64,000 nucleotides of DNA, taken from contig OZ025798.1 of the NCBI GenBank assembly GCA_964019425.1, positions 310,001 to 374,000 of the forward strand, in the 5' to 3' direction. Both the position numbers and the translations under genes were made by a program. Positions 1-64,000 of this stretch are shown in pieces. Source of the stretch: Flectonema sp. DT1601 (Eukaryota). How positions within the stretch are numbered: the first letter of the stretch is position 1; each line of letters begins with the position of its first letter. Under the pieces are notes generated by a model that was not told where the DNA came from, did no database searches, and was given only the letters and a program-made list of their open reading frames with translations.

Positions 1-1787
1 AGTCGCTTAGCGATGTCGAGTTCACTGCAGCTGTGAGAAACTTTTGTCGACATACTTCGTAGGGATAGAAATAGTGAGTCTGTGTAGTTAGAAGTGAAGG
101 AAGTTGACGAACCGTTTTGAGTAGCCCGTCGCAAACCAGAGCAAAGCTCGCGAAGGCCGTCGATCATTGCTCCCCAGGCTGATTTTAGAATCATAGCTTC
201 TGGACTGTTGGACAGTTCTCGAAATAATGATTTCTTTCGACGACGCTTTGACGTCGGTGATATCAGACTTCCCAACATGAATGAACCTTGATTACTATCA
301 GGAAAGGAAGTATCCTTTACAAAGGACTCTACTCTGCTACTCGGACGTCTGTTGTTCAGATGACTAACATCGTCACCGTCATCGAATACATTTGCTTCCT
401 CTACGTCTGAACTATCATTTTGCTGTTTCGGTAAATCTTCTTCGCACACACCGCTGTGTGTGCTTCTGCGTCGAAAACTTCTTTCAGCTTCAGACCAATG
501 AGTACTTTTTCTTTTGAAATCACTGTACTCTAATTCATAACTTTTTGCCCCACCTAAAGGGTCTCCTGGAAAGTAACAGCTGCCGTAGCGAGGACGAGGT
601 GGGATTGCTGCCGAACCTTCCGGAGGCATTTGCTCTGCGAAATTATTATCAACGCGAAACCTATCACACAGTAGTCTAATGAAGCCGAGGATCTTACGGA
701 TGTTAGCCCAGGGTAGATTTATAGTTGTTGGAACTGCTTTCATTTTTAAGACTAAATCCGTAAATTGTAAATGCACCTTAGAAGTAGGTGGGTATAACAC
801 CCCATCAATAACAGTTTGTATGTAACCAATAGAAGGTGTATTACAACGTGGTGGTAGAATTAGTATTATTTTGCTGCTGACATCGTCTCTGAATGAGATT
901 TCTTCTGCTGCTGATAGAGGCAAGAATTCAAATTCATTTTCAGAGTTGTCAATGAAGTCGAGTCGTCTTCGTGGTTTATAAAGCGGACCTGAGACAGTTA
1001 TCGTAGCAACAGCAGCAGCGATGGTTGCTTCCCTCGAAGATTTGAAAATTCGGATTCTGATGTTGCTTGTTGTTACTTTAACAGATACAATTCCGATTAT
1101 CCCTAACGTCGCTGACAAAATAGAATTCATTGCGACAGAACATTGCTGTTCATCATCTGTCTTACGCCTGCTGACAATTTCCCAATATTTTCCAAAGGCT
1201 GTTTCAGCAGGGGGGCAGTCTCTGACGATATGTTCTTCTATTGAGTTAACAATGTCGGTAATCAGGTCGTGTCTCCAATCAAGTTTTGCTTGACGCTCTC
1301 TCAAAGATCGAGACTGAGCAGGTGTTAAAAAAGCTGCCGTAGATTTCATATGAGGAATATAAGATGTAATCGCTATGTCATGTTTCTCCATGTCGTGTCG
1401 TTCTCGAAGCTCAATTTTCTTTTTTAGCTTTTCATTTTTTTTTTGTATCTTTGGAAGTGAATCTCTTACAAATCTAAGAATCCAAACAGCGTTTGTTAAC
1501 ACATCAGTTGATGCCTGACCTGTTATTTTGTTTGCTATTTGGAGTAGTTTTGCTGTTACATTTTCTTTTGGTTCATGCTCTTCTTCAGATTCCACCGACG
1601 GAACCAAATCAAAAGAATTAGTTGGGCTGTTTAGTCGTTGTGAGTTTCTCGGTGATTTCAACTTTCTCATAGATTTTTTTCGTTTTGTGCTACCTCCTGT
1701 GCTGTCGGATAAAAAGCTGCAAAAAGCTCGTATCTTACCCCTGCTGGCTAAAATTTTGGATGAGTCTTCTATTTGATTCTCCTTCAT
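1..1787 (-). CDS. Hypothetical protein, partial (runs off the window start)
   Basis: Manual translation from ATG at 1787 (MKENQIEDSSKILASRGKIRAFCSFL...) stays open for the >400 codons I read. It is absent from the ORF track, presumably because the stop lies outside the window. No motif recognised. Confidence 0.7.
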   Translation of the reverse strand, partial: MKENQIEDSSKILASRGKIRAFCSFLSDSTGGSTKRKKSMRKLKSPRNSQRLNSPTNSFDLVPSVESEEEHEPKENVTAKLLQIANKITGQASTDVLTNAVWILRFVRDSLPKIQKKNEKLKKKIELRERHDMEKHDIAITSYIPHMKSTAAFLTPAQSRSLRERQAKLDWRHDLITDIVNSIEEHIVRDCPPAETAFGKYWEIVSRRKTDDEQQCSVAMNSILSATLGIIGIVSVKVTTSNIRIRIFKSSREATIAAAVATITVSGPLYKPRRRLDFIDNSENEFEFLPLSAAEEISFRDDVSSKIILILPPRCNTPSIGYIQTVIDGVLYPPTSKVHLQFTDLVLKMKAVPTTINLPWANIRKILGFIRLLCDRFRVDNNFAEQMPPEGSAAIPPRPRYGSCYFPGDPLGGAKSYELEYSDFKRKSTHWSEAERSFRRRSTHSGVCEEDLPKQQNDSSDVEEANVFDDGDDVSHLNNRRPSSRVESFVKDTSFPDSNQGSFMLGSLISPTSKRRRKKSLFRELSNSPEAMILKSAWGAMIDGLRELCSGLRRATQNGSSTSFTSNYTDSLFLSLRSMSTKVSHSCSELDIAKR

Positions 1788-2088
1788 TATTATTTTTGTT
1801 GTTGAATTTTTTTTTTTTCTAAATGTGAAAAATAGTTTTGATGAAATTACTTAACTGAACTATAACATCATCCACGTGAGATCGTTCTTCACCAACATCT
1901 GAACAGAATGAAAGTACAGCTGTGTAACTTATCAAGTAAAGGGAAAAAAAAAATTGTTCCAACGGATTCGGAGAAGAAACTATTCAGATTGAAAAGCCGT
2001 TATTTCTTATGATCATGATTTTATATTTTTTCGCGACAGGATTCCGTCCGCGTTCAATAAAATATAATAAGGCTAATTTGAATGGTTT

Positions 2089-2119
<31 letters not shown>

Positions 2120-2740
2120 AGGATCTTCATGACAACACACGTTTTGTGTTTTTTGAACTTTCACGAAGAAAAGAAAAAAAAAAAGAACGGAAGAAAAAAA
2201 AAAAAAAATTATTCCCTGGAGAAAAAACAAGAAAGTGCGCATCACAACGGTGACTGTTACTCAGCAGAGTCTTATTTTGTTAGTGAGGATATAATTGAGT
2301 CGAAGATCAAGCGACAATGGACACCAAAATTGGGGGTGAACGAATAAACTAAAGAAGTTGAATGGAGTATACTATACCTACTCAATCCTTATTAATTTCA
2401 CATTGGTCAACACAGAATTGGGAAGGGAGAACTTAAAAAAACAAAACAACAAAATAAAAATAAAAAAAAAAGAAAATTATATATAAACACACAAAACCAG
2501 AAATCAAATCACACGGAAAAAAACTCCACAACGAATTGAAAAAAAATTACGACACGCTTTTTTTTTTTTTTTTTTTTTAAATAAAGGTAATACTCAGGTA
2601 TCTTAGTTTTAATATTTTTTTCATCTGTTTGAACAATAATGAAGTCTTCTACTTGATTATCAGGTGGGGGTTTCCCTTTCAAATAAGAAGAGATATAACA
2701 ATAATCCCTCAGAGGGAAAAAGTGATTTAGAGATGTTTTC

Positions 2741-3139
2741 TTACCAACGACGGTGTCTTCTGAACCTGCCCACTGGTGGTCCAATGTGACGGCGGTGATG
2801 GTGGTGATGATGATGCCTACCGTTACCACTAAGAAGACAGCAGCACATCATAGCTGCACATGCACCAAGACATCCTGCGGCTACGGCATCTCCATCGTTG
2901 TTCTCTTTCACAATAACTGTCTCACGCACAACTGGATTTGGAGCTAAAGCAGCAGGTGGTCCGTAAGTCACAATTTGTGGTTGCGGTGTAGTAGTTCCAT
3001 AGCTTGTCGGTGCTCCCATCGTCTGCACTGGCGGGTAAGCTGCTGTTACATTTGGTGGAACACCAGTTGCTGTACCCGGCGCTGGGTATCCTCCAACAGC
3101 TGCTGGTGGAGCCGATGGAACTGGCTCATAACCTGACAT
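2741..3139 (-). CDS. CYSTM-like protein (Pro/Tyr-rich N-terminus, Cys-rich TM module, His/Arg-rich tail), 132 aa
   Basis: MSGYEPVPSAPPAAVGGYPAP...AAGCLGACAAMMCCCLL matches the CYSTM architecture (GCLxxxxCCCLL). True start taken as ATG 3139. Confidence 0.75.
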   Translation of the reverse strand: MSGYEPVPSAPPAAVGGYPAPGTATGVPPNVTAAYPPVQTMGAPTSYGTTTPQPQIVTYGPPAALAPNPVVRETVIVKENNDGDAVAAGCLGACAAMMCCCLLSGNGRHHHHHHHRRHIGPPVGRFRRHRRW

Positions 3140-4290
3140 TTTTATTGCTTTTGATCTTAAAAATAATAAACAAACATAAAGACGACACACACATAGATGT
3201 TAGATGACGAACTCTTTAAAGCGACCTGCTTCACATATTCTTTGTAGAGTTCCCTGACCATAAAAGAAAATAACTAACCAAAGCTACACAAAAAATTAAT
3301 ACTTTAATGTTTTCCTAAGACTTAAGGTTCTCGTCGTGTAAAGAAAACAAAAAAAAAAAAAAAACTCAAAAAACAGTTTTAAAAGTTAAAAAGGAAAAGA
3401 AAAAAGAGAGAGATAACTAACGATAAATCACTTTTTCTTGTGGCTGAAAAAACTGCGAAACGAAGCATGTCCATCTCAGGAAATTGTTCCTCGTATTGTT
3501 ATACTATGTGTCACAGTGTTTATAGCAGTGAAAATCTGATAGGCAAGCAGGAAGAATAAAACGAAGAGAAAGGGAGGGGAGAAAAAAAAAGTAAGGACGG
3601 TTTTTAAAAAAAAAACATACCGTGAAAACTTTTTTTTTTTAATTTTTATTAAATTTCTTAAAGTCTCTTACATCAAGTCATAGAATAACTAAAAGGCGGT
3701 TGAAGTGAAAAATAATGCGAAATCCAAAAAATCTCACATTTTTTTTTCATAAGTCGCTCCTTTTTAACAGATTCGCACTTGGTATATTGGGTATGTGGAT
3801 GGTATATTTCAAGTTTTTATCAGATTCCCAGATTTCAGTTAGCAAAAGCAGCCAATTTTATTTATTTTAATTTCCTGCCGTGAGTGTCGCCTGCGGCGTT
3901 CATTTTTTAAGAGCTGTCTGCAACCCACCCTCACGACAGGAAAGTGTAATAATACATGAGGTCAAGAGAAACTATTTTCTTTTTTTCCCGTTCTTTTTTT
4001 TGTTAAAAAAGAGTTTCAAAAGAGCAATCGTAAGTAGGATGTCCCTACGAAGAAAAAGAAGAAGAAAAAACAGAGAGAGTGCAGGGTAATTTCCCCTTAA
4101 CTCCAATGACACTGAACTACCATCAGACGTGGAAAGTGCTGGAAGTTAATTCAGACCATCCGAAAGGTATATTTCAGTCAACGAATATAAGGATTTAACG
4201 AAAACGGGGAAAAGGTAAAAAAAAAAAGCTGTAATTCCACATCTCAATGAAGAGTATGAAGAATGCTCTGTGCTGCTAAAAAGTATACAT

Positions 4291-7200
4291 CTACACACGG
4301 CACTCATCATGTTGCAGGCTTTCACATTTCTCAAACGTCAGTAGCTCACCGTCGGTTTGCACAGTTTGCTGTCTTCTCTTGTGGAGGACAACTCCAGCGA
4401 TAACCATTCCTCCAACGCAAAGAGCTGATATAAGAGAAAGAGCAATGAGAAGACCGTTGTTGTTACTACTGGAGTCTTTAGGAGTGCTGGTTAGTTCTCC
4501 AGCTGCCATCCCCTCACCAATTGGTTCCATGATTAAAGTGTTTCCATCACTGTTATCTCTGAGTGGTCCAGTTCCAGACTTTGACTGGTCAACAGCAACG
4601 TTCAGTTTTTTCTCACCGAGATCTACTACACTCTGGTCATTGTCAGTAATTTCAAATTCAACAAACGCTCCTTCATTCAATGACTTCAGCTCACTGACAG
4701 ACCCAGCACCAAGAGTTGAGACACTTCTACTCACTGGCTCATCAATAAGAGGTTCCTCAGTCTCTTCCTTGTACAGTTCCATGTTCCATGATGGTGGGAT
4801 CTTAGTTCCCCACCTCTCACGCATTTCCATTGGCGGAACAACATCATCCTTCATTAGACCTCCAAGGAAGTTGATACGTAATCCTTCTGGTTTCATACCC
4901 TTCACAATCATAAGGATCGTCGTTCTCAGTTTTCTGAGGAACTTCTTTGGGTTTTCTTTAATCTTTCCGAACGATCCCTTGAATGAGAGTCGTAGTGCCT
5001 TACTGTGCTTCTTCTGTTCTCTAACTGGTTCATCAATGACTTCTACTGTGCAGTGGAGACCCTTGGAGTTGCAGCAGTATTCCTTGTCCTCGTCGGTGAG
5101 AAGCTCGGAACCAGCTCTGCAGTCAAAGTCACAACCGACGTATTGTTCATCACAGCACCACTTTCTCTGGGCAGGTTCCCATTCAGACAATGCTCTGCTG
5201 TCGCCGTAGCAGTCGTACTTATCGGCAGCGCATTCGACTTCTTCAATGAGACAGCACATCTTTCTCGTTTCCTCACTCCACTTGGAGCGCACTTCTTTCT
5301 TGGCCTGACACATTTCTCTCTTCTCTTTGAAATCATCAGTCTCATCAACTACCATACGGCATCTCATTCCTTTAGCTGAGCAACACCATTCGGACTGGTC
5401 TTCTGTCCATGCGCTTACGGTTTCTGAGTTCCACTCGCAATCAAAGATGTCGACATCTGTTGGGCAACCGACCTGGAAGTTCTTACAGCAGTAGGCAGAC
5501 TTCTTTTCATCCCACATGTAGTCAACAACTGAAGTCTGAAGTAACCCTTCAGCATTCTTCATAATCTCAAGTGAGTCTTCTGGTACACTGCAGTCATATG
5601 GAGCAACAGGACATGCAACTTTCTTCTCCTCGCAGCACCACTTTCGCTGAGCGTAACCCCATCCTCTTGGATCGTCCTTGCAGTCAAACTGATCCTGGTC
5701 GTCCTTACAGTAACGCCCAGTCATCTCACAGCAGTACTTCTGTTGCTTAACTGAAGGAGACTTAACAAATCCATAGCAGCTGAAAGTCTCACAGCCGAGG
5801 TTCTTCCACTGGGATACAGCTTCTGCCATACACTGCGGCTTGTCTTCAATCTTCTTACAAGCTGGCCTGCATTCCTCAGTACAAACCTTCTCACCGTTGG
5901 AGCACTTGCACATTTGTTGGCAGCCGGTGCAAGCGTATCCTTCCTTACACATTCCACCAGGAGCACAAAGAATAGCGTCATCACTTAGGCCACAATCACC
6001 CGGTACTGGCTTTGGTTCCACGCACGCGATTTTCCCTTCATCAATGATGCAAACTTCTTCATCTCCACAAGATGACGGAGTGCAACGAACCGTTTTCATG
6101 CACCTCCACTCGTTGGTATCTTTTCTACACATTGTGCCCTTTGGACAGTCAGAGCTGCGGTCCATCTCCGCCCACATGGAAGGTCCGTCAATGCGACAAA
6201 CCTCACCCTCAGAAAGGAATGGTTTCCTGCAAGTACCTGAAGCATCAGCAATCATTGGAGGAGTTACACACTTTAAGTCACCCTCACAAATACTGTAGTA
6301 ACATGGAACAGTGTACCCACCACATGATTCACTCTCCTTGGCTCTTGGAACGCACACCATTTCCTTGCTGCACCCGTATTTCTTAGTCGGATTTCTGGCA
6401 GCGCGACAGAACTCGTTTTCTTCACAGTCGTCGTTTGATTTGCATCCCTTCTTGATCTTCTTACAGGTACCCATACAGTCAGTCATCCCATTGTCACACT
6501 TTGTTTCACATTCGAAACCGTTAGGACAAGGGACACCAGCGAATCCACCGCATTCCTTCTCCTTCTCGCATGACATTTCTGTGCAGGAGAACATTCCCTT
6601 CTCACAGACGCAGGAGTTGCAATCCTTCTGCTTTGTGTCACCCTTCTTGCACTCACACACCGTTAGTGTACATACAGAGAATTGTCCGTTCGAACAGCTG
6701 CAGGTGTTGCAGTCAACTTCCATAACTTCCCCATCCATACATTTAATGGTTGGCTTAACAGGAGCTGGAGCTGGAGCTGGGCAGTTCACTTTCTTGTTTT
6801 CGCAACACCACTTCGACTTTTCGGAAGTCCAAACTTCTCTGGTGCGGCAGTTGTAAGCACATTCAGCTCCAAAATCTTTGTTTTCAACGCAATCCATTCC
6901 AGCTTCACATGTAGTTGATGCACAGGTTGGAGGGTCAATTGGAACACAAACAGGTCCCTTAGTTGGATGATCCTTGCAGTTTGTGGTTGCAATACAAAAT
7001 GTTGTCGCACAACTTGGTTTTTGTGGAACACATTTCGCTCCGGTTTTTGGGTTTTCTTCGCAGCCACCAGCGCATCTCAGTACAGAGCAAGTTGGCAATG
7101 AATTAAGTGGAACACACTTAGCACCAGAAATAGGATCTTCTTCACATCTACTGTCAGCAGTACAAATCATTGTAGCACATGTGGGAAGGGCAGCCTTTTC

Positions 7201-7470
7201 ACAAACACCCATGCAGTCGGATACCTTTGGGCCACACTTCTTGACACAATCGTATCCGATGTCACACTGCATCCCAGCAATGCCACCACATTGCTGTTTG
7301 TTTTTTACACAGACACCGTCGCAGTGGGTTGTAGTCTTGCAGGCAGATGTGTCGCAGTGAAACTCAGCAGGGCATCTGAGTGATGCAGTTCCTCCACACA
7401 TTTGTGCAGGTGCTGGTGGGGCATTTTGGGCTGATGCCACAGCGAGCATCAACATTACAACAGATTTCAT
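4291..7470 (-). CDS. Cys-rich type I membrane protein, 1059 aa (copy 1)
   Basis: Signal peptide; CGGxAGxxCxxGxxC modules; follistatin-N-like TCxxxxC..GAKCVP repeats; two pacifastin-like domains (DCNTCSC..G...CTLTVC, DCNSCVC..G...CTEMSC); many WxxxxxxWCC repeats; TM segment LLIALSLISALCVGGMVIAGVVL; short tail. Confidence 0.9.
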   Translation of the reverse strand: MKSVVMLMLAVASAQNAPPAPAQMCGGTASLRCPAEFHCDTSACKTTTHCDGVCVKNKQQCGGIAGMQCDIGYDCVKKCGPKVSDCMGVCEKAALPTCATMICTADSRCEEDPISGAKCVPLNSLPTCSVLRCAGGCEENPKTGAKCVPQKPSCATTFCIATTNCKDHPTKGPVCVPIDPPTCASTTCEAGMDCVENKDFGAECAYNCRTREVWTSEKSKWCCENKKVNCPAPAPAPVKPTIKCMDGEVMEVDCNTCSCSNGQFSVCTLTVCECKKGDTKQKDCNSCVCEKGMFSCTEMSCEKEKECGGFAGVPCPNGFECETKCDNGMTDCMGTCKKIKKGCKSNDDCEENEFCRAARNPTKKYGCSKEMVCVPRAKESESCGGYTVPCYYSICEGDLKCVTPPMIADASGTCRKPFLSEGEVCRIDGPSMWAEMDRSSDCPKGTMCRKDTNEWRCMKTVRCTPSSCGDEEVCIIDEGKIACVEPKPVPGDCGLSDDAILCAPGGMCKEGYACTGCQQMCKCSNGEKVCTEECRPACKKIEDKPQCMAEAVSQWKNLGCETFSCYGFVKSPSVKQQKYCCEMTGRYCKDDQDQFDCKDDPRGWGYAQRKWCCEEKKVACPVAPYDCSVPEDSLEIMKNAEGLLQTSVVDYMWDEKKSAYCCKNFQVGCPTDVDIFDCEWNSETVSAWTEDQSEWCCSAKGMRCRMVVDETDDFKEKREMCQAKKEVRSKWSEETRKMCCLIEEVECAADKYDCYGDSRALSEWEPAQRKWCCDEQYVGCDFDCRAGSELLTDEDKEYCCNSKGLHCTVEVIDEPVREQKKHSKALRLSFKGSFGKIKENPKKFLRKLRTTILMIVKGMKPEGLRINFLGGLMKDDVVPPMEMRERWGTKIPPSWNMELYKEETEEPLIDEPVSRSVSTLGAGSVSELKSLNEGAFVEFEITDNDQSVVDLGEKKLNVAVDQSKSGTGPLRDNSDGNTLIMEPIGEGMAAGELTSTPKDSSSNNNGLLIALSLISALCVGGMVIAGVVLHKRRQQTVQTDGELLTFEKCESLQHDECRV

Positions 7471-7535
7471 TGTGTGTGTTTGGTCTGATTGGTTGAAAGG
7501 TTTAACATGTTTCCTATTACAACTACTACTATACT

Positions 7536-8410
7536 ATACTAATGGCTGTCTACGTTACCTATACTAATGGCTGTCTACGTTACCTATACTAATGGCTGTC
7601 TACGTTACCTATACTAATGGCTGTCTACGTTACCTATACTAATGGCTGTCTACGTTACCTATACTAATGGCTGTCTACGTTACCTATACTAATGGCTGTC
7701 TACGTTACCTATACTAATGGCTGTCTACGTTACCCATACTAATGGCTGTCTACGTTACCTATACTAATGGCTGTCTACGTTACCTATACTAATGGCTGTC
7801 TACGTTACCTATACTAATGGCTGTCTACGTTACCTATACTAATGGCTGTCTACGTTACCTATACTAATGGCTGTCTACGTTACCTATACTAATGGCTGTC
7901 TACGTTACCTATACTAATGGCTGTCTACGTTACCTATACTAATGGCTGTCTACGTTACCTATACTAATGGCTGTCTACGTTACCCATACTAATGGCTGTC
8001 TACGTTACCTATACTAATGGCTGTCTACGTTACCTATACTAATGGCTGTCTACGTTACCTATACTAATGGCTGTCTACGTTACCTATACTAATGGCTGTC
8101 TACGTTACCTATACTAATGGCTGTCTACGTTACCTATACTAATGGCTGTCTACGTTACCTATACTAATGGCTGTCTACGTTACCCATACTAATGGCTGTC
8201 TACGTTACCTATACTAATGGCTGTCTACGTTACCTATACTAATGGCTGTCTACGTTACCTATACTAATGGCTGTCTACGTTACCTATACTAATGGCTGTC
8301 TACGTTACCCATACTAATGGCTGTCTACGTTACCTATACTAATGGCTGTCTACGTTACCTATACTAATGGCTGTCTACGTTACCTATACTAATGGCTGTC
8401 TACGTTACCT
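7536..8410. repeat. 25-bp minisatellite, 35 units (ATACTAATGGCTGTCTACGTTACCT)
   Basis: Head-to-tail units without spacers. T>C variant at the last base of units 8, 18, 26 and 31. Confidence 0.97.
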
Positions 8411-9027
8411 GTTATCAATTGGAAAGACTAATAAAAAGACAAAAGTATTTAAGACATAAGCAACCTTCAATCCATAAAGAGAGGGCCAGGCGACCCCATT
8501 GCGTATTTAAACCATTCAAAAAAATACCAACAGCCTGCAGGTTGCCGACACCGAAAGTATGATGGAAAAGTTTAAGAAAAAGAAAAAAAAGAAAAAAAAA
8601 GAATTCATTAATCGGTAAAAGGAGGAGAGCTATGTAGTCTCGTTCTGTAAAGGGGACACTCACTAACATGCCCTCAGGTTTAAGTACATCACTCCAAAAG
8701 GTTAGGAACAACATACTACGTAACCGCTAAGGACATCTTCGAAGCAACGACTACCACATCATGGAATATGGACTTGGTCAGCCCAGTACTACATTTGAAT
8801 CACAAGTTAAATAAAGTTAAACGATGTTCGACCAAGAATTTGAAAGAAAAAAAAGGGGCGAATGAAAAAATATCCACGCAACGATTTTCTTTTCATCTTT
8901 TTTTTTTGTTGCTGTTGTTGCTTTTTTTAATTTTTTATCTTGGAACACTTAACACAATTTACACATACAGAAAAAGGGAGATTTGATGAGGAAAATAAGT
9001 CGCCGCACAAGAAAAAGTACAGCTGGT

Positions 9028-11040
9028 AATTAGCCTTGCTATACTGTATGCAACTGGGAAAGAGAAGTATACTAAATTGAATGAACATGCAGTTAACAAG
9101 TCTGAGATCACTTAGAAGAATCTACACTGTGGTGCAGATTACTTCTGCGTAGGGGTTGTACCGGGCCATTTCGATTCGACGGGACACCGTCACCAGCACC
9201 ACCACGCGAGTTAAAGAACGACCCCAACGCTTGTTCAACCTTCGCTCTCGTTCCGTGTGAGACTTCCTCTCGAGAAGGAATATCTGCAGGGTTTAGCTTC
9301 GTGCTTACCCAGACAAGGGAGTAGGAACATTTCAAAACTAAAAGGCATTCAATCGCAGTTATCAAACACCTGTTGAGACTGTGTGAGCGAACACACATCT
9401 TCTTCCTAAAAGTACCACAAACTGTAGTGTTGTCAACCCAGATGGAAAGGTGGTCGGCCTTTGCAGTTCCTTTGAGTGTCTGTCCAAGAGCGTCTGCTTC
9501 AAGGATATTTATATGCCGGTCTTCACCAGCAGGCCATGCCGAACCAAGAATTTCCAACTCCTGTTTTCCAAACAATGACACCTCCCCATCCCTGCAATGA
9601 GGCATCCACAAACACTTCGGCAGTCCTCCCCTCTTTCTGCTCAGGCATAATTATCCTCTCCTTCTGCACAGCACCGATCCACATTTCTAATTCCCTCCTT
9701 ACTGAACGGGGCAATTTTAGTACCTGCTGTACTTGTGGGGTCCCCTTGTTTAAGTAATTTGTGACTCTGCGAAGGTACTTCAAACTAGTACTTCCCAGGT
9801 GGAACTCCAACAATGGAGCTGGCATGCAACAGGCGACCTCCTAAGGGCTCCAACTCCGATGCAGTCAATGAATCTAGGTTGGTGTTCTTGATCTTTCTCC
9901 CAATCTTGGTCCCCAAGCTCACCCTGTCTGTATGGTGATCAAAGGTGACCCCCAAGAACTCATTCTCCGGAGAGAGATCCACAGTATCACTTGGTTTCCA
10001 CGTGATGTTTGCTCAGCTGCGCATTTAACCTTCTCCTTGGGGCCGAATAACCTAATGTTATCAATCCACCAGTGAATCCCAACTTCCTCCTCCGCAAATT
10101 CTTTCTTAACGAACAGCGGGTCAACAGCAACTACCGCAGCGATGGTGTTCATCAATTCTGGGGCGTACACATGACCCATCGGAAGTACATCTTCTTCCGT
10201 CTTTGGTGCTTGAGGTACTGCTCCCCCTACTGACCCTTGCTGAGTTGTGGTACACCTCTTCTTCAGACCCTCTAATTCCTACATGATACTTTGTATTACG
10301 GCTGTCTGTTGTTGCTGATGGACCTGCTGTTGTTGATTCATACTTTGGAACAATGCTGTATTCTGGCTCTGCTGATCTTGTTGTTGCTGTTGTACAACCT
10401 GTTGCTCTTTGAATGCTTCCCACATGCCCCCGATGTTCTCAGCTTTTTCGGCGGCCTCCCCTACCCTTCTCCTCACCGATTGGGATTCCTTCTGACATTC
10501 GTTTCTCAACGAGTCGAACCTTTGCTTGGTGTCGCTTCAGAGCGTGTCCGTGCTCTGCTGCAGCGATCCCATCGCATCCTCCGCCTCGTCGTGTGTCACC
10601 AACCTATCCGATCCCCCCTTGGATATCCGCTCGAACATCCGGGCGGCGCTCTGGTTGACCAACTGCAGGCGGCTCCTTGATAGAACCCCCAGTATTACTA
10701 GACACTTATTCATCGAAAGTGTCTTGGCTGCGTCGCTTGAGATCCCGAGACACATGGCCAGTGTGCCTTGGATCAACCTCCTCGTTTCCTTGTCCGACCT
10801 CAATGTGCTTAAATCGATTGCAAAAGGGATACTTGCAATTAGCTCGTCCAAATTGATATTATCTAGCTTCTTTGGTGGTTCCTCACCCATCCTTGCCTTC
10901 CAAACCTCCACTAAGAACTCAGGGAACTCAAAATTAATACGAGTCATTCTTTAACTTAATTTAAATATAAGTTTTCTTGTGATGAAGACAGGGGTGTGAG
11001 AACAATAAAGTAAAGAAACTGTAGCTTTAGAATCGTTGGT
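9028..11040 (-). mobile_element. Decayed, internally deleted DIRS/VIPER-like (YR-class) retroelement copy starting with a spliced-leader exon
   Basis: gag-like ORF from ATG 10947 (stops at 10537 and 10279) runs in frame into RT motifs VLPMG and WWIDN, then EFLG. DIRS-type RNase H motifs VFVDASLQGWGG, HINILEADAL, VDNTTV, NPADIPSR. Frameshifts present. Left boundary defined by the empty site at 16603. Confidence 0.85.
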
Positions 11041-11169
11041 AGCCCCCATCGTCTGCACTGGCGGGTAAGCTGCTGTTACATTTGGTGGAACACCAGTTGC
11101 TGTACCCGGCGCTGGGTATCCTCCAACAGCTGCTGGTGGAGCCGATGGTACTGGCTCATAACCTGACAT
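10951..11169 (-). pseudogene. 3'-truncated CYSTM-like copy fused to retroelement leader
   Basis: First 43 codons match the 3139 gene (to VQTMGA). The frame then reads through the SL and 5' leader to TAA at 10951, and the Cys-rich TM module is lost. Confidence 0.85.
11003..11040 (-). other. Spliced-leader exon relic (ACCAACGATTCTAAAGCTACAGTTTCTTTACTTTATTG)
   Basis: 35/38 identical to positions 2-39 of the Diplonema SL as I recall it (AACCAACGATTTAAAAGCTACAGTTTCTGTACTTTATTG). It shares the euglenozoan ACAGTTTCT.TACT.TATTG end and is followed by TTCTC rather than a GT donor. Confidence 0.9.
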
Positions 11170-12319
11170 TTTTATTGCTTTTGATCTTAAAAATAATAAA
11201 CAAACATAAAGACGACACACACATAGATGTGAGATGACGAACTCTTTAAAGCGACCTGCTTCACATATTCTTTGTAGAGTTCCCTGACCATAAAAGAAAA
11301 TAACTAACCAAAGCTACACAAAAAATTAATACTTTAATGTTTTCCTAAGACTTAAGGTTCTCGTCGTGTAAAGAAAACAAAAAAAAAAAAAAAAACTCAA
11401 AAAACAGTTTTAAAAGTTAAAAAGGAAAAGAAAAAAGAGAGAGATAACTAACGATAAATCACTTTTTCTGGAGGCTGAAAAAACTGCGAAACGAAGCATG
11501 TCCATCTCAGGAAATTGTTCCTCGTATTGTTATACTATGTGTCACAGTGTTTATAGCAGTGAAAATCTGATAGGCAAGCAGGAAGAATAAAACGAAGAGA
11601 GAGGGAGGAGAAAAAAAAAGTAAGGACGGTTTTTAAAAAAAAAACATACCGTGAAAACTTTTTTTTTTTAATTTTTTATTAAATTTCTTAAAGTCTCTTA
11701 CATCAAGTCATAGAATAACTAAAAGGCGGTTGAAGTGAAAAATAATGCGAAATCCAAAAAATCTCACATTTTTTTTTCATAAGTCGCTCCTTTTTAACAG
11801 ATTCGCACTTGGTATATTGGGTATGTGGATGGTATATTTCAAGTTTTTATCAGATTCCCGGATTTCAGTTAGCAAAAGCAGCCAATTTTATTTATTTTAA
11901 TTTCCTGCCGTGAGTGTCGCCTGCGGCGTTCATTTTTTAAGAGCTGTCTGCAACCCACCCTCACGACAGGAAAGTGTAATAATACATGAGGTCAAGAGAA
12001 ACTATTTTCTTTTTTTCCCGTTCTTTTTTTTGTTAAAAAAGAGTTTCAAAAGAGCAATCGTAAGTAGGATGTCCCTACGAAGAAAAAGAAGAAGAAAAAA
12101 CAGAGAGAGTGCAGGGTAATTTCCCCTAACTCCAATGACACTGAACTACCATCAGACGTGGAAAGTGCTGGAAGTTAATTCAGACCATCCGAAAGGTATA
12201 TTTCAGTCAACGAATATAAGGATTTAACGAAAACGGGGAAAAGGTAAAAAAAAAAAGCTGTAATTCCACATCTCAATGAAGAGTATGAAGAATGCTCTGT
12301 GCTGCTAAAAAGTATACAT

Positions 12320-15300
12320 CTACACACGGCACTCATCATGTTGCAGGCTTTCACATTTCTCAAACGTCAGTAGCTCACCGTCAGTTTGCACAGTTTGCTG
12401 TCTTCTCTTGTGGAGGACAACTCCAGCGATAACCATTCCTCCAACGCAAAGAGCTGATATAAGAGAAAGAGCAATGAGAAGACCGTTGTTGTTACTACTG
12501 GAGTCTTTAGGAGTGCTGGTTAGTTCTCCAGCAGCCATCCCCTCACCAATTGGTTCCATGATTAAAGTGTTTCCATCACTGTTATCTCTGAGTGGTCCAG
12601 TTCCAGACTTTGACTGGTCAACAGCAACGTTCAGTTTTTTCTCACCGAGATCTACTACACTCTGGTCATTGTCAGTAATTTCAAATTCAACAAACGCTCC
12701 TTCATTCAATGACTTCAGCTCACTGACAGACCCAGCACCAAGAGTTGAGACACTTCTACTCACTGGCTCATCAATAAGAGGTTCCTCAGTCTCTTCCTTG
12801 TACAGTTCCATGTTCCATGATGGTGGGATCTTAGTTCCCCACCTCTCACGCATTTCCATTGGCGGAACAACATCATCCTTCATTAGACCTCCAAGGAAGT
12901 TGATACGTAATCCTTCTGGTTTCATACCCTTCACAATCATAAGGATCGTCGTTCTCAGTTTTCTGAGGAACTTCTTTGGGTTTTCTTTAATCTTTCCGAA
13001 CGATCCCTTGAATGAGAGTCGTAGTGCCTTACTGTGCTTCTTCTGTTCTCTAACTGGTTCATCAATGACTTCTACTGTGCAGTGGAGACCCTTGGAGTTG
13101 CAGCAGTATTCCTTGTCCTCGTCGGTGAGAAGCTCGGAACCAGCTCTGCAGTCAAAGTCACAACCGACGTATTGTTCATCACAGCACCACTTTCTCTGGG
13201 CAGGTTCCCATTCAGACAATGCTCTGCTGTCGCCGTAGCAGTCGTACTTATCGGCAGCGCATTCGACTTCTTCAATGAGACAGCACATCTTTCTCGTTTC
13301 CTCACTCCACTTGGAGCGCACTTCTTTCTTGGCCTGACACATTTCTCTCTTCTCTTTGAAATCATCAGTCTCATCAACTACCATACGGCATCTCATTCCT
13401 TTAGCTGAGCAACACCATTCGGACTGGTCTTCTGTCCATGCGCTTACGGTTTCTGAGTTCCACTCGCAATCAAAGATGTCGACATCTGTTGGGCAACCGA
13501 CCTGGAAGTTCTTACAGCAGTAGGCAGACTTCTTTTCATCCCACATGTAGTCAACAACTGAAGTCTGAAGTAACCCTTCAGCATTCTTCATAATCTCAAG
13601 TGAGTCTTCTGGTACACTGCAGTCATATGGAGCAACAGGACATGCAACTTTCTTCTCCTCGCAGCACCACTTTCGCTGAGCGTAACCCCATCCTCTTGGA
13701 TCGTCCTTGCAGTCAAACTGATCCTGGTCGTCCTTACAGTAACGCCCAGTCATCTCACAGCAGTACTTCTGTTGCTTAACTGAAGGAGACTTAACAAATC
13801 CATAGCAGCTGAAAGTCTCACAGCCGAGGTTCTTCCACTGGGATACAGCTTCTGCCATACACTGCGGCTTGTCTTCAATCTTCTTACAAGCTGGCCTGCA
13901 TTCCTCAGTACAAACCTTCTCACCGTTGGAGCACTTGCACATTTGTTGGCAGCCGGTGCAAGCGTATCCTTCCTTACACATTCCACCAGGAGCACAAAGA
14001 ATAGCGTCATCACTTAGGCCACAATCACCCGGTACTGGCTTTGGTTCCACGCACGCGATTTTCCCTTCATCAATGATGCAAACTTCTTCATCTCCACAAG
14101 ATGACGGAGTGCAACGAACCGTTTTCATGCACCTCCACTCGTTGGTATCTTTTCTACACATTGTGCCCTTTGGACAGTCAGAGCTGCGGTCCATCTCCGC
14201 CCACATGGAAGGTCCGTCAATGCGACAAACCTCACCCTCAGAAAGGAATGGTTTCCTGCAAGTACCTGAAGCATCAGCAATCATTGGAGGAGTTACACAC
14301 TTTAAGTCACCCTCACAAATACTGTAGTAACATGGAACAGTGTACCCACCACATGATTCACTCTCCTTGGCTCTTGGAACGCACACCATTTCCTTGCTGC
14401 ACCCGTATTTCTTAGTCGGATTTCTGGCAGCGCGACAGAACTCGTTTTCTTCACAGTCGTCGTTTGATTTGCATCCCTTCTTGATCTTCTTACAGGTACC
14501 CATACAGTCAGTCATCCCATTGTCACACTTTGTTTCACATTCGAAACCGTTAGGACAAGGGACACCAGCGAATCCACCGCATTCCTTCTCCTTCTCGCAT
14601 GACATTTCTGTGCAGGAGAACATTCCCTTCTCACAGACGCAGGAGTTGCAATCCTTCTGCTTTGTGTCACCCTTCTTGCACTCACACACCGTTAGTGTAC
14701 ATACAGAGAATTGTCCGTTCGAACAGCTGCAGGTGTTGCAGTCAACTTCCATAACTTCCCCATCCATACATTTAATGGTTGGCTTAACAGGAGCTGGAGC
14801 TGGAGCTGGGCAGTTCACTTTCTTGTTTTCGCAACACCACTTCGACTTTTCGGAAGTCCAAACTTCTCTGGTGCGGCAGTTGTAAGCACATTCAGCTCCA
14901 AAATCTTTGTTTTCAACGCAATCCATTCCAGCTTCACATGTAGTTGATGCACAGGTTGGAGGGTCAATTGGAACACAAACAGGTCCCTTAGTTGGATGAT
15001 CCTTGCAGTTTGTGGTTGCAATACAAAATGTTGTCGCACAACTTGGTTTTTGTGGAACACATTTCGCTCCGGTTTTTGGGTTTTCTTCGCAGCCACCAGC
15101 GCATCTCAGTACAGAGCAAGTTGGCAATGAATTAAGTGGAACACACTTAGCACCAGAAATAGGATCTTCTTCACATCTACTGTCAGCAGTACAAATCATT
15201 GTAGCACATGTGGGAAGGGCAGCCTTTTCACAAACACCCATGCAGTCGGATACCTTTGGGCCACACTTCTTGACACAATCGTATCCGATGTCACACTGCA

Positions 15301-15499
15301 TCCCAGCAATGCCACCACATTGCTGTTTGTTTTTTACACAGACACCGTCGCAGTGGGTTGTAGTCTTGCAGGCAGATGTGTCGCAGTGAAACTCAGCAGG
15401 GCATCTGAGTGATGCAGTTCCTCCACACATTTGTGCAGGTGCTGGTGGGACATTTTGGGCTGATGCCACAGCGAGCATCAACATTACAACAGATTTCAT
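12320..15499 (-). CDS. Cys-rich type I membrane protein, 1059 aa (copy 2)
   Basis: Same protein as 4291-7470; the only amino-acid difference I found is A17V, plus a few synonymous SNPs. Confidence 0.9.
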   Translation of the reverse strand: MKSVVMLMLAVASAQNVPPAPAQMCGGTASLRCPAEFHCDTSACKTTTHCDGVCVKNKQQCGGIAGMQCDIGYDCVKKCGPKVSDCMGVCEKAALPTCATMICTADSRCEEDPISGAKCVPLNSLPTCSVLRCAGGCEENPKTGAKCVPQKPSCATTFCIATTNCKDHPTKGPVCVPIDPPTCASTTCEAGMDCVENKDFGAECAYNCRTREVWTSEKSKWCCENKKVNCPAPAPAPVKPTIKCMDGEVMEVDCNTCSCSNGQFSVCTLTVCECKKGDTKQKDCNSCVCEKGMFSCTEMSCEKEKECGGFAGVPCPNGFECETKCDNGMTDCMGTCKKIKKGCKSNDDCEENEFCRAARNPTKKYGCSKEMVCVPRAKESESCGGYTVPCYYSICEGDLKCVTPPMIADASGTCRKPFLSEGEVCRIDGPSMWAEMDRSSDCPKGTMCRKDTNEWRCMKTVRCTPSSCGDEEVCIIDEGKIACVEPKPVPGDCGLSDDAILCAPGGMCKEGYACTGCQQMCKCSNGEKVCTEECRPACKKIEDKPQCMAEAVSQWKNLGCETFSCYGFVKSPSVKQQKYCCEMTGRYCKDDQDQFDCKDDPRGWGYAQRKWCCEEKKVACPVAPYDCSVPEDSLEIMKNAEGLLQTSVVDYMWDEKKSAYCCKNFQVGCPTDVDIFDCEWNSETVSAWTEDQSEWCCSAKGMRCRMVVDETDDFKEKREMCQAKKEVRSKWSEETRKMCCLIEEVECAADKYDCYGDSRALSEWEPAQRKWCCDEQYVGCDFDCRAGSELLTDEDKEYCCNSKGLHCTVEVIDEPVREQKKHSKALRLSFKGSFGKIKENPKKFLRKLRTTILMIVKGMKPEGLRINFLGGLMKDDVVPPMEMRERWGTKIPPSWNMELYKEETEEPLIDEPVSRSVSTLGAGSVSELKSLNEGAFVEFEITDNDQSVVDLGEKKLNVAVDQSKSGTGPLRDNSDGNTLIMEPIGEGMAAGELTSTPKDSSSNNNGLLIALSLISALCVGGMVIAGVVLHKRRQQTVQTDGELLTFEKCESLQHDECRV

Positions 15500-15564
15500 T
15501 GTGTGTGTTTGGTCTGATTGGTTGAAAGGTTTAACATGTTTCCTATTACAACTACTACTATACT

Positions 15565-15914
15565 ATACTAATGGCTGTCTACGTTACCTATACTAATGGC
15601 TGTCTACGTTACCTATACTAATGGCTGTCTACGTTACCTATACTAATGGCTGTCTACGTTACCTATACTAATGGCTGTCTACGTTACCTATACTAATGGC
15701 TGTCTACGTTACCTATACTAATGGCTGTCTACGTTACCTATACTAATGGCTGTCTACGTTACCCATACTAATGGCTGTCTACGTTACCTATACTAATGGC
15801 TGTCTACGTTACCTATACTAATGGCTGTCTACGTTACCTATACTAATGGCTGTCTACGTTACCTATACTAATGGCTGTCTACGTTACCTATACTAATGGC
15901 TGTCTACGTTACCT
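15565..15914. repeat. 25-bp minisatellite, 14 units
   Basis: Same unit as 7536-8410. Shares the unit-8 T>C variant. Confidence 0.97.
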
Positions 15915-18427
15915 GTTATCAATTGGAAAGACTAATAAAAAGACAAAAGTATTTAAGACATAAGCAACCTTCAATCCATAAAGAGAGGGCCAGACGACCC
16001 CATTGCGTATTTAAACCATTCAAAAAAATACCAACAGCCTGCAGGTTGCCGACACCGAAAGTATGATGGAAAAGTTTAAGAAAAAAAAAAAAAAAAGAAA
16101 AAAAAAAGAATTCATTAATCGGTAAAAGGAGGAGAGCTATGTAGTCTCGTTCTGTAAAGGGGACACTCACTAACATGCCCTCAGGTTTAAGTACATCACT
16201 CCAAAAGGTTAGGAACAACATACTACGTAACCGCTAAGGACATCTTCGAAGCAACGACTACCACATCATGGAATATGGACTTGGTCAGCCCAGTACTACA
16301 TTTGAATCACAAGTTAAATAAAGTTAAACGATGTTCGACCAAGAATTTGAAAGAAAAAAAAGGGTGGGGGAATCGGCGAATGAAAAAATATCTACGCAAC
16401 GATTTTCTTTTCATCTTTTTTTTTTAAAAAAAAAAAAATATGGGTTTTTTATTTTATTATTATTATAATCTTTTTTTTTTTTTTGCTGTTGTTGTTTTTT
16501 TTAATTTTTTTTATCTTGGAACACTTAACACAATTTACACATACAGAAAAAGGGAGATTTGATGAGGAAAATAAGTCGCCGCACAAGAAAAAGTACAGCT
16601 GGTTGGCCGCCGAAAAGTTGCTTCCCCTCAGCGAAGTACTTCCTTTCGAAATATTCCTTGCGTCGGTTTAGATACTTTCTCCACGGAATAAGGGAACAAG
16701 AGTTTCTTTTTAAAATAAATGCTTTTCTGAGGCCTACAACAGATCATTCCCAAATCAACACATCGACTTCACTCGCATGATTCTACTCCTCACCAGAGAG
16801 GAGGCAAACGGAGGATCAAAGAGAGGTTATAAGTTACTATAGATGGCTACAGGTATCTCGTTTCTCAACACGGCGTTGCATTTGAGTTTGTAGGAGGGGT
16901 TAAATTAAACTAAGACTGATCTCCAATGAGGTAAACAACGCTCATTTAATTAGTTCGTCCTCAATAGATAGAAACAACCAAAGAGTGAGCTGCTTCACAA
17001 AATGTGATGCCGCAGAATGAATGATCTTTTCTGTCTTTCAAGAGGACTTATATAAATGTTTGATGACGCTGTTTCATCCAACAAGCACAAACGTACATTA
17101 ATTGTGATTGACTTGTTTACACAACTTCCTGACGTTTTAGAATGCAAATAACATTGTTATCACGACACACGCTAGGACATTATTTTCACAAAAGTGATTT
17201 ACAGTAACAGGGGGAAGTGTCACACTAAAATGATCCTTCTTTTTTACTTTGATCCAAAAGCGAAAACTTACAAAATTTGAGAACATTCCAAATATAAATT
17301 AATACTTGATAGTAATTACCCAACGATGTTAAAGAAGTTGAGGTTCATTTTGTCATCCGAGGAGCTTATTGATAGCGAGAGAGGGAGGAGGATTTGGTGA
17401 GGAAAAAAGCAAGCCAGTCAAAAATAACGTGACTGTAGCAGGGCAATGTAGTCAATGGAAAATATATTTCAAAAAAAAGAGAAAAAAAAAAAAAAAACAA
17501 AGACACAAGAAACCACAATTCACCAGACAAGCAGGTGATCCTCGAGTCACCATCTGCACTCCATATTTGTGCAGGTGCCCAGAGAACAATGATGATTTTA
17601 TCGAGCGGGGTCCAAGACTGATTCTTGTCTTAGAAGACATAATTAGGGGCTACGAATTTTAAGAATTTTTTTTAAGTGATGCACGAACTACTATGTTCTA
17701 AATTATTACTATTTTGGTTTTTTTTGTTTTTCCTTCTTTCATTGTAAAGTTTCAGTTTTTTTTCAATTTTTCTTTTTTAAAACCTGACTTTGACCAACAA
17801 AAAAAAAGAAGAAAAAAAAAAAAAAAGGGAAAGGACAGGAAAAGGAAATGAAAGGGGAAAACCTTGGCAACAGTTCTTGGGCATATAAAGCGGGACCTCA
17901 TCTTTCCAACTATACTCCACAAAGAAAAATTAGATCTTCACCCTCCTGCAAGCTGGACTACGGAGGCACAATACCACCTCCAGCTTAACGAAGTGCAAAG
18001 GCCACAGCCGTGGAAGTCCTTAACCCTCCAGCATAGGTGACACTCGACTATGGGTTATTTCTAAAGTTTATTTCCATAATTTAAAAGAAAAAAAAAAACT
18101 AATTGCTGCCCGTTTTACACCTTTTTTTTTCTTATGTGTCCGACAAACAGGTAAAACTGTTTACCGCTGAGGTTAGAGAATCAGTTCTAATTCTGTGTGC
18201 CAATAATTCAATCGGCTACACACACAAAAAAAAAAAAAAAAAAAACAATAAAGGGTACAAAATTGTTTCTAATTTTTCTTTTAAGGGTAAATTCTGTTTT
18301 TTTTTTTTTTAATTTTGATTCCACCGTGTAAAAGAGAAGAAGATATAATAAATAAATAACATACCCACTCTGATTAAAAATCTTTTTTTGAAAGCGTCCA
18401 AGAGTTGTCGCTACAATAATATTTTTT

Positions 18428-19857
18428 TTACCAACCGCAGTCATCCTGAGTACCGAATGGCAACGAGCTCTCAGAATAGAACTGTCGGAACCTGTTTTAT
18501 TTTCTTATAAATCAATCAACTTGCATTTCATCAAATAAACTTAATAAAACAAAACACATCATACCAACGTCTGTACGCCATAATTGGTCCATCACCAGTA
18601 GTCAACATCGGCTTTGGCAAAAAAGTTTTTGCTTCCCAGAGATCGCAGTCACTGTTGGTGGTTTTTTTTTTTTTTTTTTTTTTTTTTGTATTATATCAGT
18701 GTGTTATAATTATTAAAGTTAAAACCATACCGTTGGAATTGGCGTGAAGCCCCTAACGCGATTATCTTTGCGATCATTCTCGGAACTCTTTTCTCGGCGT
18801 AGTAGTAATGCTCAACTCTGTTACGAAGTTGGCCAACTGGAGTACAGTTTTGTGACATCAACATTAAACCAAATGGAGTGTGAAGATGTAAGAATACCAA
18901 ACCAGGTCCTACTTGCCATGCTGTAACAGGTACTCTAGTTAATGATGGGAGGAATGGACTGAACGGTCCTATTTCGATATCCATTTGAACAGTCATGCTG
19001 GAGCTGTAAGGTTTGTCTTCGTTTACTTTCCAGGTAGCGTCCCAAACGTGTTTTACAACAGAACCACCAGTCTTATGAAGATCTCCGCCATAAATCCAAT
19101 GTTTGTGTAGAACATTTAAGTGAGCAACGTCAGGTCCATTTTCAGGAATTTCTGCGATGTGAGTTAACACTTCGTGACCAGACCAAGCTGCGAGGTACCA
19201 CTCACCGTTTTCAATCTTTTCGTATGCAGGTGGTTCCCACTTAGGTGGTTCGTTGTCTGCGTGAAACCAGACGTAAATTTTTTTATTTCTCTCAATGCAG
19301 TCATAAGCTTGGATACTTGCATCTTTTGGAATAGTATCACTGTATTGAATTCCTTCACATTCACCATCAGGGTTGAATCTCCAGGCGTGGAATGGGCACT
19401 CAACACACCCGTCAACAACTCTTCCATGAACCCCCAAGTCAGCACCCAAATGAGGACAGTAGGCGTCTAGAACTCCAACTTTGCCTTCTTTTGTTCTAAA
19501 AGCTACCATCTTTTTACCACAGAGGTTAACGCTAACAACTTTTTCTTTTTTAATTTCGTGGTCGTCTAGAATTTTGTACCAACCATTTGGATATGGCGGT
19601 AACGTATCTTTTGAGAGTCTCTTTTTTGGGGCATCTCTACCGAGTCCGTGCCAACCTCCGTTTAACATCATTGTTGACTGATTCCATCTCCACCACATTA
19701 CAAACAAAATAAAACCCGTAATAAGCAAATAGTTATCGAGGACGAATTCAACAGCTGGACCTACTACAGGCCAGTATTTCTGAACCAAGTTGGTTGTCAT
19801 TTGAGTGATTCCGCTGACTTCAGCGGTGCCACTGGTTTCATTTGTTAGGTAATCCAT
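18428..19857 (-). CDS. nvd: Neverland/DAF-36-like Rieske sterol 7-desaturase, 3 exons (introns 18652-18730 and 18492-18564)
   Basis: N-terminal TM, PYPNGWY, Rieske CPHLGADL..CPFHAW, non-heme Fe motif EIPENGPDVAHLNVLH. Splicing two GT-AG introns restores QFQRDCDLWEAK..PKPML..GDGPI.AYRRWFRQFYSESS..W*. Confidence 0.85.
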
Positions 19858-20307
19858 TGAATATACTGATTTGGAGAAAAATAAAGAAAATAATATAAAA
19901 ATCACATCATCATTTACATCTCTTTAATCGACAATTATTTTAACCTAAGCAGTATTGCTGAAAGAACAAAAACATTAATATGAATAATAATAAGTTATTA
20001 GGTTCACTACAGAAGGAAGGTATTTATTCAATATCCTTCTCACCAGTACAAAGTCAGTGAGAAAACACATACAGCGATAGTACGAAATAATACAAACGAT
20101 TGTCGACAGGACGAATATGCGTGGGAAGGGACGGATCTCTTTATAAAAAGGAAACCCACAGAATCAAAAAAAAAAAAAAGAAAAAAAATAGATAGCAATT
20201 GAGTGACGGAATTGAACAAAAACGAATACGCAACAGTTAGCAGCTGTTGAAAACAAATATTTCTGTAGAACCATACAAACAGTACTATTAGTGTAAGTAA
20301 TAATCAG

Positions 20308-23300
20308 CTATGGTTCGTCTTCGTCCGCAGATGGGGTTTCTCCCCTAAAAGCAGCCGCAAGTTTGTGTTTCTCATTTTTATTAAGTTCCGTGTAAGTGAG
20401 ACCAACACCTTGAACCATGTAGATCGCAGCTTCACATTCCTGTTTGCGGAGATTCCGTTCTGTGCGTCGTTCAGAGCTCTTTTGAGCTGCTGATTTCCAC
20501 CACCTCTGAAGACGACAAAGTGAAGCTTCAGCAACAGGACGACCAACTGTTTTAATCGCATCGCTGAATAGATGAAGTTGGCTGATGTTTGCTTCAGTAG
20601 ATTGAATATGACTCTTGAAACCAACACGACCCCACCATCTTGCTATCTTACCAGCAGCAGAGACTACAATATACTTCCCTCCATGTTGTTCATTTGGTAT
20701 GTTTTGTTTCCATATTTCTCTCCAAGGTTGCATTTCCAGCTTGTCAGGGCAAATATCAGAATGTACGAATTTCATTCTTTCGTAGCGTTCACCAGTTTTT
20801 TTATATTTCAGATATTTCCACCAATTTTCAACTAAGAAGACAGCGTATTTACGTTCTTGTAGTATTGCTTGCTGAGTCTCAAGCTCTCGACTACCTTCCC
20901 TTGCATATGCAGCGCTGTTTTTGAGTAGGTATGCACGTGTTTGTAGTTGCATTGCAGCTGCAGCTTTGGTATTGGGATAACCACGTAGTTTTTTATAAAT
21001 ATAAGACAGCGTGTGTTGTTTAGTATTTGCCATTAGTGTTGTCAGTCGTTCCATTAAACGGGATTTACAGAACCGTTTGATCCAAGATATGAGTTTTAAA
21101 AAATAAACCTTAGCAACACCAATACGAATGTCTCGTAATAAGTATTTCAATAATAAGATATGTTGTTGTGATAAAAACCATTTTATCCATTTGTGAAAAT
21201 ATTTTTTATGAAGAACTTTGCTTTTTATGATCTGACGGTCATGCGTAATTCGAATCTTCTCAAGTTTGTAACTAAATATTTTCTTTCTCCGATTCATTGT
21301 AACCGACGTTCTTAGTTTAACCCAATAAGTAGTTGCTAGTCCCGCATTAGTCCTCCACATCAATGCTTTACTTTTCTGAACTCTGTCATGGTATTCGTGA
21401 CACCACTTATGATGTGCTAGAAGCGTATTAAAGTATCTTCTGTACATAAGTGATTGATTATGCCTGGTCATCTCTAGACTGTCTCTGTACTGAGTTAATC
21501 TTCTTGACTTTGCTTGAAGCGCACTACTTAAAATTAATGTAAAATATCGTCTCAGAACAGAAATGTCAATTCTGACTAATAGTTGAAGTCCGATTCGAAT
21601 TTTCTTTTTAATTGCTCTCTCATAAGCCTGTAAATGTACATTTGGATGAACCTCTGTACATCTTCCAATGATTGCTATTTGTTGAACGCGTGGAAATAAT
21701 GCTAGCAGGGCCTCTGAGAATGTTGGTTTCTCAGCAAAGAAAACCTTCCACAAAGAGTCTAAGGGAAGGTGATCACCTCCATTTAAATTTCTAATTAGCC
21801 GATAAAACTCAACTTCATCTGAAGGAGGATTCGGTTTGCAAAATTTGTCGAAAACGGATCTAAAAGGAACTAAGAAACGCTGAACGAGATCTTCTCCAAT
21901 CGTCGAAAGCAGTAAAAACGTAAACCACTCAACCTCCCACGGCGCATTCATTCCTGTTATTAAAGTCAACACCAACACCATTTCTGTTGCTCGAATTGGA
22001 AGAAGTTTTCCGTTGCTGATGTTTGTTCGTTTTTTTCCCCTTCGACTTGATAATTTGTTTGAAGGATCACTGCTGACAAAACGTGTTTTCGCATTCCGTT
22101 CTTCTGAACAAGATGTGTGATGATTTACTAATGTCACAGCCTCTGTATAGCTACTCATGAACTTTATAAACGCACTTGAACCATAGCTGGCAACTGATAC
22201 CTTTTGTCTTGGTCTGATATCGCATGGTCGGAGTTTTTCTGTTCCAACCCAAGTAGACGTCAGTTCTGAATGAAATATCCTTCTCAACGCTCTTACTAAT
22301 TCTTGTGTGAGAGGCCTCTTTGTTAGAATAACTGAAACTTTTAAAAAACCAGTTTTATCCAACAATGATGTTGCAACAGACCCTTCTCTAGCACAAACAC
22401 TATTGAAATCTTCAGATAACATCTCATCAGTATTAACATCTGATGGGTTGGATGAATGTTGTGGTGATGGTAATGAATTTTCAACAATCGGAGATGTTTT
22501 TAATTTATTCATCTCTTTCGATGCTCCATACAACATATCAACACTCGATTTATGAATTCTTGAAGGAACCATTAACATATTATGACCAACACTTTTAACT
22601 TGTGATTTCAATGGGTTTACTCTTGTTGAGCTGGTTCTTACTGTTGTACGAGTTGGCTTATTAATTATTAACCCATGATCATTGTATATGAATGATATTA
22701 TTTGAAAGACTCTATACTTTGGAAGGTTAGGAAAAAGACCATCAGCAGATGTCGCCGATTGCGATAAAAACAATTGAATGGAACTACTGCAATGAGACCT
22801 CGCTGCTGACACATCCCTCGTGTAAATTATATCATCACAAACTGAAGAAGTCGCTTCTGGAAATAAGAATAGTGAAAGTACTAGTTCTTTGTCATTAGTA
22901 GATGTTGGTTCTCTCTCAACGATCAAAGTAAGATCACAACTTCCACTGTTGACGTTGTCATCACAGCTGTAGTTGATATGAATTCCTGCTGGGTTTATCT
23001 TCTTTACATTGCAAATGTTTATTTCTCTATGTAGTTCTCCATCAGCACGTGCGAGTACAATACAAATGGATTGAATGGCTGATACATTACCAGCAGCGGG
23101 TTTCGGTATTTGAAAAACAGTTATCGTATTGTCTCGGTGAGGTGATGAGGTTATTCTTTTAATCATTCCAAGAGAACTTGATCTCGCGGCTTCTAAGACG
23201 TCACTTGCTGTTGGAAGATCACTACCGTCTCCGTATCCTGTGAGTTCAATTGTGGGAAGAGCGATAATTATAAAGTCGTGACGGGTATTGGTGGGGATTG

Positions 23301-23481
23301 ATATTTCAATTTCACCATCTCTTTCTGTGACATCACATCCCCATAATACCGAATGTAAACCCGTTGTTCTTTGTTCGGTTGTTCCTTTGCCAAGCATTTG
23401 GGTTAACTCTGCTATTACACTTCTTCCTTTCCAACCCTCCCGATACTTTGCAGATCGGACGTCACGAAGACGGATGGACAT
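20308..23481 (-). CDS. Hypothetical protein, 1057 aa, with basic helical C-terminal half and degenerate IQ-like motifs
   Basis: Long ORF. Motifs AGKIARWWGR and LCRLQRWWKS resemble IQ motifs. Confidence 0.7.
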   Translation of the reverse strand: MSIRLRDVRSAKYREGWKGRSVIAELTQMLGKGTTEQRTTGLHSVLWGCDVTERDGEIEISIPTNTRHDFIIIALPTIELTGYGDGSDLPTASDVLEAARSSSLGMIKRITSSPHRDNTITVFQIPKPAAGNVSAIQSICIVLARADGELHREINICNVKKINPAGIHINYSCDDNVNSGSCDLTLIVEREPTSTNDKELVLSLFLFPEATSSVCDDIIYTRDVSAARSHCSSSIQLFLSQSATSADGLFPNLPKYRVFQIISFIYNDHGLIINKPTRTTVRTSSTRVNPLKSQVKSVGHNMLMVPSRIHKSSVDMLYGASKEMNKLKTSPIVENSLPSPQHSSNPSDVNTDEMLSEDFNSVCAREGSVATSLLDKTGFLKVSVILTKRPLTQELVRALRRIFHSELTSTWVGTEKLRPCDIRPRQKVSVASYGSSAFIKFMSSYTEAVTLVNHHTSCSEERNAKTRFVSSDPSNKLSSRRGKKRTNISNGKLLPIRATEMVLVLTLITGMNAPWEVEWFTFLLLSTIGEDLVQRFLVPFRSVFDKFCKPNPPSDEVEFYRLIRNLNGGDHLPLDSLWKVFFAEKPTFSEALLALFPRVQQIAIIGRCTEVHPNVHLQAYERAIKKKIRIGLQLLVRIDISVLRRYFTLILSSALQAKSRRLTQYRDSLEMTRHNQSLMYRRYFNTLLAHHKWCHEYHDRVQKSKALMWRTNAGLATTYWVKLRTSVTMNRRKKIFSYKLEKIRITHDRQIIKSKVLHKKYFHKWIKWFLSQQHILLLKYLLRDIRIGVAKVYFLKLISWIKRFCKSRLMERLTTLMANTKQHTLSYIYKKLRGYPNTKAAAAMQLQTRAYLLKNSAAYAREGSRELETQQAILQERKYAVFLVENWWKYLKYKKTGERYERMKFVHSDICPDKLEMQPWREIWKQNIPNEQHGGKYIVVSAAGKIARWWGRVGFKSHIQSTEANISQLHLFSDAIKTVGRPVAEASLCRLQRWWKSAAQKSSERRTERNLRKQECEAAIYMVQGVGLTYTELNKNEKHKLAAAFRGETPSADEDEP

Positions 23482-23596
23482 TACATTTAATAATCCTGTG
23501 AGAACAACAAAAGTAAAGAATTTTTAACACAAAATACTTAAATGTAAATATTAAGTTATGCAACCCTAGTAAGGGAGCTTCTGACTGACATAAATA

Positions 23597-25897
23597 TCAC
23601 ATCACCGATTGCGGTTCGTCGATCGTTATTTGAACTAATGAGTTCTTCGAAGCGAAACCATCAACGACGGGAAGAATTGAAGGAGTGTGATGATTCTTAT
23701 TCAAATTAACGACACATCGAAGTCTCGATTTCTCAACTGAAGTTAGTAATAGTTTGATGCATTCATCAGTGATTGTATTGTCTTCTAATCCTAAATATTT
23801 GAGAGATGATTTCTCAGGTGTAAGTGACGCGAGAGCTTCAAACAAACCAGTCATAACATCAATACCAGAATCTTTAAAACGAGATAATCCTTCGGGTTTA
23901 GTTCCTTTATCATGTAAGAGGGACGTCGTATCCATGTGAGCCTCTTTTAGGTTGTTTCGAAGGTCGACAGATTCGAGAGTTTCATGAGATATTAGAATGT
24001 CACCAATCCTACAAAAACCTTCTTTGAATAAACTGTTGCAAGACAAATCTAATTTCCTTAGTCGTGAAGCAGTATTATTAATAATAGCATCCCTAAGTGA
24101 TAAAGCAATACCGTCAGTCATGCAAACATTCGACAGCAATAGTTCTTCGAGTGGAGAAACGCTAAGAGCGAGTGCTGATCGTTCTCCCAAACACGGAGAG
24201 CTATCTGAGATATTTGCAACACGTAGACTACATGAAAACTCACGAAACAATCCACCTCTTAAAAGTGTTTGTACTAACTGAGAACCTCTATCTCCTATTG
24301 CATGATTTCCAGAGATGTCAAGTTCTGTTAGTGTCTCATTGACTTCTGTAAGAGCACAGCAGAGATCCTCAACTAGCGTATCGCTAAGTTGACAGTTTCC
24401 AAGATAAAGCGACTGTAGACTTCTGTTTTGTTTCAACCCTTCAGATAATATCTCCATACCAACTGTTGTATCATCTGCTTGATCACAATCTGAATCAGGT
24501 TTATCTTCCCAAGGTTCATCGGTATTCGGAAGTGGCATTGGAGTCGGATCTACATCTTCTTCAACATCAGTCTTTATACTTCTATATCCTCTCTTTGATC
24601 CTGGCATTGAACACTTTAATGATAAGGATGTCAATGAAGTGTTACAACGCAAAGCTGCTCCGAGAGAGACAAAAGATCGGCTTCCGAGACAACAATCATT
24701 CAGATTCAATAATGTTAACGTGTTGTTAGTTCCATTCTTTAACATTCTAGCAAGAGGTATGACACCAGTGTCACCTATTCGGTTGCAAGAAATGTTTAAT
24801 GAAGTTAGTTTTGTGTTATTTGAAAGAGAATTCGCTAGTTGAGTCGCAGAATGACCACTGAGTTCACACCCTTCAAGAATTAGTGAACGTAGTTCAGATT
24901 TACTGACGCCTTCAAAAAAGTTTCGAAGAGCTTTTCGGGACCAGGAATGCTCCTTCATGAGAGAGTTGTTTTGTGCAAGTCTGAGCTCCTTCAGTCCACT
25001 TCCAGACATTAGGGTTGTTCCCAGAATAGTGATGCCATCACTCCCAATTCCAGTATTTCTTGATATGTCGAGACTTGATAGAGTTTTATTACGCAACAGA
25101 CCATAACACAGAGATTCTATAGAACTGTCTGCGATATCATTTTGTGATAGATTGATAGTTGTAATTCCCTTATTCTCTTTTAATGCTCGTCCTAATGATT
25201 TGCATCCGTCTTCTCCGATTCCACAATTTGTCAGATCTAATTCTGTGAGAGAAGTGTTATATTTAAAAGCGTCTGGGAGCATGAGGAAGTACTCTTTACC
25301 GTTTTGTGTCTTCTGAGTGCTTTCTTCATAGCATAATCGGGTGATTGATGGATCGTTATTGCATAGTAGTTCTGCGGTTTCAGCCATGACAGTAGCGAAG
25401 GTATCGTCATCATAGATGTTAATATCAGGTTTATGTGTTTCAACTATCCTCATAGAATCCATATCTCCAAGCAATGATTGCGGAGCATTACACAAGTGAA
25501 GTAAGACTCTTGGTAGAGCAACACCACTGTGAATTGGAGGGGGTTCGAATGAAGTATGAATTGTTTGTGTTGTTAACCAAATCCTAAATCCTCCATGAAT
25601 CAATCTCCTGTCAGCAGTGAATGCACACAAAGCTACTCTCCGAAGTAATTTATCATGTTCTGGACAAACGTTGGAAATATAAATCCAATTCCCTTCTGAC
25701 ATTGCTTCAGCAACAGCTGCTGTTATACCTTCATCGCTGTCAACACTCAAGTCGAAGCATTTCATTGTGACAGATGCTGCATCAGCATGTGGTCTAACAT
25801 ACTCTCTGACTACTTCTGTACTTTTATAAACGCTTCGGAGTAGTTGGAGTGTCGTCGTGTCACTTCGCTGTACCAAATCAGATATCAGCTGCTCCAT
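23597..25897 (-). CDS. RNI-like leucine-rich repeat protein with N-terminal dynein-AAA6-like segment
   Basis: Repeats such as NTSLTELDLTNCGIGEDG and NTKLTSLNISCNRIGDTG. N-terminal AMSEGNWIYISNV...FRIWLTT. Start taken at ATG 25897. Confidence 0.85.
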   Translation of the reverse strand: MEQLISDLVQRSDTTTLQLLRSVYKSTEVVREYVRPHADAASVTMKCFDLSVDSDEGITAAVAEAMSEGNWIYISNVCPEHDKLLRRVALCAFTADRRLIHGGFRIWLTTQTIHTSFEPPPIHSGVALPRVLLHLCNAPQSLLGDMDSMRIVETHKPDINIYDDDTFATVMAETAELLCNNDPSITRLCYEESTQKTQNGKEYFLMLPDAFKYNTSLTELDLTNCGIGEDGCKSLGRALKENKGITTINLSQNDIADSSIESLCYGLLRNKTLSSLDISRNTGIGSDGITILGTTLMSGSGLKELRLAQNNSLMKEHSWSRKALRNFFEGVSKSELRSLILEGCELSGHSATQLANSLSNNTKLTSLNISCNRIGDTGVIPLARMLKNGTNNTLTLLNLNDCCLGSRSFVSLGAALRCNTSLTSLSLKCSMPGSKRGYRSIKTDVEEDVDPTPMPLPNTDEPWEDKPDSDCDQADDTTVGMEILSEGLKQNRSLQSLYLGNCQLSDTLVEDLCCALTEVNETLTELDISGNHAIGDRGSQLVQTLLRGGLFREFSCSLRVANISDSSPCLGERSALALSVSPLEELLLSNVCMTDGIALSLRDAIINNTASRLRKLDLSCNSLFKEGFCRIGDILISHETLESVDLRNNLKEAHMDTTSLLHDKGTKPEGLSRFKDSGIDVMTGLFEALASLTPEKSSLKYLGLEDNTITDECIKLLLTSVEKSRLRCVVNLNKNHHTPSILPVVDGFASKNSLVQITIDEPQSVM

Positions 25898-26110
25898 GTC
25901 GTTGTTGTTGTTGCTGATTGACAATATAAAATAAGCAACTTCGACCAATAGCAATAAAATATCAAAAAGAAATAGTCCAGCACGACTAAGAACTGTCTGC
26001 GCGGAAGGAAATCATACCGAGAGAAATGAGTGTAACGGCAGATAGCTACCATTCAGATCGCTAAAAAAAAAAAAAAAAAAGGATACAATAAATAACATCT
26101 ATCGATAATG

Positions 26111-27367
26111 TTAAGCTTCCTCAGAAATAACAGGGAGACCAACCGTAAGCTTTCGATTTTCTTTTTGTGTATCAAGGCTGCTTCGAAGGATCTTGACGAG
26201 CATAAAAATAAATGCGAGAGCAGGAATCGACATTGTAAAAGCAACAACACCATTAACTCTTGCGAATATAAACCCAGTCAGAAGTGATCCGGAACTTCCA
26301 CCAATAGCAGAGGACATCGTAACGAGACCAGTTAAAGGAGCCTGAAGGCTTTTTGGTAACGAACTTAGAACCGCTGAAGTCAGAGCTGGATACACAGGTG
26401 CTAAGAAGAATCCCACACAAGGCAACACATAACGGGCATAGACATTAGAAATAGAAGTCATGTAAAGACCAGTTAGTAATATTGTTATCGCACCACAGAT
26501 GCAAATATAAATGCAAACATGCCACTCTACACGGCGGAGTACCAATCCAGCACTGAGCCTACCAAAGGCAAGACCTGCGGCAAATATCGACGTAATTTGA
26601 ACGCTCATATCTTGAGGCATGTGAAAGACTTCACTGTTAAATGTTGGAAGCCATGTTCCTATGCCTTGCTCGACCATGACGTAGAGGAAGGCAGTGAAGA
26701 GGTAACAAATCACAATTTTGTTCTTCACCACTTTTAAAAGCACCCACCCACCAGAATTACCTCCGTTTGTCTCATGTGCTAATGCAGAGTTAGAAACACC
26801 GTCAAATGGAGAAAGACTAACTAGAATTGCAACAAAACCAGACAACCCACAAAGTACATAATACACCTGAAGCCAACTGTTATCTTGACTAGAAACACCT
26901 GTTTGTGGAGTCATGTAGTAACTAAATAACCAATAACCTGATAGGACACCAAGCATAAACGAACCTTCAATAAGAGACAACAGAGATGCATGTGTCGATG
27001 AATCAACAGTAATAAGTCCTATCGTAGAATACACGGATACCTTCACTAGAGCAAATGAACAACCTGTCACCAAAAACAGAACTTGCGACATCCGAAAACT
27101 TTGAATTTGCGTCATTCCCGCACACGCAATACCCACACAGAGTAACGCTGCAACTATCGAATTCTTGTATCCAATTTTAACTAAATAGGGTGCTGCTAAT
27201 AACGAAACCCATGCTATGGGGAGATCTTTAAGCCCTTCAAGACTGCTTGCGGCTTCCTTTGAAACTCCGTAGACCCGAATCACTTGTAATATGACCACAC
27301 CAACACTGTTCAGGATAAGTCCAAATACGAAATATGTCAACAGCAGAACGCTCTTAACCGAAAGCAT
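26111..27367 (-). CDS. MFS sugar transporter, bacterial FucP/GluP-like
   Basis: About 12 hydrophobic segments. Motifs LEGLKDLPIA, SFALVKVSVYSTIG, FLYVMVEQGIGTWLP, GRL, APVYP. Intronless. Confidence 0.85.
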   Translation of the reverse strand: MLSVKSVLLLTYFVFGLILNSVGVVILQVIRVYGVSKEAASSLEGLKDLPIAWVSLLAAPYLVKIGYKNSIVAALLCVGIACAGMTQIQSFRMSQVLFLVTGCSFALVKVSVYSTIGLITVDSSTHASLLSLIEGSFMLGVLSGYWLFSYYMTPQTGVSSQDNSWLQVYYVLCGLSGFVAILVSLSPFDGVSNSALAHETNGGNSGGWVLLKVVKNKIVICYLFTAFLYVMVEQGIGTWLPTFNSEVFHMPQDMSVQITSIFAAGLAFGRLSAGLVLRRVEWHVCIYICICGAITILLTGLYMTSISNVYARYVLPCVGFFLAPVYPALTSAVLSSLPKSLQAPLTGLVTMSSAIGGSSGSLLTGFIFARVNGVVAFTMSIPALAFIFMLVKILRSSLDTQKENRKLTVGLPVISEEA

Positions 27368-27888
27368 TCTTTAGGGTTGGGTCGTACCCCTGTAAGGAAT
27401 TAAGTATAATTTTTTTTAAATAGTTGAGAATTATGATATCAGTTCATAATCTTTATCTTTTACAATCTGTATAAAGGAAATTATCAATTTTTCGATTTAA
27501 TTAAAAAGAAGAATACAAAAAGAGAAAAGAACACACTTTGCAATCAAGCCAGCGAACTATAAAATCAAAAGTAAATGACCTCTTTCAGCCATAGATCCCT
27601 TCTAAGGGAAAATTCCCTAGAATAGGATAGGCTCCACTGACTGAGTAGATTGGAAAAGAGACAGATTTACTTAAAGTAAATGCGGTGTTTTCCGACGTGT
27701 AATCTCATGATCGCTAAAAGTATTAAACACTACATACCAAAACGACATGGGGAAGGGAAGGGAGAAAAAAAAAAACAAAACAAAAAAAAAATCTGATGCT
27801 TTTTTGAAAGCGGTCGATCTTACATTTTTTTTTTTTTTTTTTTTTTTTCTCTCAAAGCCTAACAATGAAAAAATTACGAATTTATATA

Positions 27889-28668
27889 TCAGTCATTCCT
27901 TTTTTTTGCGAACAAAAAACACCATTTTCTCACCGCCTGAGCAAGGTTACACGATATGTTACTTTTGCTCGATTTTTTATTTTTTGGAATCGGGGAGGGT
28001 GCAATCTGTAAAATTAGGCATAGGGATATACTTTTAAACATGGTAAGTGCTGCTAAAAAGAGATAAACGTCTCTTTGCAAGATTTCCTTGGTACTACTCA
28101 ATGATAAATATTAATCCCAGAACTGGAATGGAAAGATCGAGAAAATCTGAGTAAAAAACACCCCTAATTTTTTTTTTTTTTACCATTTTTTTTCCTTCTC
28201 CCGCACTCAGGAGATATGCACCTTTTTGCTAACTAATCAACCCTAGTAGCAATTATGTAAGGAAAATGTTGCATCTATATAAAGAAAGTGTTTTCATTAA
28301 GTATCAAAGTAGGTCCAAAAAGACGGGTAGTAACAATCTGCCTCACCAGCACATGCTTAGTACTCTTTAATATATTTTTGCTCGATTGTTTTTTCTCTGG
28401 ATCCCGCTGGGCCAGCAGTGTAAAATTAGACCCTTCGATTAATTTTTAGTTTTGGTACTTGTCCACGGCTGAGCTGATTTAGTAAACCACAAAATCTCTT
28501 TTCTCAATTCGGGAGACAAGTATGTGATGCCAACCTCCCGATTTCGGACGGAAATGAACCCAACGATGCAGCGCATTAAAATGCCGCTTCGATCGAAATT
28601 TTTACAATTTTTTTTTGAAAATTTTTTTCAGTGTCCAAAATTTGTTCGCAAAAAAAAGGAATGACTGA
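27889..28668. mobile_element. Non-autonomous TIR element (Tc1/mariner-like MITE), ~780 bp
   Basis: Perfect inverted repeat TCAGTCATTCCTTTTTTTTGCGAACAAA / TTTGTTCGCAAAAAAAAGGAATGACTGA, flanked by TA on both sides. No ORF. Confidence 0.85.
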
Positions 28669-29052
28669 TATATTTTTTTTTAAAGGCTAAAAGGATCAAT
28701 GCTGAACGAAGTCAAACTATTTATTTACTTATTGAAGTCAGGGAAGTCCTCTCAGACGAGAACTCACCGCATGCGCGAATCGGAGTTAAAACTACTTGTC
28801 ACAACGTGTTGTCGTAACAAGGCATTTCTTCTTTGTTCTCACTTTTTTTTTTTTTTTTTTGAATCACTCACACAAAGGGTGTCTCGTATGAGTGAAACAC
28901 GTTCTGTTGTGGTCCAACCCAACAAATGTTTGGATTACTGTGACTTATTAGGTCACAGAATTTTATTCTTACTTACCATACTAACATAAACGAAGGGACC
29001 GATTCGAAAACAAACAAAAAAAAAAAAAAAAGAAAAAACTCCATTCAGATAA

Positions 29053-29193
29053 AAGCCTTATATTTCGTTGATCACACAGAGAGTAATACTGAACGTGCAA
29101 AAATAGATAACACTTGACATAACAAATAAAACGGCTCTTAATCTGAATGATGTTTTTTTTTTTTTTTTTTCCTCCGACTTCGTCGGTGCAAAA
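29053..29193 (+). repeat. Member of a dispersed short repeat family (AAGCCTTATATTTCGTTGA...CCGACTTCGTCGGTGC-A-run)
   Basis: Related copies at about 46173-46275, 48944-49190, 52006-52240, 53738-53995, 56586-56680 and 61985-62085. Confidence 0.6.
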
Positions 29194-29887
29194 CGAAAAA
29201 AAATCAATAAATTTCTAATGTTCTTTTTTTTATCGAAGGAACAGCAGGATATATACTCTCCCTCTTTGCAACTAAGTGTTTGCTTTCGACAAATTTTCTC
29301 CCTCTTAAACACAAAAAAAAAAAAGAGAAGCCTTTACCCCAGCCTCTCACATACTGTTTTATTTCCCATGGGGTGTAACCACCCATAAAAAAATATGGGC
29401 GCATGTGGGTTCTTTTTTTCTCTTATAAGTGCCCCTATATATTCACCAACCTAGCGAGTTGTTATGGTCTAACAAGAATGCAAGATACAATGTAAATATA
29501 GTACGCAACAATAAAAGGAATGGGAAGGTAGAGCAATGTGCCTACCTAGGTGACTGATTGCCTTGTTGATGCCATAGTGTGCTCACAGCCCATGTTTTTT
29601 TTTATTTTTTCTCAGCTGTTTATTTAAAAAAGCCCATAAATGGGAGGCGGACTGATTTTGCCCCCTTTTTTTTTTTTTTTTTTTTTTTTGTTTTTTTCTC
29701 CAATTACAAATAATTATCGCCCAACTCAGTGCAGTCTTCATAAAGACACAAAACTAAAATATCAGTTGGGTTAGGGTATTGACTATCGAGTAGTAAGGAC
29801 AGTTCATCAGTAGATTTCTTCATGAGATGAAGTTACGTCGACGGCAGTCAACGTTATAGTAAAACAAGTCAACTTAGTAGTTGACGA

Positions 29888-30653
29888 CTAACCAATAATA
29901 TCATCATCATCACATATAGAATTGACAACCGATTGTTTCACATCTGACGGAGGATCGAACCGACCAGGTAGAGTAGGAGCTCTACTTCTGGTTGGTGATT
30001 GCGAAGGTGGTAGTGTCGGTGCTCGTTCTCTCTTCGGCTTTTCCTGCGAGGATTCACCGATAATTGCATGCACTCTGTTTTTCCTTCCATATACTTCTCC
30101 TCGAAAAGCTAATCTATCACTCGGATATTCATCAGAAGATTTATCTAATTTTACCAACACAGATCCTCCTTCTTTCTTGACTGAGTGAACTCTCTGTTTT
30201 GGTGGATCTGGTGGCATGTGGAGATAGCAGGGACCAACTCTGTTGTAGTTTTAGTTGTTGGAGATTGTTCTGGGTGGGGTTTTTCTTAACTTAGAATAAT
30301 AAAACACATACTTATCGTCGACAACGTCGTAGGTGTAGACCGCTTGCCTACCGTCCTCTAAACTAAATTTAAATTGATGAATTGGACAAGTAATACAAGG
30401 TGTACCATCTACTTCTTCTATATCTCCTACTGAAAGAGCTCCACCAGCATGATAACAAAGTGTGTCAATGCAGTAAACGTTTCCTCTGTTTTGGTTGTGT
30501 TCTGAGGTTTCTTTTTTTACTCAATTTAGTAAAAAACTAAACATACCCGAATAGTACTACAGTTACATATCTCCCGTACAGCGCAACTGTAAGCCGTTGA
30601 TTCTTTGCTTGTTGCAATTCGGTGAGCTGACACACTGCTGTGTACTCATCCAT
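29888..30653 (-). CDS. RFESD-like soluble Rieske [2Fe-2S] protein, 3 exons (introns 30486-30546 and 30240-30311)
   Basis: Spliced translation MDEYTAVCQLTEL...GRYVTVVLFGGNVYCIDTLCYHAGGALSVGDIEEVDGTPCITCPIHQFKFSLEDG...KQRVHSV...SDRLA contains CxH...CxxH. Both donors are GTATGT. The ORF track shows only the last exon. Confidence 0.85.
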
Positions 30654-31202
30654 GTTGTGATTGATGAGATATCTGATACATAGAAAATATAAATTACTAA
30701 CTGCTAGGAGTACTTAGCTTGCTTTCATTCATGGAACTAGTTTGATACACATTGCTGGATCTGAAAAATAAAAATAAAATACACTTTTGTGGAAAATTAT
30801 ATAAAACGGTTTTCTTATATATAAATATAAAGAAGATCTATCGGTTAGAGCGTGTGGAAAACATTACAAAAAAAAAATATAACTAAAATTAAAAAAAAAA
30901 AAAAAAAAAAAGGTTGTGTGACAAACGATCGTTGAAGAAATAACAACTAATAATTTTAGAAGTATTTATTTTAATTACAACGTATTCAGGGACATATGAT
31001 GCGCTAACAGAGACTCTTAGCATAATCAGTGTATAAAGTGTTTTTGGGAGTTTTTTTTTTTTTTTTGTTTTTTCTTTGTACGATAAAACAGAGAAACAAG
31101 ATTAATTTTTTTGGGAGAGAGATTTGCCCCAAGGATTCCCTGGATGAAAGAAGCACAGAAGATGAATGTGAAACACTGATCTAATGCTTTTGATAATAAG
31201 TA

Positions 31203-32069
31203 TTAAGGATGACGCCAATTCGGACCTTTCAGCTGCGGTTTAGGTTTCCAAAGCCCCAAAGTCTGGTTGCGTTCAGCAACAGTTTTTGGCAAAGAACACC
31301 AGAGACCTTTACTAGTTTGTGCAACCCTGTCAACACAAACTGCTTCTTCACGATTAACCTTCTGGGGTTTCTTAATAACTGGATTGCTTACTGTGTTGGT
31401 AACAACTCGAAGTGGTTGAATGTTATATTCCTCAGCTTGCACACCTGCAAGAGACTCAAACTTATGAATTGACGACTCCAATGTCCCGCACAAATCTGTT
31501 ATATGTGGACTTCGAAGAAGCTGCTTACTTACAGGGGCGGCGGGTTGAGGTGATTGTTTAAACGGTTTTTGAAGTTTCCGGGCAACGTTAATACGCTCAG
31601 AAACATTAGCAAGAAACTCATCAGTGCTTGAGGCATCTCGGATACGATTATCAAGCAATGACAAGACTGAATTAGCCTTATCTATGTCACTACTGACCAA
31701 TATAACTGATGGCTGTGGAGATGGTGGAGGTGGAGGTGGTGATACAGTTGTCAATTCACCAACATCCATGTAGTCTGATGGTCTAGTTAGTACTGGCATT
31801 TGATTTCCTAATGGTTGCGTGTATTTGATGTGATTTAATTCATTTCGTCGTATTCCTATTTCTACCTCTTCAACGCCTAACGTTGAAGCAATAATATCAG
31901 TCAGGTTGGTAACTTCTTTTTTATTTATAGTCATGAGTTGTTTTCCTATAATATTGCTGAAGTGTTTCCTAAGAACGGAATCGTGGTTCACGTTTTTTAT
32001 AATTAAATTTTTCTCAAACTCAACTCCGAGATCCTCCACTGCCGTTTTCTCAACGACAATATATTCCAT
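31203..32069 (-). CDS. Hypothetical protein with degenerate N-terminal PDZ-like domain and poly-Pro tract
   Basis: EDLGVEFEKNLIIKNVNHDS...GKQLMTINKKEVTNLTDI fits a PDZ pattern. Confidence 0.65.
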   Translation of the reverse strand: MEYIVVEKTAVEDLGVEFEKNLIIKNVNHDSVLRKHFSNIIGKQLMTINKKEVTNLTDIIASTLGVEEVEIGIRRNELNHIKYTQPLGNQMPVLTRPSDYMDVGELTTVSPPPPPPSPQPSVILVSSDIDKANSVLSLLDNRIRDASSTDEFLANVSERINVARKLQKPFKQSPQPAAPVSKQLLRSPHITDLCGTLESSIHKFESLAGVQAEEYNIQPLRVVTNTVSNPVIKKPQKVNREEAVCVDRVAQTSKGLWCSLPKTVAERNQTLGLWKPKPQLKGPNWRHP

Positions 32070-32738
32070 TATTTTATTCTATTTTTTTTTTTTTTTTTTA
32101 AATTTGTATGGTATCTTGATGAGGGAAAGAAAATTGAGTTCGTATTAATAATCAAATCTTTTATCATAAAAATTGATAAAATATTAACAAAATCTTTCTA
32201 TTTGACATGTTAACAAATAGCTGTAGTGATTGTAACCAACCGTCATATTCTTATCAAACGACTCCATAACTCCATTTTTTTTTTTTTTAATTTGTGTAGG
32301 TATCCTGATGATGATAGAAAAGAACACGCTTTTGATTCAAAAAAACACAAAATAATAAATCCTTCACCAACACGAGACTTGTTTAAATAGAGATCCCTTC
32401 AAAAAAAAACAGTATCGAAAAACTGAAGAAACGATTTTTTTTCTTCTTTTTTCTGAAGGGAAGTGAGAGATTTTTTTTTGGTTGTAAAAAAACCAACATG
32501 TTTAATAAATAAGTTAGGATTCGAAGAAAGAAGAAGGACATCGATAAAATCTCAATCTCGGTTGTCTCTAAAATTGTTTTCAGGGTTTCTCCGATGAAAC
32601 AAGTAAAAGAGAACTTAGATATTTATCAGTTCGGCAGCTGGCCTTTTTATAAAAGCAAAAAAAAAAAAAAAAAATGTCCGATTTAGGCAAGCAGAGAAGA
32701 GTGATTGAGTACGGTAGACTCCCTTGAGTTAGTTGTCT

Positions 32739-33434
32739 TCACAAGATAGCTTTGTATGGTTCGTAGGTGTAGTACTTCGGTGAGGTGTCTAAACGAAAAT
32801 GTAACCAAGAAACTCCAAGTCCACTGGTACTCATCCACAGGTGCTTTGAAGTAGTTGTTTTTTTAAGTGCTTCAAACCCAACTGTCTTCCAAAAATCCAT
32901 CACCTGTTCATCAAGAACACAGCTGGCATTAGTTCCAATCAAACGTAACAAGTGTGGATAACATTTAGTATCAGAGTGCTCACAAGGTACAATTAGTTGA
33001 GCGTCCTTATTGTAGGTTGGAAAGGTTGTCACCATCTTATCAATACAATATGAATTAAAATCATTTGAAGGAGGTCTCGAATCCAGATGTGTGCCGGAGG
33101 CATCTAATATTGCGAACTCGAACCTATTATCGAGTACAACCATTGGTGTTTCAAAGAACACAGCTTTATATCTATTCTCATTTGCAATTCGACGAACTTG
33201 TTCTACGATTTCCTCAACTGCCCAGGAACCTTCAGATAACGATAGTAGTGCTTCTCTAACAGTTCTTCTGTAGATGCATTTAAATCCAACTGCTCCTTTT
33301 CCTTGTTCTACAGGTTTACATATTGAGGAATTGATTCCCCAGGGAATTGATTCTAGAGAAGCCACACGATCCCACGTCACAGCTAATAGTATCAACAACA
33401 CTACTGCTGCAGTCATTTTGCGAAAGGTATTCAT
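32739..33434 (-). CDS. DUF6940-like protein with N-terminal signal/anchor
   Basis: AVFFETP and C-terminal WMSTSGLGVSWLHFRLDTSPKYY motif (family name from memory). Hydrophobic N-terminus. Confidence 0.65.
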   Translation of the reverse strand: MNTFRKMTAAVVLLILLAVTWDRVASLESIPWGINSSICKPVEQGKGAVGFKCIYRRTVREALLSLSEGSWAVEEIVEQVRRIANENRYKAVFFETPMVVLDNRFEFAILDASGTHLDSRPPSNDFNSYCIDKMVTTFPTYNKDAQLIVPCEHSDTKCYPHLLRLIGTNASCVLDEQVMDFWKTVGFEALKKTTTSKHLWMSTSGLGVSWLHFRLDTSPKYYTYEPYKAIL

Positions 33435-34227
33435 TGTACCTACCTGTTAGCAAAGATGGGAGTTTTTTTTTTTAATTCGACTTTGCTTCCGCCCTACCAG
33501 ATCTTTCTCTCTGCGCTCACCTCCTGTTTTGAGGAAAAAAAAAATGCTGCTTTTACTACATTACTTCGTGGATACAATACTTTTCTGTTTTTATGTTTTT
33601 TTTTATTTTCCCGTTGAAAAAACAACAACAAAATAAAACAAGAAAAAAAAGCTTGGACGGGGGTGAAAACTACTTTAAATTCTCAGAGCATTGAAGTCGG
33701 GTTCCAATAAACAGTGTATCAAATGAGAAGAAGTCGACACAATCAGGGAATACACGCACCCACAGCACTACAAAAAAAAGTTGTATATAAAAAAACGTTT
33801 GCAAACATCAAGCACTCTCTGCAAATAAAAGGTCTCCTGATGCGACGAGTGAGAATCGAACACAAGACTGTGGGATTTCAACTCTCATCTGGAGTCCGAA
33901 TATTAATAATTTCCAAAGTTTCCTAAAACAGAATAATAGGATCGTTTACTAATACACGCACGACGCCAGTTTGTTACGCACCCCCACAAAGAGAAATAAC
34001 AAAACATCTATTCGGACACGTCGTTAGAACACATAAATCAAAGTTAGCCTCCTTCTATTGAATGCTTTATAGAAGTTGGCAGTTGGAAAGATTTCGATTT
34101 CACAAGAAAAAGAGAGAGAGACTATGAAATCGAAAGGAGAGAGCAACACATAGATCATTTAGGCGATATTTTTTTTTCTCACGTTATCTCATGGTAAAAA
34201 AACCTAATAAACACCCAGTGTCAGACA

Positions 34228-35832
34228 CTAACATCCAGGAACATCACAGTGAGGACCCCCAGAACCTTTACCGTATGATCTCCATTTTTTGTCGGCACAA
34301 GTCTTGTCACACTTTCCTACAAGTGCCGGTGGAGAACATCTACCTCCTGGTCCAGGGATGGGACCTGTCCATCCACTGCAATCTCTAGTAGTGAGAACAG
34401 TGTGGTTTAACTTCGCCCAAAGCTCATTGACAAGTTCCATATTTTCCATTGCAATGTTGTTATGTTCTCCCTCATCAGCTCTTACATCAAATAAACATGG
34501 AAGTCTTCCATTACCTGGTAGATGACTCTCTGATGGAGGCAAGTCTTGATAGTTACAAGGCCACGAGTCGTTAGGAGCAGCAATCCAAGTTCCGTTTGGT
34601 TGTTTCCATCCGTTATTTTGATTTTTGAAAAATGGCTGTGAGACAACAAGCTTGTACTTACCAGAAAGGATTACCTCCTTGGAGAGGACCAGATCAGCAT
34701 GAGCAGAACTGATGTTGTAATTATTTTTATTTATAATCATATCCCAAACATTTGTTCCATCAAGAGGAGGGAACGAGTCATCTCCGTAAATATTTTTCTC
34801 CGGGTTTGAAGGATCCACAGGAAGTGGAGCAACTGGTGGGTTGTCAGTACCATCTACAGAAGCTAAGTGACAGAAAGTTGGATACCAATCAACAATATGA
34901 AAATTAAAGTTATTTTTACTACCTCTGAGACTTTTCGGAATGTACCCTCCGCTGATAAAAGTAGCAGTTCGCAAACCTCCTTCCCAGTTGCTGTGTTTTT
35001 CACCTCTCAATGGATAATTAATACCATCAATAATACCACCGTTATCAGAAGTGTAAACAATTAGAGTATTGTCGTACATGTTTTTATTCTCCTTCAGAGC
35101 ATTGACTATTCTACCCACCTGAACATCAGCATCCCATAACATACCGTGATAAACAGTAGTCTCAGGGTTTCCTGGAACAGGATTATAAGGCTCATGAACT
35201 GCCTGAAATGCCAGATACATAAAAAAAGGAATAGACGTGTCGTGTTTCTCAATAGCTCTGATCGCTAATTCTCCATACAAATTACTGCTGTAGGTTGTTG
35301 GGTGGCAATCTTGAGGTCTATTGGTCCATTCGTTGTCAGTAATTGCCGGGTGTACATTTTGCCACTTATCATCAGAAGTGTACTGTTGAGCTCCAGTTAG
35401 ATATCCAAAGAATTCATCAAAACCATTATTAACAGCCAAGTGATTCATTGATTCGTATCCTGTGTGACCTTTACCATACCAGTGAGTGTTGTAACCTACT
35501 GATTTCAACTTTTTAGAAATCCAAGTCATGCGGAGATCGATATCATCACTTGTAACGTTACTTAATTGTTCTCCATGATGGATTGGTAGTCTTCCTGAGA
35601 GGAATGATCGTCTTGTTGGACTACAATGCCAATGGGTATAATGATTGGTTAAGATTACACCATCTTCAGCCAACTTCGTAAGATTCGATGTATAACTGCG
35701 AGCATTATCGTTGTTGAAACCGACATCGTACATTCCCATATCATCTTGTAAAATCATTATAATGTGAGGTTTGTCAGATCCAAGAGCTACAGACGCAAAG
35801 GTCGATAACATCAACGCGCATCCGCGAAACAT
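34228..35832 (-). CDS. Secreted/lysosomal arylsulfatase (formylglycine-dependent S1 sulfatase, ARSB-like)
   Basis: Signal peptide, QDDMG, CSPTRRSFLSGR (CxPxR), GKGH, AVHEP, SDNGG, PLRGEKHSNWEGG. Confidence 0.92.
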   Translation of the reverse strand: MFRGCALMLSTFASVALGSDKPHIIMILQDDMGMYDVGFNNDNARSYTSNLTKLAEDGVILTNHYTHWHCSPTRRSFLSGRLPIHHGEQLSNVTSDDIDLRMTWISKKLKSVGYNTHWYGKGHTGYESMNHLAVNNGFDEFFGYLTGAQQYTSDDKWQNVHPAITDNEWTNRPQDCHPTTYSSNLYGELAIRAIEKHDTSIPFFMYLAFQAVHEPYNPVPGNPETTVYHGMLWDADVQVGRIVNALKENKNMYDNTLIVYTSDNGGIIDGINYPLRGEKHSNWEGGLRTATFISGGYIPKSLRGSKNNFNFHIVDWYPTFCHLASVDGTDNPPVAPLPVDPSNPEKNIYGDDSFPPLDGTNVWDMIINKNNYNISSAHADLVLSKEVILSGKYKLVVSQPFFKNQNNGWKQPNGTWIAAPNDSWPCNYQDLPPSESHLPGNGRLPCLFDVRADEGEHNNIAMENMELVNELWAKLNHTVLTTRDCSGWTGPIPGPGGRCSPPALVGKCDKTCADKKWRSYGKGSGGPHCDVPGC

Positions 35833-36061
35833 TTTAATATTTAGTAACTATTTCGTTGAGAAATTGATTAATAAAAATGCTCTCATCTATGTTTCTTCTT
35901 CTTTTTTTTTTTTTTTGCAACAAAAGTATAAGTACTCACAAAAACGAAAGGTCAGCCATGTGTCGGCAGATGCTAGGGTGTGCCTTGAGTCACTGAAATT
36001 AGTGCTTCTACCCCTACCGGAAGTAACTCTTGTTTTTTTTTTTTTTTTGGGTTTTTGTTGA

Positions 36062-36093
<32 letters not shown>

Positions 36094-36604
36094 GTTGCAA
36101 TTTTTGTGTACTCACAAAAATACCTCAACAAAGAACATCAAATATCACACGAGCAACACTGACTCGTGTTATTCAACTAACTTTGTGAGGACAAGCAGGT
36201 CCGTATCCACAGACGCTTGTTGCAAGAGGCTAGTGGGGGTACAGAGTTATCACACCAGTAAGTCTTGTAAAGGAGGAGATTAAACCACAACCACAAACGA
36301 TGAATGAAACCAAAACGAAAAAAAAAGGAATGCCGCCTTGAAAAAAGGATACAATGGCATTAGTCCAAGAAATCAAATTTATTGTTTTTGTTGATTTTAA
36401 CAATAAGATACGAAACACACTTTAGTTTTTTTTAAGTTTTTTTTTTTTTTCCCCCTCTTTATTTTTTTTTCTACTTCATTAATTTTTTTTTTTTTTTTTT
36501 GTTCTCGTTATGAAGTCATTCATATGACGATAGTATTCGGTCAGCGGTCAACGAAAAAAAGATTTGAGTGTTTTAACATACAAAACGAATATTCAGATAT
36601 TGTA

Positions 36605-39331
36605 CTACTTTCCCTTGTGCTCATCTAGTACTTTTTTAACTTTTAATCGAATTTCGTCTGCCTCTGCCTTAACATCAGCAGTTTCATTGAATTCCTCAAG
36701 TCTTTCAATTGTTAGAGGCATTCTGTTGAATGGATTTGTATTGTCATTTAAGAGATGTTGGGTTATTACTTTACGCTCACACCATTCTCCTGATTCAGGG
36801 AGCTTGAGAGGATCAAGAAGAGGACAAGTCATGATTGGATCTAACAAATGATCAGGAAAGTCAATATCAGAAAGATCAATCGCCGCATGAAGCTCTTTAA
36901 ATCTTGCGAACGCTCGTTGCATTTGAAGCACATCAGTTGGATCTAATGTCAGAGTCCCTGACTTCTCCGTTACGAATTGTAAGATTTCATCAAATTTTTC
37001 TGGTGAATAACTTCTCGTATCTTCTACAACACTCGTCTCAAATAAATGACTCTTTTCAGCATTAAATAAACAAACAAAACTCTTGATAATCTGATGTAGT
37101 AACTTAGGATGATCAAAATTATGTTTTTCTCTATTATTAACTCGGAGTTGTTTGACGTCTGATCCAAGTTCTACCAAGAAGAAATTAAGCATGCATGTTA
37201 GCTTGTCTACTAAAGCAGGATCGAGAAAGGCATTCGGAGTATCTTTTATTAGCATGTGGACAAGTGAAACTGCCTCATTCGCAAGCTGCATGTATTCTGA
37301 GCATCGCTCAGATGCTTCGTTATGAGATTGCTCCATTGATTGTCTGTCAGGACTAGACATTGCAGCCCATTTTTCAGGTTGTTTTTGAAGTTCTTCATAG
37401 ACGTGAATTTTTCTAATCTTTTTTACTGCTTCAGATAAAAGCCAATTCGCATCGTTTAACATCATGTTGAAAAATTTTACGAATCTAACATCTGTCTTTT
37501 TACTACAAACTAACAAAACAGATCTAAAAATAGGCTGTCTGTATAAGTGTTGAATCAGAACTGATGTGTAATATCGGTACACGAATTTTTCAAAAAATTG
37601 ATTTGAACCCCCGAGGGATTCTAAATCAACGTACGACTTCATGATTGAAGGTATAAGTAGTTTACAACAGCTGTCACTGTCTTCTAATTGCTGAGTTAGT
37701 AGCTTTATAACTTGATCTCGTGGGGCAGCTTGGATAGCTCCTCTGTGATCAGTCGAGGTTCTTAACAACGAATGCATTGCCTGAATATGCAATGCCCTCG
37801 TATAAGGATTTCTTATGGAATCATCGCTGCTCATAAATATACTAAAATAGGACAACACGTTTGAAAAATCCAATCCTTCGGAGAAAGCAGACGACATTAC
37901 AGATGTTCCAAGCCATGACGATGTCGTACAAAGATTAATTAAAATATATTCAGGGATTATCTTCCATGATGAAGGAGGTTCTTGTGGTAGTGTTGCGGTT
38001 TTATGATCGTATTGACTTGTTTCTATCAACCACTTTGAGGTAAATTCAAGAAACTTGACAATAGAAATTGAAAAAGAAGAAGGTATCTGTTGCAGTGTTT
38101 CCAGAGAAAGGAGCATTCGTACATCTGAATTTAATCTTTCTTCTAATGATCTTGCCATGTCTCCGATATTTTCAGCAAATTCTGTCAGTCTAAATAACCT
38201 TCCAAACGATTGTCTTTTTTTCTCAGTTTGTTTAATGCATGAATGCAATGAAACTTCCAATGCGTGTAGGCAGAGGAAGAAAATTTCACAGCTGGCTGAA
38301 AATGGTTTTTGATCATCCTCTGACAAGAGTTCTTTTATAAAAGAAGCATCAGCTACAACTCGAGCTTCGTCAGACGCGTATACAATTCTTGAAGACTTTG
38401 ATATCGTGTATTCAGGACGGAGTTGAGCTATTGCATCTGTCTTTCCATATAAAGGTTCCATTAATTGTAATAAAACAGCAAAAACTGTAAACACCGACGT
38501 GTATGATGAGAAGCTAAGCTGCTCAAAATCTGGAGGCATTTCCTTCCTCATATCTGAATGTAAGTTTAAAACATGTTCAAATAGACGCAACGCACCAGAA
38601 CGTAAGTCCGGATATTGATTTGGATCTTTTGTTAAAAAACTTTTCTTCAATATAGCACACACTCTATTGTGATAAATATGTTGAGTTGTTGGACCAAGGG
38701 ATGTTGGATCTGTTAAGCGACCTTTTATTACGGGGAATCTCTTTATTGGATTTACTGTTTCGTGATCGAGAAAAGGACCCATTAGGGAACCAGAAATGAA
38801 CTCCGCTGGAGTACTACCAGAGACCCAAATTGGTGATTGAGCAGCAGCCTGAGCGATTTCTGGTGTTTGAAATAATATCTCGATCGATTTCAACTCTTCA
38901 GGGTAGTCTCCACTACCTGTTTTTCTGTTCTCACTTTGACTCTCTGAAATTGCCTTAAACATAGGAGTGAACCATAAAACCCTTTCCTGCTCACTTAAAC
39001 TCTTAGCTAGTTCCACAAGCATTGGTCGAATTTCAGGCTGTAGAGGCAGCAAGAGGGGCTTATTACGCACAACTGCATCAGTAGCTGCGAACAAATAATT
39101 ATTTTTCGGATTCAATGACGATTTGGTCATGCAAATCGCTAACTCTTTTTCTTCTTCATGTCTTGCTTTTCTAAATAATTCTTTTATTAATTCACCTGTG
39201 CGTTGTCCTCGGAAACACTCTTCTTGAAAAAGTAATTCGAAGGCTTGTCCTTCTGTGAGGGTTTGTTGTCCCTTCGTGTTTTCTACCAACTGTTTTGCTT
39301 TACGTCGGAGTGTAATGACATTAGCACTCAT
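36605..39331 (-). CDS. UFD2: Ubiquitin conjugation factor E4 (U-box)
   Basis: IRNPYTRA, NQFFEKFVYRY, FVKFFNMMLNDANWLLSE, and C-terminal U-box PDHLLDPIM..DP...ERKVITQHLL..TNPFNRMPLT. Confidence 0.92.
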   Translation of the reverse strand: MSANVITLRRKAKQLVENTKGQQTLTEGQAFELLFQEECFRGQRTGELIKELFRKARHEEEKELAICMTKSSLNPKNNYLFAATDAVVRNKPLLLPLQPEIRPMLVELAKSLSEQERVLWFTPMFKAISESQSENRKTGSGDYPEELKSIEILFQTPEIAQAAAQSPIWVSGSTPAEFISGSLMGPFLDHETVNPIKRFPVIKGRLTDPTSLGPTTQHIYHNRVCAILKKSFLTKDPNQYPDLRSGALRLFEHVLNLHSDMRKEMPPDFEQLSFSSYTSVFTVFAVLLQLMEPLYGKTDAIAQLRPEYTISKSSRIVYASDEARVVADASFIKELLSEDDQKPFSASCEIFFLCLHALEVSLHSCIKQTEKKRQSFGRLFRLTEFAENIGDMARSLEERLNSDVRMLLSLETLQQIPSSFSISIVKFLEFTSKWLIETSQYDHKTATLPQEPPSSWKIIPEYILINLCTTSSWLGTSVMSSAFSEGLDFSNVLSYFSIFMSSDDSIRNPYTRALHIQAMHSLLRTSTDHRGAIQAAPRDQVIKLLTQQLEDSDSCCKLLIPSIMKSYVDLESLGGSNQFFEKFVYRYYTSVLIQHLYRQPIFRSVLLVCSKKTDVRFVKFFNMMLNDANWLLSEAVKKIRKIHVYEELQKQPEKWAAMSSPDRQSMEQSHNEASERCSEYMQLANEAVSLVHMLIKDTPNAFLDPALVDKLTCMLNFFLVELGSDVKQLRVNNREKHNFDHPKLLHQIIKSFVCLFNAEKSHLFETSVVEDTRSYSPEKFDEILQFVTEKSGTLTLDPTDVLQMQRAFARFKELHAAIDLSDIDFPDHLLDPIMTCPLLDPLKLPESGEWCERKVITQHLLNDNTNPFNRMPLTIERLEEFNETADVKAEADEIRLKVKKVLDEHKGK

Positions 39332-40558
39332 CTTGTGTGGATTCTATGTTTGGATGAAAAAAATAAATTTAGTAAAAAACAGAAATTTAAAAAAATACCA
39401 CCGAAGTTATACTCAGAGGGCATGCTCTGCCCTGTATTTTCCGTTCTATTTTTTTCTATGGTAAACTGAGGTAGACATTTAATACCTCAAATCCGATTTT
39501 TTTTTTTAATTTTATTCTTTTTTTCTATTTTTTTATTTCGTTACTTTCCCAAGTCACTTTATTATTATTATTATTTTTTTTTTTTTTTTTTTCTTCTACT
39601 TCAGGGAATTTCCGCTCGTTTTTTTTTTTTTTTTTTTTTTTTTTCAACCAGATGTCAATCTAACTGCCAGCGGCATCACTCACTCTTTCTTCATATCTTG
39701 ATGAAGTTCACAAAAAAGAGAACTGTGCTACCGTTGTAAACCTGCTACGGGTTATAAACACGGAATTAGTTTTCACACGTTTTCTATCAAAAATGTGAAC
39801 GAAAAAAATAGCATTCAAAATAAGGAAAAGGGGAACACCGCTGTACAGTCAGCACGATAACTGGATACGGTCATACAGAATGAATCTAAAAGGGGGAGGA
39901 GGTGCTATTGTTTAGTTATTTTATTTTATTTTGTTGGCAACGTCTCGTGTCAATGGAAAAGAAGAAAAGAGGAAAAACACACACACCGTCCGATTTCATA
40001 CCTTCAAAAAAGGGCAAAAAGAGAGTATTTTCCCTGAAAAAAAAAACACAAACACAAACCAAAAAAGACCGTTGAGCCTGTTTTTTTGCATGCTGACACT
40101 CGCAAAACGGCTTCGTGCTTCACAGCAAGTGAACAACGCTCTCCGAGCAAAAAAGAATTTTACCTTAAGCACATAGATAGATAAGGAAGTCTATTACATT
40201 TTACGCACCTCTGAAACAGCAAACCAATGGAGTATCGGTACCTGGACCCTCCATCTTATTAGGATTGTTATGGTATGCACGACATCCTGAACACAGTATG
40301 CTGAATGTAAAAGTTGAATACTTTATTGTGTTACACACACTTGCTAAGTAAAGAAAAAGAGATAGCTGTTTGTACTCAAGACTGTAATCCAAGAAAAAGG
40401 GTTTCACTTTTTTTTTTCACCTAGTATAAAATGGTCGTGTTCGGAAAAAGAAAGAAAGATAAAAAAGCTTTTACATAACCTAGTCTATGAAAGATAAAAA
40501 AAAAAAACAACATAGCCGAAAAATCAAAAGACTACTAAAAAAAAAAAAATAATCGAGG

Positions 40559-43078
40559 CTATGTGTTGCTTCCCTTAACTGGATCCTCAGCACTGCCAAT
40601 AAGTTCCTTTACCTCACAAGGTTCGGCGTTTAGCTGCATTGATGTTGTTAGTGATGAAAAAGAATAGTAGCAAAAAATTGATTTTAGTACAAACCTGACA
40701 TGGGACATTATAGTCAACAGTTGCTCCGTCATCTGACATGTCGTAGTAGCCAATATATCTCCAGGACTCTCGTATCTGTTGTTGTTGTTGAGCTTGTATT
40801 ATAGAAAACAAAAACTTAAAAAACAACTATTCTTACACACCTCAGGAGTAACAACGAGGGGTGCTATTCCACGACAATGCTGGTTGCGGTTTCCAGGACT
40901 AGTTTGAATACATAAAACAACATTTTCTCTGTTACGGACTTGTTGTTTTTGTTCTCCAGGATGTTGTCTTAGGATTACGTAATACTCTACTCCTTCTTCA
41001 AGGAGGACAGGTTCTCCTTCCTTTCCAACTTCAAATGCAACTACTTGATGCGCGTACATAAACACGCCGTTATTAGACTGCGCTATGACATCGAACATTG
41101 GCTTCTTTGGTGCTTGGGAGACAATCTCAACTCGAAGTGCGCACATTTCGCGAAGAGGATCGTCTTTGTGTAGCCCACGACGGTCATGCTGAACAGCAAA
41201 AGCAATACACTGACACTTTACTGTCGGTTTGATTTTAAATATGTGTTCTGGACTTCCGTCACTAAATGAAGTTTTGTAACGAATGTCTTGCCAGTATTGG
41301 TTTCTTAAACAGGCTCCACCTCCGTTGAAATATTGCAGACAGTCTTGCCATGCCATCCAGTAGGATCCATCATTTTGGAACATTTGTTCTGGTGTGGCGA
41401 TATCCCATTTGTGTTTTATGTGTTCGAGGACTTCTGGGTACTCTCTCCATTCCTTACTATTGTCAGACCATGCCTTGTTCCACTCTACGGAATTGCCCCA
41501 TGGGTTTCTTATTTGTAGTATTCGATGGGTTACGGTACTCCCACGACGTTCAACATCAATTTTAGCTGCTTTTAAAACTGTGTAAGCATGGCCAGTACCG
41601 AGGCCTACGTCTTCATATTTTGATGCTTTTTCACGGGCTGCTTCTGTTGCTCCACCTCCCATGTAGTCGGAGGCGTCTTCACCTGGAGTTGATAGCCATA
41701 TCATTCTACCATTCTCATCGTAGTTTAGAATCTTTTCGAATAGCTGTTCATTTTCTTTCCAATCAAATGAGATTGTTGGGAATCCTGTGATGTCTGACAT
41801 AGCAACTGCTGGATCTCCTCCACTTATTGCTACGTATGATCCGTGGAGCTTGGCGTAACATTTTTCAAGTATTGCAACCCACATCTCATTAGGTTCCTGT
41901 TTATTCTTAGCAAAGCATGGACCTCCTGGTTCTTGAAGAGGCTGAACAGGAAGGAAAGTGTCGACGATATTCCATTTCCACCATCCGTGTTTCGCAAGTC
42001 GGACTCTGAAGAAACCAGCAGCAAGTTCACGTTTGTGTTGAGCAATATAATCCCCGGCATTACTTCTCATTCGATGATTGTTTCTAAAGATAGGAACGAC
42101 TAATTGCTCTGGTGACTCTGCACATGCAGCAACTGCTGCAAGAAACCAGCAGTCTCCGAGTGCTCCTTGATCGATGTCATCACATTCGATGTCTTTTACG
42201 ATGTGTTCAATCTTTCCTTTATATTCTTCTGGAAGGTAATCTTCAGGTCTCATCCATGCGAGAACTCTTCTTTTACCTTCCCAACTACGACTGATGCTGG
42301 ATTGTTGTGGAGGCCATTTTAAGTCAACGTAATTCTTCCCTTCAGCCATGCACAGATTAACTGCTCGTTCGTCAAAGTCTTCGCTCTCAAGGATACCTGG
42401 TTGTTCGATGTTGACACCTTTAGATACTAAGAACTCTTTGAATTGAGTTATTTCAGTTGCTACCTTTTGCTGAATTCCTTTGGCATTTTCATCTAAGAAT
42501 CTGCTGTCAGTTACAGGACCATAACTGTAAGACAAAGCGTATCCTCCATTCCATTTCCCTTGAACAAATGGAACAGTCTGTCCAGGGAAGATCGTTAGCT
42601 TAAATTGCTCTGCTTGTTGTGTCGCTCGTGGAGGCATCGGTTTCATGTCTTGCTGTGGAAATCTCATCTGAACATCAAATTGTAAGTCAGTCGTGTTGTT
42701 AAAAAGCGCATGCTTAGTCCGTCCCTCAATTGACAAAAAGAATAATCTTCCTTTTGTTTTGGTAAGATCTCGTCTTTCTGCCTTACCCCATACATGGTGG
42801 GGACCTTTCGTAATGCCAGGTGCAGCGAATTGAGTTGCTTCATAGTGATTCAAGATAACATTTTCAGGAAGAGGTACCATTCTATGAAAGGCTAAAAAGG
42901 TACTTTTTGATTCCCATTCTTGAGTTAAACGATAGTCCTTAGCACCGACATCTTGTGATAAAGTCGAAGACAAACATCCAGGATGATTAGTTGCTATGTT
43001 TTTATATTCTACTAAAGTCTTTTCTGGAGTGTTTTCCTCTGCTTTACCAACTACCAGATACACGACATCTCCTGCCAT
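40559..43078 (-). CDS. Calpain-like cysteine peptidase (ABM-like + DUF1935-like + CysPc + domain III), introns 40776-40840 and 40634-40694
   Basis: Intact triad QGALGDCWFL / GHAY / RNPWG. GRLFFL..HALFNNT DUF1935-like segment. Two phase-0 GT-AG introns give ...VTPE|IRESW...VPCQ|LNAEP...GSNT*. Confidence 0.9.
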
Positions 43079-43231
43079 CTTTTAGTTGTGTATTTTCCTC
43101 CGCCCCACCCCTCCTGAGATTGTAACAACAAAATTATTTTATTTTTCTTATCCAAATCATACTCTTTATGAATTTCATTATAGTTGATTGCATTATCTGT
43201 TATTTTGGTACATTAATGTTTTACTTCTTTT

Positions 43232-43986
43232 CATAGATGGAAGTGCCCTCTAAATTTGGAGGGCGTCTGGTGAAAATCAGCCACAAAAATTTGTAGGGCC
43301 AAAATAGGGCCATTGTAGGGCCAAAATAGGGCGCTGGAGGGCGCGTAGGGCGCTTTTTTAATTAAATTTAATATAATGCCGAGCTCATTTTGACACACCC
43401 CTGCCCTCAGCGAGGGTCGAATCGCATCTTATTTGACTTTTCTCCGGTTCGCCTGATCAAATGCGTCTCTGGGATATCAGTTTACTTGCCACCAGTAAAC
43501 TTCTTTTTTTTCTCACACGGTACCGTGAAGACCGGCCTATTAACAGGTTAGCAAGAACGCACTCACCCTCCTCGAATCCCTTATATTCGACTCGGTGCAT
43601 TCTGCGGGCTAATCAGCTCCTTGTAGATCTGGGATGCATCGTCCACTGAAATGAGTTTCAGCTTCAGGGATTGCAGCAGGCCCGGAAGCTCTCAAGGAGT
43701 GGCCCATTGTTTTTGCCATTGTTGACCTCCGAACCATGACCTGGAGGTCTCAGGTTCGAACCCCTTGACACCCTTTTTTTTTTTCGAAAGACTGCCAAGC
43801 ATGTCAAAAAAAAAAATTTTGGCTTCTGCGTCAAATACTTGTGCGTCAGTGTAAGTCCCCGTCAACTTAGCTGTCTTATAGTAATAAAAAAAGTAAAAAA
43901 AAGCGCCCTCCAAAATAATATTTATATTAAAAGCGCCCTACAAGCGCCCTACACGCCCTCCAAATTGTAGGGCACTTCCATCTATG
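43232..43986. mobile_element. MITE with CATAGATGGAAGTGCCCT TIRs and 6-bp TSD (TCTTTT)
   Basis: 18-bp perfect TIR extending imperfectly to ~33 bp. TCTTTT directly on both sides. Subterminal AGGGC repeats. Second copy at 60106-60820. Confidence 0.92.
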
Positions 43987-46023
43987 TCTTTTCTTAATAA
44001 AAAAAAAGAAAGTTGGTTTTTTTTTGTATCAAAATCAGATTATGGCTTTTTTCTACACCCAAACAACACACACAAAGATGGAAGCTCAGCTGTGAGCAAA
44101 GCTTCTAGTAATTAATATTTAAAAAATAAAATCTTTTTTTTTTTTTTTTTTTTGTTCATCCAAAAGTTGTAAGCACAAAACATAATGTCGCAGATAAAGA
44201 CCCCCTTTATAATCGTACCACTACTAATACAAAGAGGTAAAAAAGGTTCATAGCGATTAGTAATCGCGGGGGAAAAGTAATTTTCAGAGAGGATTGTTTT
44301 TTCCTTTACGATTCATTACACCAACATCCTAACACTAGTGAGATAAGGAGTTCTATTACATACTGAGCATCAGTGATACAGCAAACTATGGAGTGTCGGG
44401 TAAACCCATGGGCTGCCGTGTCGGTGCGCCGTTGTGTGTTTTTAACAGAATGCTCGGGTTCCTTTCCTTCTAACAAAAGAGATAATATTATGTTGAGATT
44501 CTTTTTCGGTTCATTATCAAAACTGTAAGCTTTGAAAGGTAAGAAATGAAGAAAGTGAAGTCGGGCTGTCGCTGTAGTCGTCTTCTTGAACGTGCATGAG
44601 GTCCCTTTTTTTTCCTGAAATAAAAGAAAATGCGCATTTTTTTCTTGCTCAGTGTAACACTAAAAATGAGCAAACCGACACATACTTGACGAGATCAGAT
44701 TCTAGTATTCAGGTACCTGATGCAATCAAGTAGGCGGTTTTCTGCCCTCAGCTATGGCATTTTCCATGCTTCGGTTCAGATAGATAGAAAAGGAAATCTA
44801 CCTCCGAGGGTAGACCAATAGTGAACGTGTCAGTTGGTTAATATTAATAGTTACCAGTCAATCAAAAAAAAATCAAACGCAAAAATTCGCAGGGTAGACA
44901 AATAGTGAATGTTTTTTAGCAAAATACAGAACTGATGACTACGAGGGGTTTGGGTAGCCCGCATCAGTAAGGGCCCGATCGCGAAGATCGTGGTTTTATA
45001 GTTAGTATCATTAATTTTAGAACAGAAAAGTGAGAATAAGAAAAGTAGAGATTAGTAAAAGAAAAGTATTCATTTCTGCAGTTTCCTAACATCAAATGGT
45101 AATAGAATATGTAGTTTCAGGAGCCTTAATCTTAAACTACTTCCCTTTTTAGGCCTTAGTTGGTTAGTTAGTTATCAAGTCCATCAGACCACCGAGTATC
45201 GGTTAGGTAGACACTCAAAGAGTACCGGGTGGCTCTTCTGAGGGTCCCCAATACTGCGGTAGTAGGAAGAACCTAATCCCGGGGGGGGATTATTTTGTTA
45301 GTATCAGCACAGGGCATATTAGATCAGGAGATCTAGAAACACTTTGCTTCCACCTTGTCTGGTATACTAGCAGGAAACCACGCAATTAAGTAAACAAAAA
45401 AAAAAAAAAAAAAAATTATAGCTTCGACTGTAGAAGGTAAAAAGATGAAAAAATTATTTTTCATTCCATGTACAGCATCTTGCTTCACAATACGACTATA
45501 TGTGCTATGTGCGGAACAGTACCGAGGATTGTTCACTTATAATTGTGGGCTTACTAAAAGCTCTATAAAAATACCACAAAAATTGGGGAGCACATAGCCA
45601 TAAGGATCAAGTTAGATGACAGTTAGTTTATAGTCATAGTGAAACGTGGTTAGAATATAGTTAGTTAGTGGATATAGGTTTAGTCATTTCGGAAGGGGAA
45701 AAAAAAACAAAATCAAAAACAAGAAATCCTCGAAAAAGACTACTACAACAAAAAAAGAATCGGCTTCATCTTAAACAACACAGAAAATAGTAATGTGATA
45801 CTTGGTAATGTTTTGTGAACAAAACCCACGAAAAGAACTACAACAAAAAAGAACAAGAATGTTAAGTTCACTACGTGAAAACCTGCTTTTGATGCACACA
45901 GTACAGTGAGTTGTCATTGCCAGACATATTAAGCTTTTCGCGTTTAACAAAACAGTTTGCGTCTCACAAACGATGAGAATCGCCGAATAGGCAGCCAGTA
46001 TTAATTATAAAAAACCAACAGAA

Positions 46024-46059
<36 letters not shown>

Positions 46060-46581
46060 AACGAGAGGAAATGGGCAACGAAGCCTTGAACATTACTTAG
46101 TTGCGAACATAACTTAGAGAGGGAGGGAGAGGCAGAGAGAGGAAGCTGAGAGGGTACAAAAACCTTTCAAATAAGCCTTATATTTTGATAATCGCAGATA
46201 GTAGTAGCGAGATAGAATAATTGGCTCTTAATCTGAATGATTTGTTCCGATGTTGTCGAAGCAAAAAAAAAAAAAACGGAATTGACTTTGATTGAGCGAA
46301 CACTAACGTTTAAAATACTGACGGGAAAATAAAATAAAAAACCAAATCCAACACCATCCCCACACACATTTAAAGTGTTTTTTTTTTTTTTTTTTTCTCC
46401 CTCTTTTCTTCTCCTTAATTAAGAATCCGATACCGGAGACTTTATAAAAAAGAACAAAGTTTCAACATCGTGTAATCCGCTTTGTAGAAATGAAGAATGA
46501 AAAATAAATATAACGCAACTGCCATGGGTTTTTACTTATTTAAGTAAACGATAGCTATTGCTCTCTCTCACATCCACTCGT

Positions 46582-47667
46582 TTATATCACACGAGCTTTA
46601 TAAGACTTTTGCTGAGGTGAGTTTGACATTGGTGGAGGAGTGCTCCCGCCTTGATAGCGTAGATTTTCAACTTCCGCCCGAAGTGCTTTCAATTCTTCTA
46701 TCACTTCTCGATTGCTTGGCATGTCACTACGTTCAGATAGCTCAGTCTCACCTGTTACGTACAAGGGTTCTTTACCAGCTTCCATTTCATGTCTCGCTTT
46801 ATCTTCAGCATTTTTAGTATACGCTGCAATTGCTGTATCAAGAACCGAGAAGATGCAAGCACCAGTGAAGACACCAATCCAACCAAAGACTGATCCCAAC
46901 AAGTCAAGTAGAGACTGTCCTGATTTGTGTTTAATTTTCATTATATCGAAAGTCGCTGGTAAGATATGAACTTCGAATTGATTATTTGGGCGATCTGAAT
47001 ACTGAGTGGTTGCGAATTCAGTTGAATTCTTAATACTGCCATTGAGGTAATGTTGTTGTGATAATTTGTATGAAATTGAAGCAACGTTTCCAAACCCGAT
47101 GTAAACAGGAGCTGGCATCTCTCGTTCATTAATTGTTTCACCCCTAGCTAAAGCCATCATAGTAATATCATCGCCCATAAATCCAACCCACGTTGAGGAA
47201 TCATGATTCTGAAATTCACATTCTTGTGGGATAGATTCCAGCGAGTCAACGTGTTTGTTATTTTTATTGTATCGAACACTGAAGGATACATTCAAGAAAT
47301 CTAGGGGATTTTCATAACCAATACCCAGTTCCCTTAATTTAATACCGTTTACGAGATATCCAACCTCAGAGTTGTTTGATAATTCAACTGCTGCTTCACA
47401 GTCTATTGAGGTTGGTAATCTATTCTTAATTTTATAAAAACTACATCCTTCCGCATGAAGATGACATAATTTTCCCATATTTGTCGGTGCGAAAACCCAT
47501 GGCACGCTCAAATCATTAAGCTGGTCGGTTTCGATGTCAACCGTGTTTTTTCTTCCAGTTTGAACGTAAAAAACACTCAGTTTGATCACGAAGAATGCAC
47601 AAATCCCCCACAACAACAACAATATAATCATCCTCACAATCTGTAACTTTCTCTTGCTGAGTGCCAT
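46582..47667 (-). CDS. Two-TM ENaC/DEG-like channel subunit, paralog 1 (361 aa)
   Basis: TM1, glycosylated ectodomain, TM2 LLGSVFGWIGVFTGACIFSVLD, C-terminal coiled coil. Start MALSKRK follows the conserved AG acceptor. Confidence 0.75.
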   Translation of the reverse strand: MALSKRKLQIVRMIILLLLWGICAFFVIKLSVFYVQTGRKNTVDIETDQLNDLSVPWVFAPTNMGKLCHLHAEGCSFYKIKNRLPTSIDCEAAVELSNNSEVGYLVNGIKLRELGIGYENPLDFLNVSFSVRYNKNNKHVDSLESIPQECEFQNHDSSTWVGFMGDDITMMALARGETINEREMPAPVYIGFGNVASISYKLSQQHYLNGSIKNSTEFATTQYSDRPNNQFEVHILPATFDIMKIKHKSGQSLLDLLGSVFGWIGVFTGACIFSVLDTAIAAYTKNAEDKARHEMEAGKEPLYVTGETELSERSDMPSNREVIEELKALRAEVENLRYQGGSTPPPMSNSPQQKSYKARVI

Positions 47668-50364
47668 AGTAAAAGGTGATATAAGTATAACCTGTTTGAA
47701 ATAAAAAAAATAATAAAATAGCAGAAGGAGAGTATCATAAAAATAAAATAAATAAATCAAAATAAACCAATTAAAATGTCTTACGCAGTAAAGGGACAGC
47801 TTTAGCTGGCATGATAGCGGTTTATTTTAAAAAAAAAAAAAAAACAAGAGAGAGTAATAATGGGATAAAAACTAAAATAAATTAATTAGGGAAGATGCTT
47901 AAGTTGACATAATTTCTAACTCTCCATCATAACTATCGTTTTGTAGTAACGATAATTAAACTGCTTTGTGCTGAATTATTATATCGAATTAATCATCCAC
48001 CCCAATTAACACACACAATCAACCGTTAACTGTATATTTATGAGTGCTAGGTTACTCACAGCAACAGAGGAGACTCCGTATTGATTGTTGAATTAGCTTC
48101 AGCTGAAGGGATGCAATTTGTCTTATATGATTAATGGACACCCATCTTCAGCTTTCCACCTAAAATAGATAAGAGGTAATATAGGAACTCACTCGTAGAG
48201 CATTATTATATATTAAAAGCTAGATTTGGCAAAGCAGACCATTTCTTGAATTGAACCACACTGGATCAATTCTAGAATCAGAAGACGTAATCTTCTTCAG
48301 GTATGAAATAAAATGTTTTGGTTTTTTTATCAGAAATATCAAAATATGAATTTGTTATCAAATTGTTCATAGAATAAAGAGGTTTCCTTTTTTTTTTTTT
48401 AAAAGAAACCTCTTGTATGGTGCCGTTCTATTACCTTAGAACATTAGTTCGTTATCGAACTGTTCATATTTTATTTACGAAAGCCTAGGAAGCCAAAAGT
48501 CAGGAAAAGCTCAACAGGGAAACATGGTTATATCGCTACCAACAACCGTGAGACTGGATAGAATGACCTGAAACAAATGATTACCTAAACCCACCGCCCG
48601 CGTGAGCAGACAGTGTTAGAGACGGCTGATAACGCCAATTTTTATCAAAGAGAGGGAGAACAGAACACGCCACATTGGATCAGAAAATAAATGTAAAATA
48701 AAGAACAGATTTTTTTAAAAAACCCTATTATCTTGTGCTGTTCAATTACTTTTATTTATTTTATTTACTTAGAACACAAAAGTTTGCAAAAAAAAAAAAG
48801 GGTTGCAAAAACACGTTGTTCTATTGATCAAAAAAAAAAAAAAAAAACTGCGGCATGCGTGTTCTATTAGCTAAGTCACCATCGAAATAAATAAATAAAT
48901 ATATAAATAAATAATCGATCTACTAAGATAATATAACACTTCAGCCGTATATTTCGTTGAACAGAGAGGGGACACATTATGATAAATAAATATTGTCTTT
49001 ATCGACAGTGTTCATCGACGACCGGAGTCTTTCCTTGAGATCAGGTGAAACATGTCGATTTGTATCAGATTTACTCTCTGATGCTTTTCCATTCACGGAA
49101 CTGTTCGTGTGATTCTCGGAGTTTCCTTCTTTTGGAGTGCCTCGTATCATTAACATTTTCTTCTCCGACGTCGTTGGTGCAAAAAAATAAATAAAAAAAG
49201 GGGGGGGAAAATATTCAAATCAGTGTTCTCGGTAACCCGGTTTGCATGACTGGAGTGTAGTTACGTTTAGTTTATTTTATTGGAACTTAAAAAAACGGAG
49301 AGGGGGGTGAAACTTTAACAATGTAAAAGCGGTAACAACTTTAGGTATTAAAAACAAAATTAATATCAAGTACTTGACTGAAAAATATTTGTAGTTAGTT
49401 AGAATATGAGTTTATTTAATAATTATCAGTCAATCAAAAAAAAAGGGCAAAATTTCGTAGGACAAGTTAGTTGGTTAGTATTAATGGTTAGTTATATAAT
49501 CCAACGTTACTGTATATTATGAGTGCTCTAGGAGGGTAACTCACAGTAACAGAGGACCCAATCCGTAGCCATATCCCAAGATTTCGCATGGATTGTTGAA
49601 GTAGCATCGACTGAAAGATTAATGAATACCAATCTCCAGCTTTCCGCCTCGCCGCAGCTTATTAAACTATCGAACTAAAATAAAACAAAAAAAAAATTAA
49701 AAAAATGAATAAAATAAAATAAAAATCAACAAAATTAAAACGGGATAAAAACAATTACCCTGATAATGTACTAAAGTACTCGTAGAGCATTAAATATTAA
49801 CGCTAGGTTGGCTGCAGCCCTTTTTTTGAATCGATCCGAGTAAATTTAGAATACCAGGAATAAATTAAAATGTTGGTTTTTATTTTTATCCGAATTCAAG
49901 AAACAGTATAACTCCAAGTCCCACAAGAGGTCGTAGACCTTTTCAATTTCATTTGCGTAATAAACTTCTGAGATCAGTTTTCTGACTACCTCCTTACACT
50001 TTGAATCAAGTGTGGAAACAGCGGAATGAACGGACAAATATTTGACAAGGCGTTGTCGTAGTTGTTAATCAAAGAAAATTATTTTGCTATATCGAATAGC
50101 AAGACAGAACTAATACTCCACAATTAGTATCAACAAAAATCGTGGGACACCAAACACGTCGGTTTTAGACTAAAATTAAAAGAAACTGAAGAAAGTACAT
50201 CGTCGCTGAAGATAAAAACCGTTGTACCAAAGAGCTCTTTAATGGTAGTAATAAAGCAGCGGTAACTTTGGTAGTCGAAAAATGAAAATAAGAATCGGCA
50301 ACTTCACTTAATAATTCGTACACTTCGCTTTTGATTGCGCACAAACCCGGAAACAAGTTTATAT

Positions 50365-51399
50365 TTATTTCAGTTCCGTGAACAATGATGGGTTTCCTCG
50401 ATATTTCAAATCCTCGACTTCTGCCTGCAGCATATCAAATCTTTCCATAATCTCACGAATACGAGACGCTGAATCACCATTTTCACAAAGTTCAGTGTCC
50501 GGGATAAGCTTTTCGTTGACTCGCTCGAAGAAATTGTCCTGAGATTTTTCAGCCTCGCTGTAGGTTGCAATGGCTGTGTCTATAAAAGAGAATATGCAGG
50601 TACCTGTGAAAATACCAACCCAACCGAATATGGATCCCAACAAGTCAAACAATGACTGCCCACGCTCGTGTTTAATTTTCGTAATATCGAAAGAAGCTGG
50701 CAAGACGTTAACCGTAATTTCGTTTTTCTGATAGTCGCGGAATTGAGTGGTTGCGAATTCAGTTGAATTCTTAATGGTGCCATTGAGGTATTGTTGTTGT
50801 GATAATTTGTATGAAATTGAAGCAACGTTTCCAAATCCGATGTAAACAGGAGCTGGCCTGTCTAGTTCATTAATGGGTTCACCCCTAGCTATCGCATTCA
50901 TGATTACATCATCACCCAACAGTGCAATCTGCGTAGACGACTCACTTGAAGCGGAATTACACGCGTCTGGAATCGAGTCATTCGGATTTACCAATTCGAG
51001 TGTGTCTCTATATCTAACGCTAAAAGTCAGAGTCATATAGTCATAAGGGTGTGTGAAACTAATACCTAACGCTTTCAGTAACAAACTATTAGCCATGTAT
51101 GAGTTCTCCGTTTCTAGAACCTGAACAGCACTTGTGCAGTTTAGATATTCATCTGTTGTCCACCTCGAGAAACGACAATCGTCCGGTTTCAGTATGCACT
51201 CCCCTCCTATAAGGCCAGGAGTATATAACCAGGGCACACTGATATCGTTTTCACGCTCTGTCTCTATATCGATTGTATTCTTACTACCAGTTTCGACATA
51301 GTCAATACTCAGCTTCACAATAACGTAAGCACAAATCCCCCACAAGATCAACAATATAAGCAGCCTCGCAATCTGTAACTTTCTCTTGCTGAGTGCCAT
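50365..51399 (-). CDS. Two-TM ENaC/DEG-like channel subunit, paralog 2 (344 aa)
   Basis: As paralog 1. TM2 LLGSIFGWVGIFTGTCIFSFID. Confidence 0.75.
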   Translation of the reverse strand: MALSKRKLQIARLLILLILWGICAYVIVKLSIDYVETGSKNTIDIETERENDISVPWLYTPGLIGGECILKPDDCRFSRWTTDEYLNCTSAVQVLETENSYMANSLLLKALGISFTHPYDYMTLTFSVRYRDTLELVNPNDSIPDACNSASSESSTQIALLGDDVIMNAIARGEPINELDRPAPVYIGFGNVASISYKLSQQQYLNGTIKNSTEFATTQFRDYQKNEITVNVLPASFDITKIKHERGQSLFDLLGSIFGWVGIFTGTCIFSFIDTAIATYSEAEKSQDNFFERVNEKLIPDTELCENGDSASRIREIMERFDMLQAEVEDLKYRGNPSLFTELK

Positions 51400-51746
51400 A
51401 GTAAAAGGTGATATAAGTATAACCTGTTTGAAAAAGATAAATACTGTAATTATAAATATCACGGTGTATAAATCTTGGGGTTGGATACCGTCTTGGAACC
51501 ACTGCGAAAGTAGCGCCTGAAGCAGAACTCCCATCAGCTCGGTCAAGGTTTCTGGAGCAATAGTCCCATACTTTATTAAAAAACGCTCCAATCGGATCTA
51601 AACTAACTAAAAAACACTCCAATCGGATTGCCCTGGCCTCGCAGTTTTTGACCAGTTTAGGGGGCAGATAACTGAGGAAGTCCTTCGTCGATTTGAAGGC
51701 GGATGGACTTCTCATCTCTAGCCTTGATAGCATTACGAAAAATACT

Positions 51747-51775
51747 CTCCAAATTGTAGGGCACTTCCATCTATG
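51747..51775. mobile_element. Solo right terminus of the CATAG MITE
   Basis: CTCCAAATTGTAGGGCACTTCCATCTATG is identical to the ends at 43986 and 60820. Confidence 0.85.
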
Positions 51776-54638
51776 AAATAACAAAGAAAAAAAAAGAAAC
51801 AAAGAAAGAAAATCACATTGTTCGGTACCATTAGTTAGAATATCATGCTACTGTTTTCATAAAACACTGCGGAATACGTGTTCTATTTATGGAGTCGCTA
51901 TTAACCATAAATAGCGGGGGTTATCAAAATAAATAAAAAAATAATCGATCAACTAAGTTAATATAACACTTTTTGAGTTTTTATTGTGGTAACCACTCAG
52001 ATATTAGCCTAATATTTCGTTGAACACAAACGGAATCCTGTCGCACGTGGGAGATAAGTCATGACCATTCGAAATATCGGCTATCAATCTGAATAGTGTT
52101 TTCTCTAACTATTTCGTTGATACAAAAAAAAAAAAAAAAAAAAAAAATGCGAATAATTGTAATTTGCGAACTTCATCGGCGGTGTTCGTCGACAACCAGA
52201 GTCTGGCTACCTCTGAACAGTTTTCTTCCGTCGGTGCAGAAAAAAGAAAATAAATAAAATATGTGCATTCATTGGGGGGATGCTTAAGTTGATATGATTC
52301 AACTCGAAACAGTTTCATTATCGTCGAGCGGGGATTCCGGCTCCGAGCGCCATCACCACAAGATGATAATTATGGTTTGAGAGATAGAACACCCCAATAA
52401 CTTGTTAAATAACTTTATGGCATTAAATATATATTTAATAAATAAATCGGAGGAGACTCCGTATGGATTGTTGAATTAGCTTCAGCTGAAGGGATGCAAT
52501 TTATTTTATATGATTAATGGACACCCATCTTCAGCTTTCCACCTAAAATAGATAAGAGGTAATATAGGAACTCACTCGTAGAGCATTATTATATATTAAA
52601 AGCTAGATTTGGCAAAGCAGACCATTTCTTGAATTGAACCACACTGGATCAATTCTAGAATCAGAAGACGTAATCTTCTTCAGGTATGAAATAAAATGTT
52701 TTGGTTTTTTTATCGGAAATATCAAAATATGAATTTGTTATCAAATTGTTCATAAAATAAACAGGTTTCTTTTTTTTTTTTTTTTTAAAAGAAACCTATT
52801 GTATGCCAATTTTTGTCAAAGAGAGGAGAACAGAACACGCCACATTGGATCAGAAAATAATAGAAAATAAAGAAAACTATTATCTTGTGTTGTTTTGTGT
52901 TCTATTACTTAGAACACAAAAGTTCGCAACCAAATTGTTTTTTTTTTTTTTTTTTTAAAAGCAAAATACAAACTGACTACGAGGGGTCTGGGTAGCCCGC
53001 ATCAGTAAGGACCCAATCGCGAAGATTGCAGTTTCATAGTATCGGCCGGAAGTGATAGACTTCCAGCCTCCACCTTGCCCAGAGGCTAACAGGTTGTAAA
53101 CAACTAAAGAAAATAAAAGAGAAATGATCTGGGAGTGGGGGGAAGGTGAAAAAAATAAAAAACCTTCTTGCTTCCATATACATCTTTCTTTATAATACGA
53201 CTACATGTGCCATATGCCCAAACTCCACGAAAGAAAACAGAAAACCCCGGAACAGTACCGAGGATCGTTCACCCCAGTTGTCCAAAGCATTATAATTGTA
53301 CTGTGGGCTTACCGAAAAGCTTTAGAAAAGTACCACAAAAGAATTGGGCAGCACATAGCCATATCACTCAGCAAGAAATGAAAACCAAAAGGATCAGGCA
53401 AGATGACAGTCAGTTTAAGGTCATAACTGCGCCGGACCAAAATTGTTCGTAAATTATAAAATAAAGAAAAGGTTTTTTTTTTTTTAAAGAAAATAATATT
53501 ATAAAATAATATTATATAAAAAAAAAAAAATCACATTGGTGCTGTTAGATTATGAGTTTATAATTAGATTGTTGTATTAAATCAAACAATATTTATTAAA
53601 AAAAAAGGGCTGCAAAAACACGTTGTTCTACTGATCAAAAAACAAAAAAACTGCGGCATGCGTGTTCTATTAGCTAAGTCACTATCGAAATAAATAAATA
53701 AATAAATAATCGATCTACTAAGATAATATAACACTTCAGCCGTATATTTCGTTGAACAGAGACTGTCGCACAGGGGACACACTATGATAAAGAAATATTG
53801 TCTTTATCGACAGTGTTCATCGACGACCGGAGTCTTGCTTCCTTGAGATCAGGTGAAACATGTTGATATATATCAGATTTACTCTCCGATGCTTTTCCAT
53901 TCACGGAACTGTTCGTGTGATTCTCGGAGTCTCCTTCTTTTGGAGTGCTTCGTACCATTAACATTTTCTCCTCCGACGTCGTTGGTGCAAAAAAATAAAT
54001 AAAAAAAGAAGGAAAATATTCAAATCACAGACAGAATAAACCGAAGAAAGGAAAGGGGGAGGGACTAAATGGTTTTAAATTTGTAAAAAATACAACTGTA
54101 TTGTATCACATTAACATAACGATAATTCATCTGTAAGGATACAGTCTTAACTTAGCCTTTTAAAGTAACTATTACGTTTCGAGAGTAATCCATACACTTC
54201 TATTCTCATCATCAGCATGGCATAGAAGTATACGTCAGTCAATTATTGAGACCGAGGCACCCCGGCTAGCAGAACTGGAGTGTAGTTACGTTTAGTTTAT
54301 TTTATTGGAACTTAAAAAAACGGAGAGGGGGGGGGAAAACAACTGAACTCAACTATTTTGCTATATCGAATAGCAAGACAGAACTAATACTCCACAATTA
54401 GTATCAACAAAAATCGTGGGTCACCAAACACGTCGGTTTTAGACTAGAATTAAAAGAAACCGAAGAAAGTACATCACCGCTGAAGATAAAAACTGTTGTA
54501 CCAAAGACCTCTATAACGGTGGTAATAAAGTAGCGGTGACTTTGGTAATCGAAAAATGAAAATAAGAATCGGCAACTTCACTAAATAATTCGTACACTTC
54601 GCTTTTGATTGCGCACAAACCCGGAAACAAGTTTATAT

Positions 54639-55679
54639 TTATTTCAGCTCCATAAACGATGGTAGTGGAGTGATTCCTCGATATTTCAAATCCTCGACTT
54701 CTGCCTGCAGCATATTAAATCTTTCCATAATCTCACGAATACGAGACGCTGAATCACCATTTTCACAAAGTTCAGTGTCCGGGATAAGCTTTTCGTTGAC
54801 TCGCTCGAAGAAATTGTCCTGAGATTTTTCAGCCTCGCTGTAGGTTGCAATGGCTGTGTCTATAAAAGAGAATATGCAGGTACCTGTGAAAATACCAACC
54901 CAACCGAATATGGATCCCAACAAGTCAAACAATGACTGCCCACGCTCGTGTTTAATTTTCGTAATATCGAAAGAAGCTGGCAAGACGTTAACCGTAATTT
55001 CGTTTTTCTGATAGTCGCGGAATTGAGTGGTTGCGAATTCAGTTGAATTCTTAATGGTGCCATTGAGGTATTGTTGTTGTGATAATTTATATGAAATTGA
55101 AGCAACGTTTCCAAACCCGATGTAAACAGGAGCTGGCCTGTCTAATTCATCAATGGGTTCACCCCTAGCTATCGCATTCATGATTACATCATCACCCAAC
55201 AGTGCAATCTGCGTAGACGACTCACTTGTAGCGGAAATACACGCGTCTGGAATCGAGTCGTTCGGATTTACCAATGCACCTGTGCCTATATATCTAACGC
55301 TAAAAGACAGAGTCATATAGTCATAAGGATGCGTGAAACTAATACCTAATTTTGTCAGCAAAAAACTATTAACAATGTATGAGTTCTCCGTTGCTAGAAT
55401 CTGAACAGCACTTGTGCAGTTTAGATATTCATCTGTTGTCCACTTCGAGAAACGACATTCATCCGGTTTGAGTACGCACGCCTCTCCTATAAGGCCAGGA
55501 GTATATACCCAAGGCACACTGATATCGTTTTCACGCTCTGTTTCTATACTAATTGTATTCTTACTACCAGTTTCGACATAGTCAACACTCAGCTTCACAA
55601 TAACGTAAGTACAAATCCCCCACAAGATCAACAATATAAGCAACCTCGCAATCTGTAACTTTCTCTTGCTGAGTGCCAT
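54639..55679 (-). CDS. Two-TM ENaC/DEG-like channel subunit, paralog 3 (346 aa)
   Basis: As above. C-terminal half almost identical to paralog 2. Confidence 0.75.
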   Translation of the reverse strand: MALSKRKLQIARLLILLILWGICTYVIVKLSVDYVETGSKNTISIETERENDISVPWVYTPGLIGEACVLKPDECRFSKWTTDEYLNCTSAVQILATENSYIVNSFLLTKLGISFTHPYDYMTLSFSVRYIGTGALVNPNDSIPDACISATSESSTQIALLGDDVIMNAIARGEPIDELDRPAPVYIGFGNVASISYKLSQQQYLNGTIKNSTEFATTQFRDYQKNEITVNVLPASFDITKIKHERGQSLFDLLGSIFGWVGIFTGTCIFSFIDTAIATYSEAEKSQDNFFERVNEKLIPDTELCENGDSASRIREIMERFNMLQAEVEDLKYRGITPLPSFMELK

Positions 55680-56074
55680 AGTAAAAGGTGATATAAGTAT
55701 AACCTGTTTGAAATATATAAATAATTAAGTTATAACCTGTCCTACTCATCATGTTTGCCCTTCTCTGTAAAGGGGCAGCTTAAGTTAGAATATGTCAGTT
55801 AGAATATAAGAAATCATTAATAGTTTTCAGTGTCATATTATGAGTGCTCTAGGAGGGTAACTGCAGCAACAGAGGACCCATTGGTATTGATAGTTATCAG
55901 TCAATCAAAAAAGAATTGGCTTTATCTTCAACTATACAGAAAATAATAATAATAATATAACACTGTGATTTTTTGTTTGTGCACGAAACCGTGAACCGAC
56001 TTAAACTGATAAAGCTAAAGGAGGTTTACGTGTGCTGCCAACATTCTTTTTCGTTCTTACAATGTTTGTTAAAT

Positions 56075-56107
<33 letters not shown>

Positions 56108-64000: not shown

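What the first reader, a model, noticed from the sequence alone, without database searches (positions are those of the whole stretch)
9028..11040. DIRS/VIPER-like retroelement whose 5' terminus is a spliced-leader exon
Seen: the inserted segment starts, on the minus strand, with a 38-nt SL-like sequence (11040-11003). Next come 55 nt of leader, the gag-like ATG, then RT and DIRS-type RNase H. TATTG is followed by TTCTC, not GT, so this is a spliced junction and not an SL RNA gene. There is no poly(A) tail at the 3' end. Known: euglenozoan SL exons are added to mRNAs by trans-splicing; CRE/SLACS non-LTR elements insert into SL genes, which is a different arrangement. Inference: either this is a cDNA of a trans-spliced element transcript, or it belongs to a YR-class family that uses the host SL as its defined 5' end, in place of the split or inverted terminal repeats of DIRS elements. 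I know of no description of the latter.
Basis: partly seen in the sequence, partly recalled or inferred. Interest (0 to 1): 0.92.

Follow-up and report, generated by a model that had tools for sequence, protein, structure and literature searches.

The report
Trans-spliced VIPER retrocopy in host duplication
A broken retrotransposon copy in a protist genome (likely a diplonemid) starts with the host's spliced-leader exon exactly where a sister copy has its own splice acceptor, so it is likely a one-off DNA copy of a trans-spliced RNA rather than a new family built on the leader.

Summary
The 38-nt leader at 11040-11003 is real. A spliced-leader (SL) gene contig in run X1 matches 37 of 38 bases and continues with GT. 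In the same run, a sister copy of the element has a pyrimidine tract plus CAG at exactly the base where the window has the SL, and it encodes the residues of the young intact subfamily. So the family carries its own acceptor, and the window copy is a processed cDNA. The family has VIPER architecture: gag, an overlapping tyrosine recombinase (YR) and RT/RNase H. The window copy has lost about 2.4 kb (all of YR, half of RT) and has 3 stops and 3 frameshifts. It has no split repeats, no poly(A), and its ORF1 is on one contig only. It sits between two 99.7%-identical copies of about 6 kb of host DNA. The likely route is an abortive, one-ended integration. An SL-terminated family is unlikely (about 10%) but was not excluded genome-wide, because no assembly was available.

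The parts
11003..11040 (-). Spliced-leader exon, 38 of an inferred 39 nt, joined at the element's acceptor position
   Evidence: 37/38 match to an SL RNA gene contig followed by GT; the sister copy has a pyrimidine tract + CAG here
10948..11002 (-). 55-nt element leader between the acceptor position and the ORF1 ATG
   Evidence: covered by the sister-copy contig
10189..10947 (-). gag-like ORF1, 5' two thirds, with two premature stops
   Evidence: 92% identical to the 420-aa intact P0073 over 251 aligned residues; the 136-aa piece equals P0088, on 1 contig
10180..10195 (-). Deletion junction: gag residue ~263 joined in frame to ORF3 residue 645; about 2.4 kb lost, including all of YR and the first RT motifs
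   Evidence: size inferred from the lengths of P0073 and P0002
9616..10185 (-). RT remnant with the WIDNIR motif and linker; two frameshifts and a stop
   Evidence: P0002 aa 645-703, 711-789 and 788-872 map in different frames at 91-95% identity
9108..9615 (-). RNase H remnant and ORF3 end, one frameshift near 9560
   Evidence: P0002 aa 855-1013 at 91%; weak Pfam DNA_pol_viral_C hit, E 0.046
9028..9107 (-). 3' terminal segment (likely a single B repeat) with a pyrimidine tract + CAG near its end, no poly(A)
   Evidence: same end as the copy that gives P0056 and within 2 bases of an X1 contig end; no A2/B2 repeat
11042..16603 (.). Host block, copy A (upstream of the element in element sense)
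3012..9027 (.). Host block, copy A' (downstream); 16 substitutions against copy A in about 5,140 aligned bases, plus indels
10951..11169 (-). Host gene cut at the 5' junction and fused in frame to SL + leader (about 72 aa); the intact copy is at 2741-3139

Best explanation
This is a broken copy of a VIPER-type retroelement whose first 38 bases are the host spliced leader, joined exactly where a sister copy has its own splice acceptor, so it is likely a one-off DNA copy of a trans-spliced element RNA, likely inserted by an abortive one-ended integration that duplicated about 6 kb of host DNA. Shown: the SL identity, the acceptor in a sister copy, the family's gag/RT-RNase H proteins, the duplication, and the loss of YR and split repeats in this copy. 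Inferred (about 0.9): a family member was transcribed, trans-spliced at the acceptor 55 nt before ORF1, and reverse transcribed to the SL's 5' end. Inferred (about 0.8): the element's own machinery did this, not a LINE, because the copy ends at the family's terminus without poly(A) or a short target duplication. Inferred (about 0.5): with the 5' repeat A1 replaced by SL, the strand transfer that normally builds the circle failed; YR joined the intact B end to the host at 9027/16603, and host repair joined the free SL end 6 kb away through a 5-of-6 microhomology, giving host-A, element, host-A'. The copy cannot make its proteins, has lost its acceptor and recombination junction, and would be a dead end (inferred, about 0.85).
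For: SL gene and acceptor-bearing sister copy in run X1. The sister's three coding differences give V4, I15, C39, the residues of the intact subfamily P0071/P0073; 8 of 11 changed codons are silent. 6 of 12 members of the P0002 cluster are full-length 1013 aa, and five compared differ from P0002 by 2 of 369 residues, so a young intact subfamily exists. The 3' end is shared with an independent nested insertion (P0056). The 5' junction has SL ACCAAC against host ACCGAC (5/6; 0.6% of window sites reach this) and two base changes within 4 bases of the joint, against 0.3% divergence elsewhere. All five published VIPER lineages I looked at (B. saltans 1, C. fasciculata 3, T. cruzi 1) show, by eye, a pyrimidine or U-rich tract and AG at the end of A1 or just after it (PMC6681497 Additional file 10, parts 1-3 of 6). 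VIPER and TATE normally make no target duplication (PMC12278014, passage). Retroviral DNA with one bad end gives host duplications of hundreds to thousands of bp (PMC5041404, passages; an analogy from a different enzyme class).
Against: The acceptor rests on one contig of depth 2.5 from one run whose host flanks were not covered, so it may be a sister strain or species. No genome was held, so other copies' 5' ends were not counted. Timing does not fit neatly: the element has 20 private changes in 554 sites (about 1.5% at DNA level) and 3 stops, while the host duplicates differ by about 0.7% outside the long ORF and 0.09% inside it. P(>=20 changes) is 0.002 or less if both are the same age (the script counted 14 non-coding substitutions where one search lists 13). 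This needs later homogenisation of the duplicates or an already decayed template, and no such template shows among 20 gag cluster members. Some private changes may be subfamily differences. The single B end could also come from later B1 x B2 recombination. In T. cruzi the A repeat stops a few bases before the AG, so the strand-transfer argument is not uniform across VIPERs.
Confidence: 0.6

Rival explanations
1. Still a one-off processed cDNA, but with a different insertion history: either host repair used the cDNA of an already decayed copy as a patch at a duplication breakpoint, or the SL-headed copy inserted long ago at the start of the host block and a later unequal exchange made the duplication.
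For: Explains why the element is more decayed than the duplicates. The one SL mismatch fits decay in place. The host site at the 3' junction (AACCAGC) matches the SL start in 6 of 7 bases, as a clean earlier insertion site might.
Against: The patch version predicts a source copy with the same ORF1 stop; P0088 is on 1 contig and no similar member is among 20. The two-step version needs the later breakpoint to fall within one base of the SL start.
Confidence: 0.27
2. A VIPER subfamily propagates with the SL as its regular 5' end, the SL start standing in for the recombination core of the lost A repeat.
For: The window copy differs from the young subfamily mostly at silent sites, so it comes from a separate lineage whose other members were not seen. 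Both host breakpoints resemble the SL start.
Against: The sister copy has an acceptor. The intact relative L002 has no SL (best 9 mismatches in 22). The P0058 junction does not read as SL. The ORF1 piece is on one contig. A DNA copy that already holds the SL has no acceptor of its own, so its transcript would gain host sequence at the 5' end and could not easily keep a fixed end (inference).
Confidence: 0.1
3. DNA-level recombination between an SL RNA gene and the element, or an assembly chimera.
For: The copy lies at a rearrangement junction, and no reads of this genome could be laid across it.
Against: The joint uses both the exact donor end of the SL exon and the exact acceptor position of the element, which only splicing predicts. 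No SL intron or upstream SL-gene sequence is present. Contaminating cDNA would not be decayed and flanked by host DNA on both sides.
Confidence: 0.03

Closest known systems
VIPER (VIPER-like YR retrotransposons of kinetoplastids; Ribeiro et al. 2019, PMC6681497)
   Same: gag-like ORF1, YR overlapping the RT/RNase H ORF, and the same motifs read by eye in the published T. cruzi and C. fasciculata copies (WIDNIR; HSIKRGA...LAKH...Y). Weak hepadnavirus-type RNase H hit, in line with the paper's RH tree. No poly(A). Acceptor-like signal before ORF1.
   Different: Host is likely a diplonemid (a 48%-identical relative is D. papillatum DIPPA_26658). This copy has SL in place of A1, one B-like end, no A2/B2, no YR, and a 6-kb flanking duplication.
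TATE (telomere-associated YR element; TATE-like ORFs noted in D. papillatum, PMC10161547)
   Same: Same three-ORF VIPER-like plan.
   Different: Not in telomeric repeats here. No named TATE sequence was in my tree, so VIPER against TATE rests on motifs read by eye only.
Dinoflagellate relict-SL retrogenes (passage in PMC3942190; PMC5585692 and PMC12014239 seen as listings only)
   Same: SL exon fixed in genomic DNA by reverse transcription of a trans-spliced RNA.
   Different: There it is common and affects host genes; here the template is the retroelement itself, and it is the only SL in 64 kb.
CRE/SLACS/CZAR non-LTR elements
   Same: Retroelement next to SL sequence.
   Different: They insert into SL RNA genes and have a poly(A) tail; here the SL is a spliced exon with no SL-gene context, and the RT is of VIPER type.
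Aberrant one-ended retroviral integrations (PMC5041404)
   Same: One normal end, one end joined by host enzymes, kilobase host duplication.
   Different: DDE integrase on linear DNA, not a tyrosine recombinase; an analogy only.

Membership tests
VIPER-like YR retrotransposons (the family) | Three ORFs: gag-like, YR, RT/RNase H, with the last two overlapping | tested here: met
   gag 420 aa and ORF3 1013 aa. A YR-type motif is compatible with the +1 frame of ORF3 in 6 of 6 tested proteins, shuffles 0-2 of 3000; the motif was tuned on these proteins. P0069 aa 85-232 is 38% identical to ORF2 of L002, whose DNA shows all three ORFs. No DNA of an intact family member was seen.
VIPER-like YR retrotransposons (the family) | ORF2 is a tyrosine recombinase | tested here: met
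   Motif as in published VIPER YR (by eye); Atlas lead to Phage_int_SAM_1, score 0.95, rank 6, 56% of members. Pfam and PDB sequence searches of L002 ORF2 gave nothing and its fold model was unusable (pLDDT 37).
VIPER-like YR retrotransposons (the family) | RT groups with named VIPER/TATE in a tree | tested here: inconclusive
   Quick tree of 60 of 128 qualifying rows (154 examined); the only named row is D. papillatum DIPPA_26658; no named VIPER, TATE, DIRS or Ngaro row.
VIPER-like YR retrotransposons (the family) | Split direct repeats A1 ... B1-A2-B2 in intact copies | not testable with these tools
   No genome held; L002 ends 19 bases after its ORF3.
VIPER-like YR retrotransposons (this copy as a complete element) | Split direct repeats and YR present | tested here: not met
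   Longest internal repeat 12 nt; ORF3 aa 1-644 and the YR region are absent.
VIPER-like YR retrotransposons (this copy as a complete element) | Insertion without target duplication | tested here: not met
   Flanked by a 5.6-6.0 kb direct duplication.
Processed copy of a trans-spliced RNA | SL exon joined at an acceptor that an unspliced copy still has | tested here: met
   (one contig, depth 2.5)
Processed copy of a trans-spliced RNA | The spliced RNA exists in the organism | not testable with these tools
   No RNA holder listed.
LINE-made retrocopy | 3' poly(A) and short target duplication | tested here: not met
CRE/SLACS | Inserted in an SL RNA gene, poly(A) tail | tested here: not met
   No SL intron or upstream SL-gene sequence around the exon; no poly(A).
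Proposed SL-terminated YR family | Intact copies begin at the SL | tested here: not met
   0 of 2 other 5' regions seen as DNA (X1 contig; distant L002) begin with the SL; a small sample.

The most novel reading that the evidence does not exclude
SL-headed copies are a recurring class, not an accident: the SL start mimics the B|A recombination core of this diplonemid VIPER family, so its YR can integrate trans-spliced cDNAs, its own and possibly host mRNAs, and such events generate kilobase gene duplications.
Probability: 0.12. Interest if true: 0.72.

Novelty: new member of a known kind. Interest (0 to 1): 0.35.

Why it matters
VIPER replication has only been extrapolated from Ngaro/PAT models, and the main VIPER paper mentions trans-splicing once, in its background. 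This fossil indicates that a VIPER RNA is trans-spliced at an acceptor just before ORF1 and that such an RNA can be reverse transcribed and integrated. That poses a testable question: how does an element whose RNA loses its 5' end rebuild it? The internal A2 repeat, which holds the acceptor signal in the published copies viewed, is the obvious candidate. It also shows a retroelement at the joint of a host gene duplication. I found no report of an SL-headed VIPER copy or of SL retrocopies in diplonemids in searches, which cover open-licence papers only. As a single decayed copy it is an instructive accident, not a new system.

Tried and rejected
No whole genome is held for this window, so the copy census was not possible. 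No RNA holder was listed among sequencing runs; this says nothing on expression. A protein search for ORFs crossing the SL/leader in other copies found no candidate at 49-158 aa, not even the window's own fusion ORF, so it is uninformative. A metagenome scan with 20 leader bases gave 1 hit with unrelated flanks, judged chance. Viral contigs: 0 relatives among 130 and 27 candidate stretches. Prokaryote genomes: 1 of 60 candidates, L002, probably a eukaryotic contig in a bin (inference). Rfam gave two junk hits at E 0.6-0.7. PDB sequence searches were uninformative. The single-sequence fold of L002 ORF2 was too poor to search. The first two versions of the YR motif missed P0001-P0003 because of spacing limits; the final version also fits 13 of 53 long relatives. 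The Atlas query for RT/RNase H did not complete. Text search of 12 of 13 supplements of PMC6681497 for motifs found nothing, and the alignments are in unreadable files. The SIRE/VIPER paper PMC15765 is not held; that SIRE supplies trans-splice acceptors in T. cruzi is recalled, not read. A published diplonemid SL sequence was not found; its likeness to the window's SL is recalled. No earlier findings of this scan matched. A universal ACC core at element ends was considered: it fits both window junctions and can fit P0056/P0058, but the X1 3' contig aligns only to 9027 with 2 letters not shown, so it stays unproven.

Full report
Observation. The minus strand shows the 38-nt SL-like segment at 11040-11003, a 55-nt leader, ATG at 10947, and no poly(A) at 9028. 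The segment is unique in the window. Rfam has no hit for it. The independent test came from the only listed run, X1, which holds 0.09 of the sampled words. A 68-nt contig of depth 14 matches 11003-11040 with one mismatch. In SL sense it continues with GTACAG and is preceded by 13 bases ending in A, so it is an SL RNA gene with a 39-nt exon and a GT donor. The position of the mismatch is not shown.

The decisive contig. A second X1 contig (418 nt, depth 2.5, 22 differences in 205 bases) follows the element from 10799 to 11003 and then runs on for 210 bases unlike the window. The 30 bases shown read, in element sense, as a pyrimidine tract (TTTCTATCCCTTTAT) then CAG, whose G is base 11003. Of 11 codons changed against the window, 8 are silent; the other three give V4, I15 and C39 (15 of the 22 differences were listed within the ORF). 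Those are the residues of the intact subfamily P0071/P0073. So a member of the young subfamily has its own trans-splice acceptor where the window has the SL. Caveats: one contig, low depth, and host flanks not covered in X1, so it may be a sister strain or species.

The family. The RNase H piece finds 7 proteins among 723 candidates, two at 91-92% identity with 20 and 12 cluster members. Six of the 12 members of the P0002 cluster are 1013 aa long, and five compared differ from P0002 by 2 of 369 residues in the C-terminal part. The ORF1 piece finds a 420-aa gag, one sequence of which is on 5 contigs. Pfam gives only weak RT and RNase H hits. The N-terminal half of ORF3 is compatible, in the +1 frame, with a YR-type motif in 6 of 6 proteins tested (shuffles 0-2 of 3000; motif tuned on them). 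A frameshifted member, P0069, carries real ORF2 sequence: the Atlas links it to Phage_int_SAM_1 as a lead, and it is 38% identical over 149 residues to ORF2 of L002. L002 is a 36%-identical relative whose DNA shows gag, overlapping ORF2 and RT/RNase H, with no SL upstream. By eye, the published T. cruzi and C. fasciculata VIPER copies encode the same WIDNIR and HSIKRGA...LAKH motifs. A profile search gave 407 proteins at E 1e-30 or better; of 10 looked up, one is D. papillatum DIPPA_26658, 48% identical. That, and my recollection of the diplonemid SL, point to a diplonemid host. The tree had no named VIPER or TATE row.

This copy. Its pieces map to gag residues 1-263 and to ORF3 residues 645-703, 711-789, 788-872 and 855-1013, in three frames. 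About 2.4 kb is missing, by protein lengths. There are three stops and three frameshifts. The longest internal repeat is 12 nt, so there is no A2 or second B. The 136-aa ORF1 piece equals P0088, seen on one contig; none of the other 19 listed gag members has that stop. The last 20 codons of the segment match the start of P0056, which then continues in the RNase H of a related family. P0058 holds the other half of that RNase H and ends QNSI-stop. If these two flank one insertion, as their equal contig length suggests, then the 3' end here is the family's terminus and that copy's 5' end is not the SL. An X1 contig also ends 2 bases past 9027.

The setting. The element lies between two direct copies of a host block: 16603-11042 and 9027-3012. 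They differ by 16 substitutions in about 5,140 aligned bases, plus indels and 14 against 35 units of a 25-bp array. The block holds a 1059-aa Cys-rich gene; a 132-aa gene is cut at the 5' junction and intact at 2741-3139. At the 5' junction the SL's ACCAAC faces host ACCGAC, with two base changes next to the joint. At the 3' junction TAATT meets host ACCAGC. A 5-of-6 match to the SL start occurs at 0.6% of sites.

Mechanism. Essentially all D. papillatum mRNAs carry an SL (PMC10161547, section 9), so an element RNA would too. VIPER has A1 at the 5' end and B1-A2-B2 at the 3' end and makes no target duplication (PMC6681497 sections 6, 7, 9; PMC12278014 passages). In the copies I viewed, A covers a pyrimidine tract and AG and runs past it in B. 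saltans (1) and C. fasciculata (3); in T. cruzi it ends in the U-rich tract just before the AG (by eye; parts 1-3 of 6). I infer that splicing removes most of A1, and that normal replication either uses unspliced RNA or rebuilds the end from A2. Here reverse transcription ran on into the SL. The cDNA then had one usable end. A YR joint at the B end and a repair joint at the SL end 6 kb away give the observed order. One-ended retroviral integrations give such duplications (PMC5041404 passages), but that is another enzyme class, and this step is about even odds.

Against this reading. The element is more decayed than the duplicates are diverged: 20 private changes in 554 sites (about 1.5% DNA) against about 0.7% outside the long ORF and 0.09% inside it; P is 0.002 or less for equal age, and 0.02 or less for three stops. 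The duplicates may have been homogenised, the template may have been decayed already, or insertion and duplication were separate events. The window copy also belongs to a lineage apart from the young subfamily, and that lineage's 5' ends are unseen. Only two other 5' regions were seen as DNA.

Comparison and novelty. SL exons in genomic DNA are known from dinoflagellate retrogenes (PMC3942190 passage). CRE/SLACS insert into SL genes. The D. papillatum genome paper mentions TATE-like ORFs and SLACS but neither VIPER nor DIRS in its main text; its Additional file 1 sections on repeats may say more, and I could not confirm they were among the 7 files searched. Searches showed no report of an SL-headed VIPER copy; most hits were seen as listings only, and PMC11613528, PMC4006747, PMC2696322 and PMC12618653 as passages that added nothing on this point.

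Verdict. Real feature, correctly seen. It is best read as a processed, dead copy of a diplonemid VIPER-type element at a duplication joint. New member of known kinds; interest 0.35. The family-level reading keeps about 10%, and the broader novel case 0.12.

Noticed in passing
window 46582-63970 (+): Five tandem paralogues of 346-389 aa; two tested give weak Pfam ASC (amiloride-sensitive sodium channel) hits at E 0.002 and 0.0008 in the second membrane segment. A possible DEG/ENaC-like family in a euglenozoan.
   Followed up: partly
window 4291-7470 and 12320-15499 (-): Duplicated 1059-aa Cys-rich protein with a signal-like start, a C-terminal hydrophobic segment and pacifastin repeats (E 1.6e-9); the copies differ by 3 bases in 3,243.
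   Followed up: partly
window 7534-8410 and 15563-15914: Near-perfect 25-bp tandem array just upstream of the Cys-rich gene, 35 against 14 units, although the flanks are 99.7% identical.
   Followed up: no
window 18691-19857 (-): Rieske oxygenase with a KshA C-terminal domain, possibly a sterol 7-desaturase type (recalled family).
   Followed up: no
window 9050-9075 (-): Pyrimidine tract + CAG about 27 nt before the element's 3' end; a published C. fasciculata B repeat has a similar signal. It could supply an acceptor for the downstream host gene.
   Followed up: no
proteins P0004 and P0041-P0054: A related family with 28 members, several listed ones on contigs of equal length (30,665; 285,401), suggesting tandem arrays as in TATE.
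   Followed up: no
proteins P0056, P0058, P0023: Apparent nested insertion of this family into the RNase H of the P0005 family, splitting the DAS|LKG motif.
   Followed up: partly
L002 260-5925: Intact three-ORF VIPER-like element in a contig filed under a bacterial MAG from a lake; probably eukaryotic contamination.
   Followed up: partly
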